Positions 1 to 64,000 of a DNA stretch of 64,000 nucleotides are shown one piece after another. The translations under genes were made by a program, and so were the position numbers. Numbering within the stretch: position 1 is the first letter of the stretch; every line of letters begins with the position of its first letter. The stretch is from assembly GCA_963737055.1 (NCBI GenBank), contig CAVTRE010000005.1, positions 124,037-188,036 on the forward strand, in the 5' to 3' direction. This DNA comes from an uncultured Solirubrobacterales bacterium. Its GTDB lineage: Bacteria; Actinomycetota; Thermoleophilia; Solirubrobacterales; Solirubrobacteraceae. A model generated the notes under the pieces. It had not been told where the DNA came from. It saw only the letters and a program-made list of their open reading frames with translations, and made no database searches.

Positions 1-1121
1 GCCTGGCCGAGTTCGTGCCGCTGTTCGTCCTGGCGCTCCCCGCAGGGCAGCTTGCGGACCGCGTGCCGCGCCGGCTGATCTTCGCCGGCTCGCTGTTGCT
101 GGCCGCGTGCATCGCCGTCGGTCTCGGGCTGGTCAGCTCGTCGGGGACGACCCAGGTGTGGCCGTACCTGGCGCTGGCCGTCGGTGCCGGGGTGGCGATG
201 GCGATCGGGTGGCCTGCGGCGCGGGCGATGCCGCCGACGCTCGTGAGCATCGACCTGCTGCAAAACGCGATGACGCTCCGCTCGATCGCGAGCCAGGCCG
301 GGATGGTTATCGGTCCGGCGCTGGGCGGCCTTCTGTACGGCGTGTCCCCGAGCCTCGTGTATCTGCTCGCGGCCGGCTCGTGCGTCGTCTCGACGGGGTT
401 CGTGATCGTGATGCATCCACGGCCGGCCGCCGACCTCGACGATGAGGGCGTCGCGCACCCGGCGAACGTCGAGAGTGTGCTGGAGGGCCTCCGCTTCGTG
501 CGACGCACCGTGATCCTGCTCGGTGCGATCCTGCTCGACCTGTTCGCGGTCCTGTTCGGTGGGGCGGTCGCGCTGCTGCCCGTGTTCGCGCGCTCGATCC
601 TGCACGTCGGCGCCACCGGGCTCGGAGTCCTGCGCGCCGCCCCGGCGGTCGGCGCACTGATCGCCGCTGCCTGGATCACGCGCCGCCCGATCGCGCGCCG
701 TGCCGGCCGGACGCTGTTGATCGTGGTCGGCCTGTACGGGGCGAGCATCATCGTGTTCGGGCTGTCGCGGGTGTTCGTGATCTCGCTGCTCGCCCTCGCG
801 GTGAGTGGATTTGTCGACCTCTACAGCATGAACATCCGCTCGACGATCGTGGCTCTCGCCTCGCCCGACCGGCTGCGCGGCCGCGTCAACGCGGTCGAGA
901 TGGTGTTCATCAGCGCCTCGAATCAGCTCGGCGCGTTCGAGTCAGGGCTCGCCGCGTATCTCGTCGGGACGGTGCCGGCGGTCGTCGGCGGCGGGGTGAT
1001 GACGATGGCGCTCGCGCTCACCTGGGGCCGGCTGTTCCCGGCGCTCGCCGACGTCGACCGCCTCGAGGCTGTGCGTCCGCCCGAGCGGGCGGCCGTCGGA
1101 GAGGTCGAGCTGGTCACGTAG
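1..1121 (+). CDS. MFS transporter (5' end outside window)
   Basis: The frame stays open to the window edge. GQLADRVPRR matches MFS motif A (TM2-TM3 loop), so the GTG at 15 is internal. Many hydrophobic helices follow. Confidence 0.85.
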   Translation, partial: LAEFVPLFVLALPAGQLADRVPRRLIFAGSLLLAACIAVGLGLVSSSGTTQVWPYLALAVGAGVAMAIGWPAARAMPPTLVSIDLLQNAMTLRSIASQAGMVIGPALGGLLYGVSPSLVYLLAAGSCVVSTGFVIVMHPRPAADLDDEGVAHPANVESVLEGLRFVRRTVILLGAILLDLFAVLFGGAVALLPVFARSILHVGATGLGVLRAAPAVGALIAAAWITRRPIARRAGRTLLIVVGLYGASIIVFGLSRVFVISLLALAVSGFVDLYSMNIRSTIVALASPDRLRGRVNAVEMVFISASNQLGAFESGLAAYLVGTVPAVVGGGVMTMALALTWGRLFPALADVDRLEAVRPPERAAVGEVELVT

Positions 1122-1133
1122 TCTGCGGGGGCG

Positions 1134-1721
1134 ATGGACGCCGCCCGACGCCGCTTCGTCGACGACCTCTTCATCCGTAGCCGCGCGCACGACGCGACGC
1201 TGCCGGATCGACTCGAGCGGTTCCGGAACGTCGAGCCGCCGACCGCGGCGCTGCTCGGCGTGCTGATCCGCGCCACTGGAGCGCGGCGCATCCTCGAGCT
1301 CGGCACGTCCAACGGCTACTCGACGATCTGGCTGGCCGACGCGGCCGAGAGCACCGGGGGTAGCGTGGTCACCGTCGACGTCGACCCGGTCCGCACCGAG
1401 CTGGCGGCCGGGAACCTTCGGGTCGCCCGTCTCGACGCGCTCGTCGAGTTCCGCACCGGCGACGCGGCCGAGACGCTCGCCCGCTCCGGCGACGCCGAAT
1501 GGGAGTTTGTCTTCCTCGATGCCGAGCGGCCGGCCTACCCGAGCTACCTCCGCGATCTCGTCCGGGCGCTGGCGCCGCGGGGACTACTGGCGATCGACAA
1601 CGTCGAGTCGCACGCGCACGAGCTGGTCGACTTCACCTCGCTGATCGAGGCCGAGCCGGCGCTGACCCAGACGGTCGTCCCGGTCGGTGCCGGCCTGAGG
1701 CTCGCGGTCCGCGATCGCTAG
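1134..1721 (+). CDS. class I SAM-dependent O-methyltransferase (family 3-like)
   Basis: ILELGTSNGYS is a SAM-binding glycine motif. Size (195 aa) and layout fit caffeoyl-CoA OMT-like enzymes. Confidence 0.8.
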   Translation: MDAARRRFVDDLFIRSRAHDATLPDRLERFRNVEPPTAALLGVLIRATGARRILELGTSNGYSTIWLADAAESTGGSVVTVDVDPVRTELAAGNLRVARLDALVEFRTGDAAETLARSGDAEWEFVFLDAERPAYPSYLRDLVRALAPRGLLAIDNVESHAHELVDFTSLIEAEPALTQTVVPVGAGLRLAVRDR

Positions 1722-1754
1722 CGGCGTCGGGCGGCGCGGGCGGCGCGACGCGGG

Positions 1755-2012
1755 CTAGCCGCGCCGGCGGTCGCCGCGGGAACGGCGATTCGCCCGGCGC
1801 CTCTCGCCCGGACGTACCCGCCGGCTCTCGGCCAGCGCACGGCGGAAGAACGTGGCGAGCTCGCGGTCGCCGATACTCTCGGCGTGGACGATGTAGCGCT
1901 CGAGCGGCGCGCCGTTGTTCACGCACTCCTCGGCGAACCAGGCGAGGCCGGAGTGGGCCTCGCTTTCGGAGGAGTCCGTGGAATGGGAACCCATGGGGAC
2001 GTGTGTCAGCAT
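1755..2012 (-). CDS. hypothetical small protein
   Basis: 85-aa ORF with protein-like composition and an Arg-rich tail. It lies in the same orientation as the DUF892 cluster. The start may be an internal Met. Confidence 0.5.
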   Translation of the reverse strand: MLTHVPMGSHSTDSSESEAHSGLAWFAEECVNNGAPLERYIVHAESIGDRELATFFRRALAESRRVRPGERRRANRRSRGDRRRG

Positions 2013-2119
2013 CGTTCTCTCCTCGACGACGACATCGTTTGTCTACCCCGATGCGCTGAATTTCCAACCGCAGCCCGGCCGGACTCGAGCCCGGCCGGGC
2101 CGCCGGCAATGGCCGATCG

Positions 2120-2890
2120 TTAGCTGCGCGACGTGGTGCGGGCGCGCGAGGTACGCGTGGAGCCAGAGCTGCGCGACCGACCCGAGGCTTTGCGCGCGGT
2201 TGAGCTATGGGCGCCCGAGGTGCGGGTACCCGGGGTGCGGGCGGTCGAGCTGCGAGACGTCGAACGCGACCGGCTGGTCGAGCGCGAGCGAGGGGCGCCT
2301 GACGCTCCCCGCGAGCGCGTCCGCGACGAGGTCGCGCGCTGATCACGCGGGATCTCGGCACGCACGACATCCTTGGTCAGCCGCACGAGCTCGGCCGCGA
2401 GGTACTTGGCCATCCGCTCCTCATCGCGGCGAACGGCCCGCGCCAGCTGTGCCGTCTCGCGATCCCCTACCTCCATGGCAAAGGTCTCGATGCGCGTGTA
2501 GAGCGCGATCTCGGTGTGCTCCTCGCGGAGCTCGTCCTGCGCGTTGCGCAGGTGCGTCTCGGCCTGCTCGCTTACAAGCGCGCGGGCCAGTCCGACTTGT
2601 CCCTTCACGGCGGCGACCGTCTTGCCGGCGACCTCGCCGACGGCGCCCGGGACGGCGAGCAGGCCTGCGCCGGTCGGACCGCCGAGCTTCTTGATCCGCG
2701 CGGCGACGCGGCGCTTGTGATCGCGCGTCTCCTTGAGGTGGTTCTGGAGGCGCTTCTTGTACGCGGCCTTCTGAGTCAGTCCGATGTGAGCGGTTAGGTC
2801 CGCCTCAAGCTCGGCTTCCTTGGCGTGAGCTTCGCTCAGCCAGCTCACGAGCTTCGCGTCGCGCTCGTTCAGGTTCTTTGGTGCAGGCAT
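2120..2890 (-). CDS. ferritin-like DUF892 (YciE/YciF-like) protein with a Ser/Arg/Thr-rich tail
   Basis: The N-terminal ~180 aa resemble DUF892 stress proteins (LVSWLSEAHAKEAELEADL, LRNAQDEL). The C-terminal ~73 aa are low complexity. Confidence 0.8.
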   Translation of the reverse strand: MPAPKNLNERDAKLVSWLSEAHAKEAELEADLTAHIGLTQKAAYKKRLQNHLKETRDHKRRVAARIKKLGGPTGAGLLAVPGAVGEVAGKTVAAVKGQVGLARALVSEQAETHLRNAQDELREEHTEIALYTRIETFAMEVGDRETAQLARAVRRDEERMAKYLAAELVRLTKDVVRAEIPRDQRATSSRTRSRGASGAPRSRSTSRSRSTSRSSTARTPGTRTSGAHSSTARKASGRSRSSGSTRTSRARTTSRS

Positions 2891-2921
2891 ATCAGTCGTT
2901 CCTTTCGTGGGCGGTGCGGGG

Positions 2922-3497
2922 TCAGGCGGAGCGGCCGCCGTTCGCCAGCTTCAGCTGGCGATCGACCGCGGCAAGCACGGTCTGGCGGGCGCGGTGCCGG
3001 GCCTCGTAGAGCCTCATCGTCGCGAGCTCCGCGACGTTGGCCGTCCGGGCCCGGTCGATCACGTCTTTGGCGCTCATGTGGCCGTACCCATCCCAGGGCT
3101 CGGCCACGGTGATGCCCGCGCCCGCGCCGTCCTCGGCGCCGGGTTCGGCGGACTCCTCGACGAGCTCGGGCTCTTCGGAGACGTGAGCCGGCTCCTCGAC
3201 GAGCGGCGCCCGCGGTTCCTCAGTCCACTCGACCGGAGCCTCGGCAACGGCCGTGGTGCGAGTGTCTGCAACCGGCGGGGCCGCAGTGGCCGCAACCGGC
3301 CGGGCCGGGGGGTCGGCAACGGGCCGGGCGGGGGCCGGCGGCGGCGGCTCATCACGGCGCGCAGGCTCCGCTCGCCCGGGCGTGACGGCGTTAACCACCT
3401 GTTCGGTGACGGAGAGTGCGCGTCTTGCGACGTGCGCCAGCAACTGCGCAGACCGCACAGGGACGCGCACCGGCAGCGTGATGAGCTTGCCGAGCAT
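2922..3497 (-). CDS. hypothetical protein, Pro-rich centre, conserved-looking C-terminal helical domain
   Basis: 191-aa ORF with a protein-like C-terminus (MSAKDVIDRARTANVAELATMRLYEARH). It is co-oriented with the DUF892 gene. Confidence 0.6.
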   Translation of the reverse strand: MLGKLITLPVRVPVRSAQLLAHVARRALSVTEQVVNAVTPGRAEPARRDEPPPPAPARPVADPPARPVAATAAPPVADTRTTAVAEAPVEWTEEPRAPLVEEPAHVSEEPELVEESAEPGAEDGAGAGITVAEPWDGYGHMSAKDVIDRARTANVAELATMRLYEARHRARQTVLAAVDRQLKLANGGRSA

Positions 3498-3708
3498 TGC
3501 AACGTCTACTACCCAGTAGGCAGCAAACGATTCATGGGGTCAAATGCGCGAAAGAGGACGCCGCCGCCGCGTGGGGTCGGCGGCGGCGCCATGGCATCGC
3601 CGCAATGCGGCGAAGTTCGGTGCGAACGCGACAAGCACGAATAATCTCGGGCTTCCCGCGGTATGCCTGTGCTTTGAACTCGTTCAATCCCCACCCTCAC
3701 CGACGCAT

Positions 3709-5472
3709 GTGCGCCGAAAAACTTCCCGAGCGAGCAAAATTGCGTGGAGCGGTGAACAGCTGGAAGAGGAGGGGAGTGCCATCGTCAACCTGGATCCCAA
3801 GGCCATCATCAATGCCGCGCTCGACCCCAAGGGCCTGATCAGCGGCGCGGCGAAGCTCGCGGAGCGCGCCGGCGACGAGGCGTACTTCGCCGCGCTGTGT
3901 GTGCGGAGCGGTCTCGTCGGGCCGGAGCCGCCCCATCGCGTTGCGCAGCTGCTGCTTGGGTTTCAGCGGTACGGCCTGCTCGGCGGCGCGGTCGTAGCCG
4001 GCGCGGCGCGTCACGGCGACCGTGCCGTCATGATCGACGAGCGCGGCGAGCTCAGCTACAAGGAGCTCGACGAGCGCACCAACGCGCTCGCCAACGCCTG
4101 GCGCGAACACGGGCTCGAGGCCGGCGAGGGGGTCGCGATTCTCGCGCGCAACCACCGTGGGTTCCTCGAGGCGGTGTTCGCGGCCGCCAAGTGCGGCGCG
4201 CGGATCGTGCTGCTCAACACCTCGTTCGCGGGCCCGCAGATCCGCGAGGTCGCCGAGCGCGAGGGCACCGATCTGCTCGTGTACGACGACGAGTATTCGG
4301 ACACGCTCAAGGGCATCGATGACCCGCCGCGCGGGCGCTACCGGGCGTGGACAGACGAGCCCGGCGACGACACGCTCGACGCGCTGATCGAGGGCGGCGA
4401 TCGGAGCGCGCCGCCAAAGCCGAGGGAGTGGCCGCGGATCACGATCCTCACGAGCGGCACGACCGGCACGCCCAAGGGTGCGCCACGCTCGGAGCCGCGC
4501 TCGCTGGGGTTGATCGGCGGCCTGCTGAGCAAGGTCCCGTTCCACGCCCGGGAAACCACCGAGCTGTGCGTCCCGATGTTCCATGCGCTCGGATTCATGC
4601 AGGCGATCGTCGGCGTCGGCCTCGGGTCGACGCTCGTGGTGCGCAGGCGGTACGACCCCGAGGTCACGCTCGACAGCCTCGAGGAGCACGGCGCCACCGC
4701 CATGGTCATGGTCCCCGTCATGCTCTCGCGTCTCGTCGACCTCGGCGAGGAGGAGATCAAAAAGCGCGACACGTCCGCGCTGAAGATCATCTTCGTGAGC
4801 GGCTCAGCGCTCGGCGCGGACCTCGTCCAGCGCGCGACCGATCTGTTCGGGCCGGTGATCTACAACCTGTATGGATCGACCGAGATCGCCTACGCCACGA
4901 TCGCCACGCCCGAGGACCTCAAGGCGGAGCCGAGCAGCGTCGGCAAGGTGGTGCGCGGCTCGATCGTCAAGCTCCTCGACGAGGACGGAAAGGAGGTCGC
5001 CAAGGGCGATATCGGGCGGATCTTCGTCGGCAACATCTCGCAGTTCGAGGGCTACACGGGTGGCGGAAACAAGGACGTGGTCGAGGGCCTGATGGCCTCC
5101 GGCGACGTCGGCCACTTCGACCCCGAGGGTCGCCTGTATATCGATGGGCGCGACGACGAGATGATCGTCTCGGGCGGTGAGAACGTGTTCCCGGCCGAGA
5201 TCGAGGAGCTGCTCAGCGCGCACGAGTCGATCCAGGAGGCGGCCTCGATCGGCGTCGACGACCAGAAGTTCGGGCAGCGGCTCAAGGCGTTCGTCGTGCT
5301 GCAGAAGGGCGCCAAGCTCTCAGAGGATGAGATCAAGGAGTACGTCAAGGACAACCTCGCGAACTACAAGGTCCCGCGCGAGGTCGTGTTCCTCGACGAG
5401 CTGCCTCGGAACCCGACCGGGAAGGTGCTCAAGCGCGAGCTGGAGGCCGAGAAAGAAGAGGCAAAGACCTAG
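3709..5472 (+). CDS. acyl-CoA synthetase / AMP-dependent ligase (FadD-like)
   Basis: AMP-binding motif TSGTTGTPKG plus YGSTE and a GRxDD-like motif. The ORF opens at 3544 but the first ~55 codons look non-coding. GTG 3709 is my best guess for the start, and a strong GAGGAGG near 3770 leaves it uncertain. Confidence 0.85.
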   Translation: MRRKTSRASKIAWSGEQLEEEGSAIVNLDPKAIINAALDPKGLISGAAKLAERAGDEAYFAALCVRSGLVGPEPPHRVAQLLLGFQRYGLLGGAVVAGAARHGDRAVMIDERGELSYKELDERTNALANAWREHGLEAGEGVAILARNHRGFLEAVFAAAKCGARIVLLNTSFAGPQIREVAEREGTDLLVYDDEYSDTLKGIDDPPRGRYRAWTDEPGDDTLDALIEGGDRSAPPKPREWPRITILTSGTTGTPKGAPRSEPRSLGLIGGLLSKVPFHARETTELCVPMFHALGFMQAIVGVGLGSTLVVRRRYDPEVTLDSLEEHGATAMVMVPVMLSRLVDLGEEEIKKRDTSALKIIFVSGSALGADLVQRATDLFGPVIYNLYGSTEIAYATIATPEDLKAEPSSVGKVVRGSIVKLLDEDGKEVAKGDIGRIFVGNISQFEGYTGGGNKDVVEGLMASGDVGHFDPEGRLYIDGRDDEMIVSGGENVFPAEIEELLSAHESIQEAASIGVDDQKFGQRLKAFVVLQKGAKLSEDEIKEYVKDNLANYKVPREVVFLDELPRNPTGKVLKRELEAEKEEAKT

Positions 5473-6257
5473 GCGGTGTGGCGCTCGAGGAAGCCGAGCA
5501 TCCTTCGCCAGGCGTCCTGACAATCTTCGGCGTACTCCTCGAACCGCCGGTCGAAGAACGAGTGGGGCGCTCCGGGGTAGACATGGATCTCGTGGTCGAG
5601 CCCGGCGTCGGTCAGCTTGGCGTCGAACTCCTCGACCTGCTCGACCGGAATCGCCTGGTCCGCTCCGCCGAACAGGCCGAGCAGCGGGGCGCGGATCTCG
5701 GCGGCGCGCTCGAGTGGCCCGTCGACGCCGAAACGGTCGCCGGTGAGCACGCCGTAGAACCCGACGACGGCCGCGAGCTCGGGCATATCCGCGCCGGCCA
5801 GGAACGACTCGAACCCGCCCAGGCAGAACCCGACCGTCGCGATCGCCTGAGCGCCGGTGCGCTCGCGCAGCGCCGCCGCGGCCGCCGCGGCGTCCTGCTG
5901 GACTCCGGCGACCGTCAATTGCTGGACGTGGGGCATGTACTCGAACTCCTCGTCGCGCGGACCGAGGCCCGCGGTCCGCCCGAAGTAGTCGAGCGCAATC
6001 GCGTGGAAGCCGGCCTGGGCGAACCGCTCGGCGAGCTCGACGTAGAACTGGTACAGGCCGCGGACGTCCGGCAGGATCACGATCCCGCCCTTGCGCCCGG
6101 CGTCGGACGGCGCGAGCGCGCCGGAGAACCGCGTGTCGTCGGCCGAGACGAGCTCGAGCACCTCGGCCCCGGCTGCGCCGGCGATTGGGGCAAGCAGAAG
6201 ATCCTCGGGGGGCGCCGGCGGCCGGGCGTCGAAGTCGAAGCACATGCCGCCCGACAC
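5469..6257 (-). CDS. dienelactone hydrolase family protein
   Basis: 262 aa with an alpha/beta hydrolase layout typical of DLH (GIVILPDVRGL, GFCLGG nucleophile elbow). Confidence 0.85.
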   Translation of the reverse strand: MSGGMCFDFDARPPAPPEDLLLAPIAGAAGAEVLELVSADDTRFSGALAPSDAGRKGGIVILPDVRGLYQFYVELAERFAQAGFHAIALDYFGRTAGLGPRDEEFEYMPHVQQLTVAGVQQDAAAAAAALRERTGAQAIATVGFCLGGFESFLAGADMPELAAVVGFYGVLTGDRFGVDGPLERAAEIRAPLLGLFGGADQAIPVEQVEEFDAKLTDAGLDHEIHVYPGAPHSFFDRRFEEYAEDCQDAWRRMLGFLERHTA

Positions 6258-6266
6258 AATAGGGGT

Positions 6267-7376
6267 ATGACCGAAGCTATGACCACCGCCACCAATTCAC
6301 AGACCTTCCGGGCCCAGTTCCCAGTGCTCGAACGGCTGTCCTACCTCAACGCCGGCACCGAAGGGCCGATCCCAGCCGCCGCAGTCGAGGCGGTCCGCCG
6401 CCGGATCGAGGCCGAGGCCGAGACCGGCCGCTGCGGCCGCCCGTACTTCGAGGCGCTGATGGAGCTCGCCGCTCAGGCGCGCGCCGGGTACGCGACGGCG
6501 CTCGGCTGTGACCCCGTCGACGTCGCGCTGACGGGCTCGACCACCGACGGCATCAACACCGTCGTCGCCGGGCTCGATCTCCGCGCCGGCGACGAGATCG
6601 TGACCTCCGACCAGGAGCACCCTGGCATGCTCGCGCCGCTCGGACGAGCGCGCCGGCGTCATGGGGTCAAGATCCGCGTCGTCCCGTTCGCCGAGCTTCC
6701 CGGCGAGGTCACGAGCGCGACGCGGCTGATTGCGTGCTCGCATGTTTCCTGGGTGGGCGGCGAGGTCGCCGACGTGCCCGCGCTAGTCGCCACCGGGGTT
6801 CCGGTTCTGCTCGACGCCGCGCAGGCGCTCGGGGCGGTGCCGATCAACGTCCGCGAGCTCGGCTGCGACTTCTACGCAGGGTCGGGCCAGAAGTGGCTGT
6901 GCGGCCCGGAGGGCAGCGGGGCGCTGTTCGTGCGCGCCGACCGGCTGGACGACCTGCTCGTGCCGTGGCCGGGGTACGGCTCGGTAACGGATCCCGCCAA
7001 CGCGCTCGAGTTCGAGCAGGCCGAGGGCGTGAAGCGCCTCGATCACGGCTTCCCTTCCGGGATGAGGAGCGCCTGGGCGACCGCGTCTCTCGGGGTGTTC
7101 GAGGACGCGGGCTGGGACTGGGTGCACGAGCGCGCGGCTTCGCTGGCTGCGGGTCTCGCGGACCGGTTGGCCGAGAGCGGCCTGTCGGTATGGCCACGCG
7201 GTCGCTCGACGCTCGTCTCCTGGGCGGCGGAGGACGTCGATGCCGAGGTGGCGAGGCTTGCCGGCGAGGGCGTGATCGTCCGCAGCATCCCGGCGTTCGG
7301 ACTCGTGCGCGCGTCGGTGGGCGCGTGGACGTCGGAGGACGAGATCGAGCGGCTGGTGGCGCTGGCCGCTCTGTGA
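6267..7376 (+). CDS. class V aminotransferase (cysteine desulfurase / IPN epimerase-like)
   Basis: ATG at 6267 lies within the long ORF 5478-7376, and the upstream part of that ORF is antisense to the DLH gene. Motifs: YLNAGTEGP, GSTTDG, SGQKWLCGPEG. Confidence 0.85.
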   Translation: MTEAMTTATNSQTFRAQFPVLERLSYLNAGTEGPIPAAAVEAVRRRIEAEAETGRCGRPYFEALMELAAQARAGYATALGCDPVDVALTGSTTDGINTVVAGLDLRAGDEIVTSDQEHPGMLAPLGRARRRHGVKIRVVPFAELPGEVTSATRLIACSHVSWVGGEVADVPALVATGVPVLLDAAQALGAVPINVRELGCDFYAGSGQKWLCGPEGSGALFVRADRLDDLLVPWPGYGSVTDPANALEFEQAEGVKRLDHGFPSGMRSAWATASLGVFEDAGWDWVHERAASLAAGLADRLAESGLSVWPRGRSTLVSWAAEDVDAEVARLAGEGVIVRSIPAFGLVRASVGAWTSEDEIERLVALAAL

Positions 7377-7416
7377 GATTCGGGCCTCGCTGCGCTCGGC
7401 GTCCGTGGGGCCGGTT

Positions 7417-7440
7417 CCGCGCGGCATCCATGCCGCGCGG
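7417..7440 (+). terminator. perfect palindrome CCGCGCGGCAT-cc-ATGCCGCGCGG downstream of the aminotransferase gene
   Basis: Read directly from the sequence: 11-bp arms, 41 nt after the stop. No U-tract. Confidence 0.4.
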
Positions 7441-7490
7441 GCGGGGGCGGTGACTCCGCGGTGGTCGAGGGCAGATCGTCAGTTTTAGCG

Positions 7491-7579
7491 GCGGGCACCC
7501 GGAGAGGGGCCGGGGCTGGGCTGCGGGCGCGAGCCGCGATCAGCCCCGGGGACGGCCCCACCCCTCTCCAGGTGCCCGC
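7491..7579. repeat. long imperfect inverted repeat (three 9-bp paired blocks)
   Basis: GCGGGCACC/GGTGCCCGC, GGAGAGGGG/CCCCTCTCC and CCGGGGCTG/CAGCCCCGG, with an 11-nt bulge and a 22-nt loop. Lies between convergent genes. Confidence 0.5.
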
Positions 7580-7627
7580 CGTTCAACCAACCGGCGGCCG
7601 GGGCGGACGAAGCGAACGCGACCCCTC

Positions 7628-7649
7628 GGCCGGGCAAGGATGCCCGGCC
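7628..7649 (-). terminator. hairpin GGCCGGGCA-agga-TGCCCGGCC downstream of fdhD
   Basis: 9-bp GC-rich stem about 40 nt after the fdhD stop. No U-tract. Confidence 0.35.
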
Positions 7650-7688
7650 GCAGCGGCCCCATGGACGCCGCCGCAGGCGGCCCAAAAA

Positions 7689-8444
7689 TCAGCTGTCCGA
7701 CACGCGCTCGGGGTGGGTGTAGACGTTCGTCCGACCGCGGCGGGTGAAGCCGCAGAGCGTCATGCCCCGGTCGTGCGCGAGCGACACCGCCAGCGAGCTC
7801 GGCGCGCCGACTCCGACGAGGATCGGCGCGCCGGCGACGGCAGCCTTCTGGACGAGCTCGAACGAAAGGCGTCCACTCACGCATAGGATCCGCTCGCCCA
7901 GCGGGACGATCCCGTCGAGCATGGCGCGGCCGACCACCTTGTCCATCGCGTTGTGGCGGCCAACGTCCTCGCGCGTCAGGACGAGCCGACCGGTGGGTTC
8001 GAACAGACCGGTGGCGTGAACGCCGCCGGTGCGCTCGAACGCCGGCTGCTCCAGTCGGTCGGGGAGGCCGGCGAGGAACGAACGGGTGACCGACGGGCCA
8101 CTCGGGAGCGGGTCGCTGTGGACCGCGACCTCCTCGAGCGCTCCCTTACCGCACACCCCGCACGACGACGTCGTGTAGAAGCGGCGCTCGCCCGGGTCGC
8201 GGGTGAGAGGCCCGGCGACCTCGACCGTGTTGACCGCGAAGTCCTCGGTCGGGCCGGCGGTGTGCGGGCCGTCGATCAAGCCCTCGCCGTAGAGAAAGCC
8301 GAGCGCGAGCTCCTCGTCGTGGCCGGGCGTGCGCATGGTGACGACGAGCGGCACGCCGTCGACGCGGATCTCGAGCGGCTCCTCGACCGCGACCTCGTCG
8401 TCGCGGCCGTCGTGGTGGACCTTGGTGATGCTGTAGGCGCTCAA
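7689..8444 (-). CDS. fdhD: formate dehydrogenase accessory sulfurtransferase FdhD
   Basis: SSCGVCGK active-site loop, TGGVH, GRHNA. The TTG start overlaps the upstream stop (TTGA). I reject the longer Arg-rich N-terminal extension of the ORF. Confidence 0.85.
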   Translation of the reverse strand: MSAYSITKVHHDGRDDEVAVEEPLEIRVDGVPLVVTMRTPGHDEELALGFLYGEGLIDGPHTAGPTEDFAVNTVEVAGPLTRDPGERRFYTTSSCGVCGKGALEEVAVHSDPLPSGPSVTRSFLAGLPDRLEQPAFERTGGVHATGLFEPTGRLVLTREDVGRHNAMDKVVGRAMLDGIVPLGERILCVSGRLSFELVQKAAVAGAPILVGVGAPSSLAVSLAHDRGMTLCGFTRRGRTNVYTHPERVSDS

Positions 8445-9163
8445 CCGCCGGCGGGCCAGAAGTCCGAGTCGATCACCGCATCCCCGGTGTGGTGCGGTCC
8501 GAACACGACGAACTCGAGGCCGTCGGGTCCGGCTTCGAATGCGCGGGCAGAGCCCGGTGCGATCCGGATCGCGTCGAGCGGCGAAACGTCTCTGACGTCG
8601 TCGTCGATCTTGACCCTCCCGCCGCCGGCCAGCACGACGAACACCTCCTCGGCGTGCTGGTGGCGGTGGCCGAAGGCCTGGCGTACGCCCGGGCGAAGGC
8701 GCTGGTGGCTGAGTCCGGTGCTGGCCGCACCGAGCGACCGGTTCGCGAACCGTGCCTCGCCCTGCTCGCCGAAGCCGAACCTCGGCGCCATATCCTCGAC
8801 GTCCTCTAGGTTGACGAGCGTGTACCCCGCGCCGCCGGGGAGGTAGCCGACGCCGCCGAGCGGCTCGAGCTCGGTCAGCTCGGGCGTCTTGTCGAGAAGG
8901 GCGTTGACCTGTGCGACCCGCGCCTTGCCCTCGTCGGTCTGAAGCTGCTCGAGCGAGGCGTCGAGTGCTTCCTGGTTCAGCCACAGCTCCGTCACCCAGA
9001 CGACATCGGGCTCGGACGCGGCGCGGTTGATCAGGTACAGCTCGCAGCCGGCCACGCCGCGAAGCGAGTTGGCAGCGCCAAGCAGTAGCTCCGCGACCTC
9101 GTCGCCGCGGCCCGGCTGGGCCGTGAACTTCACGTAGCGACCGACTCCCGACACGGACGCCAA
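8441..9163 (-). CDS. ABM (antibiotic-biosynthesis-monooxygenase-like) domain fused to a cupin domain
   Basis: The N-terminal ~95 aa look like a dimeric alpha+beta barrel (YLINRAASEPDVVWVTELW). The C-terminus has a cupin motif (GHRHQHAEEVFVVLAGGG). Confidence 0.7.
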   Translation of the reverse strand: MASVSGVGRYVKFTAQPGRGDEVAELLLGAANSLRGVAGCELYLINRAASEPDVVWVTELWLNQEALDASLEQLQTDEGKARVAQVNALLDKTPELTELEPLGGVGYLPGGAGYTLVNLEDVEDMAPRFGFGEQGEARFANRSLGAASTGLSHQRLRPGVRQAFGHRHQHAEEVFVVLAGGGRVKIDDDVRDVSPLDAIRIAPGSARAFEAGPDGLEFVVFGPHHTGDAVIDSDFWPAGG

Positions 9164-9185
9164 TCCTAGGAGAGTCGGGCGGGAT

Positions 9186-9662
9186 TCAGCTGAGCGCGGG
9201 CTCGCCGCGGAGCTCGTCCTCGTTCGAGAGGAGCTCGCGCTCGAGCTCGCCGTCCGGCCCGATCCGGTAGGAACCGGTCTTGACGAGCGGCGGCGAGTAG
9301 GCGTGGATCGTCACCGCGGGCGGGCCGCCGGCATGGAGCACGCGGTGGATGGCGACCGCGGGGACGGTGAAGACCGAATTCGGCCCGAGCACCCGCGAGC
9401 GGGGCTCATCGCCGAGACGCAGCCGGTCCTCGCGCACCTGGCCAGAGATCACGGCGATTGCGGCCGAGGACTCGTCGTGGTCGTGGAAGCCGGTGTCCTG
9501 GTCCTCGCTCCAGCAGATGACCCAGGCGTTGACGTCCTCGTCATCCCAGATCTGCTCGTACACGCGGGCGTCGCTGGCGTGTCGGACGAGATGGCGCCAG
9601 CGCTCGGGCGAGGCGGCGAGGTCCGACACGAACCGCTCGAGCTCCGCCGGGGAGAGGCTCAC
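9186..9662 (-). CDS. cysteine dioxygenase type I-like cupin protein
   Basis: GFHDHD...IHRV metal-ligand pattern in a ~159-aa cupin. The GTG start overlaps the upstream stop (GTGA). Confidence 0.7.
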   Translation of the reverse strand: MSLSPAELERFVSDLAASPERWRHLVRHASDARVYEQIWDDEDVNAWVICWSEDQDTGFHDHDESSAAIAVISGQVREDRLRLGDEPRSRVLGPNSVFTVPAVAIHRVLHAGGPPAVTIHAYSPPLVKTGSYRIGPDGELERELLSNEDELRGEPALS

Positions 9663-10597
9663 GCGGCTACCGCCTGGTTTGCCGCCGGCGCGGCGCTCAG
9701 CAGACCGGCTGCGTTCTTCTGAAGGACCGCGTCCCAGCGGGTGGGCAACGGCTCGACGACCGGGCGATCTGACCCGTACACGAGCTGATCGGCGCCGACC
9801 AGCCCGGCCACCGCCCCGATCGCGGCGTCCCCGTAGCTCGAGCTCTCGTAGAACGCGAGCGGGTCGCTGAGATCGATCGGGGGTCCGCCGCGCGCGGCCA
9901 GCCGCTCGCCGAGGAGCGGGGCGCCGGCGGCGAGCATCGCGAACACCACGGTGAGGTGCGGGTGCCGGCGCCGGCCAAGCGTGAAGAACATGAGCCACGC
10001 GGCCTGCATCTGAGCGACGTAGTCGGTCAGCGCCGGCCACCACAACGGGTCGGTCAGGGAAGGTGCGCGCTGTGGGGTCTTTGGACCGGGTCCGGGGTGG
10101 ACGAACAGCGGGACGTCGTGGTCCTCGGTCTGGGCCAGCACCGGCTCGATGCGCTCGAAGGCCTCACGGCTCGCGAGGGCTCCGGCCGGGATCGAGATAC
10201 CCACGCATCCGCGGGTAAGGACGTCATCGACGTCCCGTTGGTCGGGGCGATCGAGCGGCACCGGGCCCCAAGCCCCGAACTCGGAGGTGAGGGAGGCGAC
10301 TCCCTCGAGGTAGGCCGCGACCAGGTCGCGCGCCTCCGGGCGCGGGAGCGCCTCGATCCCGATCGGGCTCGAGAGCGCGATCAGCGCCAGGTTGAGCCCG
10401 GCGTCGCGGACGTGTGCCGCCCGCTGTGATGGGGTCTCGATCTCGGTGTCGATCGCGTACGCGCACTCGCCCGAGCAGTGGAGGATCGCGGCAGGGCCGT
10501 TACGGCAGACGAACGGCAGGCGGTCCCGTTCGGCGAGGGCGGCGAGCAGCGGCTCGGTCCATAGGTGCTGATGTATGTCGACCCGAGCGGCGGTCAT
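9659..10597 (-). CDS. amidohydrolase family protein (amidohydrolase_2 / ACMSD-like)
   Basis: N-terminal DIHQHLW metal-binding motif, 312 aa. Confidence 0.8.
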   Translation of the reverse strand: MTAARVDIHQHLWTEPLLAALAERDRLPFVCRNGPAAILHCSGECAYAIDTEIETPSQRAAHVRDAGLNLALIALSSPIGIEALPRPEARDLVAAYLEGVASLTSEFGAWGPVPLDRPDQRDVDDVLTRGCVGISIPAGALASREAFERIEPVLAQTEDHDVPLFVHPGPGPKTPQRAPSLTDPLWWPALTDYVAQMQAAWLMFFTLGRRRHPHLTVVFAMLAAGAPLLGERLAARGGPPIDLSDPLAFYESSSYGDAAIGAVAGLVGADQLVYGSDRPVVEPLPTRWDAVLQKNAAGLLSAAPAANQAVAA

Positions 10598-10724
10598 CGC
10601 GCACCTTGAATATACACTAAATCGATCGAGATTCCCAAGTTGACTCCGAAGGGGCGCTCGGGCCTGGATGAGAAATCCCGCGTATATGGCGGTTTCTCGA
10701 CCAGGCCTCAGAATTCAGGGCGTG

Positions 10725-11579
10725 ATGCACCGAAGGGTTCTGTTCGCGTTGGCGACGAGCGAGCGGTTTGAGCGAACCGTCCGCGCGACGCCCGGCGGCG
10801 AGGCGCTCGCGTACCGGCTTGCGTCGCGATACGTCGCGGGTCGAACCACCGAAGAGGCGCTGGACACGGCCCACCGGCTTGCCGCCCAGGGGGTGCTGAG
10901 CTCGATCGACTACTTCGGCGAGAACGTGTTCGACCCGGTCGAGGCGGACCGCGTGACCGACGAATACGTCGGCCTGGCCGGGCGGGTCGGCGCCGGCGCG
11001 CCGGCGGGCACGTTTCTGTCGCTCGATCTCTCGCACGTGGCGCTCGACGAGCGCCGGCTAGCCCGCATCGCCGCCGCGCTTCCGGCCGGCGCCCGGCTTC
11101 AGATCGGCGCGGAGCAGGCCGCGCGGACAGATCGGATCCTCGACGCGGTGTTCGCGGTGGCGCGCGCCGGCGGCGTCGTGGCGGCCACGATCCAGGCCAA
11201 CCTGCGGAGAAGCTCGGTGGACGGGCACCGCCTGGCCGAGGCAGGCATCCCGATTCGCCTCGTGAAGGGCGCGTACGTCGAAGACCCCGCGGACACATAT
11301 CCCTGGGGCGATCCGACGGACATCGCCTTCGCTGAGATGGCCCACGAGCTCCACCGCGCCGGCGCCGAGCTGTCGCTGGCGACGCATGACCCGGTGCTCA
11401 GAGAAGCGCTACTGCCCGCGCTTCCCGGCGTCACCGTCGAGATGCTCCTCGGAGTCCGCCCGTATGACCTGCCGTCGCTGGTCGGCCGCGGGATCCCGGT
11501 GCGCCTGTATGTCCCGTTCGGCGAGCGCTGGTTTCGCTACTGGATGCGCCGTGTCGCCGAATCGCGCGGTGCCCGTTAG
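10725..11579 (+). CDS. proline dehydrogenase
   Basis: RYVAGRTTEEAL, IDYFGE, LVKGAY and LLGVRP are typical of monofunctional ProDH. The ATG at 10725 is preferred over the longer ORF start. Confidence 0.85.
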   Translation: MHRRVLFALATSERFERTVRATPGGEALAYRLASRYVAGRTTEEALDTAHRLAAQGVLSSIDYFGENVFDPVEADRVTDEYVGLAGRVGAGAPAGTFLSLDLSHVALDERRLARIAAALPAGARLQIGAEQAARTDRILDAVFAVARAGGVVAATIQANLRRSSVDGHRLAEAGIPIRLVKGAYVEDPADTYPWGDPTDIAFAEMAHELHRAGAELSLATHDPVLREALLPALPGVTVEMLLGVRPYDLPSLVGRGIPVRLYVPFGERWFRYWMRRVAESRGAR

Positions 11580-11624
11580 CACCGCGTAAACGTGTGCCCA
11601 GAGGCCGGGCGGTACAACTAGGGG

Positions 11625-12599
11625 ATGCGTGACTCCGAGCTCCTGCTCCGCCGGGCGAGGCGACCGCTGGTGATCGGCATGGGGGGCGGGGGCGACGTCG
11701 TCGGCGCGCTCGCCACCGCCGAGCTCATCCGGCTCTACGACGGCGGCGATCCAGTGCTCGGCGGGCTGACGTGGGAGCGCCGGCCGTTCGATCCCGTGCC
11801 GGGGCCCCGGACCGCGGCCGAGATCACCGGTGCGGAGGAGCTCGCGCCCGGGATCCTGCTCGCGGGCCCGGACACTCGGCTCCGTGATCGAGACGTGTTC
11901 TTCGCGGAGTCGCGAATGGCCGAGTTCCTCGGGCAACGCACGCTCCTGATCGACATCAACGACGGGCCGGCACCGGTGGCGGACGGGCTCGCGCACGCGA
12001 TGGCGGCCTTGAAGTGCGACCTGCTCGTGCTGGTCGACGTCGGCGGCGACGTGGTGGCGCGGGGCGACGAGCCGGGGCTTCGCAGCCCGCTCTGCGATGC
12101 CGTGATGCTGGCCGCCGGCGGCCGGCTGTCCCGGCGTGGCCAGCCGACCCTGCTCGGAATCTTCGGGATCGGGTGCGACGCCGAGCTCACGCCCAGCGAG
12201 GTGTTGGCGCGGGTGGCCGAAGTCGCGGCGGCCGGCGGGCTCTGCGGAGCGCGTGGGCTCACCGGGCCGGTCGCCGAGAGGATGGAGGCGGCGATCGAGC
12301 TCGTCAGCACCGAGGCCAGCGCGCAAGCGGTCCGCGCCTTCCGCGGCGCCTCCGGCCGGGCGACGATCCGCGGCGGCACGCGGACGCTCGAGCTGACCCC
12401 CGCCGCGTCGCTGACGTTCTACCTGGACGTCGACATCACGCTCAAGGTCGCGGGCCGGCTCGCCCAAGCGGTCGCCGACGCCGCCGGGCTCGAGGAGGCC
12501 AACGACTCGCTGCACAAGATCGGCGTGGGTACCGAGCTCGACTACGAGCGGGAGGCGGCCGCCGTTCAGCCCGCCGGCCGCTTGAACGCCGACGCGTAG
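11625..12599 (+). CDS. DUF1152 domain-containing protein
   Basis: VIGMGGGGDVVGAL...GGLTWERRPFDPVPGPR matches my recollection of DUF1152 (function unknown). Confidence 0.7.
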   Translation: MRDSELLLRRARRPLVIGMGGGGDVVGALATAELIRLYDGGDPVLGGLTWERRPFDPVPGPRTAAEITGAEELAPGILLAGPDTRLRDRDVFFAESRMAEFLGQRTLLIDINDGPAPVADGLAHAMAALKCDLLVLVDVGGDVVARGDEPGLRSPLCDAVMLAAGGRLSRRGQPTLLGIFGIGCDAELTPSEVLARVAEVAAAGGLCGARGLTGPVAERMEAAIELVSTEASAQAVRAFRGASGRATIRGGTRTLELTPAASLTFYLDVDITLKVAGRLAQAVADAAGLEEANDSLHKIGVGTELDYEREAAAVQPAGRLNADA

Positions 12600-12841
12600 T
12601 CGACGCCCTCCACCTCGATCGCCACGTTCACGGTCTTGCAGCGCGCGCATTTGATGCGCAGCTTGCGATTCATGTACTCCGGCGGCATTGCCGTTGCGAG
12701 CACGTTGCCGCACTCGACGCACACGTAGTCGTCGGGGCCGTTGCCTGCGAACACCGGGCGATCGGCGTTCTCCTGGACCGCGGTCCCGCCGTCGCGGGGC
12801 ACCTCCCCCTCGCGCACGCGTCGCATCGCGATCGTCGCCAT
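12566..12841 (-). CDS. small zinc-ribbon protein
   Basis: ATG at 12841. Two CxxC pairs (CVECG and CARCK) in 91 aa. Its 3' end overlaps the DUF1152 gene by 34 bp, convergently. Confidence 0.55.
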   Translation of the reverse strand: MATIAMRRVREGEVPRDGGTAVQENADRPVFAGNGPDDYVCVECGNVLATAMPPEYMNRKLRIKCARCKTVNVAIEVEGVDYASAFKRPAG

Positions 12842-12852
12842 TGCCGCTCCCC

Positions 12853-13281
12853 CTACAGCGCCGCCAGCTTCGAGCTGAAGTCCGTGATCAGTGCGTCGAG
12901 CACGTTCTGGACGACGCCCTCGCCCATCGACGCCGCCTTGCCGGTGATCTGAGCCGCGGTGTGGATCTTCCCCCCGCCGTCCGCGAGCTCGAAGGTGACG
13001 TCTGCGTTGGCGTGACCCTGCCCGCCCGCCTCCCGCGACTTGACCTGGAGTACGGCGCGGTGGACGTCCGGATCTTGCTCGATCACAGCCACGGTCCCTT
13101 TGAAGGTCATCGACATCGCGCCCATCTTGACCTTGATCTGCGCTTTGACGTTGTCGGGTGCCGTGGCCTCGGTCACGCTCCCGCCCTCGACGCACGAGAT
13201 CAGCTTGTCGAGGTCGAGGATCGTCTCCCAGTTGTGCTCGATCGGCTTGTCGTTCGAGTACGTGTGGTCGAGTTCAACCAT
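12853..13281 (-). CDS. coxG: SRPBCC protein, CO dehydrogenase subunit G (CoxG)-like
   Basis: 142 aa with the typical CoxG pattern (KVKMGAMSMTFKG, ITGKAASMG). Confidence 0.8.
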   Translation of the reverse strand: MVELDHTYSNDKPIEHNWETILDLDKLISCVEGGSVTEATAPDNVKAQIKVKMGAMSMTFKGTVAVIEQDPDVHRAVLQVKSREAGGQGHANADVTFELADGGGKIHTAAQITGKAASMGEGVVQNVLDALITDFSSKLAAL

Positions 13282-13311
13282 GGGTCAGCTCCTGAGTTAG
13301 GGTTTGCTCGT

Positions 13312-13824
13312 ATGGCACAACACTTTGGACCGGATAACGCACGCCTCACGATCAAGACGACGCGGCAGGGCGCGGCCGCGAAGGCCGGGCACGACCTGGT
13401 GATCGAGGTCGGCTCGTGGGAGGCGACGCTCGATCCCGAGGCGCAGCCCGCGCTCACGCTGACCGCCGACTCGCGGTCGCTGCGCGTCCTTCAGGGGACC
13501 GGCGGCGTCAAGCCTCTGGGCGAAAAGGACAAGTCGAACATCCAGCAGACGATCAACGACGAAGTGCTGAAGGGCTGCGCGATCGAGTTCCGCTCGAGCG
13601 GCGTCGAGTCCACGCCCGGCGTCTTGAAGGTGCGGGGCGAGCTCAGCTTGAACGGCAAGCAGGGCCCGGTCGAGTTCGACCTCGCGACCAGCGACGACGG
13701 CAGCCTGACCGGCCGCGCAAAGGTGACGCAGACCACATTCGGGATGAAGCCATACTCGGCGCTGTTCGGCGCGCTCAAGCTCGCCGACGACGTTCACGTC
13801 GAAATCGACGCCAAGGCTCACTGA
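13312..13824 (+). CDS. YceI family protein
   Basis: ATG at 13312 inside a long ORF. HDLVIEV...RGELSLNG...FGMKPYSA matches the YceI lipid/polyisoprenoid-binding fold family. Confidence 0.8.
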   Translation: MAQHFGPDNARLTIKTTRQGAAAKAGHDLVIEVGSWEATLDPEAQPALTLTADSRSLRVLQGTGGVKPLGEKDKSNIQQTINDEVLKGCAIEFRSSGVESTPGVLKVRGELSLNGKQGPVEFDLATSDDGSLTGRAKVTQTTFGMKPYSALFGALKLADDVHVEIDAKAH

Positions 13825-14276
13825 TCCGTGTAGACAGTCTGCGCGTCGAGCCCACCCTCGACGCCCGGTGGCAGCACGCCGGTGCCGTGGGCGTAGAGCG
13901 CGATGTCGGCAATCGTCTTCGCCTGCGCTGGGTCGTTGCTCGAGACGAACGCGCCGTTGTTCCACTGGATCGTTTCGGGCGAGCTGTCGAGCGCGGCGGC
14001 GGCGAGCAGCCGCGCCTTGTCGAGGATCTTCCCGGTGGCGCTCTCGATCGCCGCCGGCGTGCGCTGCGACGGCGCGGTGTTGTAGCCGTGGCCGGCGCCA
14101 AACCGGTCGGTGTCGGCGGGAACGACCTTGACGTCGAGCGCCGGGACGCCGAGCTCGCCCGCGACTAGTTGCGCGTAGCGAGCCTCCTCGCCGTCGGACT
14201 CGGTGGTCAGACTGAGCACCATCTTGCCCGTCGGGTGCACCCTGAGGAACACCGCCCGGTACGCCTCGTTGGCCAT
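13818..14276 (-). CDS. orphan CoxL-like molybdopterin-subunit fragment (152 aa; gene remnant or domesticated domain)
   Basis: It aligns by eye to CoxL residues around LRVHPSGK...GGLDAQ (RVHPTGK, ELGVP, GGLDAQ). The flanking ~480 N-terminal and ~170 C-terminal residues are missing. GQGHETT is degenerated to SDGEEAR. Confidence 0.6.
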   Translation of the reverse strand: MANEAYRAVFLRVHPTGKMVLSLTTESDGEEARYAQLVAGELGVPALDVKVVPADTDRFGAGHGYNTAPSQRTPAAIESATGKILDKARLLAAAALDSSPETIQWNNGAFVSSNDPAQAKTIADIALYAHGTGVLPPGVEGGLDAQTVYTDQ

Positions 14277-14467
14277 CACTCGTCCTCCTCTGGGGTTTGG
14301 TTCGAAGCCTGCTCGCGCGCCAGCCGCTGGCGCTCGAGGTGGGCGGTCAATGCGTTGTGATCCTCGAGGCTGCAGAAGCTGGGTTGCGGTCCGCCGAGGG
14401 GATGGGGCGGGAGAGCGGGCCGCTGGCAACCGGGATAGATACAGATTTTCGGCCCCGCGCCGCTCAT
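14276..14467 (-). CDS. Cys-rich small protein (63 aa), unknown function
   Basis: Its ATG overlaps the coxE stop (ATGA), and its own TGA shares one nucleotide with the next ATG. It carries a CIYPGC...FCSLEDH motif. Confidence 0.5.
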   Translation of the reverse strand: MSGAGPKICIYPGCQRPALPPHPLGGPQPSFCSLEDHNALTAHLERQRLAREQASNQTPEEDE

Positions 14468-15819
14468 GACCCCAAAGACCATCCGGGAGTCGTCTTACCG
14501 CGGCTTGGCCCATAGCCGCTGGGCATCGCCACCGAGCTGCCCGGCACCGGGGTGGCGCTCGGCCACGCCTCCTGGTCCTCCAGTTCTGGCGCGACCAGTG
14601 GTGCTTTGAGGGCGCCCGAGCGGGCGGCGCCGATCGCCTCGACCACCTCGTTGAGCGCCTCGAGGCTGTGGCCGCTGACGAGCGCATCACAGTGCGGGAG
14701 CGCAGCGACGAGCCCGCCGGCGCGGGCCTCGAAGCCGCCAGCGCTGACGCGGGGATTGACCCACACGATGCGATGCGCCAGCCGGCGCAGCCGCTCCATC
14801 TCGCGGCCGACGAGGGCCGGGTCACCGCGCTCCCACCCGTCCGAGAGAATCACCACGACCGCGCCGCGCGCCATCCCACGTCGGCCGTGGCGGTCGTTGA
14901 ACGCCTTCAGCGCATCCCCGATTCGCGTGCCGCTCGACCAATCCGGAGCGGCCGCCGCCGCGCGCTGGATCGCTCGCTCGGGGTTGCGGGAGAAGAGTGC
15001 GCGCGTCAGGCGCGTCAGTCGGGTCGCAAACACGAAGGCCTCCGCGCGATTCGCACTCGGGCCGCCGGCCGCGGCGGTCAGGAACTGGAGGTAGGCGCGC
15101 GCGTAGGGCTCCATCGAGCCCGAGATGTCGCACAGCATCACGATCCGGCGGCGCACGACGCGCCGGCGCCGGCGGGACAACCGGATCGGATCGCCCGCGG
15201 TGCGCAGGCTTCCCCGGAGCGTCCGGCGCATGTCGATCCGCTCGCCGCGTCGATCTCGCTTGGCCCGCCGCGTCCGCCGCGGCGGCGTCGCGATGCGTAG
15301 TCGCGTCATCAGCCGGTACAGCCCCGCGAGCTCGTCGGGCTCGAGCGCGTCGAAGCGCTTGGAGCGAAGCACCTCCTCGTCGCTGGCGAGCACGGGAATG
15401 AGCTCGTCGTGCGTGACCTCACCCGGGCTCGGGGTGGCTGCATCCGAGCGGGTCGCGCCGCCCGACGGTGGCGAGTCGAGGCCTTGCGCGCTCCGCCGCC
15501 GCTCGTCAGCCGGCGCCGGCACCGTTTCGGCGGCGGCGGGAACCAGGCCCGACGGCTCCTCCACCGGTTCCGCGCCGAACACGCGGAAGAACACGTGGTC
15601 GAACGCGCGCACATGCGCGCGGTCGGACACGAATGCGGCCCGCGCGGTGAAGTACAGCCGCCGGCGCGAGATCGGTTCGACAATCGCCAGCGCCTGCGCG
15701 AACCAGGCGGCGCGCTCCGCCGTCACCGGCACGCCGGCGTCGTGAAGCCGTCGGCTGAAGGCGCTCGCGACCGCCGGGAGGTCGAGCCCGAGCGAACGAA
15801 CACGGAATGCCTCGGTCAT
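14464..15819 (-). CDS. coxE: VWA domain-containing CoxE-like protein
   Basis: The C-terminal VWA domain has a MIDAS-like motif (MLCDISGSM). It sits directly after the MoxR ATPase gene with an ATGA overlap. Confidence 0.85.
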   Translation of the reverse strand: MTEAFRVRSLGLDLPAVASAFSRRLHDAGVPVTAERAAWFAQALAIVEPISRRRLYFTARAAFVSDRAHVRAFDHVFFRVFGAEPVEEPSGLVPAAAETVPAPADERRRSAQGLDSPPSGGATRSDAATPSPGEVTHDELIPVLASDEEVLRSKRFDALEPDELAGLYRLMTRLRIATPPRRTRRAKRDRRGERIDMRRTLRGSLRTAGDPIRLSRRRRRVVRRRIVMLCDISGSMEPYARAYLQFLTAAAGGPSANRAEAFVFATRLTRLTRALFSRNPERAIQRAAAAAPDWSSGTRIGDALKAFNDRHGRRGMARGAVVVILSDGWERGDPALVGREMERLRRLAHRIVWVNPRVSAGGFEARAGGLVAALPHCDALVSGHSLEALNEVVEAIGAARSGALKAPLVAPELEDQEAWPSATPVPGSSVAMPSGYGPSRGKTTPGWSLGS

Positions 15820-16730
15820 CGGGGGATCACCAGCTCGTCCAGCCCAGCCGCCCGCACGACCTCCTGGTCCTCTGAGTACTTGAGCACGGACCCGAGCGTG
15901 CGGTCAATCGCTTCCGCGTCGAGCTCGGAGAGGCCGAGCTCCGTGAGCGCCGCCACCCAGTCGATCGCCTCGGCGACACCGGGCGGCTTCTGGACGTCGC
16001 TGTCGCGCATCCGCGAAATCGCGTCGGCCACCTGCACCGCCAGTCGCTGCGAGGCGGCCGGGATCCGCCGACGGATGATCTCGACCTCGCGTTGGGGCGT
16101 GGGGTAGTCGATCCACTGGTACAGGCAGCGGCGCTTGACCGCATCGTGCAGGTCGCGGGTGCGGTTCGAGGTCAGCACGATGATGGGAGGATGGGTGGCG
16201 CGCACAGTGCCGACTTCCGGGATCGTCACCGCGGCCTCGGCGAGCAGCTCGAGCAGGAACGCCTCGAAGTCGTCGTCGGCGCGGTCGATTTCGTCGATCA
16301 GCAGCACCGCCGGCCGCGGCCCCGGATGCTCGAGCGCGCGCAGCAGCGGGCGGCGGATCAGATACTCGCGTCCGAACAGATCCTGCTCGCGCAGCTCCGA
16401 ACCCTGCGCTTCGGCGAGCCGGATGCTGAGCAGCTGGCGCGGATAGTTCCACTCGTACAGCGCCTCGGCGGCATCGATGCCGTCGTAGCACTGGAGCCGG
16501 ATGAGGGGCGTATCGAGCACTGCCGCCAGCGATTTGCTCGCCTCGGTCTTGCCGACGCCGGCCTCGCCCTCGAGCAGCAGCGGCTGGGGCAAGCGCAGGC
16601 TCAGGAACATCGAGGTCGCGAGGCTCTCGTCGACGAGGTAGTCGACCGCGGCCAGCCGCTGGGCCAGCGTCTCCACGTCCGGCACCAGGTGGCGGATCTC
16701 GTCTGCCGCCTCGCCGGTGATGCGCATCAT
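15816..16730 (-). CDS. coxD: MoxR-type AAA+ ATPase CoxD
   Basis: Walker A GEAGVGKT and Walker B LLIDEIDRA. ATG at 16730 overlaps the upstream stop. The longer ORF extension is rejected. Confidence 0.9.
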   Translation of the reverse strand: MMRITGEAADEIRHLVPDVETLAQRLAAVDYLVDESLATSMFLSLRLPQPLLLEGEAGVGKTEASKSLAAVLDTPLIRLQCYDGIDAAEALYEWNYPRQLLSIRLAEAQGSELREQDLFGREYLIRRPLLRALEHPGPRPAVLLIDEIDRADDDFEAFLLELLAEAAVTIPEVGTVRATHPPIIVLTSNRTRDLHDAVKRRCLYQWIDYPTPQREVEIIRRRIPAASQRLAVQVADAISRMRDSDVQKPPGVAEAIDWVAALTELGLSELDAEAIDRTLGSVLKYSEDQEVVRAAGLDELVIPR

Positions 16731-17682
16731 GCCGTCGCGTGCTGGCGCTCGAAGGCCTGCTTGCAGCCCTCGCCGCAGAAGTAGTGGGTATCGCCGCCGG
16801 CGTCCGTGGCCGAAAGCGCGTCCGGGGTGACGACCACGGTCATGCCGCAGATCGGGTCGACCGACGTTGTCGGCGGCGCGGCCGCCCACGACCGCGGCGT
16901 CGTGCTCGACTGTCGCCGCACCTGGATGATCGATGCGAGGATCGACAGGGCGATCTCGGCCGGTGTGCGGGCGCCGATGTCCAGCCCGGCGGGTGTGTCG
17001 ATCCGTTCGATCAGCTCCTCGGTGACCCCGTCGGCCCGAAGCTCGTCGAGCACCGCGGCCCCGCGCTTGCGACTCGCGACCAGGCCCACATAGCGGACTT
17101 CGGCCTCGAGCGCGGCGCGGAGGATGGCACGCTCGTCCCGACCGTGCGCCGCGACCACGAGCGCGAGGTCGTCGGCGCTCGGCACCGGCGAGCCCGAGTC
17201 GTCGCCGCGTCCGAGGACTGCTTCGAACCCGAGATCCGGGGCGAGGCGCAACAGCGCCGCCGCGATCGGTGTGTCCCCGGCGACGATCATCCGCGGCGGC
17301 GGCAGAAATGGCTCGAGGAAGACCTCGATCGCGCCGCCCGACAGGCACGGGTTCTGGACGGTGACCGAGCCCTCGTCGTGTGCGACCTCGTGCCAGGGGT
17401 CAAGGTTCGCTGCGTTCTTGACCGCCGTGACTCCCGGGGCGTCGGGGAGTATCCGCAGGAGGAGGGGCTCGCCGCGCTCGATCGCCTTGAGCGAGTAGAG
17501 CCGCACGCTGTTTTGTGCGCACACGCCGCCGACGAATCCCTCGATCTGTCCGTCCTCGTGGACAAGCGCCACGTTCCCGGGCTTGGAGCTGGTTGGGTGC
17601 TCGACCCGCACCACGGTCGCGGTCACGAACGTGGCGCCCCGCTCGGTGAGCTCGCGTGCGCGAGCACTGAGCGGACCGGTGA

Positions 17683-17686
<4 letters not shown>
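16727..17686 (-). CDS. XdhC/CoxF/CoxI-family maturation factor fused to a C-terminal YHS/TRASH domain
   Basis: The GTG overlaps the coxL stop (GTGA). XdhC N-terminal and Rossmann-like parts are present, and the terminal 45 aa read DPICGMTV...YFCGEGCKQAF (YHS motif). Confidence 0.8.
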
Positions 17687-20058
<2,372 letters not shown>

Positions 20059-20064
20059 GCTCTC

Positions 20065-20553
20065 TCACGCCTCCTGTTTCGTTGCGGAGCGCTCGGCCTC
20101 GTGCTCGGCCGCCCAGCGCACGGCGCTGACGATGTTCTTGTAGCCGGTACAACGGCAGATCGCCCCCGAGATCGCGGTCCGGATCTCCGCCTCGGTCGGG
20201 TTCGCGTTTTCATTCAGCAGGGCACGCGTGGTCATCAGCATCCCCGGCGTGCAGAAGCCGCAGTGCAGGCCGTGTTTCTCGTGGAAGCCGAGCTGCACCG
20301 GATCGAGGCCCGCCTCGGTTTCCAGCGACTCCACCGTGCGGATCTCGTGTCCGGCGGTCATCGCCGCGAGTGTCGTGCACGACTTGATTGGCTTGCCGTC
20401 CATCAGGACCACGCACGCCCCGCAATTAGACGTGTCGCAGCCCCAGTGCGTGCCGGTCAGCCCTGGCGTGTCGCGGATGAAATGAACGAGCAGCGTGCGC
20501 GGCTCGACGTCGCGGAAGACCTGTTGCCCGTTGATGTTGATCGTGACTTCCAT
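20065..20553 (-). CDS. coxS: CO dehydrogenase small subunit, [2Fe-2S]-binding
   Basis: CDTSNCGAC and CGFC...CRCTGY cluster motifs, 162 aa. Confidence 0.92.
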   Translation of the reverse strand: MEVTININGQQVFRDVEPRTLLVHFIRDTPGLTGTHWGCDTSNCGACVVLMDGKPIKSCTTLAAMTAGHEIRTVESLETEAGLDPVQLGFHEKHGLHCGFCTPGMLMTTRALLNENANPTEAEIRTAISGAICRCTGYKNIVSAVRWAAEHEAERSATKQEA

Positions 20554-20556
20554 GTT

Positions 20557-21435
20557 CTAGTTGACCTCCTGCTGCAGGGCACGGGCCGTGGCGCGTCGCA
20601 GCGCGCGCACGGTGAGGACATTCGCGAGATGGCGCTTGTAGTCGACCGGCCCCCGTCCATCCGCCACCGGAGCGCAGTCTTCGGACGCGATCTCGCCCGC
20701 CTGCGCGAACAGCTCCTCCGAGGGTGGCTTGCCCTTCAGCGCCTCCTCGGCACGGGTCGCGATGATCGTGGTCGGCCCGAGCGCACCGAGGGCGATGCCG
20801 GCGTCGGCGATCGTGCCGCCTTCGATCCACACTGCCGCTGACACGGCCGCGATCGCGAAGTCGCCGGCGCGTCGCTCGACCTTCTCGTGCGCGCTCCCGG
20901 CGCCGGCCCTGATCGGGATCCGAACCTCGGTCACCATCTCGTCCGCCCCGACGGCGGTCGTGAACGGACCGATGTAGAACCCATCCATGCCCGTGACCCG
21001 CTCTCCGGACGGTCCTCGGATCACCACCTGCGCCTTCAGCGCGGCGCACACCGCCGACAGGTCCTCGGCCGCGTCAGCCTGGCAGAGCGATCCGCCGATC
21101 GTTCCCCGGTTGCGAACGACCGGGTCGGCGATGACCTCCTCGGCCTCGCGGAACACCGGCGCGCGGCGTGCGAGGAGGCCGGACTCGAGCAGCTCGCAAT
21201 GTCGCGTGAGCGCCCCGATCCGGATCTCGGTGATGCGCTCGTCGATGTAGGACAACTCGTCGAGGTCGTTGATGTCGATCAGGAACTCCGGGTTCGCGAG
21301 CCGCAGCTTCATCATCGGCAGCAGGCTATGGCCGCCGGCGATCAGCCGTGCCTCGGGACCGATTCTCTGGAGCGTCGCGATCGCGCCTTCGACGCTGGTC
21401 GCGCGCTCGTACTCAAACGGAGCGGGGGTCTGCAC
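20557..21435 (-). CDS. coxM: CO dehydrogenase medium subunit, FAD-binding
   Basis: FAD-binding PCMH-type domain (AGGHSLLP, GTIGGS), 292 aa, GTG start preceded by AAGGAG. Confidence 0.9.
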   Translation of the reverse strand: MQTPAPFEYERATSVEGAIATLQRIGPEARLIAGGHSLLPMMKLRLANPEFLIDINDLDELSYIDERITEIRIGALTRHCELLESGLLARRAPVFREAEEVIADPVVRNRGTIGGSLCQADAAEDLSAVCAALKAQVVIRGPSGERVTGMDGFYIGPFTTAVGADEMVTEVRIPIRAGAGSAHEKVERRAGDFAIAAVSAAVWIEGGTIADAGIALGALGPTTIIATRAEEALKGKPPSEELFAQAGEIASEDCAPVADGRGPVDYKRHLANVLTVRALRRATARALQQEVN

Positions 21436-21444
21436 CGGATCTCC

Positions 21445-22140
21445 TTATCGGTCGTCGTTCTTGAGTCGGCGCAGGAACGCCAGGCCGGACTTGACCACGC
21501 CGCCCTCGGTTTCCTCGGGCTGCGACGTCGGGCCCGCACCCACGGTCACCGGCATCCGCTTTCGCACCCCGGGCGAGTCGCTCGGCTCGTACTGGACCGG
21601 TGAGTCGGTGCCGATGATCGGTGAGCGCGGCATCGAATTCGGGCGCGTCTGCCTGATCTCGGGATACAGGGAGCGAGCGGCGAGGCTGCCGTACGTTGGG
21701 TTGCGCAGCGCCGGCCCGTTCGGGCTCGCGGCCGCGATCGGGGCCTCCCGGCCGAGCCGGGCCAGCGTGAGCGTCCCTTTCGTGTACACCTCGCCGATCC
21801 GCGGGGCCGTCGTCTCCTTGCTCTCGGGGAAGTTCCGGAAGCCCTCACCGGCCGCGCCCGTATAGAGCCCCTCGACCAGCCCGACCGCGTCCTCCATGCC
21901 CGCCTTCTTCACGAGCAGGCCCTCGAGCAGGTCGACGCCCGCGTCGAGGTTCGTATTGATCGAGGTCACGACGTCGTCCACTGGAGCGCTTTTCTCGATG
22001 ATCCCGACCACTCCGGTGATCGCCTTGTCGAGGTTGTCTCTGATCCTGATAAGCGCCACGATCGTCATCATCAGGTAGTAGACGACCGCGAGGATGATCA
22101 GCGCCACCGCGACGATCATGACTATTCCAGCTGCTGGCAT
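21445..22140 (-). CDS. single-pass membrane protein with a long disordered tail (array member 5)
   Basis: N-terminal TM helix plus a helical segment like the four upstream genes. GGAGG lies upstream of the ATG. The gene ends 9 nt before coxM. Confidence 0.7.
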   Translation of the reverse strand: MPAAGIVMIVAVALIILAVVYYLMMTIVALIRIRDNLDKAITGVVGIIEKSAPVDDVVTSINTNLDAGVDLLEGLLVKKAGMEDAVGLVEGLYTGAAGEGFRNFPESKETTAPRIGEVYTKGTLTLARLGREAPIAAASPNGPALRNPTYGSLAARSLYPEIRQTRPNSMPRSPIIGTDSPVQYEPSDSPGVRKRMPVTVGAGPTSQPEETEGGVVKSGLAFLRRLKNDDR

Positions 22141-22149
22141 TCCTGCCTC

Positions 22150-22410
22150 CTATCGGGCGTCGTCGAGGATCACGTCGAGCGAGCCGCCGTAATCTGCGGC
22201 CACCTCGATGGTCTTCTGTACCTGATCCTGCGTGGTGAGCAGGAGCGCGGTCGCGTCGAGGTCCTTAGACCCGGCGGTAGCGGCCGTCGCGATCTGCTCG
22301 ACGCTCGGCACGATGCCGTTCGCCGCGTTCAGGACGCCGCGCAGCAGGTACACGACGACCGGGAGCACGACGAGGATCAGGATCGCGTCGCCGATCCATT
22401 CGAGGGTCAT
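22150..22410 (-). CDS. small single-pass membrane protein (array member 4, 86 aa)
   Basis: The ATG overlaps the upstream stop (ATGA). TM helix ILILVVLPVVVYLL is followed by an Ala/Thr-rich helix. Confidence 0.65.
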   Translation of the reverse strand: MTLEWIGDAILILVVLPVVVYLLRGVLNAANGIVPSVEQIATAATAGSKDLDATALLLTTQDQVQKTIEVAADYGGSLDVILDDAR

Positions 22411-22676
22411 TTCGGCCTCCTGTCGGCGACGATCTTGGCCTTGCGCGCGATTCCCGGGAAAGCGCCCAGGATCACGTCGAACTGGCCGTTGATCGCCTTG
22501 ACCGCGGGCTCGAGCGGCTGCAGGTGCTCGGCCTCCACCATGTTCAGAGCGCCGGCGAGCGTCGCGAGGTCTGCTGAAGTCGCCTCGAGGTCCTGACGGA
22601 CCTTGATCAGCGCCGCGGCGACCGCCGCGATGATGATCACCGCGAGCACAACGCTGAGGATGATGAGCGTCGTCAT
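22407..22676 (-). CDS. small single-pass membrane protein (array member 3, 89 aa)
   Basis: ATGA overlap at both ends. An N-terminal TM helix is followed by a helical segment. Confidence 0.65.
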   Translation of the reverse strand: MTTLIILSVVLAVIIIAAVAAALIKVRQDLEATSADLATLAGALNMVEAEHLQPLEPAVKAINGQFDVILGAFPGIARKAKIVADRRPK

Positions 22677-22975
22677 CGGTCACCTGCCCCGTTGCCGAAT
22701 CCGTCGGTGAGGGCGTTCATGTACCCGTCCTGGATCACGGCCTCCTCCACGATCAGTCCCAGCACGGGCGCCGTCGCCTCGAGCTGGGGGATGTTCTGAG
22801 TGTTGCCGGCGACCGCGCCGGCCACCTCGAGCAGGGCTCCGGCGGATTTCCGGATGTCGCCGACGGTCCTGACGAGCACGAGCAGCAAGCCGGCAACCGC
22901 GAGCGCCACGACCAGGCCGATCACCAGCGAGATTGTCCAGACGTCGTGATTGGTTAGGGCAGCGGGCGCAATCAT
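22673..22975 (-). CDS. small single-pass membrane protein (array member 2, 100 aa)
   Basis: ATG at 22975 overlaps the upstream stop (ATGA). TM helix ISLVIGLVVALAVAGLLLVLV. Confidence 0.65.
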   Translation of the reverse strand: MIAPAALTNHDVWTISLVIGLVVALAVAGLLLVLVRTVGDIRKSAGALLEVAGAVAGNTQNIPQLEATAPVLGLIVEEAVIQDGYMNALTDGFGNGAGDR

Positions 22976-23232
22976 TTGCCCACCGCCACTTTGCGAAGCG
23001 CCCGCGCCGAGTGCAGGATCCTGACCCCGGAGTCGTTGATGCGGCTGATCCCCGCGAGTCCTTCGGTCTGGGCGCGGACCTTCTCCACGCCCTCGACGGC
23101 GGTCCGCGCCTGCGCCGCGATCCTCCGGGCCAGCATCACGATCGTGATCACGATCGCCGCGGCTACCACGGCGACGATGACGCCGAGCACTAGCCCGATG
23201 ACCCAACCGGTGGAAGCACCGATCAAGATCAA
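22972..23232 (-). CDS. small single-pass membrane protein (array member 1, 86 aa)
   Basis: TTG start 6 nt after GGAGG. A TM helix is followed by a DUF948-like helical segment. Confidence 0.65.
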   Translation of the reverse strand: MILIGASTGWVIGLVLGVIVAVVAAAIVITIVMLARRIAAQARTAVEGVEKVRAQTEGLAGISRINDSGVRILHSARALRKVAVGK

Positions 23233-23310
23233 GTCACACCTCCTGTGTCGTTCTCCCTCGTCTTCTCGATAGAGGACGCCGGACCCGCAACCGATCTTCC
23301 TCCGAGTAGA

Positions 23311-23339
23311 ACTGTGCCGCGCAATCGTTTGCGCGTCAA
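23311..23339 (-). promoter_or_regulatory. candidate sigma-70-type promoter with an operator-like palindrome for the membrane-array/cox operon
   Basis: On the minus strand: TTGACG, a 17-nt spacer, then CACAGT. The spacer contains CGCGCAA-acga-TTGCGCG. This is the only AT-relaxed gap upstream of gene 22972-23232. Confidence 0.35.
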
Positions 23340-23355
23340 CCTTAAGTAACGGGGA

Positions 23356-23970
23356 TCACTGCCGGTTTTCTTGCAGAGCCTGCGGCGCGGAAAGTAGTGC
23401 GTTGTAGTCGCCGTCGGTGTCGACGTCGCGGGGGATCGGGCCGGCGATCGGCACGTCGACGACCTCGTCGGCGTGGCGATCGAGCAGCTTCCACACACCC
23501 TTGTCGCCGTGCAGCGCCGCCAGGTCGCCGAACGTGGACCGGGCGAACGCGAGCGGGTGGCCGCGTCCGTCGTCGTATGCGCACGCCGCGAGCGGGGCGT
23601 CGCCGCGGTTGACGATCAGGGCCTGCACCGCCGCTGCGGTCACTCCGGGCTGGTCGCCGAGCATCAGCACGAGCACGCCGGCGCTCGGATCGACCGCTTG
23701 GAGGGCGGCCGCGATCGACGACGAGCAGCCCTCGCCGAACTGGTCGTTCACGACCACTGTTGCACCGGTCAGGTCGACTCGGCTCAGGATCTCGTTGGCG
23801 CTACCGCCGAGCACACACAGCAGCTGATCGAACGGACAGGCGCGCGCGATGTCGAGCACGCGGTCAAGCAGGGTGGCACCGCGGTAGGGGAGCAGTTGCT
23901 TCGGGGTACCGAGGCGCTTCGAGCCACCGGCCGCGAGTACCAGGCCGGTGACGAAGGGCCGCGCGTTCAC
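23356..23970 (-). CDS. mocA: molybdenum cofactor cytidylyltransferase (MocA-like nucleotidyltransferase)
   Basis: LAAGGSKRLG...PKQLL and MLGDQP motifs, adjacent to an MCD-dependent CODH operon. Confidence 0.8.
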   Translation of the reverse strand: MNARPFVTGLVLAAGGSKRLGTPKQLLPYRGATLLDRVLDIARACPFDQLLCVLGGSANEILSRVDLTGATVVVNDQFGEGCSSSIAAALQAVDPSAGVLVLMLGDQPGVTAAAVQALIVNRGDAPLAACAYDDGRGHPLAFARSTFGDLAALHGDKGVWKLLDRHADEVVDVPIAGPIPRDVDTDGDYNALLSAPQALQENRQ

Positions 23971-23977
23971 ACGGTGA

Positions 23978-26299
23978 TTATGCGGCGCGGCGCTGCTGCG
24001 CGACCAGCGGAATCGGCCAGCGCGCCAGTTCGAGCTCGTTGGCCGGTTTGGGCTTGGAGATCACGTAGCCCTGGACGAGGTCGCAGCGCAGCCCGGTGAG
24101 CAGGCTGAGGCAGTGGTTGTCCTCGACCCCCTCGGCGACGACCCGCAGCCCGAGCGCGTGGGCGAGCTCGACGGTCGCGCGCACGAGCGCGAGGTCTCGG
24201 CCTTCCTTGGACTCGGCCAGCCGGATGATGAAGCTGCGGTCGAGCTTGAGCTCCTTGACCGCGAGGCTGCCGAGGTACGCCAGCGACGTGAAGCCGGCGC
24301 CAAAATCGTCCACGGACACAACCAATCCCAGGTCATGGAGCTTCTGGATGGCGTGCTGCGAGCGCTCGAAGTCAGCGATCGCGGTCGTCTCGGTCATCTC
24401 GAGGACGAGCATCTCCGGTCCGAGCCCATAGCCTGCGAGCAAACCGGCAACGAGATCGGGGAAGTCCGGGTTCAGGAGATCCGAGGCGGAGATGTTGACC
24501 GACACGGTCAGCTCTTTGCCGGCGGCTCGCCAGGTGGCGCATTGGAACAGGGCCTCGTCGAGCACGACCGTGGTCAGCGCGCCCATCAGGCCGGCGTCCT
24601 CGGCCAGTGCGATGAACTCGAGCGGCGGGACGGAGCCCAAACGCGGGTGGATCCATCTGACCAGCGCCTCGACCGAGTTGATCTCGCCGGTGGAGAGGTC
24701 GACCTGCGGCTGATAGTGAAGCTCGAGCTGGCGGCCATCGATCGCCTCCTGAAGCTCCTCGACCAGCTGCACCCGGTTGGCTGCGCCATCGAGGTCCTCC
24801 TGGTAGATGGCGAACGGCTTGCCCTCGAGCTTGGCGCGGTACATCGCGAGGTCGGCGCAGCGGATAAGGTCGTCCGCGTCGGTGGCGTCGCCGGGCATGA
24901 CCGCGATGCCGATGCTGGCCCCGATCTGCACGCGCACGGCGTCGAGTGCGAATGGCTCCTCGATCCGGGCGGTCAGACGCGCGCCGACCGTCGCCGCGTA
25001 GTCCGCGCCGGCGTCGAGCAGCGCGACGACGAATTCGTCGCCCCCGAGCCTGACCACCAGGTCGGAGCTCCGGAGCGATTCCTCGAGCCGGGTGCCGAGC
25101 TGGCGGAGGAGCTCGTCGCCCGTCGGATGGCCGAACGTGTCGTTGACCTCCTTGAACTTGTCGAGGTCAACGAACATGAACGCTAGGCTGCGTTCCGGTG
25201 CGTCCGGGTCGCGCTGCTCGGCGGTGAACTCCTCCATGAGCTGGAACAGAGCCCGGCGGTTGCCGAGTCCGGTCAGCTGGTCGGTGATCGACTCGCGCCG
25301 GCGCTGCTCGGTGATCGAGCGCAGGCCGATGAGCGACAGGGCCGACCGACCGCCGGCGACGAGCAGCGTCGCCACGGCCAGCCCGAGCGACAAGCGGCCG
25401 ACGTGGTGCAGCGAGCCGACGAACAGGATCACGAGGGCCGCGGTCGCCGCCACGGCGGGCAGTGTGAACCCGTGTGGCTCTTCGGAGAGCAGAGGCTTGT
25501 CGTTAGGCGACCTCACCCAGACCGCGATCGACACGAGCAGGATCGCCACGGGCCAGGCGATGTCGTTGAGCACGGTGCCGACCAGCGAGGTCGTGCCGAG
25601 CACGTTGAACACGTCGCCCACCGTGTTGAGGGCATAGCCGGCGGCGAGCAGGAGCCAGGGGATCTTCCGCTTGCCGGGCACGATCGCGGCGCCGCCGACG
25701 ACGAGCCCGAGCAGGAGGACGTCGCCGACCGGGTACACGAGGTTCACCGCGACGCCCGCGCTGCTCCCGCCGGCGTGGTGAAGCACCTTGTCGAACGCAA
25801 ACGTGGCGCACACTGCCGCTGCGCCGAAGCCGGCGACCGCGCCGTCGAGCCAGCCGGCGAGGCTGAACCGCCGGACGTTGCCGCGCAGGAGCAGCATCAG
25901 GGCCGCGTATGTGATGGGATAGAACGCGATGTAGAAGATGTCGGCGAGCGAAGGCGACGGGGGCGTCGCCCCGCCGAGCGACTGGATCGTGAGGGTGAGA
26001 TCACCCACAGCCCAGCACACCAGGCCGATCCCGAGCAGGATCGGGACGGCGCGGCCGCGCCTGAGGTAGGCGGCCTTGAGAACGCACAGCGCGCCGGCGA
26101 CGATCTCGAACGCGACCACGCCCCAGCCGTCCAGCCAGGTGGCGTCGTAGCCGAGCGAGTCAACCACGACGTAGCCGACCACGAGCGCAGCGAGCACCAC
26201 GTACACGGCGCGGATGACCGGATGCGCCCGGTCGACCTCGCGGCGATGCGGGTGGAAGGCAGCACGAACCGCGGCGCCTGTGCTGTCGCCGGTGCTCAC
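23978..26299 (-). CDS. multi-pass membrane sensor with GGDEF and EAL domains
   Basis: About 9-10 N-terminal TM helices. RSSD I-site plus GGDEF, which I checked at 25031-25045. EAL motifs EALVRW, DDFGAG, EGVE and QGY. Confidence 0.9.
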   Translation of the reverse strand: MSTGDSTGAAVRAAFHPHRREVDRAHPVIRAVYVVLAALVVGYVVVDSLGYDATWLDGWGVVAFEIVAGALCVLKAAYLRRGRAVPILLGIGLVCWAVGDLTLTIQSLGGATPPSPSLADIFYIAFYPITYAALMLLLRGNVRRFSLAGWLDGAVAGFGAAAVCATFAFDKVLHHAGGSSAGVAVNLVYPVGDVLLLGLVVGGAAIVPGKRKIPWLLLAAGYALNTVGDVFNVLGTTSLVGTVLNDIAWPVAILLVSIAVWVRSPNDKPLLSEEPHGFTLPAVAATAALVILFVGSLHHVGRLSLGLAVATLLVAGGRSALSLIGLRSITEQRRRESITDQLTGLGNRRALFQLMEEFTAEQRDPDAPERSLAFMFVDLDKFKEVNDTFGHPTGDELLRQLGTRLEESLRSSDLVVRLGGDEFVVALLDAGADYAATVGARLTARIEEPFALDAVRVQIGASIGIAVMPGDATDADDLIRCADLAMYRAKLEGKPFAIYQEDLDGAANRVQLVEELQEAIDGRQLELHYQPQVDLSTGEINSVEALVRWIHPRLGSVPPLEFIALAEDAGLMGALTTVVLDEALFQCATWRAAGKELTVSVNISASDLLNPDFPDLVAGLLAGYGLGPEMLVLEMTETTAIADFERSQHAIQKLHDLGLVVSVDDFGAGFTSLAYLGSLAVKELKLDRSFIIRLAESKEGRDLALVRATVELAHALGLRVVAEGVEDNHCLSLLTGLRCDLVQGYVISKPKPANELELARWPIPLVAQQRRAA

Positions 26300-26432
26300 C
26301 CGCGTTTCTCCCGATCAATTGTCATGAGGTCTTCTAACCGTGACTCTCAATCGTTGTTCGGCCGTTCGGCCGGAAACTTGTGCCGATCCGCCGTAGCGGG
26401 ACCAAATGGCCACACGGGGGTGGTGGGGCGAC

Positions 26433-26477
26433 GGTGCGGGCGGCTGCGGTGCGGGCGGCTGTGATGCGGGCGGTCGC
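26433..26477. repeat. 15-bp x3 tandem repeat (GGTGCGGGCGGCTGC-like)
   Basis: Three contiguous copies read directly, 7 nt downstream of the stop of gene 26484-27140. Confidence 0.8.
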
Positions 26478-26483
26478 GGGTGG

Positions 26484-27140
26484 TCAGGCCCGATGAACGG
26501 CTGCCAGCAGCCCCGCGTAAGAGCGGACGAGCGCCGCGCGCTCCTCCTCGACCAGGGGGCTGGCGAGGTCACAGCCCTCGCGCACCCACTGGTCCGAGAA
26601 GCGCATGGCCAGCGCCCGCTGCTCGGCGGCGACCGCCACCTCGGACTCGGGCACGCCGTACACGTACGCGTACAGCGCGCCCAGGGCCGCGATCAGCGGC
26701 CCCTCGGCCGTTCCGCCGCTGCCGTCGTGCTGGTGCTCCCGGTGCACGCGCCACCAACCGACCTCGAGCTCGGCGGCGCGGCGGGAGTCGAACGCGTCCC
26801 CGTGCCGCTCGGAGACGAGCCGGTAGAAGCGCTCCATCGCGCGCCGTGCGCCCTCGGGGTCGTTGTCCGGGTACGGGGCCCAGAGTTGGTTGGCCCGCAG
26901 CACCAGCCAGGCGCCGTGGAGGGTAGATGGCCACGGGAGCCCGAAGGTGTGGCGAGTGAGTGCGACGGCTGAGCGCAGGAACCTCGGCCAGTCCCGCCGG
27001 TAGTAGGTGACCCAGGCGGTCGTCTCGAGAGCGCCGAGAAGACGGGGATCGAATGATCGGTGCGGCTTGACCGCGGATCCGGGTCGGGGCCGTCGGCCGC
27101 GGCGGCGGATGCCGCGGCGGCGGCGCGTGCTGGTTGGCAT
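26484..27140 (-). CDS. hypothetical protein
   Basis: About 218 aa with an Arg-rich N-terminus and a protein-like, Trp-rich helical body. No family recognised. A GTG at 27146 is an alternative start. Confidence 0.6.
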   Translation of the reverse strand: MPTSTRRRRGIRRRGRRPRPGSAVKPHRSFDPRLLGALETTAWVTYYRRDWPRFLRSAVALTRHTFGLPWPSTLHGAWLVLRANQLWAPYPDNDPEGARRAMERFYRLVSERHGDAFDSRRAAELEVGWWRVHREHQHDGSGGTAEGPLIAALGALYAYVYGVPESEVAVAAEQRALAMRFSDQWVREGCDLASPLVEEERAALVRSYAGLLAAVHRA

Positions 27141-27265
27141 GAGCACTGCCGACCGTAACCGATCGCCCGCGAGGTGTGCGGACCTTCACCAAGGGTGGGT
27201 ATTCAGCCCGTGCGCGCGGGTTTACCTTGACCCTCGATGACCGTCCACTCGAGGAGCACCAAGCT

Positions 27266-28141
27266 ATGACTCGCATCACCGACCCAGACTTCCGCCTGCG
27301 GGATCACTACACACCGCCGACCGTCCCGACATTGCCCAGGACGGGACTGATCCTTTCGGCTCTCCACCGACCGCAGCTGAAGCTCGCCGACTACATCCAT
27401 CCTCAGCTCGCGAATCCGCCCGCGGCGATCTCGCGTCCGCACTCCGGCTTTAGCTGGGGGATGCTGGCCAATGACCGCATCGGCGACTGCGTGATCGCGA
27501 TGATGCTCCACTCGATCGAGGACTTCCACCTCGACTCCGGCACCCCGGTGCCGGCGTTCACGGATGCGGACGCGATCAGCGTTTACTCGGCGATCACGGG
27601 CTACAACCCGAAGGATCCGTCGAGCGATCGCGGGACGGACGAGAACGCGGCGATGCGCTACTGGGAGCAACCGGGCCTGAAGACGAGCGACGGCGCGAGC
27701 CACACGATCGTCGCCACCGTCGCGGTCGATCCAGGCAACCTCAACGAGTGCCGCATCGCGATCGACGAGTTCATCGACCTCCAGATCGGGATCGCGCTGC
27801 CGATCAGCGCACAGGGTCAGACCGAGTGGACGGTCGTCGGCGACGGCAAGACCGGCAACTCGGCGCCGGGGTCATGGGGCGGCCATGGCATCCCCTACCG
27901 GGAGTACGACCCCGAGACGTTCAAGTGCGTGACCTGGGGCGCGGAGCTACTGCTCACCGTGCCGTTCCACCAGGACTACGCGCAGGAGGCGCACGTCGTC
28001 GTCACCAAGGAAATGCTCTCGAGGAGCGGCGTCGGACCGTCGGGCGTGGCGTGGGACGAGCTGATCGCCGACATCAAGGCGTTGCCTGCCAATCGGGCGG
28101 CGGGTGATCCTGCGGGGGATCCTCTGACGACGCTTGCGTGA
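27266..28141 (+). CDS. hypothetical protein, possible papain-fold cysteine peptidase
   Basis: ATG at 27266 after GAGGAG. NDRIGDC (candidate catalytic Cys) and WGGHG (candidate His). No signal peptide. Confidence 0.7.
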   Translation: MTRITDPDFRLRDHYTPPTVPTLPRTGLILSALHRPQLKLADYIHPQLANPPAAISRPHSGFSWGMLANDRIGDCVIAMMLHSIEDFHLDSGTPVPAFTDADAISVYSAITGYNPKDPSSDRGTDENAAMRYWEQPGLKTSDGASHTIVATVAVDPGNLNECRIAIDEFIDLQIGIALPISAQGQTEWTVVGDGKTGNSAPGSWGGHGIPYREYDPETFKCVTWGAELLLTVPFHQDYAQEAHVVVTKEMLSRSGVGPSGVAWDELIADIKALPANRAAGDPAGDPLTTLA

Positions 28142-28206
28142 GCGAGGCCAACGCTCTCGCCGAGCGGGAGTGAGCCTGCTGGCGTAGCGCCGTCGGACGA
28201 ATGGCC

Positions 28207-28235
28207 GGGGGGGCGCATGGGCGATGCGCCTCCCC
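28207..28235 (+). terminator. 12-bp stem hairpin downstream of gene 27266-28141
   Basis: GGGGGGGCGCAT-gggcg-ATGCGCCTCCCC (one G-U pair), followed by a modestly T-containing tail. Confidence 0.4.
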
Positions 28236-28420
28236 ATTGCCCGTTAAGGGCCCGCGACCTCAGTCGAGGACCCTAATCGCTGGCCATCGTTCGACATACC
28301 TCATTCGCGCGGGTCCCGCGCGCTCACGAATGTCCTAGGCTGGCCGGGACGGCGCTGTGGGAGCCGTGACCGAGCTGGGCCACGAGCCGAGCTGGACCGT
28401 CCACCAGTTAGGAGCGAGGT

Positions 28421-29707
28421 ATGGGATCGCGCGGGAAAAGAAGTGCTGTAGTCACGATCGGGCTGGTCGTAGTGCTGGCGCTGGCGGCCTGGACCGGTGA
28501 CTCGGGTGCGTCGCCGAGCGCGCGCGCCGCGGGCGCCGCTTCGAAGCCGCACCAGGCGGGTCAGTGCTCCTCGAGCGACACGGGCCCGCACAACCCGGCC
28601 AACCCTCTCGACACCGCCGGGTTCACTGGCACCGATCCGCTCTCCGGCGCCAACCTGTTCGTCGAGAGCCCCTGGCAGTACGGAGGCGATGCCGCGGACG
28701 CGATCGCCAACCAGGTCGGCCTCGGCTACCTCGGCAGCAAGGAGGGCGGCACCCCGATCCCGTGGGCCCAGTTCGAGGCTCGGGTCAACCGGATGCACAT
28801 GTCCCGCAACGTCTCCTTCCGGGTTCACATGCTCGAGAAGATCGGCGATTACCCGCAGGCCCACCAGTTCAGCCTGTACACCGCCGGCGGCTCAGGGCCG
28901 GCGATCTTCACCCAGGTGCAGAACTATCTGTGCCGAATGCAGCAGACCGATCCGGGTGCGGCAGCGGAGATCACGACCTACTTCGTCAAGCACGGCGGGG
29001 GCTGCAGCGGCGGCACCAATCCGAACTTCGACGCCGAGGTCAGCGCGCTCAAGGATGCCGTTGGGAATTTCCCTGCGCTGATCTTCGTCGAGGAGGACGC
29101 GATCGACACGATCTGCTGGCGCAGCCCGGCGGCGATCGCCCAGCGGGAGGCGCTGCTGAAGGACGAGATCGACCAGCTCTCGCAGATCCCGCACGCGCTT
29201 CTGTACGTCGAGGGGGGCACCTCGGACGCGAACTCGCCCGCCGAGGCGGCGCGGGTTTTGAACGCCAGCGACGCCTCCAAGATCCGTGGCTTCTTCACGA
29301 ACGACACGCACTTCAACTGGGCCTACAAGGAGATCCAGTACGGCAACAAGGTGGCCAAGTTGACCGGTCTGCACTTCGTCGTCGACACGCGCGGCGACGG
29401 CAACGGTCCGCTGAAGAACCCGCATCCCGTCACGCAGGGAAACGAGCAGCTGTGCAACCCGCCGGGCCGCGGGCTCGGGCCGAAGCCGGGGGCGAGCGAC
29501 GGGCAGTCCTACGGGATGTACTCGCCATACCTCGACGGTTTCGTGTGGGTCACGACGCCCGGCGAGAGCGCCGCGCCGACCTGTCCGGGCCGCTCGACGC
29601 ACTACGCCAACTCGGGGATCTTCGACCCGAATATCGCGGTCGGCTACGCGTCGCGCGCGAACGACCGGATCGGTCCCTCGCCCCGGTTCAAGAGCCGGCA
29701 CTGGTGA
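28421..29707 (+). CDS. secreted glycoside hydrolase family 6-like protein
   Basis: Signal peptide. GH6-like blocks: FVEEDAID, YVEGGTSD, VVDTRGDGNG, CNPPGRGLG, VWVTTPGES. Confidence 0.75.
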   Translation: MGSRGKRSAVVTIGLVVVLALAAWTGDSGASPSARAAGAASKPHQAGQCSSSDTGPHNPANPLDTAGFTGTDPLSGANLFVESPWQYGGDAADAIANQVGLGYLGSKEGGTPIPWAQFEARVNRMHMSRNVSFRVHMLEKIGDYPQAHQFSLYTAGGSGPAIFTQVQNYLCRMQQTDPGAAAEITTYFVKHGGGCSGGTNPNFDAEVSALKDAVGNFPALIFVEEDAIDTICWRSPAAIAQREALLKDEIDQLSQIPHALLYVEGGTSDANSPAEAARVLNASDASKIRGFFTNDTHFNWAYKEIQYGNKVAKLTGLHFVVDTRGDGNGPLKNPHPVTQGNEQLCNPPGRGLGPKPGASDGQSYGMYSPYLDGFVWVTTPGESAAPTCPGRSTHYANSGIFDPNIAVGYASRANDRIGPSPRFKSRHW

Positions 29708-29724
29708 GCCGACACTGCTGAACG

Positions 29725-29797
29725 CAGGCCGTCCGGCTCGGATCGCGCAGGCTGGCCGGCTCGGATCGCGCAGGCTGGCCGGCTCGGATCGCGCAGG
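29725..29797. repeat. 23-bp x3 tandem repeat (CAGGCTGGCCGGCTCGGATCGCG)
   Basis: Copies start at 29725, 29748 and 29771, and the first has 2 mismatches. The array starts 18 nt after the GH6 stop. Confidence 0.85.
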
Positions 29798-29812
29798 GGC
29801 GATCCGAGCCGG
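29779..29812. terminator. 14-bp stem hairpin formed by the last repeat copy and a unique inverted partner
   Basis: CCGGCTCGGATCGC-gcaggg-GCGATCCGAGCCGG. A T7 run follows at 29825-29831. Lies between convergent genes. Confidence 0.5.
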
Positions 29813-29831
29813 TCGCTCGCTCACGTTTTTT

Positions 29832-30221
29832 TCAGCTCTGCTCCACGACCATCAGCGTGTGGCCGTGGGGATCACGGAACCAGAACATCGGCGGGATCGG
29901 ATCGCCCATCCGGGCGACCTCGGCGTCGACGTCCACACCGAGCGCCTTGAACTGGTTGTGGGTGGCGTCGATGTCGTCGGTCGTCAGGACGACGCCCGTC
30001 TGGACCGGAGTGATGTCGTCGGGCCCCGGAGGCGGCGCCAGCGCGAGGCCGGTCGTGCCGCTCGGCGGGTAAACCTCGACCCAGCGGTACTTGTCGCCGA
30101 ACGGGAGGTCGGTGCGCTTCTCGAAGCCCAGCGACTCGTAGAACGCGATCGACCGGTCCTGCTCGCTGGTGGGGATGCAGACCAGGCTGATCGCTCCGAT
30201 CCGGGTAGCTGTCGTGCTCAC
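29832..30221 (-). CDS. VOC/glyoxalase family protein
   Basis: 129 aa, FYESLGF...FRDPHGH pattern. Confidence 0.85.
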   Translation of the reverse strand: MSTTATRIGAISLVCIPTSEQDRSIAFYESLGFEKRTDLPFGDKYRWVEVYPPSGTTGLALAPPPGPDDITPVQTGVVLTTDDIDATHNQFKALGVDVDAEVARMGDPIPPMFWFRDPHGHTLMVVEQS

Positions 30222-30402
30222 TGCTCGCCTCCTTGAAAGTGGGTTTCACCCCTAAGACAAGCGGCGCGGCGAGAACTCATCGGTGGCTGCGCTGTCGACG
30301 AGCGGCGGCGCCGTTGATGGGCTCGCCAGGGGGTATGCCGCCCCTTCGGTCCACCTGTGCGCACGGTTGTTGCCGGCTCGGTGGGCCGGGATTCTTGACC
30401 TG

Positions 30403-30978
30403 ATGGCTCGCCGCCGTACCACCACCGCCACCGCCACTCCGGCGCCGACGCCGACGCCGACGCAGGTGGCGCTGCCCCAGAGCGCGAGCACAGTAGCCAC
30501 GCCGACCCGCCGACAGGAGCCGCCCGGCGGACGCGAGCTGTTCCTGATCGACGCCACCGCTGGGGTCAAACTCGCGAACGAGGCTCGCTACCGGACGCTC
30601 GCGCGTGCCTTCGGCATCCAGCGGTCGGACGTCAATCTCCTGACCGCGATGTTGGCGTTGACGGCCGCCAATGCCGTCTACGAGCGGGTGCATCGTCCAA
30701 AGGCCCCTCAGCCTTCGACCGCGGTTGCCGACCTCGCGATCGGGGTCGGCGCGCTGCGGGAGGCGATCTACAGCGTCGCCGGACCGGCTTCGCGCGACAC
30801 GCCGCTTGGGGGCACGCTGGTCGCGCTTGCGGTCCTCATAGGCCTGACGCGACAGCCGGTGGGCAGGTCGATTCGTGGAATGCGCGCCTCCGGGCGGCGG
30901 CTCCACTCGAGCTTCCTCGGCCGATATGGCCACCTCATTCCCCGCGGGTCGGGCGCGAGTTCGTCGCCTTCGGCTTGA
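30403..30978 (+). CDS. hypothetical protein
   Basis: The best-looking frame in this interval; the opposite-strand ORFs are Arg-rich artefacts. Thr/Pro-rich N-terminus and a hydrophobic segment near the C-terminus. Confidence 0.45.
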   Translation: MARRRTTTATATPAPTPTPTQVALPQSASTVATPTRRQEPPGGRELFLIDATAGVKLANEARYRTLARAFGIQRSDVNLLTAMLALTAANAVYERVHRPKAPQPSTAVADLAIGVGALREAIYSVAGPASRDTPLGGTLVALAVLIGLTRQPVGRSIRGMRASGRRLHSSFLGRYGHLIPRGSGASSSPSA

Positions 30979-31018
30979 CGGCCGGCTCAGCGCTCGCCTG
31001 GCGGCACGTCCCGCAGGC

Positions 31019-31046
31019 TTGACTTCGATTCTTTGAGTTGTAGGGT
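31019..31046 (+). promoter_or_regulatory. candidate promoter TTGACT-16 nt-TAGGGT upstream of secreted protein gene 31086
   Basis: Read directly. About 40 nt upstream of the ATG, with GAGGAG in between. Confidence 0.4.
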
Positions 31047-31085
31047 CGCTCCCGGGAAGGGTTCACGCCGGAGCGAGGAGATGGC

Positions 31086-32966
31086 ATGCGAGGCATGACG
31101 GTGCGGTTGGCTGCTGTGGTCACGCTGGCGGGGTGCGTGCTCGGATTCGCTGCAGACGCTGCCTCGGCGTCCGCGGCTAATCACAATCCGGCGCCGAATC
31201 TGGGCCCGAACGTGACCGTTTTCACCCCGAGCACGCCGGAGGCCACGATCCAGTCGACGCTGGATACGATCGCGACGCAACAAGTCGGAAACCAGTTCGG
31301 TCCCGAGCGCTACGCGATCCTGTTCGAACCGGGCACGTACGGCTCGGCCTCCGATCCCCTGGCATTCCAGGTGGGCTATTACACGCAGGTAGCGGGTCTC
31401 GGCGCGGAGCCCGGGGACGTTGTCATCAACGGCGTCGTCGATGTCTTCAACCAGTGTCCCGCCGGTGGCGGTGCCTGCGACGGGCTGGACAACTTCTGGC
31501 GCTCGTTGTCGAACCTGACCCTGAACGTGCACCTGTCGAGCTCGCCGCCCGACCCACCGACGGGTGAAGACGCAGGATGCAACAACTCGGCCGAAATCTG
31601 GGCGGTGTCCCAGGCGGCGCCCATGCGCCGAGTGATCATCAACGACACGAGCGGAAACCAGTACTCGCCTGTCCTTCAGGACTATTGCAACCAGGGATTC
31701 GTCAGCGGTGGCTACTTCGCCGACGATGAGTTCAACGGCGGGACCGTCGCCAGCTTTGGCCAGCAGCAGTTCTTCACCCGCAACAGCGACATCACCGCTT
31801 GGAGTAATGGGGTGTGGAACCAGGTGTTTCTAGGCGACAACGGCGCGCCGCCGACGGATTTCGGGACGGGCCCCAACCAGTACACGACGCTGGCCAGCAC
31901 CCCGGTGTCCGAGGGAGAACCGTTCCTCTACACCGATTCGAAGGGCGGCTACAACGTGTTCGTGCCGACCGTCCAGCGCGACTCGGTCGGCCCGTCGTAC
32001 GCGACCGGCACGACGGCGGGAGCGTCGATACCGATCCGGCGCTTCTTCATCGCCACGCCTGACACCCCGCTGTTCGCGATCAACGCCGCGCTTGCCGTCG
32101 GACAGAACCTGATTCTCACTCCGGGGATCTACAACCTTCATGGGACGATCAACGTCACCCGTCCCGACAGCGTGGTGCTCGGGCTCGGGTTCCCGACGCT
32201 GATCCCACAGGACGGGAAGGTGTCGCTCCAGACCGCCGACGTCCCCGGGATCAAGCTGGCGGGCATGATCTTCGACGCCGGCCCGCGCAACTCGCCGGCG
32301 CTGCTCGTCGTCGGAGGGCACGATCATCGTGACCGGCGCGTGGACAGCGCGGACGCCCCGACGCTGGTGCAGGACGTCTTCTTCCGGATCGGCGGGGCCG
32401 AGGCCGGGCAGGCAACCGACAGCCTCGTGGTCAACACCGACGACACGATCCTCGACGACATCTGGGCGTGGCGCGCCGACCACGGCGCCGGGGTCGGCTG
32501 GGACAGCAATCGCGCCGATACCGGCGTGATCGTCAACGGCGACAACGTCACCGCGTACGGCCTGTTTGTCGAGCATTACCAGAAGTTCGAGGTGATCTGG
32601 AACGGTCAGAACGGCAGGGATGTGTTCTTCCAGAACGAGATGCCATACGACCCGCCGAGCCAGGCGGCCTGGATGTCGGGCCCGACCACGGACGGCTACG
32701 CCGCCTTCCTGGTGACGCCGCGAGTGCACACATTCCAGGGCTACGGGATGGGGAGCTATTCCTTCTTCAACCAGGGAATCCCGATCATGGCCGCCCAGGC
32801 GTTCCAGTCCCCCAACACGCCGGGAGTCCAGTTCCACGACCTGCTCACCGTCTTCCTCAACGCCACCGGAGGCTTCGGCGGGATCAGCTCGGTGATCAAC
32901 GGCGTCGGCAGATCTTCGACCGCGACGAACGCGGACAAGCCTGTGGACGTCGTCAGTTATCCGTAA
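31086..32966 (+). CDS. secreted protein, probable beta-helix (pectin-lyase-fold) carbohydrate-active enzyme; function uncertain
   Basis: Signal peptide. Blocks such as FQVGYYTQVAGLG and IWAWRADHG recall secreted actinobacterial beta-helix proteins. The family assignment is from memory only. Confidence 0.8.
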   Translation: MRGMTVRLAAVVTLAGCVLGFAADAASASAANHNPAPNLGPNVTVFTPSTPEATIQSTLDTIATQQVGNQFGPERYAILFEPGTYGSASDPLAFQVGYYTQVAGLGAEPGDVVINGVVDVFNQCPAGGGACDGLDNFWRSLSNLTLNVHLSSSPPDPPTGEDAGCNNSAEIWAVSQAAPMRRVIINDTSGNQYSPVLQDYCNQGFVSGGYFADDEFNGGTVASFGQQQFFTRNSDITAWSNGVWNQVFLGDNGAPPTDFGTGPNQYTTLASTPVSEGEPFLYTDSKGGYNVFVPTVQRDSVGPSYATGTTAGASIPIRRFFIATPDTPLFAINAALAVGQNLILTPGIYNLHGTINVTRPDSVVLGLGFPTLIPQDGKVSLQTADVPGIKLAGMIFDAGPRNSPALLVVGGHDHRDRRVDSADAPTLVQDVFFRIGGAEAGQATDSLVVNTDDTILDDIWAWRADHGAGVGWDSNRADTGVIVNGDNVTAYGLFVEHYQKFEVIWNGQNGRDVFFQNEMPYDPPSQAAWMSGPTTDGYAAFLVTPRVHTFQGYGMGSYSFFNQGIPIMAAQAFQSPNTPGVQFHDLLTVFLNATGGFGGISSVINGVGRSSTATNADKPVDVVSYP

Positions 32967-34111
32967 TCGCCTGCGGTGGCGCGCGCCATGCGCATAACCG
33001 CCTCGGACAGGTGCTCGGGGCTGGTGGCGAAGTTGAGCCGCGCGTGGCCCGCGCCGGGCGCTCCGTAGTCGAGGCCGCGGCTGAGGGCGACCCGTCCTTC
33101 GCTCAGGAAGATCTCTGCCGGCTCGTCGCCGAGTCGGAGCGCAGTGCAATCAAGCCACGCGAGATACGTCGCCTGCGGCGGTGTCCAGCTGATTCGGGGC
33201 AGGTGTTGGGGCAGGTCGCGGCCGAGCTGCTCTCGGTTGGCAGCGAGTTGGTCGATCACCGCGTCGAGCCACTCGTCTCCATGCTCGAAGGCGGCCTCGG
33301 CGGCGATCACCCCGAGCAGCCCGGTGTGGTCGTCGAGCGCGCGCATTTCCGCGACGAGGTCGCGGGCCGCCGGATCTGCGGTGACCACGAGCGCAGCCTT
33401 GAGCGCCGCCAGATTGAACGCCTTCGACGCCGACGTCAGCGACACTCCCCACCGACGCGCGGCGTCCGAGACCTCCAACCACGGCAGATGTGTGGCCCCG
33501 GGCAGCGTCAACGGCCCGTGGATCTCGTCGGCGAGCACCCAGACCTCGCGCTCGGCGCAGCGTTCGGCGATCGTCTCGAGTTCGGCGCGGGGGAGTACGC
33601 GGCCGGTGGGATTGTGGGGACTGGCCAGCACGAGTGCCCGGGCGCCAGCGGCTAGCGCGGCGTCCAGCGCGTCCATCTCCAACGATCCGTCGGGCGCCAG
33701 GTCGATCTCGATCAGCCTGACCCCGGCCGCCGGCAGCATGCTGAAGAACGGCGGGTAGGCCGGGGTGGCGAGCGCGACCGCCTCGCCCGGCTCGGCGATC
33801 ACCCGGCAGAGCTCGACCAGCCCGATCATCACGTCGGGCACGAGCACTATCTGCTCCTCGTCGACGGACCATTTGAGCCGCCGATCGGCGAAGCCGGCGA
33901 ACGCGCGGCGGAACGAGGATCGCGCCGGCGCGGCATAACCAAGGTCGGCACGGTCTATTGCGCGTTGGAGCGCCTCGGATATCGGCGTCGCGAGTGGAAA
34001 ATCCATCTCGGCGATCGTCAGGCTGAGCACGTCGGCGTCGTAGACCGCCCACTTCGCGCCGGCTCGCCGGTGCATCGCATCGAGATCGGGAACGCTCAGG
34101 TCGATGGCCAT
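32957..34111 (-). CDS. PLP-dependent aminotransferase class I/II, MalY/PatB-type C-S lyase
   Basis: SPHNPTG and SASKAFN (PLP lysine), about 384 aa. ATG at 34111 is preferred, and 34180 is an alternative. Confidence 0.85.
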   Translation of the reverse strand: MAIDLSVPDLDAMHRRAGAKWAVYDADVLSLTIAEMDFPLATPISEALQRAIDRADLGYAAPARSSFRRAFAGFADRRLKWSVDEEQIVLVPDVMIGLVELCRVIAEPGEAVALATPAYPPFFSMLPAAGVRLIEIDLAPDGSLEMDALDAALAAGARALVLASPHNPTGRVLPRAELETIAERCAEREVWVLADEIHGPLTLPGATHLPWLEVSDAARRWGVSLTSASKAFNLAALKAALVVTADPAARDLVAEMRALDDHTGLLGVIAAEAAFEHGDEWLDAVIDQLAANREQLGRDLPQHLPRISWTPPQATYLAWLDCTALRLGDEPAEIFLSEGRVALSRGLDYGAPGAGHARLNFATSPEHLSEAVMRMARATAGDYG

Positions 34112-34169
34112 GGGGCGCTGGAGCTTCTCAGATACCGTCAGGTCCTGATCCGTATGACTGGCAAGGTTC

Positions 34170-34883
34170 GTGGCTGACATAGCGGTGATGGCATGCCTCA
34201 ATGGCGGGCGCACGCGTTCCGAGCATGCGGCGATCCCGCTGTCGCCGGCGGAGCTCGCGGCGGATGCCGTCGCGGTTCGACGGGCGGGCGCGTTTGCGGT
34301 GCACGTGCACGCGCGCGATGCTCGCGGTACCCCCACGATGGCGGCGGCCGCGTGCGACGCGGTGATAGAGGCGATTCACGCGGCGGCGCCCGGGTTGCCC
34401 GTGGGGCTGACGACCTCCTCGGCGATCGATCCGGATCCGTTCGCACGCGCCGCCGCCGTACGGGCGTGGCGGCGCCCGCCGGACTTCGTCGCGGTCACGC
34501 TGTCCGACCTCGGCGGGGCGGGGATCATCCGCGCCGCGTCGCACGCCGGGATCCCAGTCGAGGTGGGCCTCGCCAGCCCCGACGATGCCGACGAGCTCGC
34601 GCGAGGCCCGTTCGCGCACCAGGTCGTGCGCGCGCTCGTCGAGGTCCGCGGTGGCGCCGACGAGGCCCGCGCGATCTCGCGGCGCGTCCCGGATGGGGTT
34701 CCACAGCTTTGGCACGGCTACGGTGTGGGGACCTGGGATGTGCTGGCGGCGGCCGTCGCCGAGGGTCACGCCGTGCGGATCGGGTTCGAGGACGTGCTCG
34801 AGCTGCCAGACGGGCGCGTCGCTCAGAGCAACGCCGAGCTTGTCGAGGCGGCGGTGGGATTGGGGGCCGGCGTCGGGGAGTGA
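34170..34883 (+). CDS. 3-keto-5-aminohexanoate cleavage enzyme family (BKACE/DUF849) protein
   Basis: ACLNGGR...HVHARD motifs, 237 aa. Confidence 0.75.
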   Translation: MADIAVMACLNGGRTRSEHAAIPLSPAELAADAVAVRRAGAFAVHVHARDARGTPTMAAAACDAVIEAIHAAAPGLPVGLTTSSAIDPDPFARAAAVRAWRRPPDFVAVTLSDLGGAGIIRAASHAGIPVEVGLASPDDADELARGPFAHQVVRALVEVRGGADEARAISRRVPDGVPQLWHGYGVGTWDVLAAAVAEGHAVRIGFEDVLELPDGRVAQSNAELVEAAVGLGAGVGE

Positions 34884-34955
34884 CGCTGGTCGAGGGCCGG
34901 CGGTGGGGAGTGGCGCTGGCCGGGAGCCGGCGGCTCGGAGTGACGCGGCCCGCCG
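34866..34955. repeat. 30-bp x3 imperfect tandem repeat
   Basis: GCCGG anchors at 34866, 34896 and 34926. The first copy contains the BKACE stop codon (34881-34883). Confidence 0.75.
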
Positions 34956-35297
34956 ACGACACGCTCGAGCCAGGCGGCGAACAGCCGGCGGGCGAGGCCG
35001 GTCATCTCGCCCTCGTGAGCGCCGATCTGGTCGAGCAACCGGGGGCACCCGGCGGCTCGCAGGCGAGGTGCTGGAGCACGAGCAGGTTCGGTCCGGCGCC
35101 GGTCACGGTGTCTCGGGTCCGGTCAGGCCTCGGGTTCGTTCAGGCACGCGACGAGCCTACTCAGCTGGTCGAGAACGTGCTCGAGCGCTGGTTCCCGACG
35201 CGGTCACGGTGCTGCGCCGCGGCTGACTCGTTACGCGGCGAGGCGCTCGCGCTCGCCGTCGACGATCGAATGGACGAGATCGGTCAGAATCGGACTC

Positions 35298-36320
35298 ATG
35301 CAGTTCGGCGTCACGGATCACATCGACTTGTCCGGCATCCCCCCGGCCGAGCTGCTCGAGGAGCGACTTCGGCTGGTCGAGCTGTACGACCAGCTCGGGT
35401 TCGACCGCTACATGCTCACCGAGCACCACGGCACGCCGCTGTGCCTCGTCCCCTCGCCGCATCTGTTCCTCGCAGCCGCCTCACAGCGAACGAGCCGGAT
35501 CCGGCTCGGCACGCTCGTCACGCTGCTGCCGCTCTACAACCCGCTGCGGCTGATCGAGGAGGTCGGGGTGCTCGACATGCTGAGCGGAGGCAGGTTCGAG
35601 CTGGGGATGGGTCGCGGCGTGTCTCCGCCGGAGATCGCCACCTACGGGATCGACCCGGCTGACACGCCGGCGATGTTCGACGAGGCCTACGAGATCCTGA
35701 TCAAGGGCCTTGGCTCGGAGGCGGTCTCCCACGAGGGGCGCTTCCACTCGATGAACGACGTGGCCATGGTGGTGCCGCCCGTCCAGCGACCACGCCCGCC
35801 GCTCTGGTACGGCGTCGGGTCGGCCGAGCGGGCGGCGTGGGCCGCGCAGAACCGGATCAACGTCATGGCACTGCGCCCCGCCAAGGTCGTCCGCCCCTAC
35901 ATGGACGCGTTCCTCGAGGCGTGGGACGAAACCCGGCGACCGGTCGAGGAGAGGCCGCTGCGCGGAGTCGACCGGCCGCTCGTGATCGCCGAGGACGGCG
36001 CCGAGGCGAGGCGGATCGCCGCCGAGGCTCACGCCGGCTTCCACCATTCGCTGATGCTGCTGTGGGAGCGCACCGGCACGACTCCTCCGACCCACTTCCC
36101 GCCGACATTCGACCTCTGGCAGCAGGCCGGCGGCGCGTTCGCCGGCACGCCCGGTGAGGCGCGCGAGTTCATCGCCGAGCAGATCGAGGTCGCCGGGCTG
36201 GACACGATGAACTTCCACCTGGCGTTCGGCAACATCAGCTTCGAGAACGTCCGGCGGACAGCCGAGCTGTTCACGTCGGAGGTACGGCCGGCGTTCGCCG
36301 AGGCTGGGATGCGGGGTTAG
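35298..36320 (+). CDS. LLM-class flavin-dependent oxidoreductase
   Basis: Luciferase-like monooxygenase pattern (LTEHH, GRFELGMGRG). Confidence 0.85.
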   Translation: MQFGVTDHIDLSGIPPAELLEERLRLVELYDQLGFDRYMLTEHHGTPLCLVPSPHLFLAAASQRTSRIRLGTLVTLLPLYNPLRLIEEVGVLDMLSGGRFELGMGRGVSPPEIATYGIDPADTPAMFDEAYEILIKGLGSEAVSHEGRFHSMNDVAMVVPPVQRPRPPLWYGVGSAERAAWAAQNRINVMALRPAKVVRPYMDAFLEAWDETRRPVEERPLRGVDRPLVIAEDGAEARRIAAEAHAGFHHSLMLLWERTGTTPPTHFPPTFDLWQQAGGAFAGTPGEAREFIAEQIEVAGLDTMNFHLAFGNISFENVRRTAELFTSEVRPAFAEAGMRG

Positions 36321-37735
36321 CTTGGTCCGAAGAATTCGGCTTCGGCCTCGCCGAGGGCGGTCGCCGGCGGCTCGCCGTGCAGGTACTCGCCGGCGATCGC
36401 GCCCCAGTCGGCGCCGGCGCGCAGCTGCCAGAGCACGATCCCGACGATACCGTGCATGCGTCGGATCAGCACCGTCTCGGGCGGCAGGGTGAACTGGTTC
36501 ATCTGGTCGCGGACATCTGCGTCGCGTGGCTCGTCTGGCTCTCGTTCGCGATTCCTGCCGCGGCGCTCGTTTGACCCGAAGCGGCGGAAGCCGGGGACCG
36601 CGTACCACCGGATGGCGTGGCGCATCATCCTCAGCGCCAGCTCAGGGTCGACCGCGTCCGCCCGGTCGCGCGGGAGATAGTCGCCCGTGACGAGCGCCGC
36701 CTTCAGCGACTCTGCGTCCTTGTTGCGGACGGCGATCGCGATCGCCCGTTCCGCTTCGACCCGCTCGGGGCTTACGTCGCGGAGAAGGCCGTAGTCGAGG
36801 AACGCCACCTTGCCGTCCGCGCGCAGCAGGTAGTTGCCCGGGTGTGGATCTCCGAGCGCGATCCGGTCCCGGTACGCCAGGCCGAAGTAGAACCTGAACA
36901 CGATCTCGGCATAACGGTCGCGCTCGGCTTCGTCCCGCCGGCGGATGGTGTCGAACTTATCGCCGAGGACGTACTCGGACACGAGGACGCGGCGGGTCGA
37001 GAGGGCTGTGTCGACGCGCGGCACGAGGATGAACGGATGGCCTCGGAACTTCCGCTCGACCCGGCGCTGATGCTGGGCCTCGAGCTCGTAGTCGAGCTCC
37101 TCGCCGATCCGCTCGCGCAGCTCGGCGAACAGCGACCGGGCGTCGATGCCGGGGGCGAGTCGCTTGACGAGCGGCAGCAGCAGCATCGCGTTGCGCAGGT
37201 CGGTATCGACCGCCTCCGCGACCCCGGGGTACTGGACCTTGACCGCGACCTGCTCGCCGTCGACGGTGACCGCGCGGTGGACCTGGCCGATCGAGGCGGC
37301 GGCGAAAGCCTGCTCCTCGAACTCCGAGAACACCTTGGTGAGCGGTCCGCCGAGCTCGTCGCGCATCATCCGCTCGAGCTTCGGGAACGGCACCGGCGGC
37401 ACGCTGTCGCGCAGCGACGCCAGCTTGGTCTGAAGCTCCCGCTGCTGATCTTCGGGGAGCCCGTCGAGCTCGACCATCGAAATCATCTGACCGACCTTCA
37501 TCGCCGCCCCCCGCATCCGGCTGAGCTGGTCGACGAGCTCGTTCACCAGCGCCGCCGTCCGTTCCTGCTGCGCCGCGTCGGCCCGCTCCGGGGTACGCAG
37601 GCGGTTCGCGGTCCGCATCCCCGCCCACCGCAGGCCCTGGCCGGTGACCAAGCCGCCGACCCGGGCCGTCCGTCCGATCCGGCTGGTCGGCAGCTTACCG
37701 GCTTCGGGTGGCGCTTCGTCGGATCGACCGGTCAT
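36317..37735 (-). CDS. ABC1/UbiB/AarF atypical kinase family protein
   Basis: AAMKVGQM, AAASIGQVHRA, VAVKVQYPG. ATG at 37735 is preferred over the longer ORF. Confidence 0.85.
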   Translation of the reverse strand: MTGRSDEAPPEAGKLPTSRIGRTARVGGLVTGQGLRWAGMRTANRLRTPERADAAQQERTAALVNELVDQLSRMRGAAMKVGQMISMVELDGLPEDQQRELQTKLASLRDSVPPVPFPKLERMMRDELGGPLTKVFSEFEEQAFAAASIGQVHRAVTVDGEQVAVKVQYPGVAEAVDTDLRNAMLLLPLVKRLAPGIDARSLFAELRERIGEELDYELEAQHQRRVERKFRGHPFILVPRVDTALSTRRVLVSEYVLGDKFDTIRRRDEAERDRYAEIVFRFYFGLAYRDRIALGDPHPGNYLLRADGKVAFLDYGLLRDVSPERVEAERAIAIAVRNKDAESLKAALVTGDYLPRDRADAVDPELALRMMRHAIRWYAVPGFRRFGSNERRGRNREREPDEPRDADVRDQMNQFTLPPETVLIRRMHGIVGIVLWQLRAGADWGAIAGEYLHGEPPATALGEAEAEFFGPS

Positions 37736-37826
37736 ACAACCCAGGCTACTTGGGTCTTGACTCAACGCTCGAAGTGCCGCGGGATCCGGGTCCATTCGCT
37801 TCGTCGCGACGGTTAGGATCGTTTCC

Positions 37827-38513
37827 GTGGGCACCGGCGCGTTGGTCTCGACGATCCCGGACGTGATCGCCCGGATGGAGGCGATCGACGCCGCGCTCCC
37901 GCGCAAGGACGGCGTCGCGATCTTCAACCGGCTCTACCTCCAGGTCACGCTCGCGGTCGACTCGGCGAGCGCGGGCACGGAGTTCGAGAACCGGGCGTTC
38001 GTCGACCGTCTCGACGTCGTGTTCGCCGGCTCGTACTTCGATGCCGAGGCGACGATCGAATCCGGCGCCTCCTGTCCGGTCGCCTGGCGGCCGCTGTTCG
38101 AGACTCGCTCTCTGGCGCTCGAGCCCATCCAGTTCGCTCTCGCCGGCATGGCCGCTCACATCAACCACGACCTCCCGATCGTGGTCGTCGCCACCTGCGA
38201 GGAGCTGGGGTTGGCTCCGGACGACGACAGCCCCGTCCATCGTGACTACGAGCGGGTCGACGCGCTGCTGGCGGTCGTCGAGGCAAAGGTCGCCGGCTGG
38301 TTCGACACCGGCTTGATCGCCGACATCGAGGACGTCACCCCTCAGAAGACCGACGAGGCACTCGCGATGTGGTCGCTCGTGGCAGCCCGCGACGTGGCGT
38401 GGGATCACGCGAAGCTGCTCTGGGATATGCGGAACGCCGGCCTCATCCGGGATGCCTACCTCAAGGCGCTGGCACGCACGACCGAGCTCACCGCGCGGGC
38501 GATGCTGGTCTAA
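37827..38513 (+). CDS. DUF5995 family protein
   Basis: FNRLYLQVT...AGMAAHINHDLP matches my recollection of DUF5995. Confidence 0.65.
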   Translation: MGTGALVSTIPDVIARMEAIDAALPRKDGVAIFNRLYLQVTLAVDSASAGTEFENRAFVDRLDVVFAGSYFDAEATIESGASCPVAWRPLFETRSLALEPIQFALAGMAAHINHDLPIVVVATCEELGLAPDDDSPVHRDYERVDALLAVVEAKVAGWFDTGLIADIEDVTPQKTDEALAMWSLVAARDVAWDHAKLLWDMRNAGLIRDAYLKALARTTELTARAMLV

Positions 38514-39430
38514 TCGGCCGACGCGGACCAGGCGCGGGCGATCTCGGCTCCGAGCCTGCAGTTGGCGCGGACGATCTCGAGGTTGACGGCGACGCTCGTC
38601 CGGTCGGTGTGCTCGTGGATGTAGTCGAGCAGGAAAGGCGTGATGTCTTTGCCGCGTACCGAACCGACGTCGGCCGCTTCGAGCGCTTCGGCGAGCAGGC
38701 GATCGTGGACGGCGGGGTCGAGCTGTGCGGTCTCGGGCAGGGGATTCGCAACGAGGATCCCACCCGGGAGGGCCACCGCGTCCGCGGCGCGCATGATCTC
38801 GGCGATCTCGGCGGGGGTGGTGACCGAGAAGTCGACCTTGTAACCGCTGTCGGTGAGCCAGAACGCCGGGAACCGCTCGGTGCCGTAGACGAGGACGGTG
38901 ACGCTGAGCGTCTCCAAGCGCTCGAGCGTGGCGCCGATGTCGAGGATCGACTTGACGCCACCGGAGACAACCGTGATCCGGCAGCTGCCGAGGATGCCGA
39001 GATCCGCGGACTCGTCGAACGTGGCGGCGGCGTCGCGGTGGACGCCGCCGATCCCGCCCGTGGCGAATACGCGGATCCCGGCCTGCGAAGCGAGCAGCGT
39101 GGTGGCGGCGACGGTCGTTCCGCCGGTCGCGCGCTTCGCCATCGCAACAGGCAGGTCTCGGGCGCTCAGCTTCAGCGCACCGTCGGTGCCGGCGAGCCGC
39201 TCGAGAGCATCCGGCTCGAGACCGATGTGAGCGACGCCGTCGAGCATCGCGATGGTCGCGGGCACCGCGCCGTGTTCGTTCACCGTACGCTCGAACTCGA
39301 CCGCGGCCTGAACGTTCTCAGGGCGTGGCAGGCCGTGCGTGATGATCGTCGACTCGAGTGCCACCACCGGCTCGCCGCCGCGGAGCGCGGCCTCGACCTT
39401 CTCGGAGAGAACGATTCCTCGCTGTCTCAT
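38510..39430 (-). CDS. psuG: pseudouridine-5'-phosphate glycosidase
   Basis: VVALESTIITHG and GGIGGVHR motifs, 306 aa. Confidence 0.9.
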   Translation of the reverse strand: MRQRGIVLSEKVEAALRGGEPVVALESTIITHGLPRPENVQAAVEFERTVNEHGAVPATIAMLDGVAHIGLEPDALERLAGTDGALKLSARDLPVAMAKRATGGTTVAATTLLASQAGIRVFATGGIGGVHRDAAATFDESADLGILGSCRITVVSGGVKSILDIGATLERLETLSVTVLVYGTERFPAFWLTDSGYKVDFSVTTPAEIAEIMRAADAVALPGGILVANPLPETAQLDPAVHDRLLAEALEAADVGSVRGKDITPFLLDYIHEHTDRTSVAVNLEIVRANCRLGAEIARAWSASAD

Positions 39431-39450
39431 CGACGCGGGATCATGTCAGC

Positions 39451-40296
39451 ATGCACTCTGGGAGCGCGAACGCCCGGGAGCGCGGGCCGGTGTCGGTGTG
39501 CGCGATCGGCGATCTCATCCTCGATGTCATCGTGCTGCCAGACCACTCGCTCGTTCCCGACGCGGACACGCCGGCGAGGATCCGGTTTGTCGCCGGCGGT
39601 CAGGCGGCGAACGTGGCCGCGTGGGCGAGTGCTCTTGGCGCCAGGAGCCGCGTCATCTGCAAGCGGGGAACCGACTTCGCGAGCGAGCGAGCGGCCTCCG
39701 AGCTCGCGCGCCACCGGGTCGAGATATGCGGCCCAGTGGTGGAGGGCCGTGGCGGGGTCGTGGTCTCATTCCGCGACGGCCACGGCCAGCGGACGATGGC
39801 ATCGGACCGCGGCGCCGCCTCGCTGCTCGATCGGTCCGAGCTCGAGCCGGCATGGGTCCGGGAGTACGACGTGCTCCACGTGTCGGGCTACTGCCTCCTC
39901 CGCGAGCCGATGGCCGAGGCGACGATCGAGACCGCAAAGTACGCACAGCGCGTGTCCGTCGATCTGGCGTCGGCCCACGACATCGGGATCGTCGGCGCCC
40001 GGGAGTTCACCGCGCGGCTGGAAGCGCTCGCCCCTGATCTTGCGTTCGCCACCGAGGCAGAGCGGGCCGCGGTGCCCGACCTCGATGCCACCTGGGTGAT
40101 CAAGCTCGGTGCGCGGGGTGCCGTGTTCCCGGAGGGCCTGTATCCGGCCCCGTCGGTTGACGCCGTCGACACGACCGGCGCCGGCGACGCGCTCGCTGCC
40201 GGCTACCTCGTCGGCGGGCCCGAGCTCGCGATCGAAGCCGCGGCCCGAAGCGTCGGCTTGGTCGGTGCGATGCCGCCTGATCCGCTCGGCGGCTAA
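39451..40296 (+). CDS. PfkB-family carbohydrate/pseudouridine kinase
   Basis: GGQAANVA and DTTGAGDA motifs. Divergent from psuG. Confidence 0.8.
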   Translation: MHSGSANARERGPVSVCAIGDLILDVIVLPDHSLVPDADTPARIRFVAGGQAANVAAWASALGARSRVICKRGTDFASERAASELARHRVEICGPVVEGRGGVVVSFRDGHGQRTMASDRGAASLLDRSELEPAWVREYDVLHVSGYCLLREPMAEATIETAKYAQRVSVDLASAHDIGIVGAREFTARLEALAPDLAFATEAERAAVPDLDATWVIKLGARGAVFPEGLYPAPSVDAVDTTGAGDALAAGYLVGGPELAIEAAARSVGLVGAMPPDPLGG

Positions 40297-41261
40297 GCGA
40301 ATCGAGTGAACAGACGAGGATTGCTGAACAGCGCGATGCGCCCGATGCCACGCTCCGTGGTCGTGAGCACGACGATCGCGAACGGCTCGTAGACACCCGT
40401 GTCGCGGCGCACATATGCAGCCGATGCGGGTTGGCCGTTGGCCACTTCCGGCAGCATCCTCCAGGTGCCCGCCGGACCCATCACTCGGCGGATGTAGCGC
40501 ATGCAGTTCCGTTTGCCGGCGAACCAGGTCCGCGCCGGGGTCATCTCGAGGGTCGCGTCGTCGCGGAGGACCCGTTCGAGCGCCACCGGATCCGAATCCT
40601 CGAAGGCATGCATGTACTGGTCGAGCAGCTCTCGAGCGCGTGGGTCGTCGGGCTCGGTCAAGGTCTCCGGAGAGGGAGCGACGTCGTCGAGCCGGGCGCG
40701 GGCGCGCTGGAGCGCGCTCTTGACCGCCGGGGTGCTCGTGCCGAGCATCTGCGCGACCTCGGGCGCCGGGAAGGAGAGAACCTCGCGCAGAATCAACACG
40801 GCTCGCTGGCGTGGCGGCAGGTGTTGCAGGCTCGCGATCAACGCGAGTCTGACGCTCGCCCGGCTGGCGGCGATCGCCGCAGGATCGCCCGACTCGGGGC
40901 GCGTCAGCGAGTCCGGGATCGGCTCGAGCCACGCCACGTCGACGGGCGCGAGGAGCGGTTCGGCGTCGGGGTCATCGCTCGGTGCGCCAAGGCCGGACGG
41001 CAACATCCGCCGGACGGGCCGTCCGAGCGCGGTCAGGCAGACGTTGGTCGCGATCCGGTAGAGCCAGGCGCGCACGGCGGAACGATGCTCGAGCGCGTCG
41101 AACGAGCGCCACGCCCGCAGGTAGACCTCCTGAACCAGCTCCTCGGCGTCGTCGACCGAACCGAGCATCCGGTAGCAGTGCACGAACAGTTCGCGGCGAA
41201 ACGGTTCGGTCAAGCGCTCAAAGCTGTCCTCGCCCCGGACCGGGCTCGGTTGCCGCCCCAA
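40293..41261 (-). CDS. ECF sigma-70 factor with a C-terminal NTF2/SnoaL-like extension
   Basis: Region 2 (FRRELFVHCYRMLGS, YRIATNVC), region 4, and a ~130-aa extension. The TTG start lies 6 nt after GGGAGG and 3 nt from the upstream stop. Confidence 0.8.
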   Translation of the reverse strand: MGRQPSPVRGEDSFERLTEPFRRELFVHCYRMLGSVDDAEELVQEVYLRAWRSFDALEHRSAVRAWLYRIATNVCLTALGRPVRRMLPSGLGAPSDDPDAEPLLAPVDVAWLEPIPDSLTRPESGDPAAIAASRASVRLALIASLQHLPPRQRAVLILREVLSFPAPEVAQMLGTSTPAVKSALQRARARLDDVAPSPETLTEPDDPRARELLDQYMHAFEDSDPVALERVLRDDATLEMTPARTWFAGKRNCMRYIRRVMGPAGTWRMLPEVANGQPASAAYVRRDTGVYEPFAIVVLTTTERGIGRIALFSNPRLFTRFA

Positions 41262-41263
41262 GG

Positions 41264-42184
41264 TCAGCCTCCCAAGGCCACGGCGACCGCGGCGGATAGG
41301 CCGAGCTTCGGCCGGAGCCAACGCGCGAACATCGCGATTGCCTCGTCGGATTCGACTGAGCGGCCAGCGGCCATCTGGAACGTGTGCTGCTGGCCGGCGA
41401 ACACCTCTAGCTTGGTCTCGACGCCGGCTCCGATCGCGCGCTCGGCGAGCGCTCGGCTGTCATCGAGAAGGGTCTCATCGCCTCCGACCTGGATGAACAG
41501 CGGCGCGAGGCCATGGAGATCGGCTTGGATCGGGCTGGCGAGGGGATCGGTGGGATCGCCTTCGGTGCCCAGAAACGTGGCGGCCAGCCCGTCGACTACT
41601 TCCTTGTAGAAGAACGTCTCGGTTGCCCAGTTGGACCGGTACGACTCGCCCGCCTGCTCCATGTCCACCCATGGGGACATCAGCAGCGCCGCGGCTGGGA
41701 GCCGCAGTCCGCGCTCACGGGCGCGGAGCTGGACGCTCATCGCGAGCCCGCCGCCGGAGGAGTCGCCCGCGAACGCGACGTGCCCTGGGTCGATCTCGTG
41801 TTCTTCGATGAGCCACTGATAGACGTCCGTCGCATCGTCGACCTGCGCTGGGTGGATGTGCTCGGGCGCCAGCCGGTAGTCGAACAGAAGGGCTCGTACG
41901 CCGACGGCCTTCGCGACGTGCGCGAACAACTTTCGGTGTGTGTAGATCGAGCCGCCGACGAAGCCGCCGCCGTGCATGCACAGGAGCGTGCGATCGTCGT
42001 CGCAGCCCTTCGGCACGGCCCACATCGCCGACAGGCCGGCGGCGTCGAGTTCGACGTAGTCGACTCCGCGCGGCTCAGCGGTCACGTCCCCCCATGCCTC
42101 CAGATCGGAAGGCGTGCCCTTGATCCGGTTTGCCGTCCACTCCAGATACATGTCCCTGACGATGTCGGTGCTGTTCTGGGTCAT
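41264..42184 (-). CDS. alpha/beta hydrolase, HSL-type esterase/lipase
   Basis: HGGGF oxyanion motif and GDSSGG nucleophile elbow. Confidence 0.85.
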   Translation of the reverse strand: MTQNSTDIVRDMYLEWTANRIKGTPSDLEAWGDVTAEPRGVDYVELDAAGLSAMWAVPKGCDDDRTLLCMHGGGFVGGSIYTHRKLFAHVAKAVGVRALLFDYRLAPEHIHPAQVDDATDVYQWLIEEHEIDPGHVAFAGDSSGGGLAMSVQLRARERGLRLPAAALLMSPWVDMEQAGESYRSNWATETFFYKEVVDGLAATFLGTEGDPTDPLASPIQADLHGLAPLFIQVGGDETLLDDSRALAERAIGAGVETKLEVFAGQQHTFQMAAGRSVESDEAIAMFARWLRPKLGLSAAVAVALGG

Positions 42185-42369
42185 CTGTCTCCCTTTCGCC
42201 TGATTGTCTACCGACCGCCCCGAGTTGGGCGCTCATAGATCAAGACCAAGCGGGCGGCGGGAAGGAATCGCTCGCCGTGGCTGTTTGGGCTGGCGGGGCA
42301 GGAAGCTCGCCTCGCGAACGGTCTGCCCTGGCCGATGATCGTCTTGGTCGCTGGCTACCATGCGCCGCC

Positions 42370-43665
42370 ATGCCGAGTCCCGGTTTTCGTCGGGGACTCG
42401 TCGCCGTGGCGGGCCTACTGTTTGCGATAGGGGTCGCGGTGGTGGTCCTTGTCGTACTCAGCTCTGGAAGTGCTCGCCACGCCCCGCCCGTAGTGCCGGC
42501 TGCCGCGCCTCCGCCTCCGCCCCCGCCCCCACCGCCACCACCGCCGAAGCCCAAGCCGAAACCCCGCCCGGCTCCCACCGACGACCCCTGGCCGCTGTAC
42601 GGCTACAACCTGGCGCGCACGCGCGCATTTCCGAATGGGGCGAAGCTCGATCCGCCGCTGCACGTCGGATGGAGCTTCCACGACGGTGCGCTGCTCGAGT
42701 TCCCCCCGGTGATCGACGACAACACGCTCTACTTCGAAGATGCCAATGGTTGGGCGAGCGCGCTCAGCTCCACCAACGGTCACTTGATTTGGCACCGGAG
42801 GATCGGAACCCTGGCCGCCGCGTCGCCGGCGCTCGACCTGCGGCACAAGATCGCGTTCTTCGTGCTGCTGTCGAACAGCCCCGGATCCCACGTGCCGGGC
42901 AACGGCTCGATCGTGGCGCTGTCGATGAAGACCGGCAAGGTCATCTGGTCGCACTCGCTGGGTTCGGGCAGCGAGTCATCGCCGGTGGTGCATGGCCTCA
43001 GTGTGTTCATGGGCGACCAGGGCGGCACCGTGTACTCGTTCCGGACCTACGATGGGCATCTCAACTGGGCCTTCCAGGCGAGCGGCTCCGTCAAGGGCGG
43101 TCCAGCGTTTGCGCACAACACGATCTACTTCGGGGACTACGGCGACCATGTCTACGCGGTCGACGCCGCCAACGGGAGGGAGATCTGGTCGGCGGGTGGT
43201 GGCGGCAGCTTCTACTCGACGCCGGCAGTCGCGTTCGGGCGGGTGTACATCGGCTCGACGAGCGGCACGGTGTACGCGTTCTGGGCCACCTCGGGGGCGA
43301 CGGCGTGGTCGGCGGGGACTGGGGCGTACGTCTACGCATCGCCCGCCGTGGCCGACATCCCGGGGCTCGGGCCGACCGTGTACATCGGCTCCTACGACGG
43401 CCACGTCTACGCCTACGACGCCAACAGTGGCGGCTTGCGCTGGAGCCACGCCGCCGGCGGACGGATCGACGGGTCAGCGACCGTCGTGGGCAACGTCGTC
43501 TACTACTCGGACCTGGGCTCGAACAACAGTACGGGCCTCGACGTGCGGTCCGGCCGGCAGGTGTTCGGATTTCCCGACGGCGAGTTCACCCCTGTGATCA
43601 CCGACGGCAAGGTCGTCTTCCTGATCGGCTACTCGACGATCTATCAGATGGTTCCCAACCGCTGA
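42370..43665 (+). CDS. membrane-anchored PQQ-like beta-propeller repeat protein
   Basis: A TM helix, then a poly-Pro/Lys linker, then repeated 'G.VYA.DA..G...W' blades. ATG at 42370 is preferred. Confidence 0.8.
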   Translation: MPSPGFRRGLVAVAGLLFAIGVAVVVLVVLSSGSARHAPPVVPAAAPPPPPPPPPPPPPKPKPKPRPAPTDDPWPLYGYNLARTRAFPNGAKLDPPLHVGWSFHDGALLEFPPVIDDNTLYFEDANGWASALSSTNGHLIWHRRIGTLAAASPALDLRHKIAFFVLLSNSPGSHVPGNGSIVALSMKTGKVIWSHSLGSGSESSPVVHGLSVFMGDQGGTVYSFRTYDGHLNWAFQASGSVKGGPAFAHNTIYFGDYGDHVYAVDAANGREIWSAGGGGSFYSTPAVAFGRVYIGSTSGTVYAFWATSGATAWSAGTGAYVYASPAVADIPGLGPTVYIGSYDGHVYAYDANSGGLRWSHAAGGRIDGSATVVGNVVYYSDLGSNNSTGLDVRSGRQVFGFPDGEFTPVITDGKVVFLIGYSTIYQMVPNR

Positions 43666-43675
43666 CGCTTCGCGA

Positions 43676-44431
43676 CTACGGATCGGATCGGGTGGCTCGG
43701 TCGAAAATCTCGGCGGCCGCCTCGTGAAAACCAGACGGCAGTCCCGCCGCACCGTACGTCGCCGCGATCTCTTCCATCTCTCCGACCCACCGCCACCCCT
43801 TGGCGGTAGCCGAGTCTGAGGCGGCCTGCCAGCGATCCTCGAGCTTCGGTTGCGAGCGTCTCCACTCGGCTCTGAGTGCGTCCTCGACTCCCGTGGCGCG
43901 GGCGCTGGCAAGCGCGGACAGAAGCAGCGCAGCGGAGCCCTTGGTCCACGCTGCGTAGGCCATCTTCAGCGCTGATGCCGCAACCGGCGAGTCGTCGAGT
44001 ACGACCGGCTCGAGACGGCTGTCCTCGAACAGTCGAGCCGCCTCGGGTGCGCGATCGCCGGACAGGTACAGGCGTGTCGTTCCCGCTCGAGTTGGCGGCG
44101 GACCGACGATGCCGCCGTCGACCCAGCGGCCGTCGAGCAGCTCCCCGATGCGCGCGGCGGTCATCGGCGACACCGCGTTGGCGTCGATCACGAGCGCCGG
44201 CGTGTCTGGCACCGAGCGCGCCACGTCGACCGCGGCGTGGGGAGGGACGACCGACAGGATGACCTCGGCGTCCTCGAGGTTGTCGCCGCGAGTCAAGCCC
44301 GCGGCCGCGGCCCGCCGCGCAGATTCCTCACTCCGTCCTCGCGGGAGCCACAGCACTTCGTGGCCGCGCTGAACGAGCAGCGCGCCGATCGCCGCGCCCA
44401 TCTCACCGGGGTGGAGTAGGCCGACGCGCAC
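43676..44431 (-). CDS. NAD(P)-binding oxidoreductase (6PGDH-N-like, DUF1932 C-terminus)
   Basis: N-terminal Rossmann fold (GLLHPGEMGAAIG), 251 aa. Confidence 0.7.
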   Translation of the reverse strand: MRVGLLHPGEMGAAIGALLVQRGHEVLWLPRGRSEESARRAAAAGLTRGDNLEDAEVILSVVPPHAAVDVARSVPDTPALVIDANAVSPMTAARIGELLDGRWVDGGIVGPPPTRAGTTRLYLSGDRAPEAARLFEDSRLEPVVLDDSPVAASALKMAYAAWTKGSAALLLSALASARATGVEDALRAEWRRSQPKLEDRWQAASDSATAKGWRWVGEMEEIAATYGAAGLPSGFHEAAAEIFDRATRSDP

Positions 44432-44460
44432 CGCTCAATGATTCCAAAGGGCCGCGTGGG

Positions 44461-44835
44461 CTATGTGCCGGTTGCGAGCGGCGCGCCGCCAAATCCGAGT
44501 TCGTTGCCGTCGGGGTCACGGTAAAGCGTCTTGCGGACCCCGTTGGAGAGCGTTTGTTGTTCGGCTGGGTCGAGGCCGCGGGCGGCGATCGCGGCGACGT
44601 ATCCGTCCAGGTCGTCGACGAAGAACGTCACGACCGAGTGGCCCGCACCGTCGGCGTCCTCGACGACATACACCGATCGGTCTTCGGCGAGCATCCATAC
44701 CGCCTCGGTGTCATGCGGAAAGAACGTCGGTTCTCCAAGGAGCCGCTCGTACCACGGCCGGGCGGCTTGGAAGTCGCGGACGCGAAGACCGGCGAAGAGA
44801 TGGAGCGACACAGTCGCCGAGTCTAGGCACTGCAC
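44461..44835 (-). CDS. VOC/glyoxalase family protein
   Basis: VRDFQAARPWYERLLG...YRDPDGNE. An alternative GTG start lies at 44811. Confidence 0.8.
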   Translation of the reverse strand: MQCLDSATVSLHLFAGLRVRDFQAARPWYERLLGEPTFFPHDTEAVWMLAEDRSVYVVEDADGAGHSVVTFFVDDLDGYVAAIAARGLDPAEQQTLSNGVRKTLYRDPDGNELGFGGAPLATGT

Positions 44836-45150
44836 TCACTCGTAGTTCGTGAACGGCTCGGTCTCGAACCGGCTGCCCTTCTCGCGATCCTGGAACACAT
44901 GCGTGATCCGAACCGCGGGGGGAACCCGCTCGACACGACTCTCAAGCAGTTCCAAGTTTGGATTGTCACCTAATCCGAGGTCGTTCAGCCGCTCGGCCTC
45001 GGCCCTACACACATCACCCGGCGTGGGATTGCTCTCGGGGTAAACGTCCGTGTGGTGATGCACGAGGGCCTCCCAGTGCTCGTCGCCGGCTCGTTCGATC
45101 GACTCTCGGATGTCTTCTCGATTGAATGCGATGGTGCACCGCCTAGTCAC
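44836..45150 (-). CDS. hypothetical acidic cytoplasmic protein (104 aa)
   Basis: The GTG overlaps the upstream stop (GTGA). No family recognised. Confidence 0.5.
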   Translation of the reverse strand: MTRRCTIAFNREDIRESIERAGDEHWEALVHHHTDVYPESNPTPGDVCRAEAERLNDLGLGDNPNLELLESRVERVPPAVRITHVFQDREKGSRFETEPFTNYE

Positions 45151-45605
45151 GGTTCGGGATGGCCATCCATGTAGTAGGTCCCCGTGCACGCGTTGATGTA
45201 GTTGCCGGACGAGAACTTCTGCCCATGCCGGGGGAAGTACCACTCGATCGCGTTGTAAGCGGACCGGCCGTGACAACGGCCAAGCTGGAACAGCGCAACG
45301 CGCGCGCCGGCTTCGAATTTGCCCTGAGCGACGAATTGATGGGGTCCAACCCAAAGGGCGGTTCCAGTTCCGGTCGCGCGGCGGCCGCCCCAGGAGTTCC
45401 AGTGGATCGCCTTGACCAGCCCGGTGGGATCGCCGCCGTTGAAGATAGTGGTTGGCTTCACGTGCCCGTACCCCTCCTGGCCGGGAGCCCACGGACCCGC
45501 GAGCACGGACGTGTGGCCCGCCGCAGACGCCTCTGCACCGATACCCAGAACCACGGCAGTCGCTATCGACATTACCGCGATTTTGCGCCTCACACCAGTT
45601 CGCAT
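45147..45605 (-). CDS. secreted hypothetical protein (152 aa)
   Basis: ATG at 45605 after GGAGG. Signal peptide (RRKIAVMSIATAVVLGIGAEASA). Confidence 0.65.
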   Translation of the reverse strand: MRTGVRRKIAVMSIATAVVLGIGAEASAAGHTSVLAGPWAPGQEGYGHVKPTTIFNGGDPTGLVKAIHWNSWGGRRATGTGTALWVGPHQFVAQGKFEAGARVALFQLGRCHGRSAYNAIEWYFPRHGQKFSSGNYINACTGTYYMDGHPEP

Positions 45606-45692
45606 TTCTCCGCCTCCGTCGCAGTCCAGTCGGCCTGTCGACTGAAAACCTACCGCCGGGGGCAAACGGGCGCGCGTTCTTACGGCACGACT

Positions 45693-45968
45693 TTACGGCA
45701 CGGCTTGGATCGTGTCTCCGACCGGACGCAGCGGTGAGCTCGACGCGTCGTTGAGCAACTGGCTTTCGGACGCGAACTGGGTCGAGCCTCCGCCGTCGAG
45801 GTTCGTCGCGTCGACCGCGCCGATGGAGCGCATCACTTCAGCCTCCTCGGTGAGCGTCAGACCTGCGCTGACGCCGGGGATTCCGTCGGCGGTGGCAAGG
45901 ATCAGCCGGCCGCGCAGGCGAATCGCGACGGGCATCCCGCCCGGTTTCGTCGGCCGCCGGAACGGGGA
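45693..45968 (-). pseudogene. C-terminal remnant of a phosphodiester glycosidase (DUF2233) family gene
   Basis: LILATADG...MRSIGAVDATNLDGGGS...RPVGD matches the C-terminal ~90 aa of that family. The N-terminal part is absent and is replaced by the DUF3224 gene on the other strand. Confidence 0.55.
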
Positions 45969-46012
45969 GTATGTGTGTAGCATGCACATATACGAATGAA
46001 AGGTGGTTTGCG

Positions 46013-46411
46013 ATGCCATCGATCAAGGGCAGCTTTCAACTCTCGTCGTGGGACGAGAATGCATATGACGAGCGCGACGGGCATCGGCTGACCCGCGCGT
46101 CGGTCAGCCAGCGGTTCGAGGGCGACATCGCCGGTGATGGGGCCGCGGAATGGCTGATGGCCTATCAAGCGGACGGCCGCGCCCGATTCGTCGGGTTCCA
46201 AGTCGTCGACGGAGAGGTCGCCGGGCGGCACGGCACGCTTGTGCTCGAGACCGCGGGCGAGTTCGACGGACGGGTAGCACGATGGGACGCGACGGTCGTT
46301 CCGGGTTCGTCCACTGGCGAACTGAAGGACGCGAAGGGCGCGGGTAAATTCGAGGCCCCGCACGGCTCCACGGCTGCCTATGAGCTCGAGATCTCGCTCT
46401 CGGTCCGCTGA
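46013..46411 (+). CDS. DUF3224 domain-containing protein
   Basis: ATG at 46013 after GAAAGGTGG. IKGSFQLSSWDE...G.G.F is typical of DUF3224. Confidence 0.7.
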   Translation: MPSIKGSFQLSSWDENAYDERDGHRLTRASVSQRFEGDIAGDGAAEWLMAYQADGRARFVGFQVVDGEVAGRHGTLVLETAGEFDGRVARWDATVVPGSSTGELKDAKGAGKFEAPHGSTAAYELEISLSVR

Positions 46412-47066
46412 CCCGTCGATCGCCCGGCTCACGAACCTGGTCGCGGCGTGGTCGCTCGCCGTGGCCGACCGTGTAACCGCGGCTGCCGATACGGCGGCGG
46501 GGCGCGGCGGGCAGGCCCCCGCCGCGCTCGTGGCCCTGCACGAGTTCGCCGCCGGGAGCACAATCGACCAGCTCCGACAAGTCCTCGGAATCAGTCACTC
46601 AACGACCGTCCGGCTGATCGACGGTCTCGTCGCCGACGGGCATGTGAGTCGCACCCCCCATACCGACGACCGCCGCTCCGTCGCCTTGACGCTGACTCCG
46701 GCGGGCCGGCGAACAGCGCGCAGGATTCTGGCAGGCCGCCGCGAGGCCGTACAAGGCACGCTGGAAGGACTATCCGAGCAAGAGCGGCGGTCGCTGATGG
46801 ACCTGGCCGAAGCGCTCACCGAACAGATTGTGGATCTGAAGCTCGACGAGCGCACTCGCGGAAACGATCCTACGAGCGGCTGGCTGTGCCGCCTATGCGA
46901 CTTTCAAGCGTGCGGACGTCCGGATGGCCTGTGCCCGGCGGCAGCACGGGTGCGCGCCCGGACCAAACCGCCGATCGCCTCTGCACCTACTGCCTTTACG
47001 AAGCACCCTCTGCGGAGGCAGCCGCCAAGCGAGCAAATATCCCCGCGGACGCCATCGTCGAAGTAG
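46380..47066 (+). CDS. MarR family transcriptional regulator with a C-terminal Cys cluster
   Basis: wHTH (TIDQLRQVLGISHSTTVRLIDGLVADGHV, DRRSVALTLT). CxxC-x4-C-x6-C at 46887-46934. The start is uncertain and overlaps the DUF3224 gene by 32 bp. Confidence 0.75.
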   Translation: MSSRSRSRSADPSIARLTNLVAAWSLAVADRVTAAADTAAGRGGQAPAALVALHEFAAGSTIDQLRQVLGISHSTTVRLIDGLVADGHVSRTPHTDDRRSVALTLTPAGRRTARRILAGRREAVQGTLEGLSEQERRSLMDLAEALTEQIVDLKLDERTRGNDPTSGWLCRLCDFQACGRPDGLCPAAARVRARTKPPIASAPTAFTKHPLRRQPPSEQISPRTPSSK

Positions 47067-47319
47067 AGCTCGGCGCCCCAGGTCGCCCACACGAGTGGGC
47101 GGCCGCACAGGCAGGCCCCACCGATAGCCCAGATTGGGCATCACGCGACCAGCAGAGCCGGGCGGCTGCCAGGCTGCGCGCTTGGCGGCTGCGGCCCCGG
47201 CGTCCGATCCGGCGCCGCACGATCGCTGCGTGTTTCCCGGCGGGAACGTTGCCCGCGACCGCTGCCCGGTCGGGGCAAGAGGACTTGATTACACACTAGA
47301 AGTGTCCGGTTTGCAGGCA

Positions 47320-47397
<78 letters not shown>

Positions 47398-47550
47398 GCC
47401 CCCGGAGGGGGTGGCTAAGTATCGCAGGAGGCAATCGGTCGAGGTTGGTCGGGGCCAGCGCAACTTTCGGGCCGCCCGCGAGTTTCATCGTCGGAATCGA
47501 TCTCCGGAGGACGCGCCCAACCCGGCCGTGGGTGCGTTAGTTGGGATCAG

Positions 47551-47578
47551 CGACGGGGACCCGCAAGGGTCCCCGTCG
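47551..47578. terminator. 12-bp stem / GCAA tetraloop hairpin between the TetR gene and tRNA-Asp
   Basis: CGACGGGGACCC-gcaa-GGGTCCCCGTCG, read directly. No U-tract. Confidence 0.4.
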
Positions 47579-47678
47579 GACTTTAACGGCCCGCGCGCCG
47601 GGTCAGGACGGGCCCGGAGGGCCCAGGGACGCCGAGCGAAGCGAGGCCCAAGCTAACCGGCTGATGCGAAAGCCGAAG

Positions 47679-48329
47679 CTAGGGGCGCGTCAGTAGCTGC
47701 AAGTAATTCCTGACGTAGCGCTCGTAGCGCTCGGGCGGGTAGCGCCCAGGGTCGGTCAGGATCATGCGCCCGGCCTGCTCGGCCCAGTCGCGGATCATGC
47801 GCGCGGTCAGCTCGACGTCGAGGTCGTGCGGAAGCTTGCTGCGCTCGACGCCCCACCGCACGAGCGCCTCGAGCCGGGCGAGCACCCGCGCCCGGTTGAC
47901 CTCGACGTGATCGCGGACGATCGATGGCGTGCCCTCGAGCGGGAGCAGGATGATCCGCCAGGTGGCCGGCCGCGTCGTCACGGCCTCGAGGAAGCGTCCG
48001 ACGCCGGCGATCAGTAGCTCGCCGGGCTCGTGATCGCCAGGGTCCTCGGGTACGACTTGCGCGAGCTGGTCCACCGAGATCCGCTCCTCGCGCTCGATCA
48101 CGGCGTGCAGCAGGCGGTTCAGGTTGGGGAAGTGGTCGTACACGACGGGCCGGGTGATGCCGGCCTCGCGAGCGATCGCCTCGATCGAGACGCCGGCGTA
48201 TCCGCGCTCGAGAATGACCTCGAGCGCGGCGTCGATCAGATGCTCCCGGCGCTGCTCAGGGGGCATCCGCGGCGCATAGCGGCGACGGCGCCTGGCGGGG
48301 GGATTTGGGGAGCGCGGAGCGGAGGTCAT
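47679..48329 (-). CDS. TetR/AcrR family transcriptional regulator
   Basis: N-terminal HTH (VSIEAIAREAGITRPVVYDHF). ATG at 48329. Confidence 0.85.
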   Translation of the reverse strand: MTSAPRSPNPPARRRRRYAPRMPPEQRREHLIDAALEVILERGYAGVSIEAIAREAGITRPVVYDHFPNLNRLLHAVIEREERISVDQLAQVVPEDPGDHEPGELLIAGVGRFLEAVTTRPATWRIILLPLEGTPSIVRDHVEVNRARVLARLEALVRWGVERSKLPHDLDVELTARMIRDWAEQAGRMILTDPGRYPPERYERYVRNYLQLLTRP

Positions 48330-48354
48330 CGCGCGGGCCAGGCTAGCGAACGGG

Positions 48355-49227
48355 TCAGCTACGACGGGCCCACCGTCGGCCACCGCGCCCCTGAACCACC
48401 TGGCGGAGCACTTCCTCGCTCCAGTCGCGGGAGCGCAGCAGCCGGTAGCGCTCGGCTGCGATGCGCATGTAGGCCTCGGTGGCGGTGGCGTCGCCGACGA
48501 GGTCGAGCTCACGAAGCAGAGCGACGGCCGGGCGGTACTCCGTCTCGAGCCATTGCCGGGCGGTCTCCTTGCGCTCGAGGGCGTCGCCGCGGGTCTGGAT
48601 CACGCGGAACCCCCAGGCCTCGACCGCCTCAGCGAGTACGGCGAAGTCCCAGGGATCGGTCAGCACGATTTCGGCGCGGGCGTCAGCGGGAAGCGGCACG
48701 CGCTCGAAGAAAACTCGCTCGTGACTCTTGAACGGCAGGTCCGACAGCTTCATCGCGTGGTCGGCGTCGACGCGCGTCGTTACCTCCGTGACGTAGGCGT
48801 CGATGTCGGTCCGCCCGAGGGCTCGCGCGACCGAGACACGATGGTGGCCGTCGCGGACGAAATAGAGCTCTCCGACCTTCAGGAGGTCGATTGGCGGGAA
48901 TGACTCGCCTCGACGTGCGGCGGCGGCGATCTGCTCCCAGCGGCTCCGGGACCGGCTCGAGGTCGGCCGGAAGCGCCGGTCGTAGTCCCGGCTCCGATCC
49001 ACCGAGCCCACGATCGCGTCGAGCTGAACGACGTGCAGCCCCGTGCGGTGCTCGCTGACGAACCCGAGCGCCGAGATCACCTCCTCGTAGGGCAGGACGA
49101 CGCCGACGTCGTCGGGCTCCAGGCGCAGGCGCGAGATCAGGCGGGAGATCGTCGCTCGTCGGCGGGCGCGCTGGAAATCGTTCTGGGCGTCCATGCCCGG
49201 GAGGCCTGTGGAACGCGGCGGCGGCAT
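48355..49227 (-). CDS. ParB/sulfiredoxin-like N-terminal domain protein
   Basis: FVRDGHHRV ParB-box-like motif. The start is ambiguous (ATG at 49227 or 49194). Confidence 0.7.
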   Translation of the reverse strand: MPPPRSTGLPGMDAQNDFQRARRRATISRLISRLRLEPDDVGVVLPYEEVISALGFVSEHRTGLHVVQLDAIVGSVDRSRDYDRRFRPTSSRSRSRWEQIAAAARRGESFPPIDLLKVGELYFVRDGHHRVSVARALGRTDIDAYVTEVTTRVDADHAMKLSDLPFKSHERVFFERVPLPADARAEIVLTDPWDFAVLAEAVEAWGFRVIQTRGDALERKETARQWLETEYRPAVALLRELDLVGDATATEAYMRIAAERYRLLRSRDWSEEVLRQVVQGRGGRRWARRS

Positions 49228-49277
49228 GCGCCGCTTGAGCTTAGCCGTCGGTGGGCTCGGCGCCCACGTCTGTCCGG

Positions 49278-50540
<1,263 letters not shown>

Positions 50541-50562
50541 GTTCTGAAGCTCTCTCTCTTTC

Positions 50563-51396
50563 TTAACCCTTGACCGCACCCGCCGTCAGACCGGCCACGA
50601 TCCGTCGCTGGAAGATCAGTACGAGCACCATCACCGGGATGGTGACGATCACCGCGGCAGCGGCGATATCGCCGTACGGCACCGAGAACTGCGAGACGCC
50701 GGGGAAGGACGAGATCGCTACCGGGACAGTCTCGGCAGCGGTCGTCGACGTGAGCGAGATGGCGAACACGAAGTCGTTCCAGCAGATGATGAACACGAGG
50801 ATGAACGTGGTCACGATCCCCGGCATCGCGAGCGGCACGATGATCTTGCGGAACGCCTGGAACGGCGTTGCCCCGTCGACCTGCGCCGCTTGTTCGAGCT
50901 CCCACGGTATCTCCCTGAAGAACGACGACAGCACAAAGATCGACAGCGGCAGCGCGAACGTCATGTACGGGATGATCAGCCCGGGCCAGGTGTCGTACAG
51001 GCCGACCTGGCGCCACAGGTTGAACAGAGGCCCGACGAGCGAGATCTGCGGAAACAGCGCGACCCCCAGCACGACGGCGAGGAGCACCTGTTTGCCTGGG
51101 AAGTCGAGGCGCGCGATCGCGTAGGCCGCCGAGGAGGCGATCGTCACCGCCAGCAGCGTCGAGATCAGCCCGATCCCGATCGAGTTGCGAAGCGCTGAGG
51201 TGAAGATCCCGGCCTTGAAGATGTCCGAGTAGTTCGACAGGGTCCACTGGTGCGGAATGAAGCTCCCGTCGGTGGCGGTCGCGGGAGTCTTCAGCGACAG
51301 GAACACGATCCACGCGACGGGGACGAGGGAGGCGACGACGATGATCAGGATCGCCGTCGACCATCCGCTGACCTGCTTGGCGCGCAGGCTCATCAC
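50563..51396 (-). CDS. carbohydrate ABC transporter permease
   Basis: EAA-like loop ([18 protein letters not shown]), 6 TM helices. Confidence 0.9.
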
Positions 51397-52331
51397 GCAG
51401 CCTCCGAGCCCGGCGCCACGCCGGCGCCGAACCCCTTGATGAACACGAACGCAATCAGCGCGACCATCAGGAACAGCACTACCGACACCGCCGAGCCGAG
51501 CCCAAGGTTGAGCCGGTCGAGCAGCGTGTTGTAGTTGAGCATCGAGATCGACTCGGTGCCCTGGGCGCCCTGGTTGAAGATGTAGATCGTGTCGAAGATC
51601 CGGAAGGCGTCAAGGGTGCGGAACAAGAGCGCGACCAGGATCGCGGGCTTCATCAGGGGCAGCGTGATCCTGGTGAACCGCTGCCAGGTCGTCGCCCCAT
51701 CGACCTTCGCCGCCTCCAGAAGGTCATCGGGGACGAGCGCGAGTCCGGCGAGCAGCAGCAACGCCATGAACGGTGTGTTCTTCCAGACCTCGGTGGTGAT
51801 GACTGCTACGTAGGTCCCGAAGGTGTGGCTCAGCGGATCGCCACTCAGCCCGAGCAGCCCCGGGATCCAGCCGCTCTGGAGCGACCACGCGAGCATCCAC
51901 GACTCAGCCGCCACCACGGCGACGATGGCGTACGGGACGAGTGCGATCCCCCGCACGAACCCACGGGCGAAGATGACCCGGTGCATGGCCAACGCCAGGC
52001 ACATCCCGAGCACGAACTGGATCGACACGCTGATCACCGTGATGATCACTGTGTGGAGCACGTCCTGCCAAAACACCGGCGCGCTCAGCACATGGCCGTA
52101 GTTGGCGAGACCGATGAACTTGGTGGCGTTCGGGAAGCGCAGGTCGGCACGCTGGAGCGACAGCGCGACCGCGTCGATGACCGGGTAGGCCGTCACGGCG
52201 ATCATCACGATCGCAGCGGGGGCGATCAGCCAGACGGCGAGGCGGCGTTCGGCGCGGGTGCGATCGGTCAGATGGCGGCGGCGGCGCGGGGCGGCGGTGG
52301 GCGCCGGCGCGGTGACGGCCCCGGTACTCAC
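51393..52331 (-). CDS. carbohydrate ABC transporter permease
   Basis: EAA loop ([20 protein letters not shown]). ATGA-type overlap with the downstream permease gene. Confidence 0.9.
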
Positions 52332-53602
52332 AGGAGCGCCGCCGAAGAGAGCGAGGCCTTGATCTTGTTACGCAAACTGCTCACCACCGTGCTGGGGTTG
52401 ATGTTCGAGGTGGGGGACAAGGTCTTCTGGATCGCGAGCGTGACGTCGGCGTAGGCCGGCGTCTGCGGGCGGATTCCGTAGTTCTGAAGCTGCTGCTTGA
52501 TCAGCTGATGAAACGGATAGGCCTTCCCGAATGCCGGCTGGTCGTAGATGCTGGCGGCGACCGGGGCGAGGCCGCCCTTGATCGCGTTCCGGGATTGATT
52601 GCTCGGCTGGACCAGGCACTGAACCGCCTGGAACGCAAGGTCCGGGTGCTGGGAGAAGGCCGAGATGCCGAGGTTGTAGCCACCGATCGAGACGCGGGGG
52701 GTGATGCCGGGGACGACCCCGGGGAAGAGGGCGTATCCCATGTCCTTGAAGACCTTGGGGTTGCCCGCCTGGGTCGCCGACCAGACGAATGGGTAATTGA
52801 TCATGAACGCGGCGCTGCCGCTCTGGAAAGCCACCTGCCCGGGACCCTCCTGCGACACGTTCAGCGAAGGGTCGGCGCCCTTCGAGGTGGCGAGCTGGCG
52901 CATGATCGACGCCGCTATGGCAGCGGGCCTGCCGATAACGACCTGGTTGTCGGGCGAGAGGATCTGGCCGCCGGCCGAGTTGACCAGCGAGTTGAACCAC
53001 ACGGTCAGACCCTCGTACTGGGCGCCCTGCTCCTCGATGAAGTGGGGTTTGCCCTCGGCTGCGAGGTGGTTGGCATCGGCGATCATCTGCGCCCAGGTAG
53101 TGGGCGGAGTCGGCACGAGGTCCTTGCGGTACCACAGCAGCTCGGTGTTCGAGTTGATCGGGACCGCCCAGAGTTTGTTCTTCCATGTGGCGGTCTGAAC
53201 GGGCCCGGCGAGATCGGTGGACTTGATCTGGGCGGCGAGGCTCGCCGGCACAGGCTTCAGCCACTTCGCGGTCGCGAACTCGGCGGTCCAGTCGACGTCC
53301 ATCGCGAGGATGTCGATCGACGAGTCGCTGGCGGCGAGGCGGCGGACGAGCGACACGCGCTGCTGGTCGGACGACGTCGACAGGAAGTTGATCTTGATGT
53401 CGTAGGCGCCGTGCGAGTTGTTGCTGCACTCGGTCGCGGCCGCTTGGAACGAGCCCGACGGCTCGGGGAACACGTACCAGTTGAGCGTAACGGGGCCTTT
53501 GCTCGATGAACCGCAGGCGGCCAGGAGCGCGGTAGTAGCAGCGGTGGCGAAAACCGCGGTGAGTCGCCTGCTACCGATCCCGAAAGAGTGTCTCCTCAGC
53601 AC
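52328..53602 (-). CDS. ABC transporter substrate-binding lipoprotein (family 1 solute-binding)
   Basis: Lipobox LLAACGS, 424 aa, first gene of the ABC operon. Confidence 0.85.
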   Translation of the reverse strand: MLRRHSFGIGSRRLTAVFATAATTALLAACGSSSKGPVTLNWYVFPEPSGSFQAAATECSNNSHGAYDIKINFLSTSSDQQRVSLVRRLAASDSSIDILAMDVDWTAEFATAKWLKPVPASLAAQIKSTDLAGPVQTATWKNKLWAVPINSNTELLWYRKDLVPTPPTTWAQMIADANHLAAEGKPHFIEEQGAQYEGLTVWFNSLVNSAGGQILSPDNQVVIGRPAAIAASIMRQLATSKGADPSLNVSQEGPGQVAFQSGSAAFMINYPFVWSATQAGNPKVFKDMGYALFPGVVPGITPRVSIGGYNLGISAFSQHPDLAFQAVQCLVQPSNQSRNAIKGGLAPVAASIYDQPAFGKAYPFHQLIKQQLQNYGIRPQTPAYADVTLAIQKTLSPTSNINPSTVVSSLRNKIKASLSSAALL

Positions 53603-53767
53603 TCTCTCCTTCCCAGTCGAACCCTTCTGATCCCGTTACGTGACGGGCGACGATGGCCTGGTACCCGGCAGGTGGCCTCGTCTAACTTGAATTTCACAAT
53701 TCGTGGTTCGGTTGGATAAGCGACCGGTAGGTTCGTTGGCCGCGGTGGCGGCAGGCGCTGGGTGGGT

Positions 53768-54511
53768 TCAGGCACGTTGCGGCGGATTCGGCTCCGCGCA
53801 CAGGGCGCACCGGCTCCAGTCGAACGGGCGCTCGATGCCGCGCAGGCGCCGGTCGTTCTCGTGCCATTCGCGATTGAGGTGGCGGCCGATGACGACCGCG
53901 GCTGTTGCGCCGGCGCCCGCGGCCTTGAGCGCCGCGGCGGCACTCTGGGCGCTCGCTCCGGTGGTCCAGGTGTCGTCGATCAGGAGCACCGAGCAGCTGT
54001 TGAGCGGGTGGGTCGCCGCGAACTTGTCAGGGGTGAAGGTTCGTGGGACGGCGTGGGTATGCGAGCGTTGGAGGATGGGGCGGTAGCGGTCTCTCGTAGG
54101 CCCGACCAGCTCACCGACGATCCAGCCGAGGGGATGCAGCTCGTCGCGTGGGCGGTCGCCCGACGGAACCGTCGTGACCAGGTCGAAGCGGTCCGTCCCA
54201 GCGGCGCGAGCGACGCACCTCTCGTGCTCGGCGAGGAACCGCCAAAGGATCGCCGCGAGGCTCGCGCCGAGCCGGCGTGCGACCTCGCCGTCCAGCCGCT
54301 TGTAGCTCGCGAGCGCGTGATGAAGCTGCTCGCGCGCGACGCTGTAGGAGATCGGGGCGACGGCGTCGAGCACCGACTGGCCGTGATCACACGCGTAGCA
54401 CCGCGAGTACCCGTCGGTGAAGTTGAAGCAGGTCGTGCACACGCTCGGGCCGCGGCGCGGGCCGAGCATCACGTTCTCGTAAAGCGCGCTCAGCTCTCGG
54501 ACCGAGGGCAT
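53768..54511 (-). CDS. ComF-family phosphoribosyltransferase-domain protein
   Basis: N-terminal Cys pairs (CTTC...CYAC) and a PRPP loop (VLLIDDTWTTGAS). Confidence 0.8.
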   Translation of the reverse strand: MPSVRELSALYENVMLGPRRGPSVCTTCFNFTDGYSRCYACDHGQSVLDAVAPISYSVAREQLHHALASYKRLDGEVARRLGASLAAILWRFLAEHERCVARAAGTDRFDLVTTVPSGDRPRDELHPLGWIVGELVGPTRDRYRPILQRSHTHAVPRTFTPDKFAATHPLNSCSVLLIDDTWTTGASAQSAAAALKAAGAGATAAVVIGRHLNREWHENDRRLRGIERPFDWSRCALCAEPNPPQRA

Positions 54512-54524
54512 CGGTCTGCCCCGG

Positions 54525-55547
54525 TCAGGCCACGAGCGACCCGGGCGAGATCAGCCGCTCGACGACGGTCGTGATCTCCTCGGGCTCGCGCACCACGTGG
54601 GTCCCGGGCCGGCGCGCATACTCGCGCGCCCAGGCCTGCCGCTCGACCAGCGAGGCCAGGAGAAACACCGGTCTTCCCTGTGCGAGCGCGAGACGCGCCT
54701 GCATCCGCGCGCCGCTGGTGTCGGACGCCTCGACGACGACGGTCGCGAGCGCGATGCCTGACATGACCGCGTTCCGCATCGGGAAGCTCCGGCGGCTGGG
54801 AGGGGAGCCGGGCCAGAATTGCGAGACAACCGCGCACTCCGAGGCGATCCGTTGCTGGAGCTCTTGGTTTTGTGGCGGATAGGAGCGCCCGAGCCCCGTT
54901 CCGATCACCGCGACGGTCCGGCCGCCGGGCTTGGTGCGGGCGGCGGTGTGGGCCGCGGTGTCGATGCCGGCGGCGAGGCCCGACACGACCGTGTATCCGT
55001 GGTCAACGAGATGCTCGGCGATCGCGGCGGCGCGCCCCGTGCCGGCATGGCTCGCCTTGCGCGCCCCGACGACGGCGACGCCTCGGGCGTCGGCGGGCGT
55101 CAGGTGGCCGGCGACGAACACCATCGGGGGGCGGTCGTGGACGGCCCGGAGGTTCGGGGGGTAGCCGCGGTCCAGCAGCGTGACGAGGTGCATGCCTTGG
55201 GAGCTCCACCGCTCGAGGTCGGCGCGGGCCTCGGCGATCAGCCGATCCGGGTCGGCCTTCCGGTGGTCGGGGCCTTTCTTACCCCCGGTGCTGCGGTCCC
55301 TGGGTTCTGGGAAGAGGGTCGTCTGAGCGCTGGGGGCGAGCTTGTCCGCGATCGGGGCGATCTCGTCCGCGATCGGGGCCAGCTCGTCTGCGGTCGGGGC
55401 GATCTCGTCCGCGATCGGGGCCAGCTCGTCCGCGAGTACGGCGGCGACGCTTTCCCGCTCCTCGATCAGGTCGGCGTACTCCACCCAAGGCCGCCGACCG
55501 GTCCTGAGCAGGGCCACCATCGCCGCACGCTCGTCGGCAGCTGTCAT
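54525..55547 (-). CDS. DprA-like DNA-processing protein (Rossmann SMF domain) with an internal heptapeptide repeat
   Basis: VVGARKAS, SGLAAGIDTAAH, FPMRN. ADE(L/I)AP(I/T) x5 occupies the N-terminal linker. Confidence 0.8.
   Translation of the reverse strand: MTAADERAAMVALLRTGRRPWVEYADLIEERESVAAVLADELAPIADEIAPTADELAPIADEIAPIADKLAPSAQTTLFPEPRDRSTGGKKGPDHRKADPDRLIAEARADLERWSSQGMHLVTLLDRGYPPNLRAVHDRPPMVFVAGHLTPADARGVAVVGARKASHAGTGRAAAIAEHLVDHGYTVVSGLAAGIDTAAHTAARTKPGGRTVAVIGTGLGRSYPPQNQELQQRIASECAVVSQFWPGSPPSRRSFPMRNAVMSGIALATVVVEASDTSGARMQARLALAQGRPVFLLASLVERQAWAREYARRPGTHVVREPEEITTVVERLISPGSLVA
55329..55433. repeat. in-frame 21-bp x5 tandem repeat inside the dprA-like gene
   Basis: Encodes ADELAPI/ADEIAPT/ADELAPI/ADEIAPI/ADKLAPS (residues 39-73). 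I checked the codons at the 3' boundary. Confidence 0.85.
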
Positions 55548-55590
55548 CGCGCGAGCCTAGCGTGCCCGCCAGATGCGCTTGGTCGGCTTC

Positions 55591-55845
55591 TCAGCCGACC
55601 GGCTGAACCGGCTCTGCCGGTTGAGCGGGCTCCTTCGGCTGCGACGCCTCGACGGTGCTGGCCTGGCTAACCAGCTGGTCCTGCGGCTCGTGTTCCTCGC
55701 CGCTCATGGCGCTACGGAAGTCCCGGAGTCCCTTTCCGAGCGCACGGCCAGCCTCTGGCAGTCGCTTGGGTCCGAGCACAAGCAGCGCGACAACGAGAAT
55801 CAGGAGCAGGTGCGTCGGCTGAAGGATGTTGTCGACGAATGGCAT
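55591..55845 (-). CDS. tatA: twin-arginine translocase TatA/E family subunit
   Basis: ATG at 55845. LLILVVALLVLGPKRLPEAGRALGKGLRDF is the canonical TatA TM helix plus amphipathic helix. Confidence 0.9.
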   Translation of the reverse strand: MPFVDNILQPTHLLLILVVALLVLGPKRLPEAGRALGKGLRDFRSAMSGEEHEPQDQLVSQASTVEASQPKEPAQPAEPVQPVG

Positions 55846-55945
55846 CGGGACAAGCTTACCCGCTGAGCGAGTCCGGCCAAGGGACTTTTCGGTGTCGGAG
55901 GCTCGTACCGAGCGATGAGGCCCCGTGATCAAGGCGTTTCTTCGG

Positions 55946-58240
55946 CTAAGGATGACCGCCGACGATCACCGGTACCCGCTGGCTGGCGGCGGGGGCGTAT
56001 GGGTAGTTGCCCATCGGGAGCGAGGCGATCTGGAACCAATAGGTTCGGAAGATGCTCGGATCGCCAGGTCCGAAGGAGGCGACCGTCGAGAAGCGACCAC
56101 CCCCGCTGACGTGCTCCTCGACGCCGTAGGTCTCGTAGGTGGACTTGTAGCCGATGCGTAGCCGCACGAGTGCGCCGCCAGGCGGGAGGTACCCGCCGAG
56201 CAGCTGCCCGACCAGGTGAACGGTGCCGCCCCACGCGACTCTCCGTGGCCAGACGCGCACGAGCCTCACGTTCGCGGGGACGATGGTCGCCACCTGTCCG
56301 CTCGAGGGCAGGATCGTCGAGGTGCCGTTCGTGACCGCCCGGATGATGCGCGACGGGCCGGGCGGGATCGTCGCGCTCCAGCTGCCGTTCGCGCCGGTTG
56401 TCGCGGTTGCGACCTGACCGAACGCGTTCGTGTTGTTGTTCGGCGCCGCGAAGATCTCGACCGGCTGACCCGGTAGGGGCAAACCCGTTCCGGTCGTGTA
56501 CAGACCATGGACGGTGACGGATTTCCCATACGGAACGTTCAGGCTCGTCGTCGTTCGGACGCGCGGCGGTCTGCAGATCCGCTTGGCCCGTCCGCGGTGG
56601 GGGCCGGTGCGGACGCGCTTGGTGGTGCACTGCTCGACGTATTTGACGACCTTGATCCTCTTGTAGTGCCCGTTCCGCTTGACCCTCACGAAGACAGTTC
56701 GACGCTTGAGCGGATTGACGATCTTCGTCAGGCTGACCTGGGAGTCGGAGGCGATGCGGAGCGGGAGAGCGAGTTGCTGAGTGGTCGAGGCGCAGTTGCC
56801 GACGTTGTCGCACGCGGTGGCGCGGAACGAGTACGGCCCGCTACGCCCGGCGTCGTCGAAGTGAGCCACGAGATGAGAGCCGTTGAACGACCCCGGAAGG
56901 CTCGTCCAGTTGCTCGTTCCGGCGGGGGCCATCTCGATCGTCCCGCCGGCCACCCCTGATTCGCTGTCGCTCGCGTCGATGACCAGACCGGTCGGATCGT
57001 GCGGGTTCTGCGGCTCGAAGTGCAGCGACGGTGGCGCCTCGTCGATGTGGACGGCGACGGAGTTTGTGCCCGTGTTCGGCTGACCTTGTGGGTCCACGGC
57101 CCTGTTCCATGCCGTGCACGACACGGTGTGGATGCCATCGCCATCAACCGTAATACCCTTCGCGGGGTACGACGTCATGCCGCCGCGGTCGATGCCGCAA
57201 TTCATACCGCCGATGCCGGAAGGACCGGCGGTGGGAGTGGCGGTCACGGTCACGGCGTGGTTGATCCAGAGGCCTGGACTCGGATCGTTCGGCGTAGCCA
57301 GCGTGACGCCCACTGGGACGTTGTCGATGTGCAACACCCTTGATATCGAGCCCGAGACGCCAGCGGCATTCGTCGCGTTGAGTTGCATCGTCAAATTGCC
57401 GCTCCCGGGCACATACGTCCGGGTGTCCACCTGAAATCCCCAATCTCCTGGATCTGGGCACTGTTGCCACACGGAGGTGTCCCGCGGCACTGGGGGAGCG
57501 GTCACTAAAACGCTATCGAGATACGCCCACATGTCGCACGCGCCGGAGGGATCGCTGGCATCTGATGCGACCCACCATGAGTCACCGGGAGGATTCCAGA
57601 CGGACTGTGCGTCGCTCCACAGGGCGCCAATTCCCGTCACCGTGGGAGCCGATGTCTCAGTCCCGGAAAGCTCGATCCCGCCGATTGTCAACTCGGACTC
57701 GAGTTGTCCGCACGGCCCCTGGCTCGCCGAATGCGTACAAACTAGCTGAATACCGTAAATCTGGCTGTTGATGTCGGAGGTTCCTTCGAGGCCAGTGTTA
57801 AACCATTCTTGGCTCGAGGCCAAAGTCGATCCTCCAAAAACTCCTGTCGCGTTACTCCTCCAGAAGTCACCGGCAACGAGGCCACTCGGCAGCGTTGTTG
57901 CCGTAACATCGCCATTTGTAGTCCAGGCCGAATTGATCGTGATGCCAGACGGTGCTGTCGTCATCCAAAAGGCATTCTGCCCAGGAGGTACGTCGGCGAG
58001 GCTAACGATCGTCATAGGACACAGGCTTGAGGTGTAGAACGCTGCCAAGTCTCCGTAGAGGCTAAAGGCATTGCAGGCACCGGCTTGACCGGCGCCCATG
58101 TCTCCGTCGGAGACCCAGATCGTCCCCGCCTCGGCCGCCGGGGACCGGAGGGCTAGGAACAGACACAAGGCGACGATTATCGTGATCGCGTTTGCCGCGC
58201 GGGTGGAGAAAGTTCGGCGATTTACGCTTCTGCCAGTCAT
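55946..58240 (-). CDS. large exported multi-domain surface protein with a Tat-type signal peptide
   Basis: ATG at 58240. An NRRTF twin-arginine motif is followed by a hydrophobic region and AEA. Ig-like and CarboxypepD_reg-like repeats by composition. The 5' third is lower in GC. Confidence 0.8.
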   Translation of the reverse strand: MTGRSVNRRTFSTRAANAITIIVALCLFLALRSPAAEAGTIWVSDGDMGAGQAGACNAFSLYGDLAAFYTSSLCPMTIVSLADVPPGQNAFWMTTAPSGITINSAWTTNGDVTATTLPSGLVAGDFWRSNATGVFGGSTLASSQEWFNTGLEGTSDINSQIYGIQLVCTHSASQGPCGQLESELTIGGIELSGTETSAPTVTGIGALWSDAQSVWNPPGDSWWVASDASDPSGACDMWAYLDSVLVTAPPVPRDTSVWQQCPDPGDWGFQVDTRTYVPGSGNLTMQLNATNAAGVSGSISRVLHIDNVPVGVTLATPNDPSPGLWINHAVTVTATPTAGPSGIGGMNCGIDRGGMTSYPAKGITVDGDGIHTVSCTAWNRAVDPQGQPNTGTNSVAVHIDEAPPSLHFEPQNPHDPTGLVIDASDSESGVAGGTIEMAPAGTSNWTSLPGSFNGSHLVAHFDDAGRSGPYSFRATACDNVGNCASTTQQLALPLRIASDSQVSLTKIVNPLKRRTVFVRVKRNGHYKRIKVVKYVEQCTTKRVRTGPHRGRAKRICRPPRVRTTTSLNVPYGKSVTVHGLYTTGTGLPLPGQPVEIFAAPNNNTNAFGQVATATTGANGSWSATIPPGPSRIIRAVTNGTSTILPSSGQVATIVPANVRLVRVWPRRVAWGGTVHLVGQLLGGYLPPGGALVRLRIGYKSTYETYGVEEHVSGGGRFSTVASFGPGDPSIFRTYWFQIASLPMGNYPYAPAASQRVPVIVGGHP

Positions 58241-58391
58241 AGACTGCAAACTGTCGATACGTGGCTGAAAAATGGTCGCCGTCGAGGGCGCCCCGGCAGC
58301 GGACGCGAACAGGCTGGCCGGTCCGGAGCAACAATCGGACGTCGCAAATGGCCTTGCGTTGCATCCGGGAGGAAGGCGGTCATCGGAGTCC

Positions 58392-59183
58392 TTATCCATT
58401 CGGAGATTGGATGGGGCCAAGCGCGCCCGATTCCCCGGTCGGGCTGGCGGTTGCGGAAGATGCGGCGGGTCGACTCACGGGGTGGCTCGGCGGCGGAGGC
58501 GGAGCGGATCGATAGGTCGGGGCGGTCTCGACATGGCTGGTCTCGGCGTAGGTTCTCGGGCTCGTGGTTGTCGTGTGCGCGGTGTCGATGGAAACCGCCG
58601 GGCTGGAGCGGAGTTGCGGGTGCGCTCGATGAGTCGGCCGGATTGCCGGCGCACGATGTGCGGCGCGCAGGACGGTCTTGCTCCGGACCGTCCGGGACGC
58701 CGCTCGCGCGCTGAGATTGGGAGGCACGCTGGCGGTCAGCTCCGCAAGGCCGAGGTGCAAGAGTCGGGAAACACCGCTTCCGAAGACCGCCGCGACGCCG
58801 ACTTTCGAGCCGCTGGGGGGGCGCTGTGCGCCGCTGGGGCTCAGCACGATGGACACGACTCCGATCAACACCACGAGGGCGACGGCAAGACCGCCGACAG
58901 CGGCTACGCGCGACCGTCGATCGAACCAGCGGCGGGTCTGCGTGCCTGCCGGAGGATCGACGGTGTCGGCTGGCGCTTGGAGCGCATCGTGAATGGAGGC
59001 GGAGCGCTCGCCCCAAAAATCCTCGGCAGTGGGCGGAGGCTCTTCAGCGTCCTCGGACGAGGCTCGTGGTCCGAACGGGACGAGCTCATCGCGGGGGCCG
59101 AGCCAGTCTCGGGGAAGGCGAACCACGTTGGTCCGCGGACGAGCCTCTTGCTCTCCCGACTCGGTATTCCGACCTTCCCTCAC
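58392..59183 (-). CDS. single-pass membrane protein, unknown function
   Basis: 263 aa. Cytoplasmic N-terminus (VVRLPRDWLGP, AEDFWGE), one TM helix, and a Pro/Ser/Thr-rich exterior. The start is uncertain (GTG at 59183 or 59126). Confidence 0.6.
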   Translation of the reverse strand: MREGRNTESGEQEARPRTNVVRLPRDWLGPRDELVPFGPRASSEDAEEPPPTAEDFWGERSASIHDALQAPADTVDPPAGTQTRRWFDRRSRVAAVGGLAVALVVLIGVVSIVLSPSGAQRPPSGSKVGVAAVFGSGVSRLLHLGLAELTASVPPNLSARAASRTVRSKTVLRAAHRAPAIRPTHRAHPQLRSSPAVSIDTAHTTTTSPRTYAETSHVETAPTYRSAPPPPPSHPVSRPAASSATASPTGESGALGPIQSPNG

Positions 59184-59297
59184 CCCGTTGGCGACCTTTT
59201 CCAGCGGTTTCTTACTCGACGGCTGTCATACCGTCCTGAATGCGCGGTATTATAACCCTGATTTAGTTCCAATTGGACTCAATTAGCAAAGTTTCGG

Positions 59298-59600
59298 ATG
59301 AATCTCGGGGAGCCTGAAGAGTCGTTTCTGACCGTCGCTGAGGTGGCGGAGATGCTGAAGCTGAACCAGCAGACGGTTCGGAACTGGATCGACCAGGGGT
59401 CGCTGCCGGCGCTGCGGGTCGGTCGGCGGGTGCGGATCAAGCGCTCCGACTTCGATCGCGTGCTGTCTCGGTCGTATACGGCTGGTGGCGGGGCTGGCGC
59501 GCAGGAGGCCGGGCCGAGCGCGGAGGACTTTTGGGGCGGCGAACCGATCGGCGTCGTGGACACCGGCGTCGCGCCCGACGAAACCGCCGGTGACGAATGA
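59298..59600 (+). CDS. excisionase/MerR-superfamily helix-turn-helix DNA-binding protein
   Basis: LTVAEVAEMLKLNQQTVRNWIDQGSLPALRVGRRVRI is the Xis-type (TIGR01764-like) HTH. Confidence 0.8.
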   Translation: MNLGEPEESFLTVAEVAEMLKLNQQTVRNWIDQGSLPALRVGRRVRIKRSDFDRVLSRSYTAGGGAGAQEAGPSAEDFWGGEPIGVVDTGVAPDETAGDE

Positions 59601-60058
59601 GCTTCAGAGACGACCTCGATCGCCAGCGAGCGCAGATCATGCGGGCGGTGCGGCAGGCAGGCACGGACTGGGCCGAGGCGATGCGGGCGCACAAGCTCGC
59701 GCCGCCCGACGCCGGGTTTGCGGCCAGGTTGCGCTCGCTCTCGGACGCGGCCGAGCGAGAGCAGGTGGCGTGGGAGCATGCGCATGCGGCGGGCTTGCTC
59801 TGGCGACCTATCCCGGGCGCGGAAAATGCGGAGCCGCCTTACGAACTCCGACCGGGAACGGGGCGACGCGGGCCGGCGGAGCTGTGGACGACGTTCGATC
59901 AGACGGTGGCGGCGCTGAACCGAGCGATCACGGGATCGAGCGCCGCCGACGTCGCCGACGCGTTTGGCGAGCTTTCGGACGCGGCCGGGGCGCTTGCGAC
60001 GGCGGTCGCGAGCGACGATGAGGCGCAGCCGCGCCCGGCCACGCGCGACGCCGCGTAG
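59597..60058 (+). CDS. hypothetical helical protein (153 aa)
   Basis: The ATG overlaps the stop of the HTH gene (ATGA). No family recognised. Confidence 0.6.
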   Translation: MSFRDDLDRQRAQIMRAVRQAGTDWAEAMRAHKLAPPDAGFAARLRSLSDAAEREQVAWEHAHAAGLLWRPIPGAENAEPPYELRPGTGRRGPAELWTTFDQTVAALNRAITGSSAADVADAFGELSDAAGALATAVASDDEAQPRPATRDAA

Positions 60059-60105
60059 ACCGGGTCGCAGCGCCGCGTAGACCTATTCACGACGCCGCGT
60101 AGACC
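60049..60105. repeat. three 13-bp direct repeats CGCCGCGTAGACC phased at 22 bp
   Basis: Perfect copies at 60049, 60071 and 60093. The first contains the TAG stop of gene 59597-60058. Confidence 0.85.
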
Positions 60106-60198
60106 AGTTCGCGACGCACGTGGATAAGCCGCTGGCTGGGATGTAGAACGCGACAAGGCCGTCGGCCTCGCCGGCGCTTTGGACGCATAAGCGCATGG

Positions 60199-60400
60199 GA
60201 GGGTGTCGCACAAACCCTGGCGTGCCCGGTTCGTTGTGGCCCCGTCACAGGACGCGGACCGCCAAGGATGAGCCTGGTCGAGAAACCCCGGAATAAGCGC
60301 GATTTCTCGACCACCCTCCGAGAAATAGAGGCCAACCGCCGCGCGGCGACCGAGCCGGTTGTGTGCTCCTCACAAATCCGGAGATTTGTGCGACACCCTC
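60199..60400. repeat. 16-bp perfect inverted repeats (GAGGGTGTCGCACAAA / TTTGTGCGACACCCTC) bracketing 170 bp
   Basis: Read directly. The interior holds a 10-bp stem (GGTCGAGAAA...TTTCTCGACC) and a 7-bp stem (CACAAAT...ATTTGTG). Confidence 0.8.
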
Positions 60401-60635
60401 GGGAGACGCTGATGTGTCGCTAAGGTCGCGGGAACAGGTGGCTTTGGCGCGAAGTGCACCGCGGGCGCGCTCTGGTCCTCGACGCGGCTCGCGACGCGGT
60501 GGCGACACCCGTCGCATAGGCGGGTTGTCAGCACCCCGACCGTCAATCGCCGCTCACACCTGACCAAAACAAAATGTTTACTCGGCCCGAAGGTGGACAC
60601 CGCAGAATGCGGCTGGACACGACAAGGAGAGAGAC

Positions 60636-60941
60636 ATGCCTCAGATCATCGTGACCTCGGATCGAGGGGCTGCTTTCGGCGAAGGCGCCGTGACGTTTCG
60701 TGAGCGCGTGACCTTGGCCGACTTTGAGAGCGACCACTTCGGTAAGCAGCTGGTAGAGCGCCTGGGCTGGGCGGTAGGGGACGCCGACGCGGTGGAGCGC
60801 GTGGACGAACCGACCGAGGCGGCCCATTACAACCCGCGCCAGCCGGCCTACGACCCCGTCGACCCGATCGACGAGATCGACGACCCCGCGGAGCCGACAC
60901 GCGCCGGCGCCGGCCGGATTACGGCTGCATCGCCGGCGTAG
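60636..60941 (+). CDS. hypothetical small acidic protein (101 aa)
   Basis: Strong AAGGAGAG Shine-Dalgarno 5 nt before the ATG. Protein-like N-terminal half. Confidence 0.6.
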   Translation: MPQIIVTSDRGAAFGEGAVTFRERVTLADFESDHFGKQLVERLGWAVGDADAVERVDEPTEAAHYNPRQPAYDPVDPIDEIDDPAEPTRAGAGRITAASPA

Positions 60942-60992
60942 TCAGCGCTCCGACGCCGGCGTAGTCAGCGGTCCGTCGCGAGCGTAGTCACG
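60932..60992. repeat. three direct repeats (GCCGGCGTAGTCAGCG-like) phased at 23 bp
   Basis: GCGTAG cores at 60936, 60959 and 60982. The first contains the TAG stop of gene 60636-60941. The third copy is degenerate. Confidence 0.8.
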
Positions 60993-61783
60993 ACAGCCTC
61001 GTACACCCCGGCCCCGTAGGGCTCGGAGGCGACGCGGACCCCGCGACGCTCGGCCAGCTCGGCGCCAAGATCAGGATCGCGCTCGAGGGCGTTGGCGACG
61101 AGCCAGAAGGCGTCGACGACGAGCGCGGCGTCCATATCCTCGCGCGAGTCGCCGACCGCGATGCAGTCGGCGGCCGTGTAGCCGCGGCCCTGCATGTGGC
61201 GCGCGACCGCGCGGGCCTTCGAGGCGCCGGCCGGGATCAGATGGTAGGCGTGGACGACTGGCAGGGCCTCCATCTGCTCGGAGGCGGCGCGGACCACGCC
61301 GTTGTCTACCAGCCGCAACCAGCCGAACCCATTCTCCTCCAGCACCTCGTGAACGAGGTCCAGGTCGACCGCGCCCCGGAACAGGTGGGAGACCTCACGC
61401 CTGATCGACCACGGGGTGTGGTACTCGAGCCTGCCGGCGAATCGGTCGAGGAGCAGCGCCGGCGCCCCCGACCGCTCGATTTGCTCGAAGATCGTGCCGC
61501 TCGCGTCCGATGGGACGAGGCCGTCGGTCAGCCACTCGAGCTCCCCGTCCATCACCAGGCCGCAGCCGAGCTCGAAGATGTACGAGCTCGACCCGATCAT
61601 CCGGCTGTTCTCGAACACGCTCGACTGCCGGCGCCCCGAGTAGAGAACAACCTCGACGCCGGCGCGCCAGCAGGCCTGAAGCGCGCGCACGCCGTCCAGG
61701 GCGAACTGCCCGTCCGCTCCGTGTAGAAGCGACCCGCCCGGGCCGAGCAGCGTTCCGTCCAGATCGACGTACAGGCAGCGCAT
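60965..61783 (-). CDS. HAD-IIB (Cof-type) phosphatase
   Basis: DLDGTLL motif I directly after ATG 61783 (the longer ORF start at 61822 is less likely). GDSREDMD motif. Confidence 0.8.
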   Translation of the reverse strand: MRCLYVDLDGTLLGPGGSLLHGADGQFALDGVRALQACWRAGVEVVLYSGRRQSSVFENSRMIGSSSYIFELGCGLVMDGELEWLTDGLVPSDASGTIFEQIERSGAPALLLDRFAGRLEYHTPWSIRREVSHLFRGAVDLDLVHEVLEENGFGWLRLVDNGVVRAASEQMEALPVVHAYHLIPAGASKARAVARHMQGRGYTAADCIAVGDSREDMDAALVVDAFWLVANALERDPDLGAELAERRGVRVASEPYGAGVYEAVVTTLATDR

Positions 61784-61830
61784 AGCGGGCGCGACCGTAG
61801 CAGCCGGATCCGCCGCCGCCATACTGGCTG

Positions 61831-64000
61831 GTGGTGGCAGTCGCGCACGAAACCGAGCCTTGGGCGGCCCTGCTTGAGCAGGGCCGCACTGATCAACGTC
61901 TGGTACACGACGACTTTTATGACGCTCGTTCGCCGCGCTTGACGCTCGTCCCCGGCGAGTTGAGCCCGGCGGTCACAGACGCTCTGGGCAAGGCGGGGAT
62001 CCAGGAGCTCTACTCACACCAGAGTCAGGCGCTCTACGACGCGTTCGAGGGCCCGACGATCGTCACCACGGGGACGGCGTCGGGCAAGTCGCTGTGCTTC
62101 CAGCTCCCCACGCTGCAGGTGCTCACGGCCGACCGGACCGCCCGGGCCCTGTACCTATACCCGACCAAGGCGCTCGCGCAGGATCAAGCGCGGTCACTCC
62201 ACGCCTTCGGCCTGCACAAGCAGGTCCGTCCTGCGATCTACGACGGGGACACGCCACGCGGGGAGCGGTCGGCGATCCGGAAGCGCTCGAACCTGATCCT
62301 CACCAACCCGGACATGCTCCACGTCGGGATCCTGCCCAACCATCCGGCGTGGGGCGAGCTGTTCGCGAACCTGGCGTTCGTGGTCATCGACGAAGCGCAC
62401 GTCTACCGCGGGGTGTTCGGCTCCCACGTCGCGAACGTGGTCCGCCGCCTTCGGCGCGTCGCCGCGATCCATGGCAGCGAGCCGCGCTTCCTGCTCGCCA
62501 GCGCGACGATCGCCAACCCCGTGGAGCTCGCCGAACGCTTGACCGGCCTCAGTGGCTTCAACCTCGTCGACCAGGACGGTGCGCCCCGCGCGAGCCGGCG
62601 AGTCGCGATGTGGAATCCGCCGCTGCTCGACGAGGAGCTCGGCATCCGGGGCTCGGCGCTGTACGAAGCGGCCGAGGTTTTCACGGAGCTCGTCTCGAAC
62701 GGCGCCAAGACGATCTGCTTCATGAAGTCGCGCAAGGGGGTCGAGCTCATCCTGCGCCACTCGATCGACCGACTGGAGCCCGAGCTCGCCGATCGCATCG
62801 CTCCCTACCGCGGCGGGTACACGCCGCAGCAGCGGCAGGACATCCAGCGCCGGCTGAGCGCCGGCGAGTTGCTCGGAGTGGTCGCGACCGACGCGCTCGA
62901 GCTCGGGATCGATATCGGACAGCTTGACGCCGCGATCTGCGTCACCTTCCCGGGCACGGTCGCGAGCCTGAGGCAGATGTGGGGTCGGGCCGGCCGCCGG
63001 GGTCGCGGGCTCGCGGTGTACATCGCCGGCGAGGACGCGCTTGATCAGTTCTTCTGCCGCCACCCCGGCGAGTTCCTTGGCCGGGCGGTCGAGGCCGCGA
63101 TCCTCGACCCGCACAGCCCGGAGATCTTCGCCGAGCATCTGCTTTGCGCCGCGCACGAGGCGCCCCTCACCGACGACGACGAAGGGATCCTGGGACCAAG
63201 CTGGCGGGAATACGCCGAGGACCTGACCGAGGCCGGGTTCCTGCGCGAGCGCGCCACCGGGTTCGTCCCGAAACGCGCCGACGATTATCCGGCGGCGCGC
63301 ACGGCGCTTCGCTCGGCATCGGCGGACAGCTTCGCGCTGATCGACGCGAGCTCGGGCGAGCTGTTCGGGACGGTCGAGTTGGCGCGTGCGTACGGGACGG
63401 TCCACGAGGGCGCCGTGTACCTGCACATGGGCCGCTCCTACCACGTCCTCGAGCTCGACCTGGCTGGCCGTCGGGCGCTACTCGAGCCGTTCGACGGCAA
63501 CTACTTCACGCAGGCCAAGCGCGAAATCATGATCTACATCACCCGCACCCACGCCCAGCGGGAGCCGTGCGGGGTGACCCTGTCGTTCGGTGAGATTGTC
63601 TACGCGGAGACGGTGCTCGGCTACCAGCGAAAGGGCCTGCAGGACCACCAGGTGATCGACTTCCAGACGCTTGACCTGCCGACCGTCGAGTTCTCGACGC
63701 GCGCACTCTGGTACGAGCTCGATGAGCTGATCGGCGAGGAGCCGTTCCCGCCCGAGATGCTGCTCGGAGCGCTGCATGCGCTCGAGCACGGTCAGATCGC
63801 GGTGCTGCCGCTGATCGCGATGTGCGATCGGTGGGACATCGGAGGGCTCTCGACGAACGCGCATCCCCAGACGGGGGTGGCGACGATCTTCATCTACGAC
63901 GGCCACCCCGGGGGCGTCGGGATCACGCGCCGCGGCTACGACGAGTTCGAGCGGCTCGTCGGCGACGCGAGCCGGCTGATCGGCGAGTGCCCGTGCCGGT
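61831..64000 (+). CDS. DEAD/DEAH-box helicase with C-terminal DUF1998 (SftH/MrfA/YprA-type), 3' end outside window
   Basis: It is not in the ORF track because frame 1 has no stop before the window end. I translated segments by hand: TGTASGKS (motif I), VIDEAH (motif II), and DUF1998 with ...GECPCR at the edge. The first in-frame start after the stop at 61798-61800 is GTG 61831. Confidence 0.85.
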   Translation, partial: MVAVAHETEPWAALLEQGRTDQRLVHDDFYDARSPRLTLVPGELSPAVTDALGKAGIQELYSHQSQALYDAFEGPTIVTTGTASGKSLCFQLPTLQVLTADRTARALYLYPTKALAQDQARSLHAFGLHKQVRPAIYDGDTPRGERSAIRKRSNLILTNPDMLHVGILPNHPAWGELFANLAFVVIDEAHVYRGVFGSHVANVVRRLRRVAAIHGSEPRFLLASATIANPVELAERLTGLSGFNLVDQDGAPRASRRVAMWNPPLLDEELGIRGSALYEAAEVFTELVSNGAKTICFMKSRKGVELILRHSIDRLEPELADRIAPYRGGYTPQQRQDIQRRLSAGELLGVVATDALELGIDIGQLDAAICVTFPGTVASLRQMWGRAGRRGRGLAVYIAGEDALDQFFCRHPGEFLGRAVEAAILDPHSPEIFAEHLLCAAHEAPLTDDDEGILGPSWREYAEDLTEAGFLRERATGFVPKRADDYPAARTALRSASADSFALIDASSGELFGTVELARAYGTVHEGAVYLHMGRSYHVLELDLAGRRALLEPFDGNYFTQAKREIMIYITRTHAQREPCGVTLSFGEIVYAETVLGYQRKGLQDHQVIDFQTLDLPTVEFSTRALWYELDELIGEEPFPPEMLLGALHALEHGQIAVLPLIAMCDRWDIGGLSTNAHPQTGVATIFIYDGHPGGVGITRRGYDEFERLVGDASRLIGECPCR

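Follow-up and report, generated by a model that had tools for sequence, protein, structure and literature searches.

Five small membrane-protein genes, g1–g5, lie directly upstream of the structural genes of a form-I CO dehydrogenase (CODH) in a 64,000-nt stretch of DNA from an uncultured Solirubrobacterales bacterium (the window), and the gene order g1–g5–coxM–coxS–coxL recurs in 82 of 82 related loci examined. With a probability of roughly 45%, we infer that their products build a hetero-oligomeric stalk in the membrane, facing the cytoplasm, on which CODH and/or CoxG dock. The array appears to be new to the literature searched, in which work on cox clusters with small membrane proteins, or on Solirubrobacter CODH, does not describe g1–g5.

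Few soil Actinomycetota are as abundant as Thermoleophilia (Solirubrobacterales), which possess form-I CODH, the enzyme responsible for removing CO from the atmosphere. To our knowledge, how soluble CODH connects to the respiratory chain is understood only in mycobacteria, in which a membrane-tethered CoxG shuttles menaquinone. Thermoleophilia have an untethered CoxG and possess instead, alongside coxMSL, a five-gene membrane array that is strongly conserved across the clade. If this array were the missing membrane link, there would be a second architecture by which trace-gas oxidation feeds respiration, the cox system would gain five protein families, and cryo-EM or pull-down of native CODH would have a concrete target. 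If it were unrelated to CODH, it would still be a conserved lineage-specific membrane complex.

Layout of the array and its operon

The open reading frames of the array and of the structural genes that follow it are:

22972-23232, minus strand: g1, 86 aa, TTG start
23239-23244, minus strand: Shine–Dalgarno sequence of g1, AGGAGG, 6 nt 5′ of the g1 start
22673-22975, minus strand: g2, 100 aa, ATG start
22407-22676, minus strand: g3, 89 aa
22150-22410, minus strand: g4, 86 aa
21445-22140, minus strand: g5, 231 aa
20557-21435, minus strand: coxM (FAD subunit), GTG start
20065-20553, minus strand: coxS ([2Fe-2S] subunit)
17683-20058, minus strand: coxL, form-I Mo-CODH large subunit, with AYRCSFR at window position 18954

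The original prediction had given the coordinates and lengths of the five genes, three ATGA overlaps and a 9-nt gap on either side of g5, and all of these match the sequence. The stop/start overlaps fall exactly at 22972-22975, 22673-22676 and 22407-22410, chaining g1 to g4. Next, g5 starts 9 nt after g4, and the GGAGG that had been assigned to it is present as AGGAGG, overlapping the g4 stop codon; 9 nt separate the g5 stop from the coxM GTG at 21435. Relatives keep the −4 overlap in 75/79 loci for g1–g2, 69/77 for g2–g3 and 75/78 for g3–g4, and stop and start codons that overlap and stay overlapping among relatives mark g1–g4 as a probable translationally coupled operon. The further claim of stoichiometric co-translation with coxMSL goes too far, because the ATGA coupling covers g1–g4 only, and g5 and coxM each have a Shine–Dalgarno sequence of their own. 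Co-transcription with coxMSL, by contrast, is very probable, as had been proposed: the g5–coxM junction, 9 nt here, stays between −23 and +25 nt across related loci (~80 species), and a terminator scan of the array finds no same-strand terminator, the one terminator-like site within it (21932-21947) being on the opposite strand. That the enzyme is a form-I CODH is borne out both by AYRCSFR in CoxL and by a CoxL score of 1219.6 bits against TIGR02416, above the equivalog cut-off of 991.15.

The sole sizeable intergenic gap, 123 nt long (23233-23355), lies upstream of g1 and holds two candidate signals:

23311-23339, minus strand: promoter-like element read from the sequence, TTGACG (23339-23334), N17, CACAGT (23316-23311)
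23334-23319, minus strand: palindrome GCGCAAACGATTGCGC, inside the promoter-like element, a candidate operator

Both are kept in the four closest genomes (the window, L001, L002 and L022), and most related loci also have ACAGGAGGTGTGAC ahead of the g1 start. The prediction that the only promoter-like gap lies here is right about the gap; the promoter call itself finds no backing in a sigma-70 consensus scan, which called no promoter, TTGACG-N17-CACAGT included. A riboswitch or structured leader ahead of g1 was considered and dropped: an Rfam scan of the whole window found only a distant tRNA, and the predicted fold of the 88-nt leader is no more stable than that of shuffled sequence (z = 0.65).

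Conservation and linkage to coxMSL

The 82 loci come from distinct Thermoleophilia genomes, all of them MAGs, and place the array next to cox throughout, so that its linkage to form-I cox is clade-wide. The five proteins evolve at a dN/dS of 0.14-0.46 (g1, 0.14-0.26), compared with 0.12-0.28 for coxM; g1–g5 are real genes under purifying selection comparable to that on coxM. What stands immediately upstream of the array varies: GGDEF with mocA, a second cox set, coxG (L086) or none of these. The linkage is therefore to coxMSL and not to the upstream gene.

These neighbours bear on a signalling role, in which the helical bundle would pass a membrane or redox signal, such as the state of the quinone pool, to a GGDEF-EAL or PadR/LysR protein. 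A GGDEF-EAL membrane protein gene does lie upstream of the array in the window's sublineage, PadR or LysR genes adjoin the array in other branches, and g3 has a faint HBM/HAMP-like helical similarity (E = 0.07). However, GGDEF-EAL is detected upstream in just 35 of the 80 loci with g1 called, and together with mocA makes up the immediate upstream context in only 16; an output domain is absent from all five proteins; and sharing an operon with the structural genes suits a structural partner better than a regulator. We regard a sensor as very unlikely.

Architecture of the five proteins

Each of g1–g5 has a single N-terminal hydrophobic segment, as had been noted (maximum Kyte–Doolittle 19-residue mean 2.7-3.2). 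K/R residues are concentrated after this segment, with a weak charge bias for g4, and by the positive-inside rule the flanking charges suggest an N-out/C-in topology. In g1 the transmembrane (TM) helix covers approximately residues 10-34, and the protein carries a nearly invariant C-terminal basic motif, INDSGVRILHSARALRKVAVGK. The motif QDGYMNALTDG is invariant in g2. A helical segment follows the TM helix in both g3, where it includes the conserved motif VESEHLRPLEPAV.AIN, and g4, where S.DLDA and YGGSL are invariant. AlphaFold2 modelling shows the TM helix prolonged as a long, predicted cytoplasmic helix: the g5 model has a TM and stalk helix at residues 3-80 (pLDDT 82-96), a helix at 82-92 and a long tail, and the g2 model, built from an alignment of database homologues only, has one continuous helix at 9-60 and a second at 69-93 (mean pLDDT 77.4). 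The suggestion that the five are diverged paralogues gains moderate support from hhalign comparisons between families, with probabilities of 84% for g1–g2, 68% for g2–g4 and 65% for g3–g5; the remaining pairs, below 10%, do not bear it out.

No characterised family could be assigned, in line with the original prediction. Pfam and NCBIfam searches with all five proteins gave sub-threshold matches only, dominated by the TM helix, with neither PF06240 (CoxG/SRPBCC) nor any other Pfam family significantly matched. In PDB-wide profile searches the best match of g5 was unrelated (E = 0.86) and g2 had none, Foldseek with the AlphaFold2 models of g5 and g2 found no match, and an exact look-up of the window's g5 returned no record. 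The g5 family nevertheless comprises ~7,000 clusters at 90% identity and the g2 family ~2,500. "DUF948-like at best" remains an apt description: hydropathy and the two models give the same plan as DUF948/YoxC, an N-terminal TM helix and then a coiled-coil-like, Ala/Val/Leu-rich helical segment of ~90 aa, but this is a resemblance only, since g5 scores 12.3 bits against PF06103 (E = 0.2), far under the gathering threshold of 37.2, and g1–g4 have no match to it at E ≤ 10. DUF948 is itself without known function and so explains nothing. A few JGI records name g5 homologues 'YoxC'. A pseudopilin or TadE-like identity (g3 NCBIfam match, E = 0.017) was rejected: a leader peptide is lacking, the charge bias runs in the opposite direction and the C-terminal regions are helical.

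Cys is absent from the five window proteins and occurs in at most 4 of ~80 orthologues per family, and in the TM segments the family alignments show neither Cys nor His to be conserved. A role as a redox subunit was rejected on this ground. With no His or Cys conserved in a way that would point to a redox cofactor, the array cannot be the electron acceptor itself.

The same residues enter into another reading, that of a scaffold for CODH maturation, in which the array would hold apo-CODH and CoxD/E/F at the membrane during Mo-S-Cu insertion and take no part in electron transfer. The operon does go on into xdhC/coxF (YHS copper-type domain), coxD (AAA+) and coxE (VWA), and the Moco genes mocA and moaA/C are often neighbours of the array. 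For O. carboxidovorans, a membrane location has been described for CoxD (PMC3471820), and CoxE as membrane-bound and using respiratory electrons (PMC4240915). The array, however, adjoins the structural genes upstream of coxM rather than coxDEF, the g5–coxM junction is fixed whereas the order of genes downstream of coxL varies among loci, and the g1–g5 sequences give no hint of metal binding, with few His besides the lack of conserved Cys. We consider such a scaffold improbable.

The g5 tail and an anchorless CoxG

Docking of CODH and/or CoxG is the best available reading of the array, and it is strengthened by two observations: a conserved region of g5 tracks cox linkage, and CoxG has no membrane helix. 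The first concerns the following region:

21571-21843, minus strand: conserved tail of g5, residues ~100-190, FRNFP..VYTKG..LARLGREAPIAAA..GPALRN..Y..LYP..PRSPIIGTDSPVQYEP

The tail is predicted to be unstructured in the AlphaFold2 monomer (pLDDT <50). It is found only in cox-linked copies of g5; other copies carry Pro/Ala-rich sequence instead. Where two arrays occur together (L093 and L095), the cox-proximal copy is the one nearest the window's genes, and that copy alone has the conserved tail. Tail-less g5 genes are either second copies or lie on contigs without visible cox: L105 has none within 8 kb downstream and L137 none on its 8.4 kb, and on L098 and L104 the contigs are too short to judge cox linkage. 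The ~90-residue tail is a candidate docking peptide.

The second concerns coxG, which lies further downstream:

12853-13281, minus strand: coxG, 142 aa, a lone SRPBCC domain without C-terminal linker or TM helix

Its product is 100% identical to that of an L002 gene flagged PF06240. CoxG of the clade is 142-146 aa long and has no hydrophobic segment in 23/23 relatives where coxG was seen; in these relatives (21 full-length matches) no sequence extends beyond the SRPBCC domain, and the Kyte–Doolittle 19-residue mean peaks at no more than 1.42. Domain-only CoxG occurs in many bacteria without a g1–g5 array, so an anchorless CoxG needs no substitute per se.

An older module in deeper branches

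The original prediction described the array as fused onto the front of the cox operon. Gene order in deeper branches points the other way: there, g1–g5 are part of a PadR-linked, roughly nine-gene module that usually lies 4-7 kb away from coxMSL, and the array of the window is, by this comparison, the apparent retained core of an older Thermoleophilia-specific module that elsewhere forms its own PadR-linked transcription unit. Its partners are three large TM coiled-coil proteins (apparently extracytoplasmic), a PsbP-like exported protein and a divergent PadR; Pfam and NCBIfam searches with the large proteins gave only weak coiled-coil-type matches (DUF948, 15 bits). The array of deep branches stands apart from coxMSL as a unit of its own, with moaA/moaC and a LysR gene on the opposite strand in between. 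Cox-type arrays in distant branches, with g5 40-45% identical, are still 0.2-7 kb from form-I coxMSL.

With its coiled-coil proteins, PsbP-like protein and PadR, the module looks more like an envelope or membrane complex of general function than like a subunit of CODH, which speaks against docking, as does the L105 module, which lies beside moaA and hypD/hypE and lacks cox within 8 kb. The array might thus be the cytoplasmic-face part of a general, PadR-controlled membrane complex of Thermoleophilia, perhaps DUF948-like and concerned with stress or membrane organisation, its place beside cox reflecting shared regulation or genomic history. Such a complex would account for the separate units of deep branches, for the duplication of the module in L093 and L137, for its position in L105 and for the weak DUF948-like similarity. 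It sits poorly with 82 of 82 in-operon fusions whose coxM junctions are at most 25 nt despite differing upstream contexts, with a long conserved g5 tail in cox-linked copies only, and with coxG directly upstream of g1 in L086. We judge this account unlikely.

A proposed docking model and its relation to known systems

Under the docking model, a single mRNA extending into coxMSL would yield similar amounts of g1–g5, five different single-pass proteins whose N-termini would face outward and whose helical domains would lie in the cytoplasm. Together they would build a hetero-oligomeric stalk of helices at the cytoplasmic side of the membrane. The ~90-residue tail of g5 and the invariant C-terminal motifs of g1, g2 and g4 would bind form-I CODH and/or CoxG, the presumed quinone shuttle of soluble CODH, keeping the FAD site of CoxM beside the membrane so that electrons from CO could pass to menaquinone. 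In this clade the array would then stand in for the membrane helix that mycobacterial CoxG carries, and by origin it would be the core, now dedicated to cox, of an older membrane module specific to Thermoleophilia.

Membrane-protein genes upstream of coxMSL in a form-I cluster have a precedent in O. carboxidovorans, in which Santiago et al. in 1999 reportedly thought coxB, coxC, coxH and coxK to encode membrane proteins. The analogy with coxB/coxC drawn in the original prediction is one of position alone. No homology is detected between g1–g5 and these genes; the array encodes proteins of 86-231 aa with a single hydrophobic segment each, not polytopic ones like the MHYT-domain membrane sensors CoxC and CoxH, and has no MHYT or other domain at E ≤ 10. 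The O. carboxidovorans cluster reads coxBCMSLDEFGHIK, and its CoxG (205 aa) recruits CODH to the membrane (PMC4240915).

Another counterpart would be CoxG of M. smegmatis, whose C-terminal helix tethers it to the membrane and which shuttles menaquinone to CODH (PMC12202499). Both there and in our model, single membrane helices encoded in the cox cluster would hold CODH or its quinone shuttle at the cytoplasmic side of the membrane. In M. smegmatis, however, the anchor is part of CoxG, whereas here CoxG is a bare SRPBCC domain and the putative anchor consists of five separate proteins with no similarity to CoxG.

Finally, HucM of the mycobacterial Huc [NiFe] hydrogenase is a homotetramer, peripherally associated with the membrane, that forms a coiled-coil stalk with menaquinone access (PMC10017518). 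A bolder form of our model, which we think doubtful, would make g1–g5 its independently evolved counterpart: a hetero-pentameric TM coiled-coil stalk serving form-I CODH of Thermoleophilia as a hitherto unseen set of integral subunits, with the g5 tail clamping CoxMSL and the bundle providing a protected menaquinone route, or a short hop for the anchorless CoxG, to the CoxM flavin. The profile and Foldseek searches with g2 and g5 gave no significant match in the structure collections searched, which are assumed to include the Huc entries. In both systems, small helical accessory proteins encoded with a trace-gas oxidising enzyme would provide a stalk joining a soluble enzyme to the membrane; HucM does so as a homotetramer that is only peripheral, whereas the array would do so with five different integral single-pass proteins.

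Genetic organization of the array

Five consecutive minus-strand genes for small single-pass membrane proteins, g1–g5 (the array), precede coxMSL in the window, with coordinates and sizes that match the original prediction exactly.

22972–23232, minus strand: g1, TTG start, 86 aa
22673–22975, minus strand: g2, ATG start, 100 aa
22407–22676, minus strand: g3, ATG start, 89 aa
22150–22410, minus strand: g4, ATG start, 86 aa
21445–22140, minus strand: g5, ATG start, 231 aa
23239–23244, minus strand: AGGAGG ahead of g1

The predicted ATGA stop/start overlaps are present at 22972–22975, 22673–22676 and 22407–22410. On reading the sequence, g4 and g5 are spaced by 9 nt, with an AGGAGG overlapping the g4 stop codon, and the coxM GTG lies at 21435, 9 nt past the g5 stop. 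The array is followed by coxM, coxS, coxL, xdhC/coxF, a coxD-type AAA+ gene and a coxE-type VWA gene; CoxL contains AYRCSFR and scores 1219.6 bits against a TIGR02416 cut-off of 991, and the operon is that of a form-I Mo-CODH. On the same strand 5′ of g1, beyond a 123-nt gap, lie genes for a mocA-like cytidylyltransferase and, 7 nt upstream of it, a large, polytopic GGDEF-EAL membrane protein (23978–26299, minus strand). The gap holds a promoter-like element, TTGACG-N17-CACAGT (23339–23311, minus strand), which is kept in the four closest genomes and was not called by a consensus promoter scan. It contains a palindrome, GCGCAAACGATTGCGC, that may be a candidate operator for some regulator; the version in L001 (L-numbers denote related genomic loci) is perfect, GCGCAATCGATTGCGC.

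The surrounding operon has further features of its own. The XdhC/CoxF-type gene (16727–17686, minus strand) encodes a C-terminal YHS-type (copper-associated) domain, ICGM...HYFCGEGC, also flagged in L001, L085, L086, L087, L088, L092 and L093. A stand-alone 152-aa protein (13818–14276, minus strand) corresponds to the middle of CoxL (TIGR02416 positions 478–620, E = 2e-28), and this free ‘CoxL fragment’ gene keeps its position after coxE in L001, L002, L086, L088 and L092. A Cys-containing protein of 63–70 aa (C.YPGC.RPA ... C..EDHNA), which matched no family, is encoded after coxE in the window (14276–14482, minus strand) and between g5B, the g5 of a second array copy, and LysR in L093 (11894–12106), L088 and L092. 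Directly after coxG, and kept in L001 and L002, is a gene for an 85–91-aa protein with two CxxC pairs (zinc-ribbon-like; 12566–12826, minus strand).

Conservation and family

The array genes are real. Each encodes one strongly hydrophobic N-terminal segment, and conservation spans both transmembrane and soluble parts, with a median identity to the window of 67–80% across about 80 species-level genomes and a dN/dS of 0.14–0.46 (pairwise Nei-Gojobori, four relatives), a range as for coxM. The window belongs to a Solirubrobacteraceae genome, and L002 proteins are 97–99% identical to its own across the region.

As anticipated, no characterized family could be assigned: Pfam and NCBIfam gave nothing significant for g1–g5, of the five only g5 had a DUF948 score, 12.3 bits where the threshold is 37.2 bits, and PDB searches with g5 and g2 profiles gave no match. 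No curated family covers the five proteins, and searchable literature yielded no description of their genes. The g5 family is narrow, with 295 representatives at 50% clustering of 1.84 billion proteins and about 7,000 clusters at 90% identity in a 5.8-billion set, named, where at all, ‘hypothetical protein’; it occurs in 522 GTDB species genomes, the best 80 of which are all Thermoleophilia MAGs. The proposal that g1–g5 are diverged paralogues is plausible but unproven (hhalign: g1–g2 84%, g2–g4 68%, g3–g5 65%, other pairs <10%). Any duplication must be old, because each protein has its own invariant C-terminal motif and a one-to-one orthologue even in lineages in which g5 is only about 40% identical.

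Synteny with coxMSL

A synteny survey, proposed with the original prediction, found the order g1-g2-g3-g4-g5-coxM-coxS-coxL in 82 of 82 loci of a first set. The 4-nt overlaps are retained in 75/79 (g1–g2), 69/77 (g2–g3) and 75/78 (g3–g4) loci, the g4–g5 gap is 8–16 nt, and the g5–coxM distance runs from −23 to +25 nt (overlapping in 36 loci, as called by script). The context upstream of g1 is GGDEF plus mocA in 16 loci, a second form-I-like set, coxS2-coxL2-mocA-x-coxM2, in at least 13, coxM2-coxS2 in 12, coxG itself as immediate neighbour in L086 and none of these in 26; in all, GGDEF-EAL homologues were detected upstream of the array in 35 of 80 related loci with g1 called. Because this upstream context varies, the stable linkage of the array is to coxMSL. 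The second cox set, directly upstream of g1 in about one-third of related genomes (L006, L012–L021, L033 and L035, positions ~1400–6860), is 60–70% identical and has its own AYRCSFR, placing the array there between two CODH gene sets.

An older module and a cox-specific g5 tail

In deeper Thermoleophilia branches, g1–g5 form part of a longer unit, in which g5 is 40–45% identical to that of the window. The order of this ancestral module is a divergent PadR gene, three genes for 240–280-aa proteins, g1–g5, and a gene for a 150–195-aa protein with a transmembrane segment and a weak PsbP-like match. The three larger proteins, each with a positively charged N terminus, one transmembrane segment, a coiled coil built of heptad repeats and two C-terminal cysteines, are probably extracytoplasmic; at L083 (4454–6890) and L093 (2332–4711), their long repeats are of the type (T/S)A(G/K)xINx. 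Beyond PadR lie an acyl-CoA dehydrogenase gene (L083, L088, L092, L093) or carotenoid genes (L084, L089, L105).

The module is a separate transcription unit; usually 4–7 kb, containing moaA/moaC and a LysR gene on the opposite strand, part it from form-I coxMSL. Several lineages have two arrays. In L093, copy A carries the large proteins and copy B (g2–g5 only) abuts LysR-coxMSL; window g2, g4 and g5 are 55, 52 and 45% identical to copy B, versus 42, 45 and 39% to copy A. In L105 (10645–16458), an opposite-strand moaA and the hydrogenase maturation genes hypD and hypE take the place of cox after the module, the first 8 kb downstream containing no cox gene, and this may be a trace-gas gene island; in L137 two copies lie in tandem, and its 8.4 kb include no cox gene. 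The ancestral module, the duplicate copies and these two loci without cox in view indicate that the array is not strictly a CODH invention. What the window carries is the core of this older Thermoleophilia membrane module, in a version dedicated to cox.

The separate module and the L105 and L137 copies would also suit a general membrane module that is a mere neighbour of cox, a reading we consider unlikely, since the order with coxMSL is fixed in all 82 loci of the first set and the g5 tail tracks cox. Residues ~100–190 of g5 are among its best conserved parts, yet are predicted to be unstructured in isolation. Their motif, VYT[KR]G..LARLGR.AP[IL][AG]A..GPA[LV]R..Y..LYP..[RK]SP[VI]IG..P.QY, is found in every g5 adjoining coxMSL or a few kb away: 81 of 82 loci by strict pattern, the B copies, and loci with one array near cox, with a diverged form in L086. 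Pro/Ala-rich low-complexity sequence replaces it in A copies (L093, L094, L095) and in L098, L103, L104, L105 and L137, contigs showing no cox gene, although those of L098 and L104 are <7 kb and cox may lie past their ends. Conserved, predicted to be disordered alone and co-varying with its genomic partner, the tail hints at a docking peptide, and its association with cox is the strongest in silico hint of a CODH-specific role.

Predicted topology and proposed role

AlphaFold2 predicts a single g5 helix at 3–80 (43 sequences; pLDDT 82–96), short helices at 82–92 and 115–128 and pLDDT <50 after residue 130; for g2 (32 sequences, mean pLDDT 77), it predicts helices at 9–60 and 69–93. The transmembrane helix is therefore predicted to extend, stalk-like, into the aqueous phase, a feature typical of proteins that form bundles with others. 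Foldseek with both models found no PDB analogue. Across the families, K/R residues directly follow the transmembrane segment, whose short flank on the N-terminal side is neutral or acidic; under the positive-inside rule this would place the helical domains in the cytoplasm, where CODH is, albeit weakly for g4. Window g1–g5 lack Cys; of about 80 orthologues per family, the numbers with a Cys are 0 (g1), 1 (g2), 1 (g3), 4 (g4) and 2 (g5).

CoxG of the window (12853–13281, minus strand) has 142 aa and ends with its SRPBCC domain. Among 23 of 23 relatives in which coxG was seen (21 full-length matches), it likewise ends with this domain, with 142–146 aa and a maximum Kyte-Doolittle 19-residue mean of ≤1.42. 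Mycobacterium smegmatis CoxG joins its SRPBCC domain through a flexible linker to its own C-terminal membrane helix, and extracts menaquinone for delivery to CODH (PMC12202499); the 205-aa Oligotropha carboxidovorans CoxG serves in CODH recruitment to the membrane (PMC4240915). This clade thus lacks the known CoxG tether, and in its stead has the array of five proteins, although domain-only CoxG homologues are common elsewhere.

We propose, with a probability of about 45%, that g1–g5 form a heteromeric membrane stalk holding CODH and/or CoxG at the membrane for menaquinone reduction. One mRNA, probably starting in the 123-nt gap, would run through g1–g5 into coxMSL; the ATGA overlaps would yield near-equimolar g1–g4; the five N-out/C-in proteins would bundle into the stalk; and the g5 tail and invariant C-terminal motifs would hold the partners at the membrane surface. 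A membrane scaffold for CODH maturation is a more doubtful role, and that of a sensor improbable. The original prediction stands as an observation, and its reading of the array as a membrane tether, electron-acceptor docking platform or sensor is partly supported; this reading is sharpened by the ancestral module, the cox-specific g5 tail and the anchorless CoxG.

The nearest functional analogue is the HucM stalk of the Huc hydrogenase (PMC10017518), to which no homology was detected in the g2/g5 PDB profile and Foldseek searches, Huc entries being assumed present in the PDB copies. The array would putatively provide membrane-anchoring accessory subunits for a peripheral respiratory dehydrogenase, here built from new protein families.
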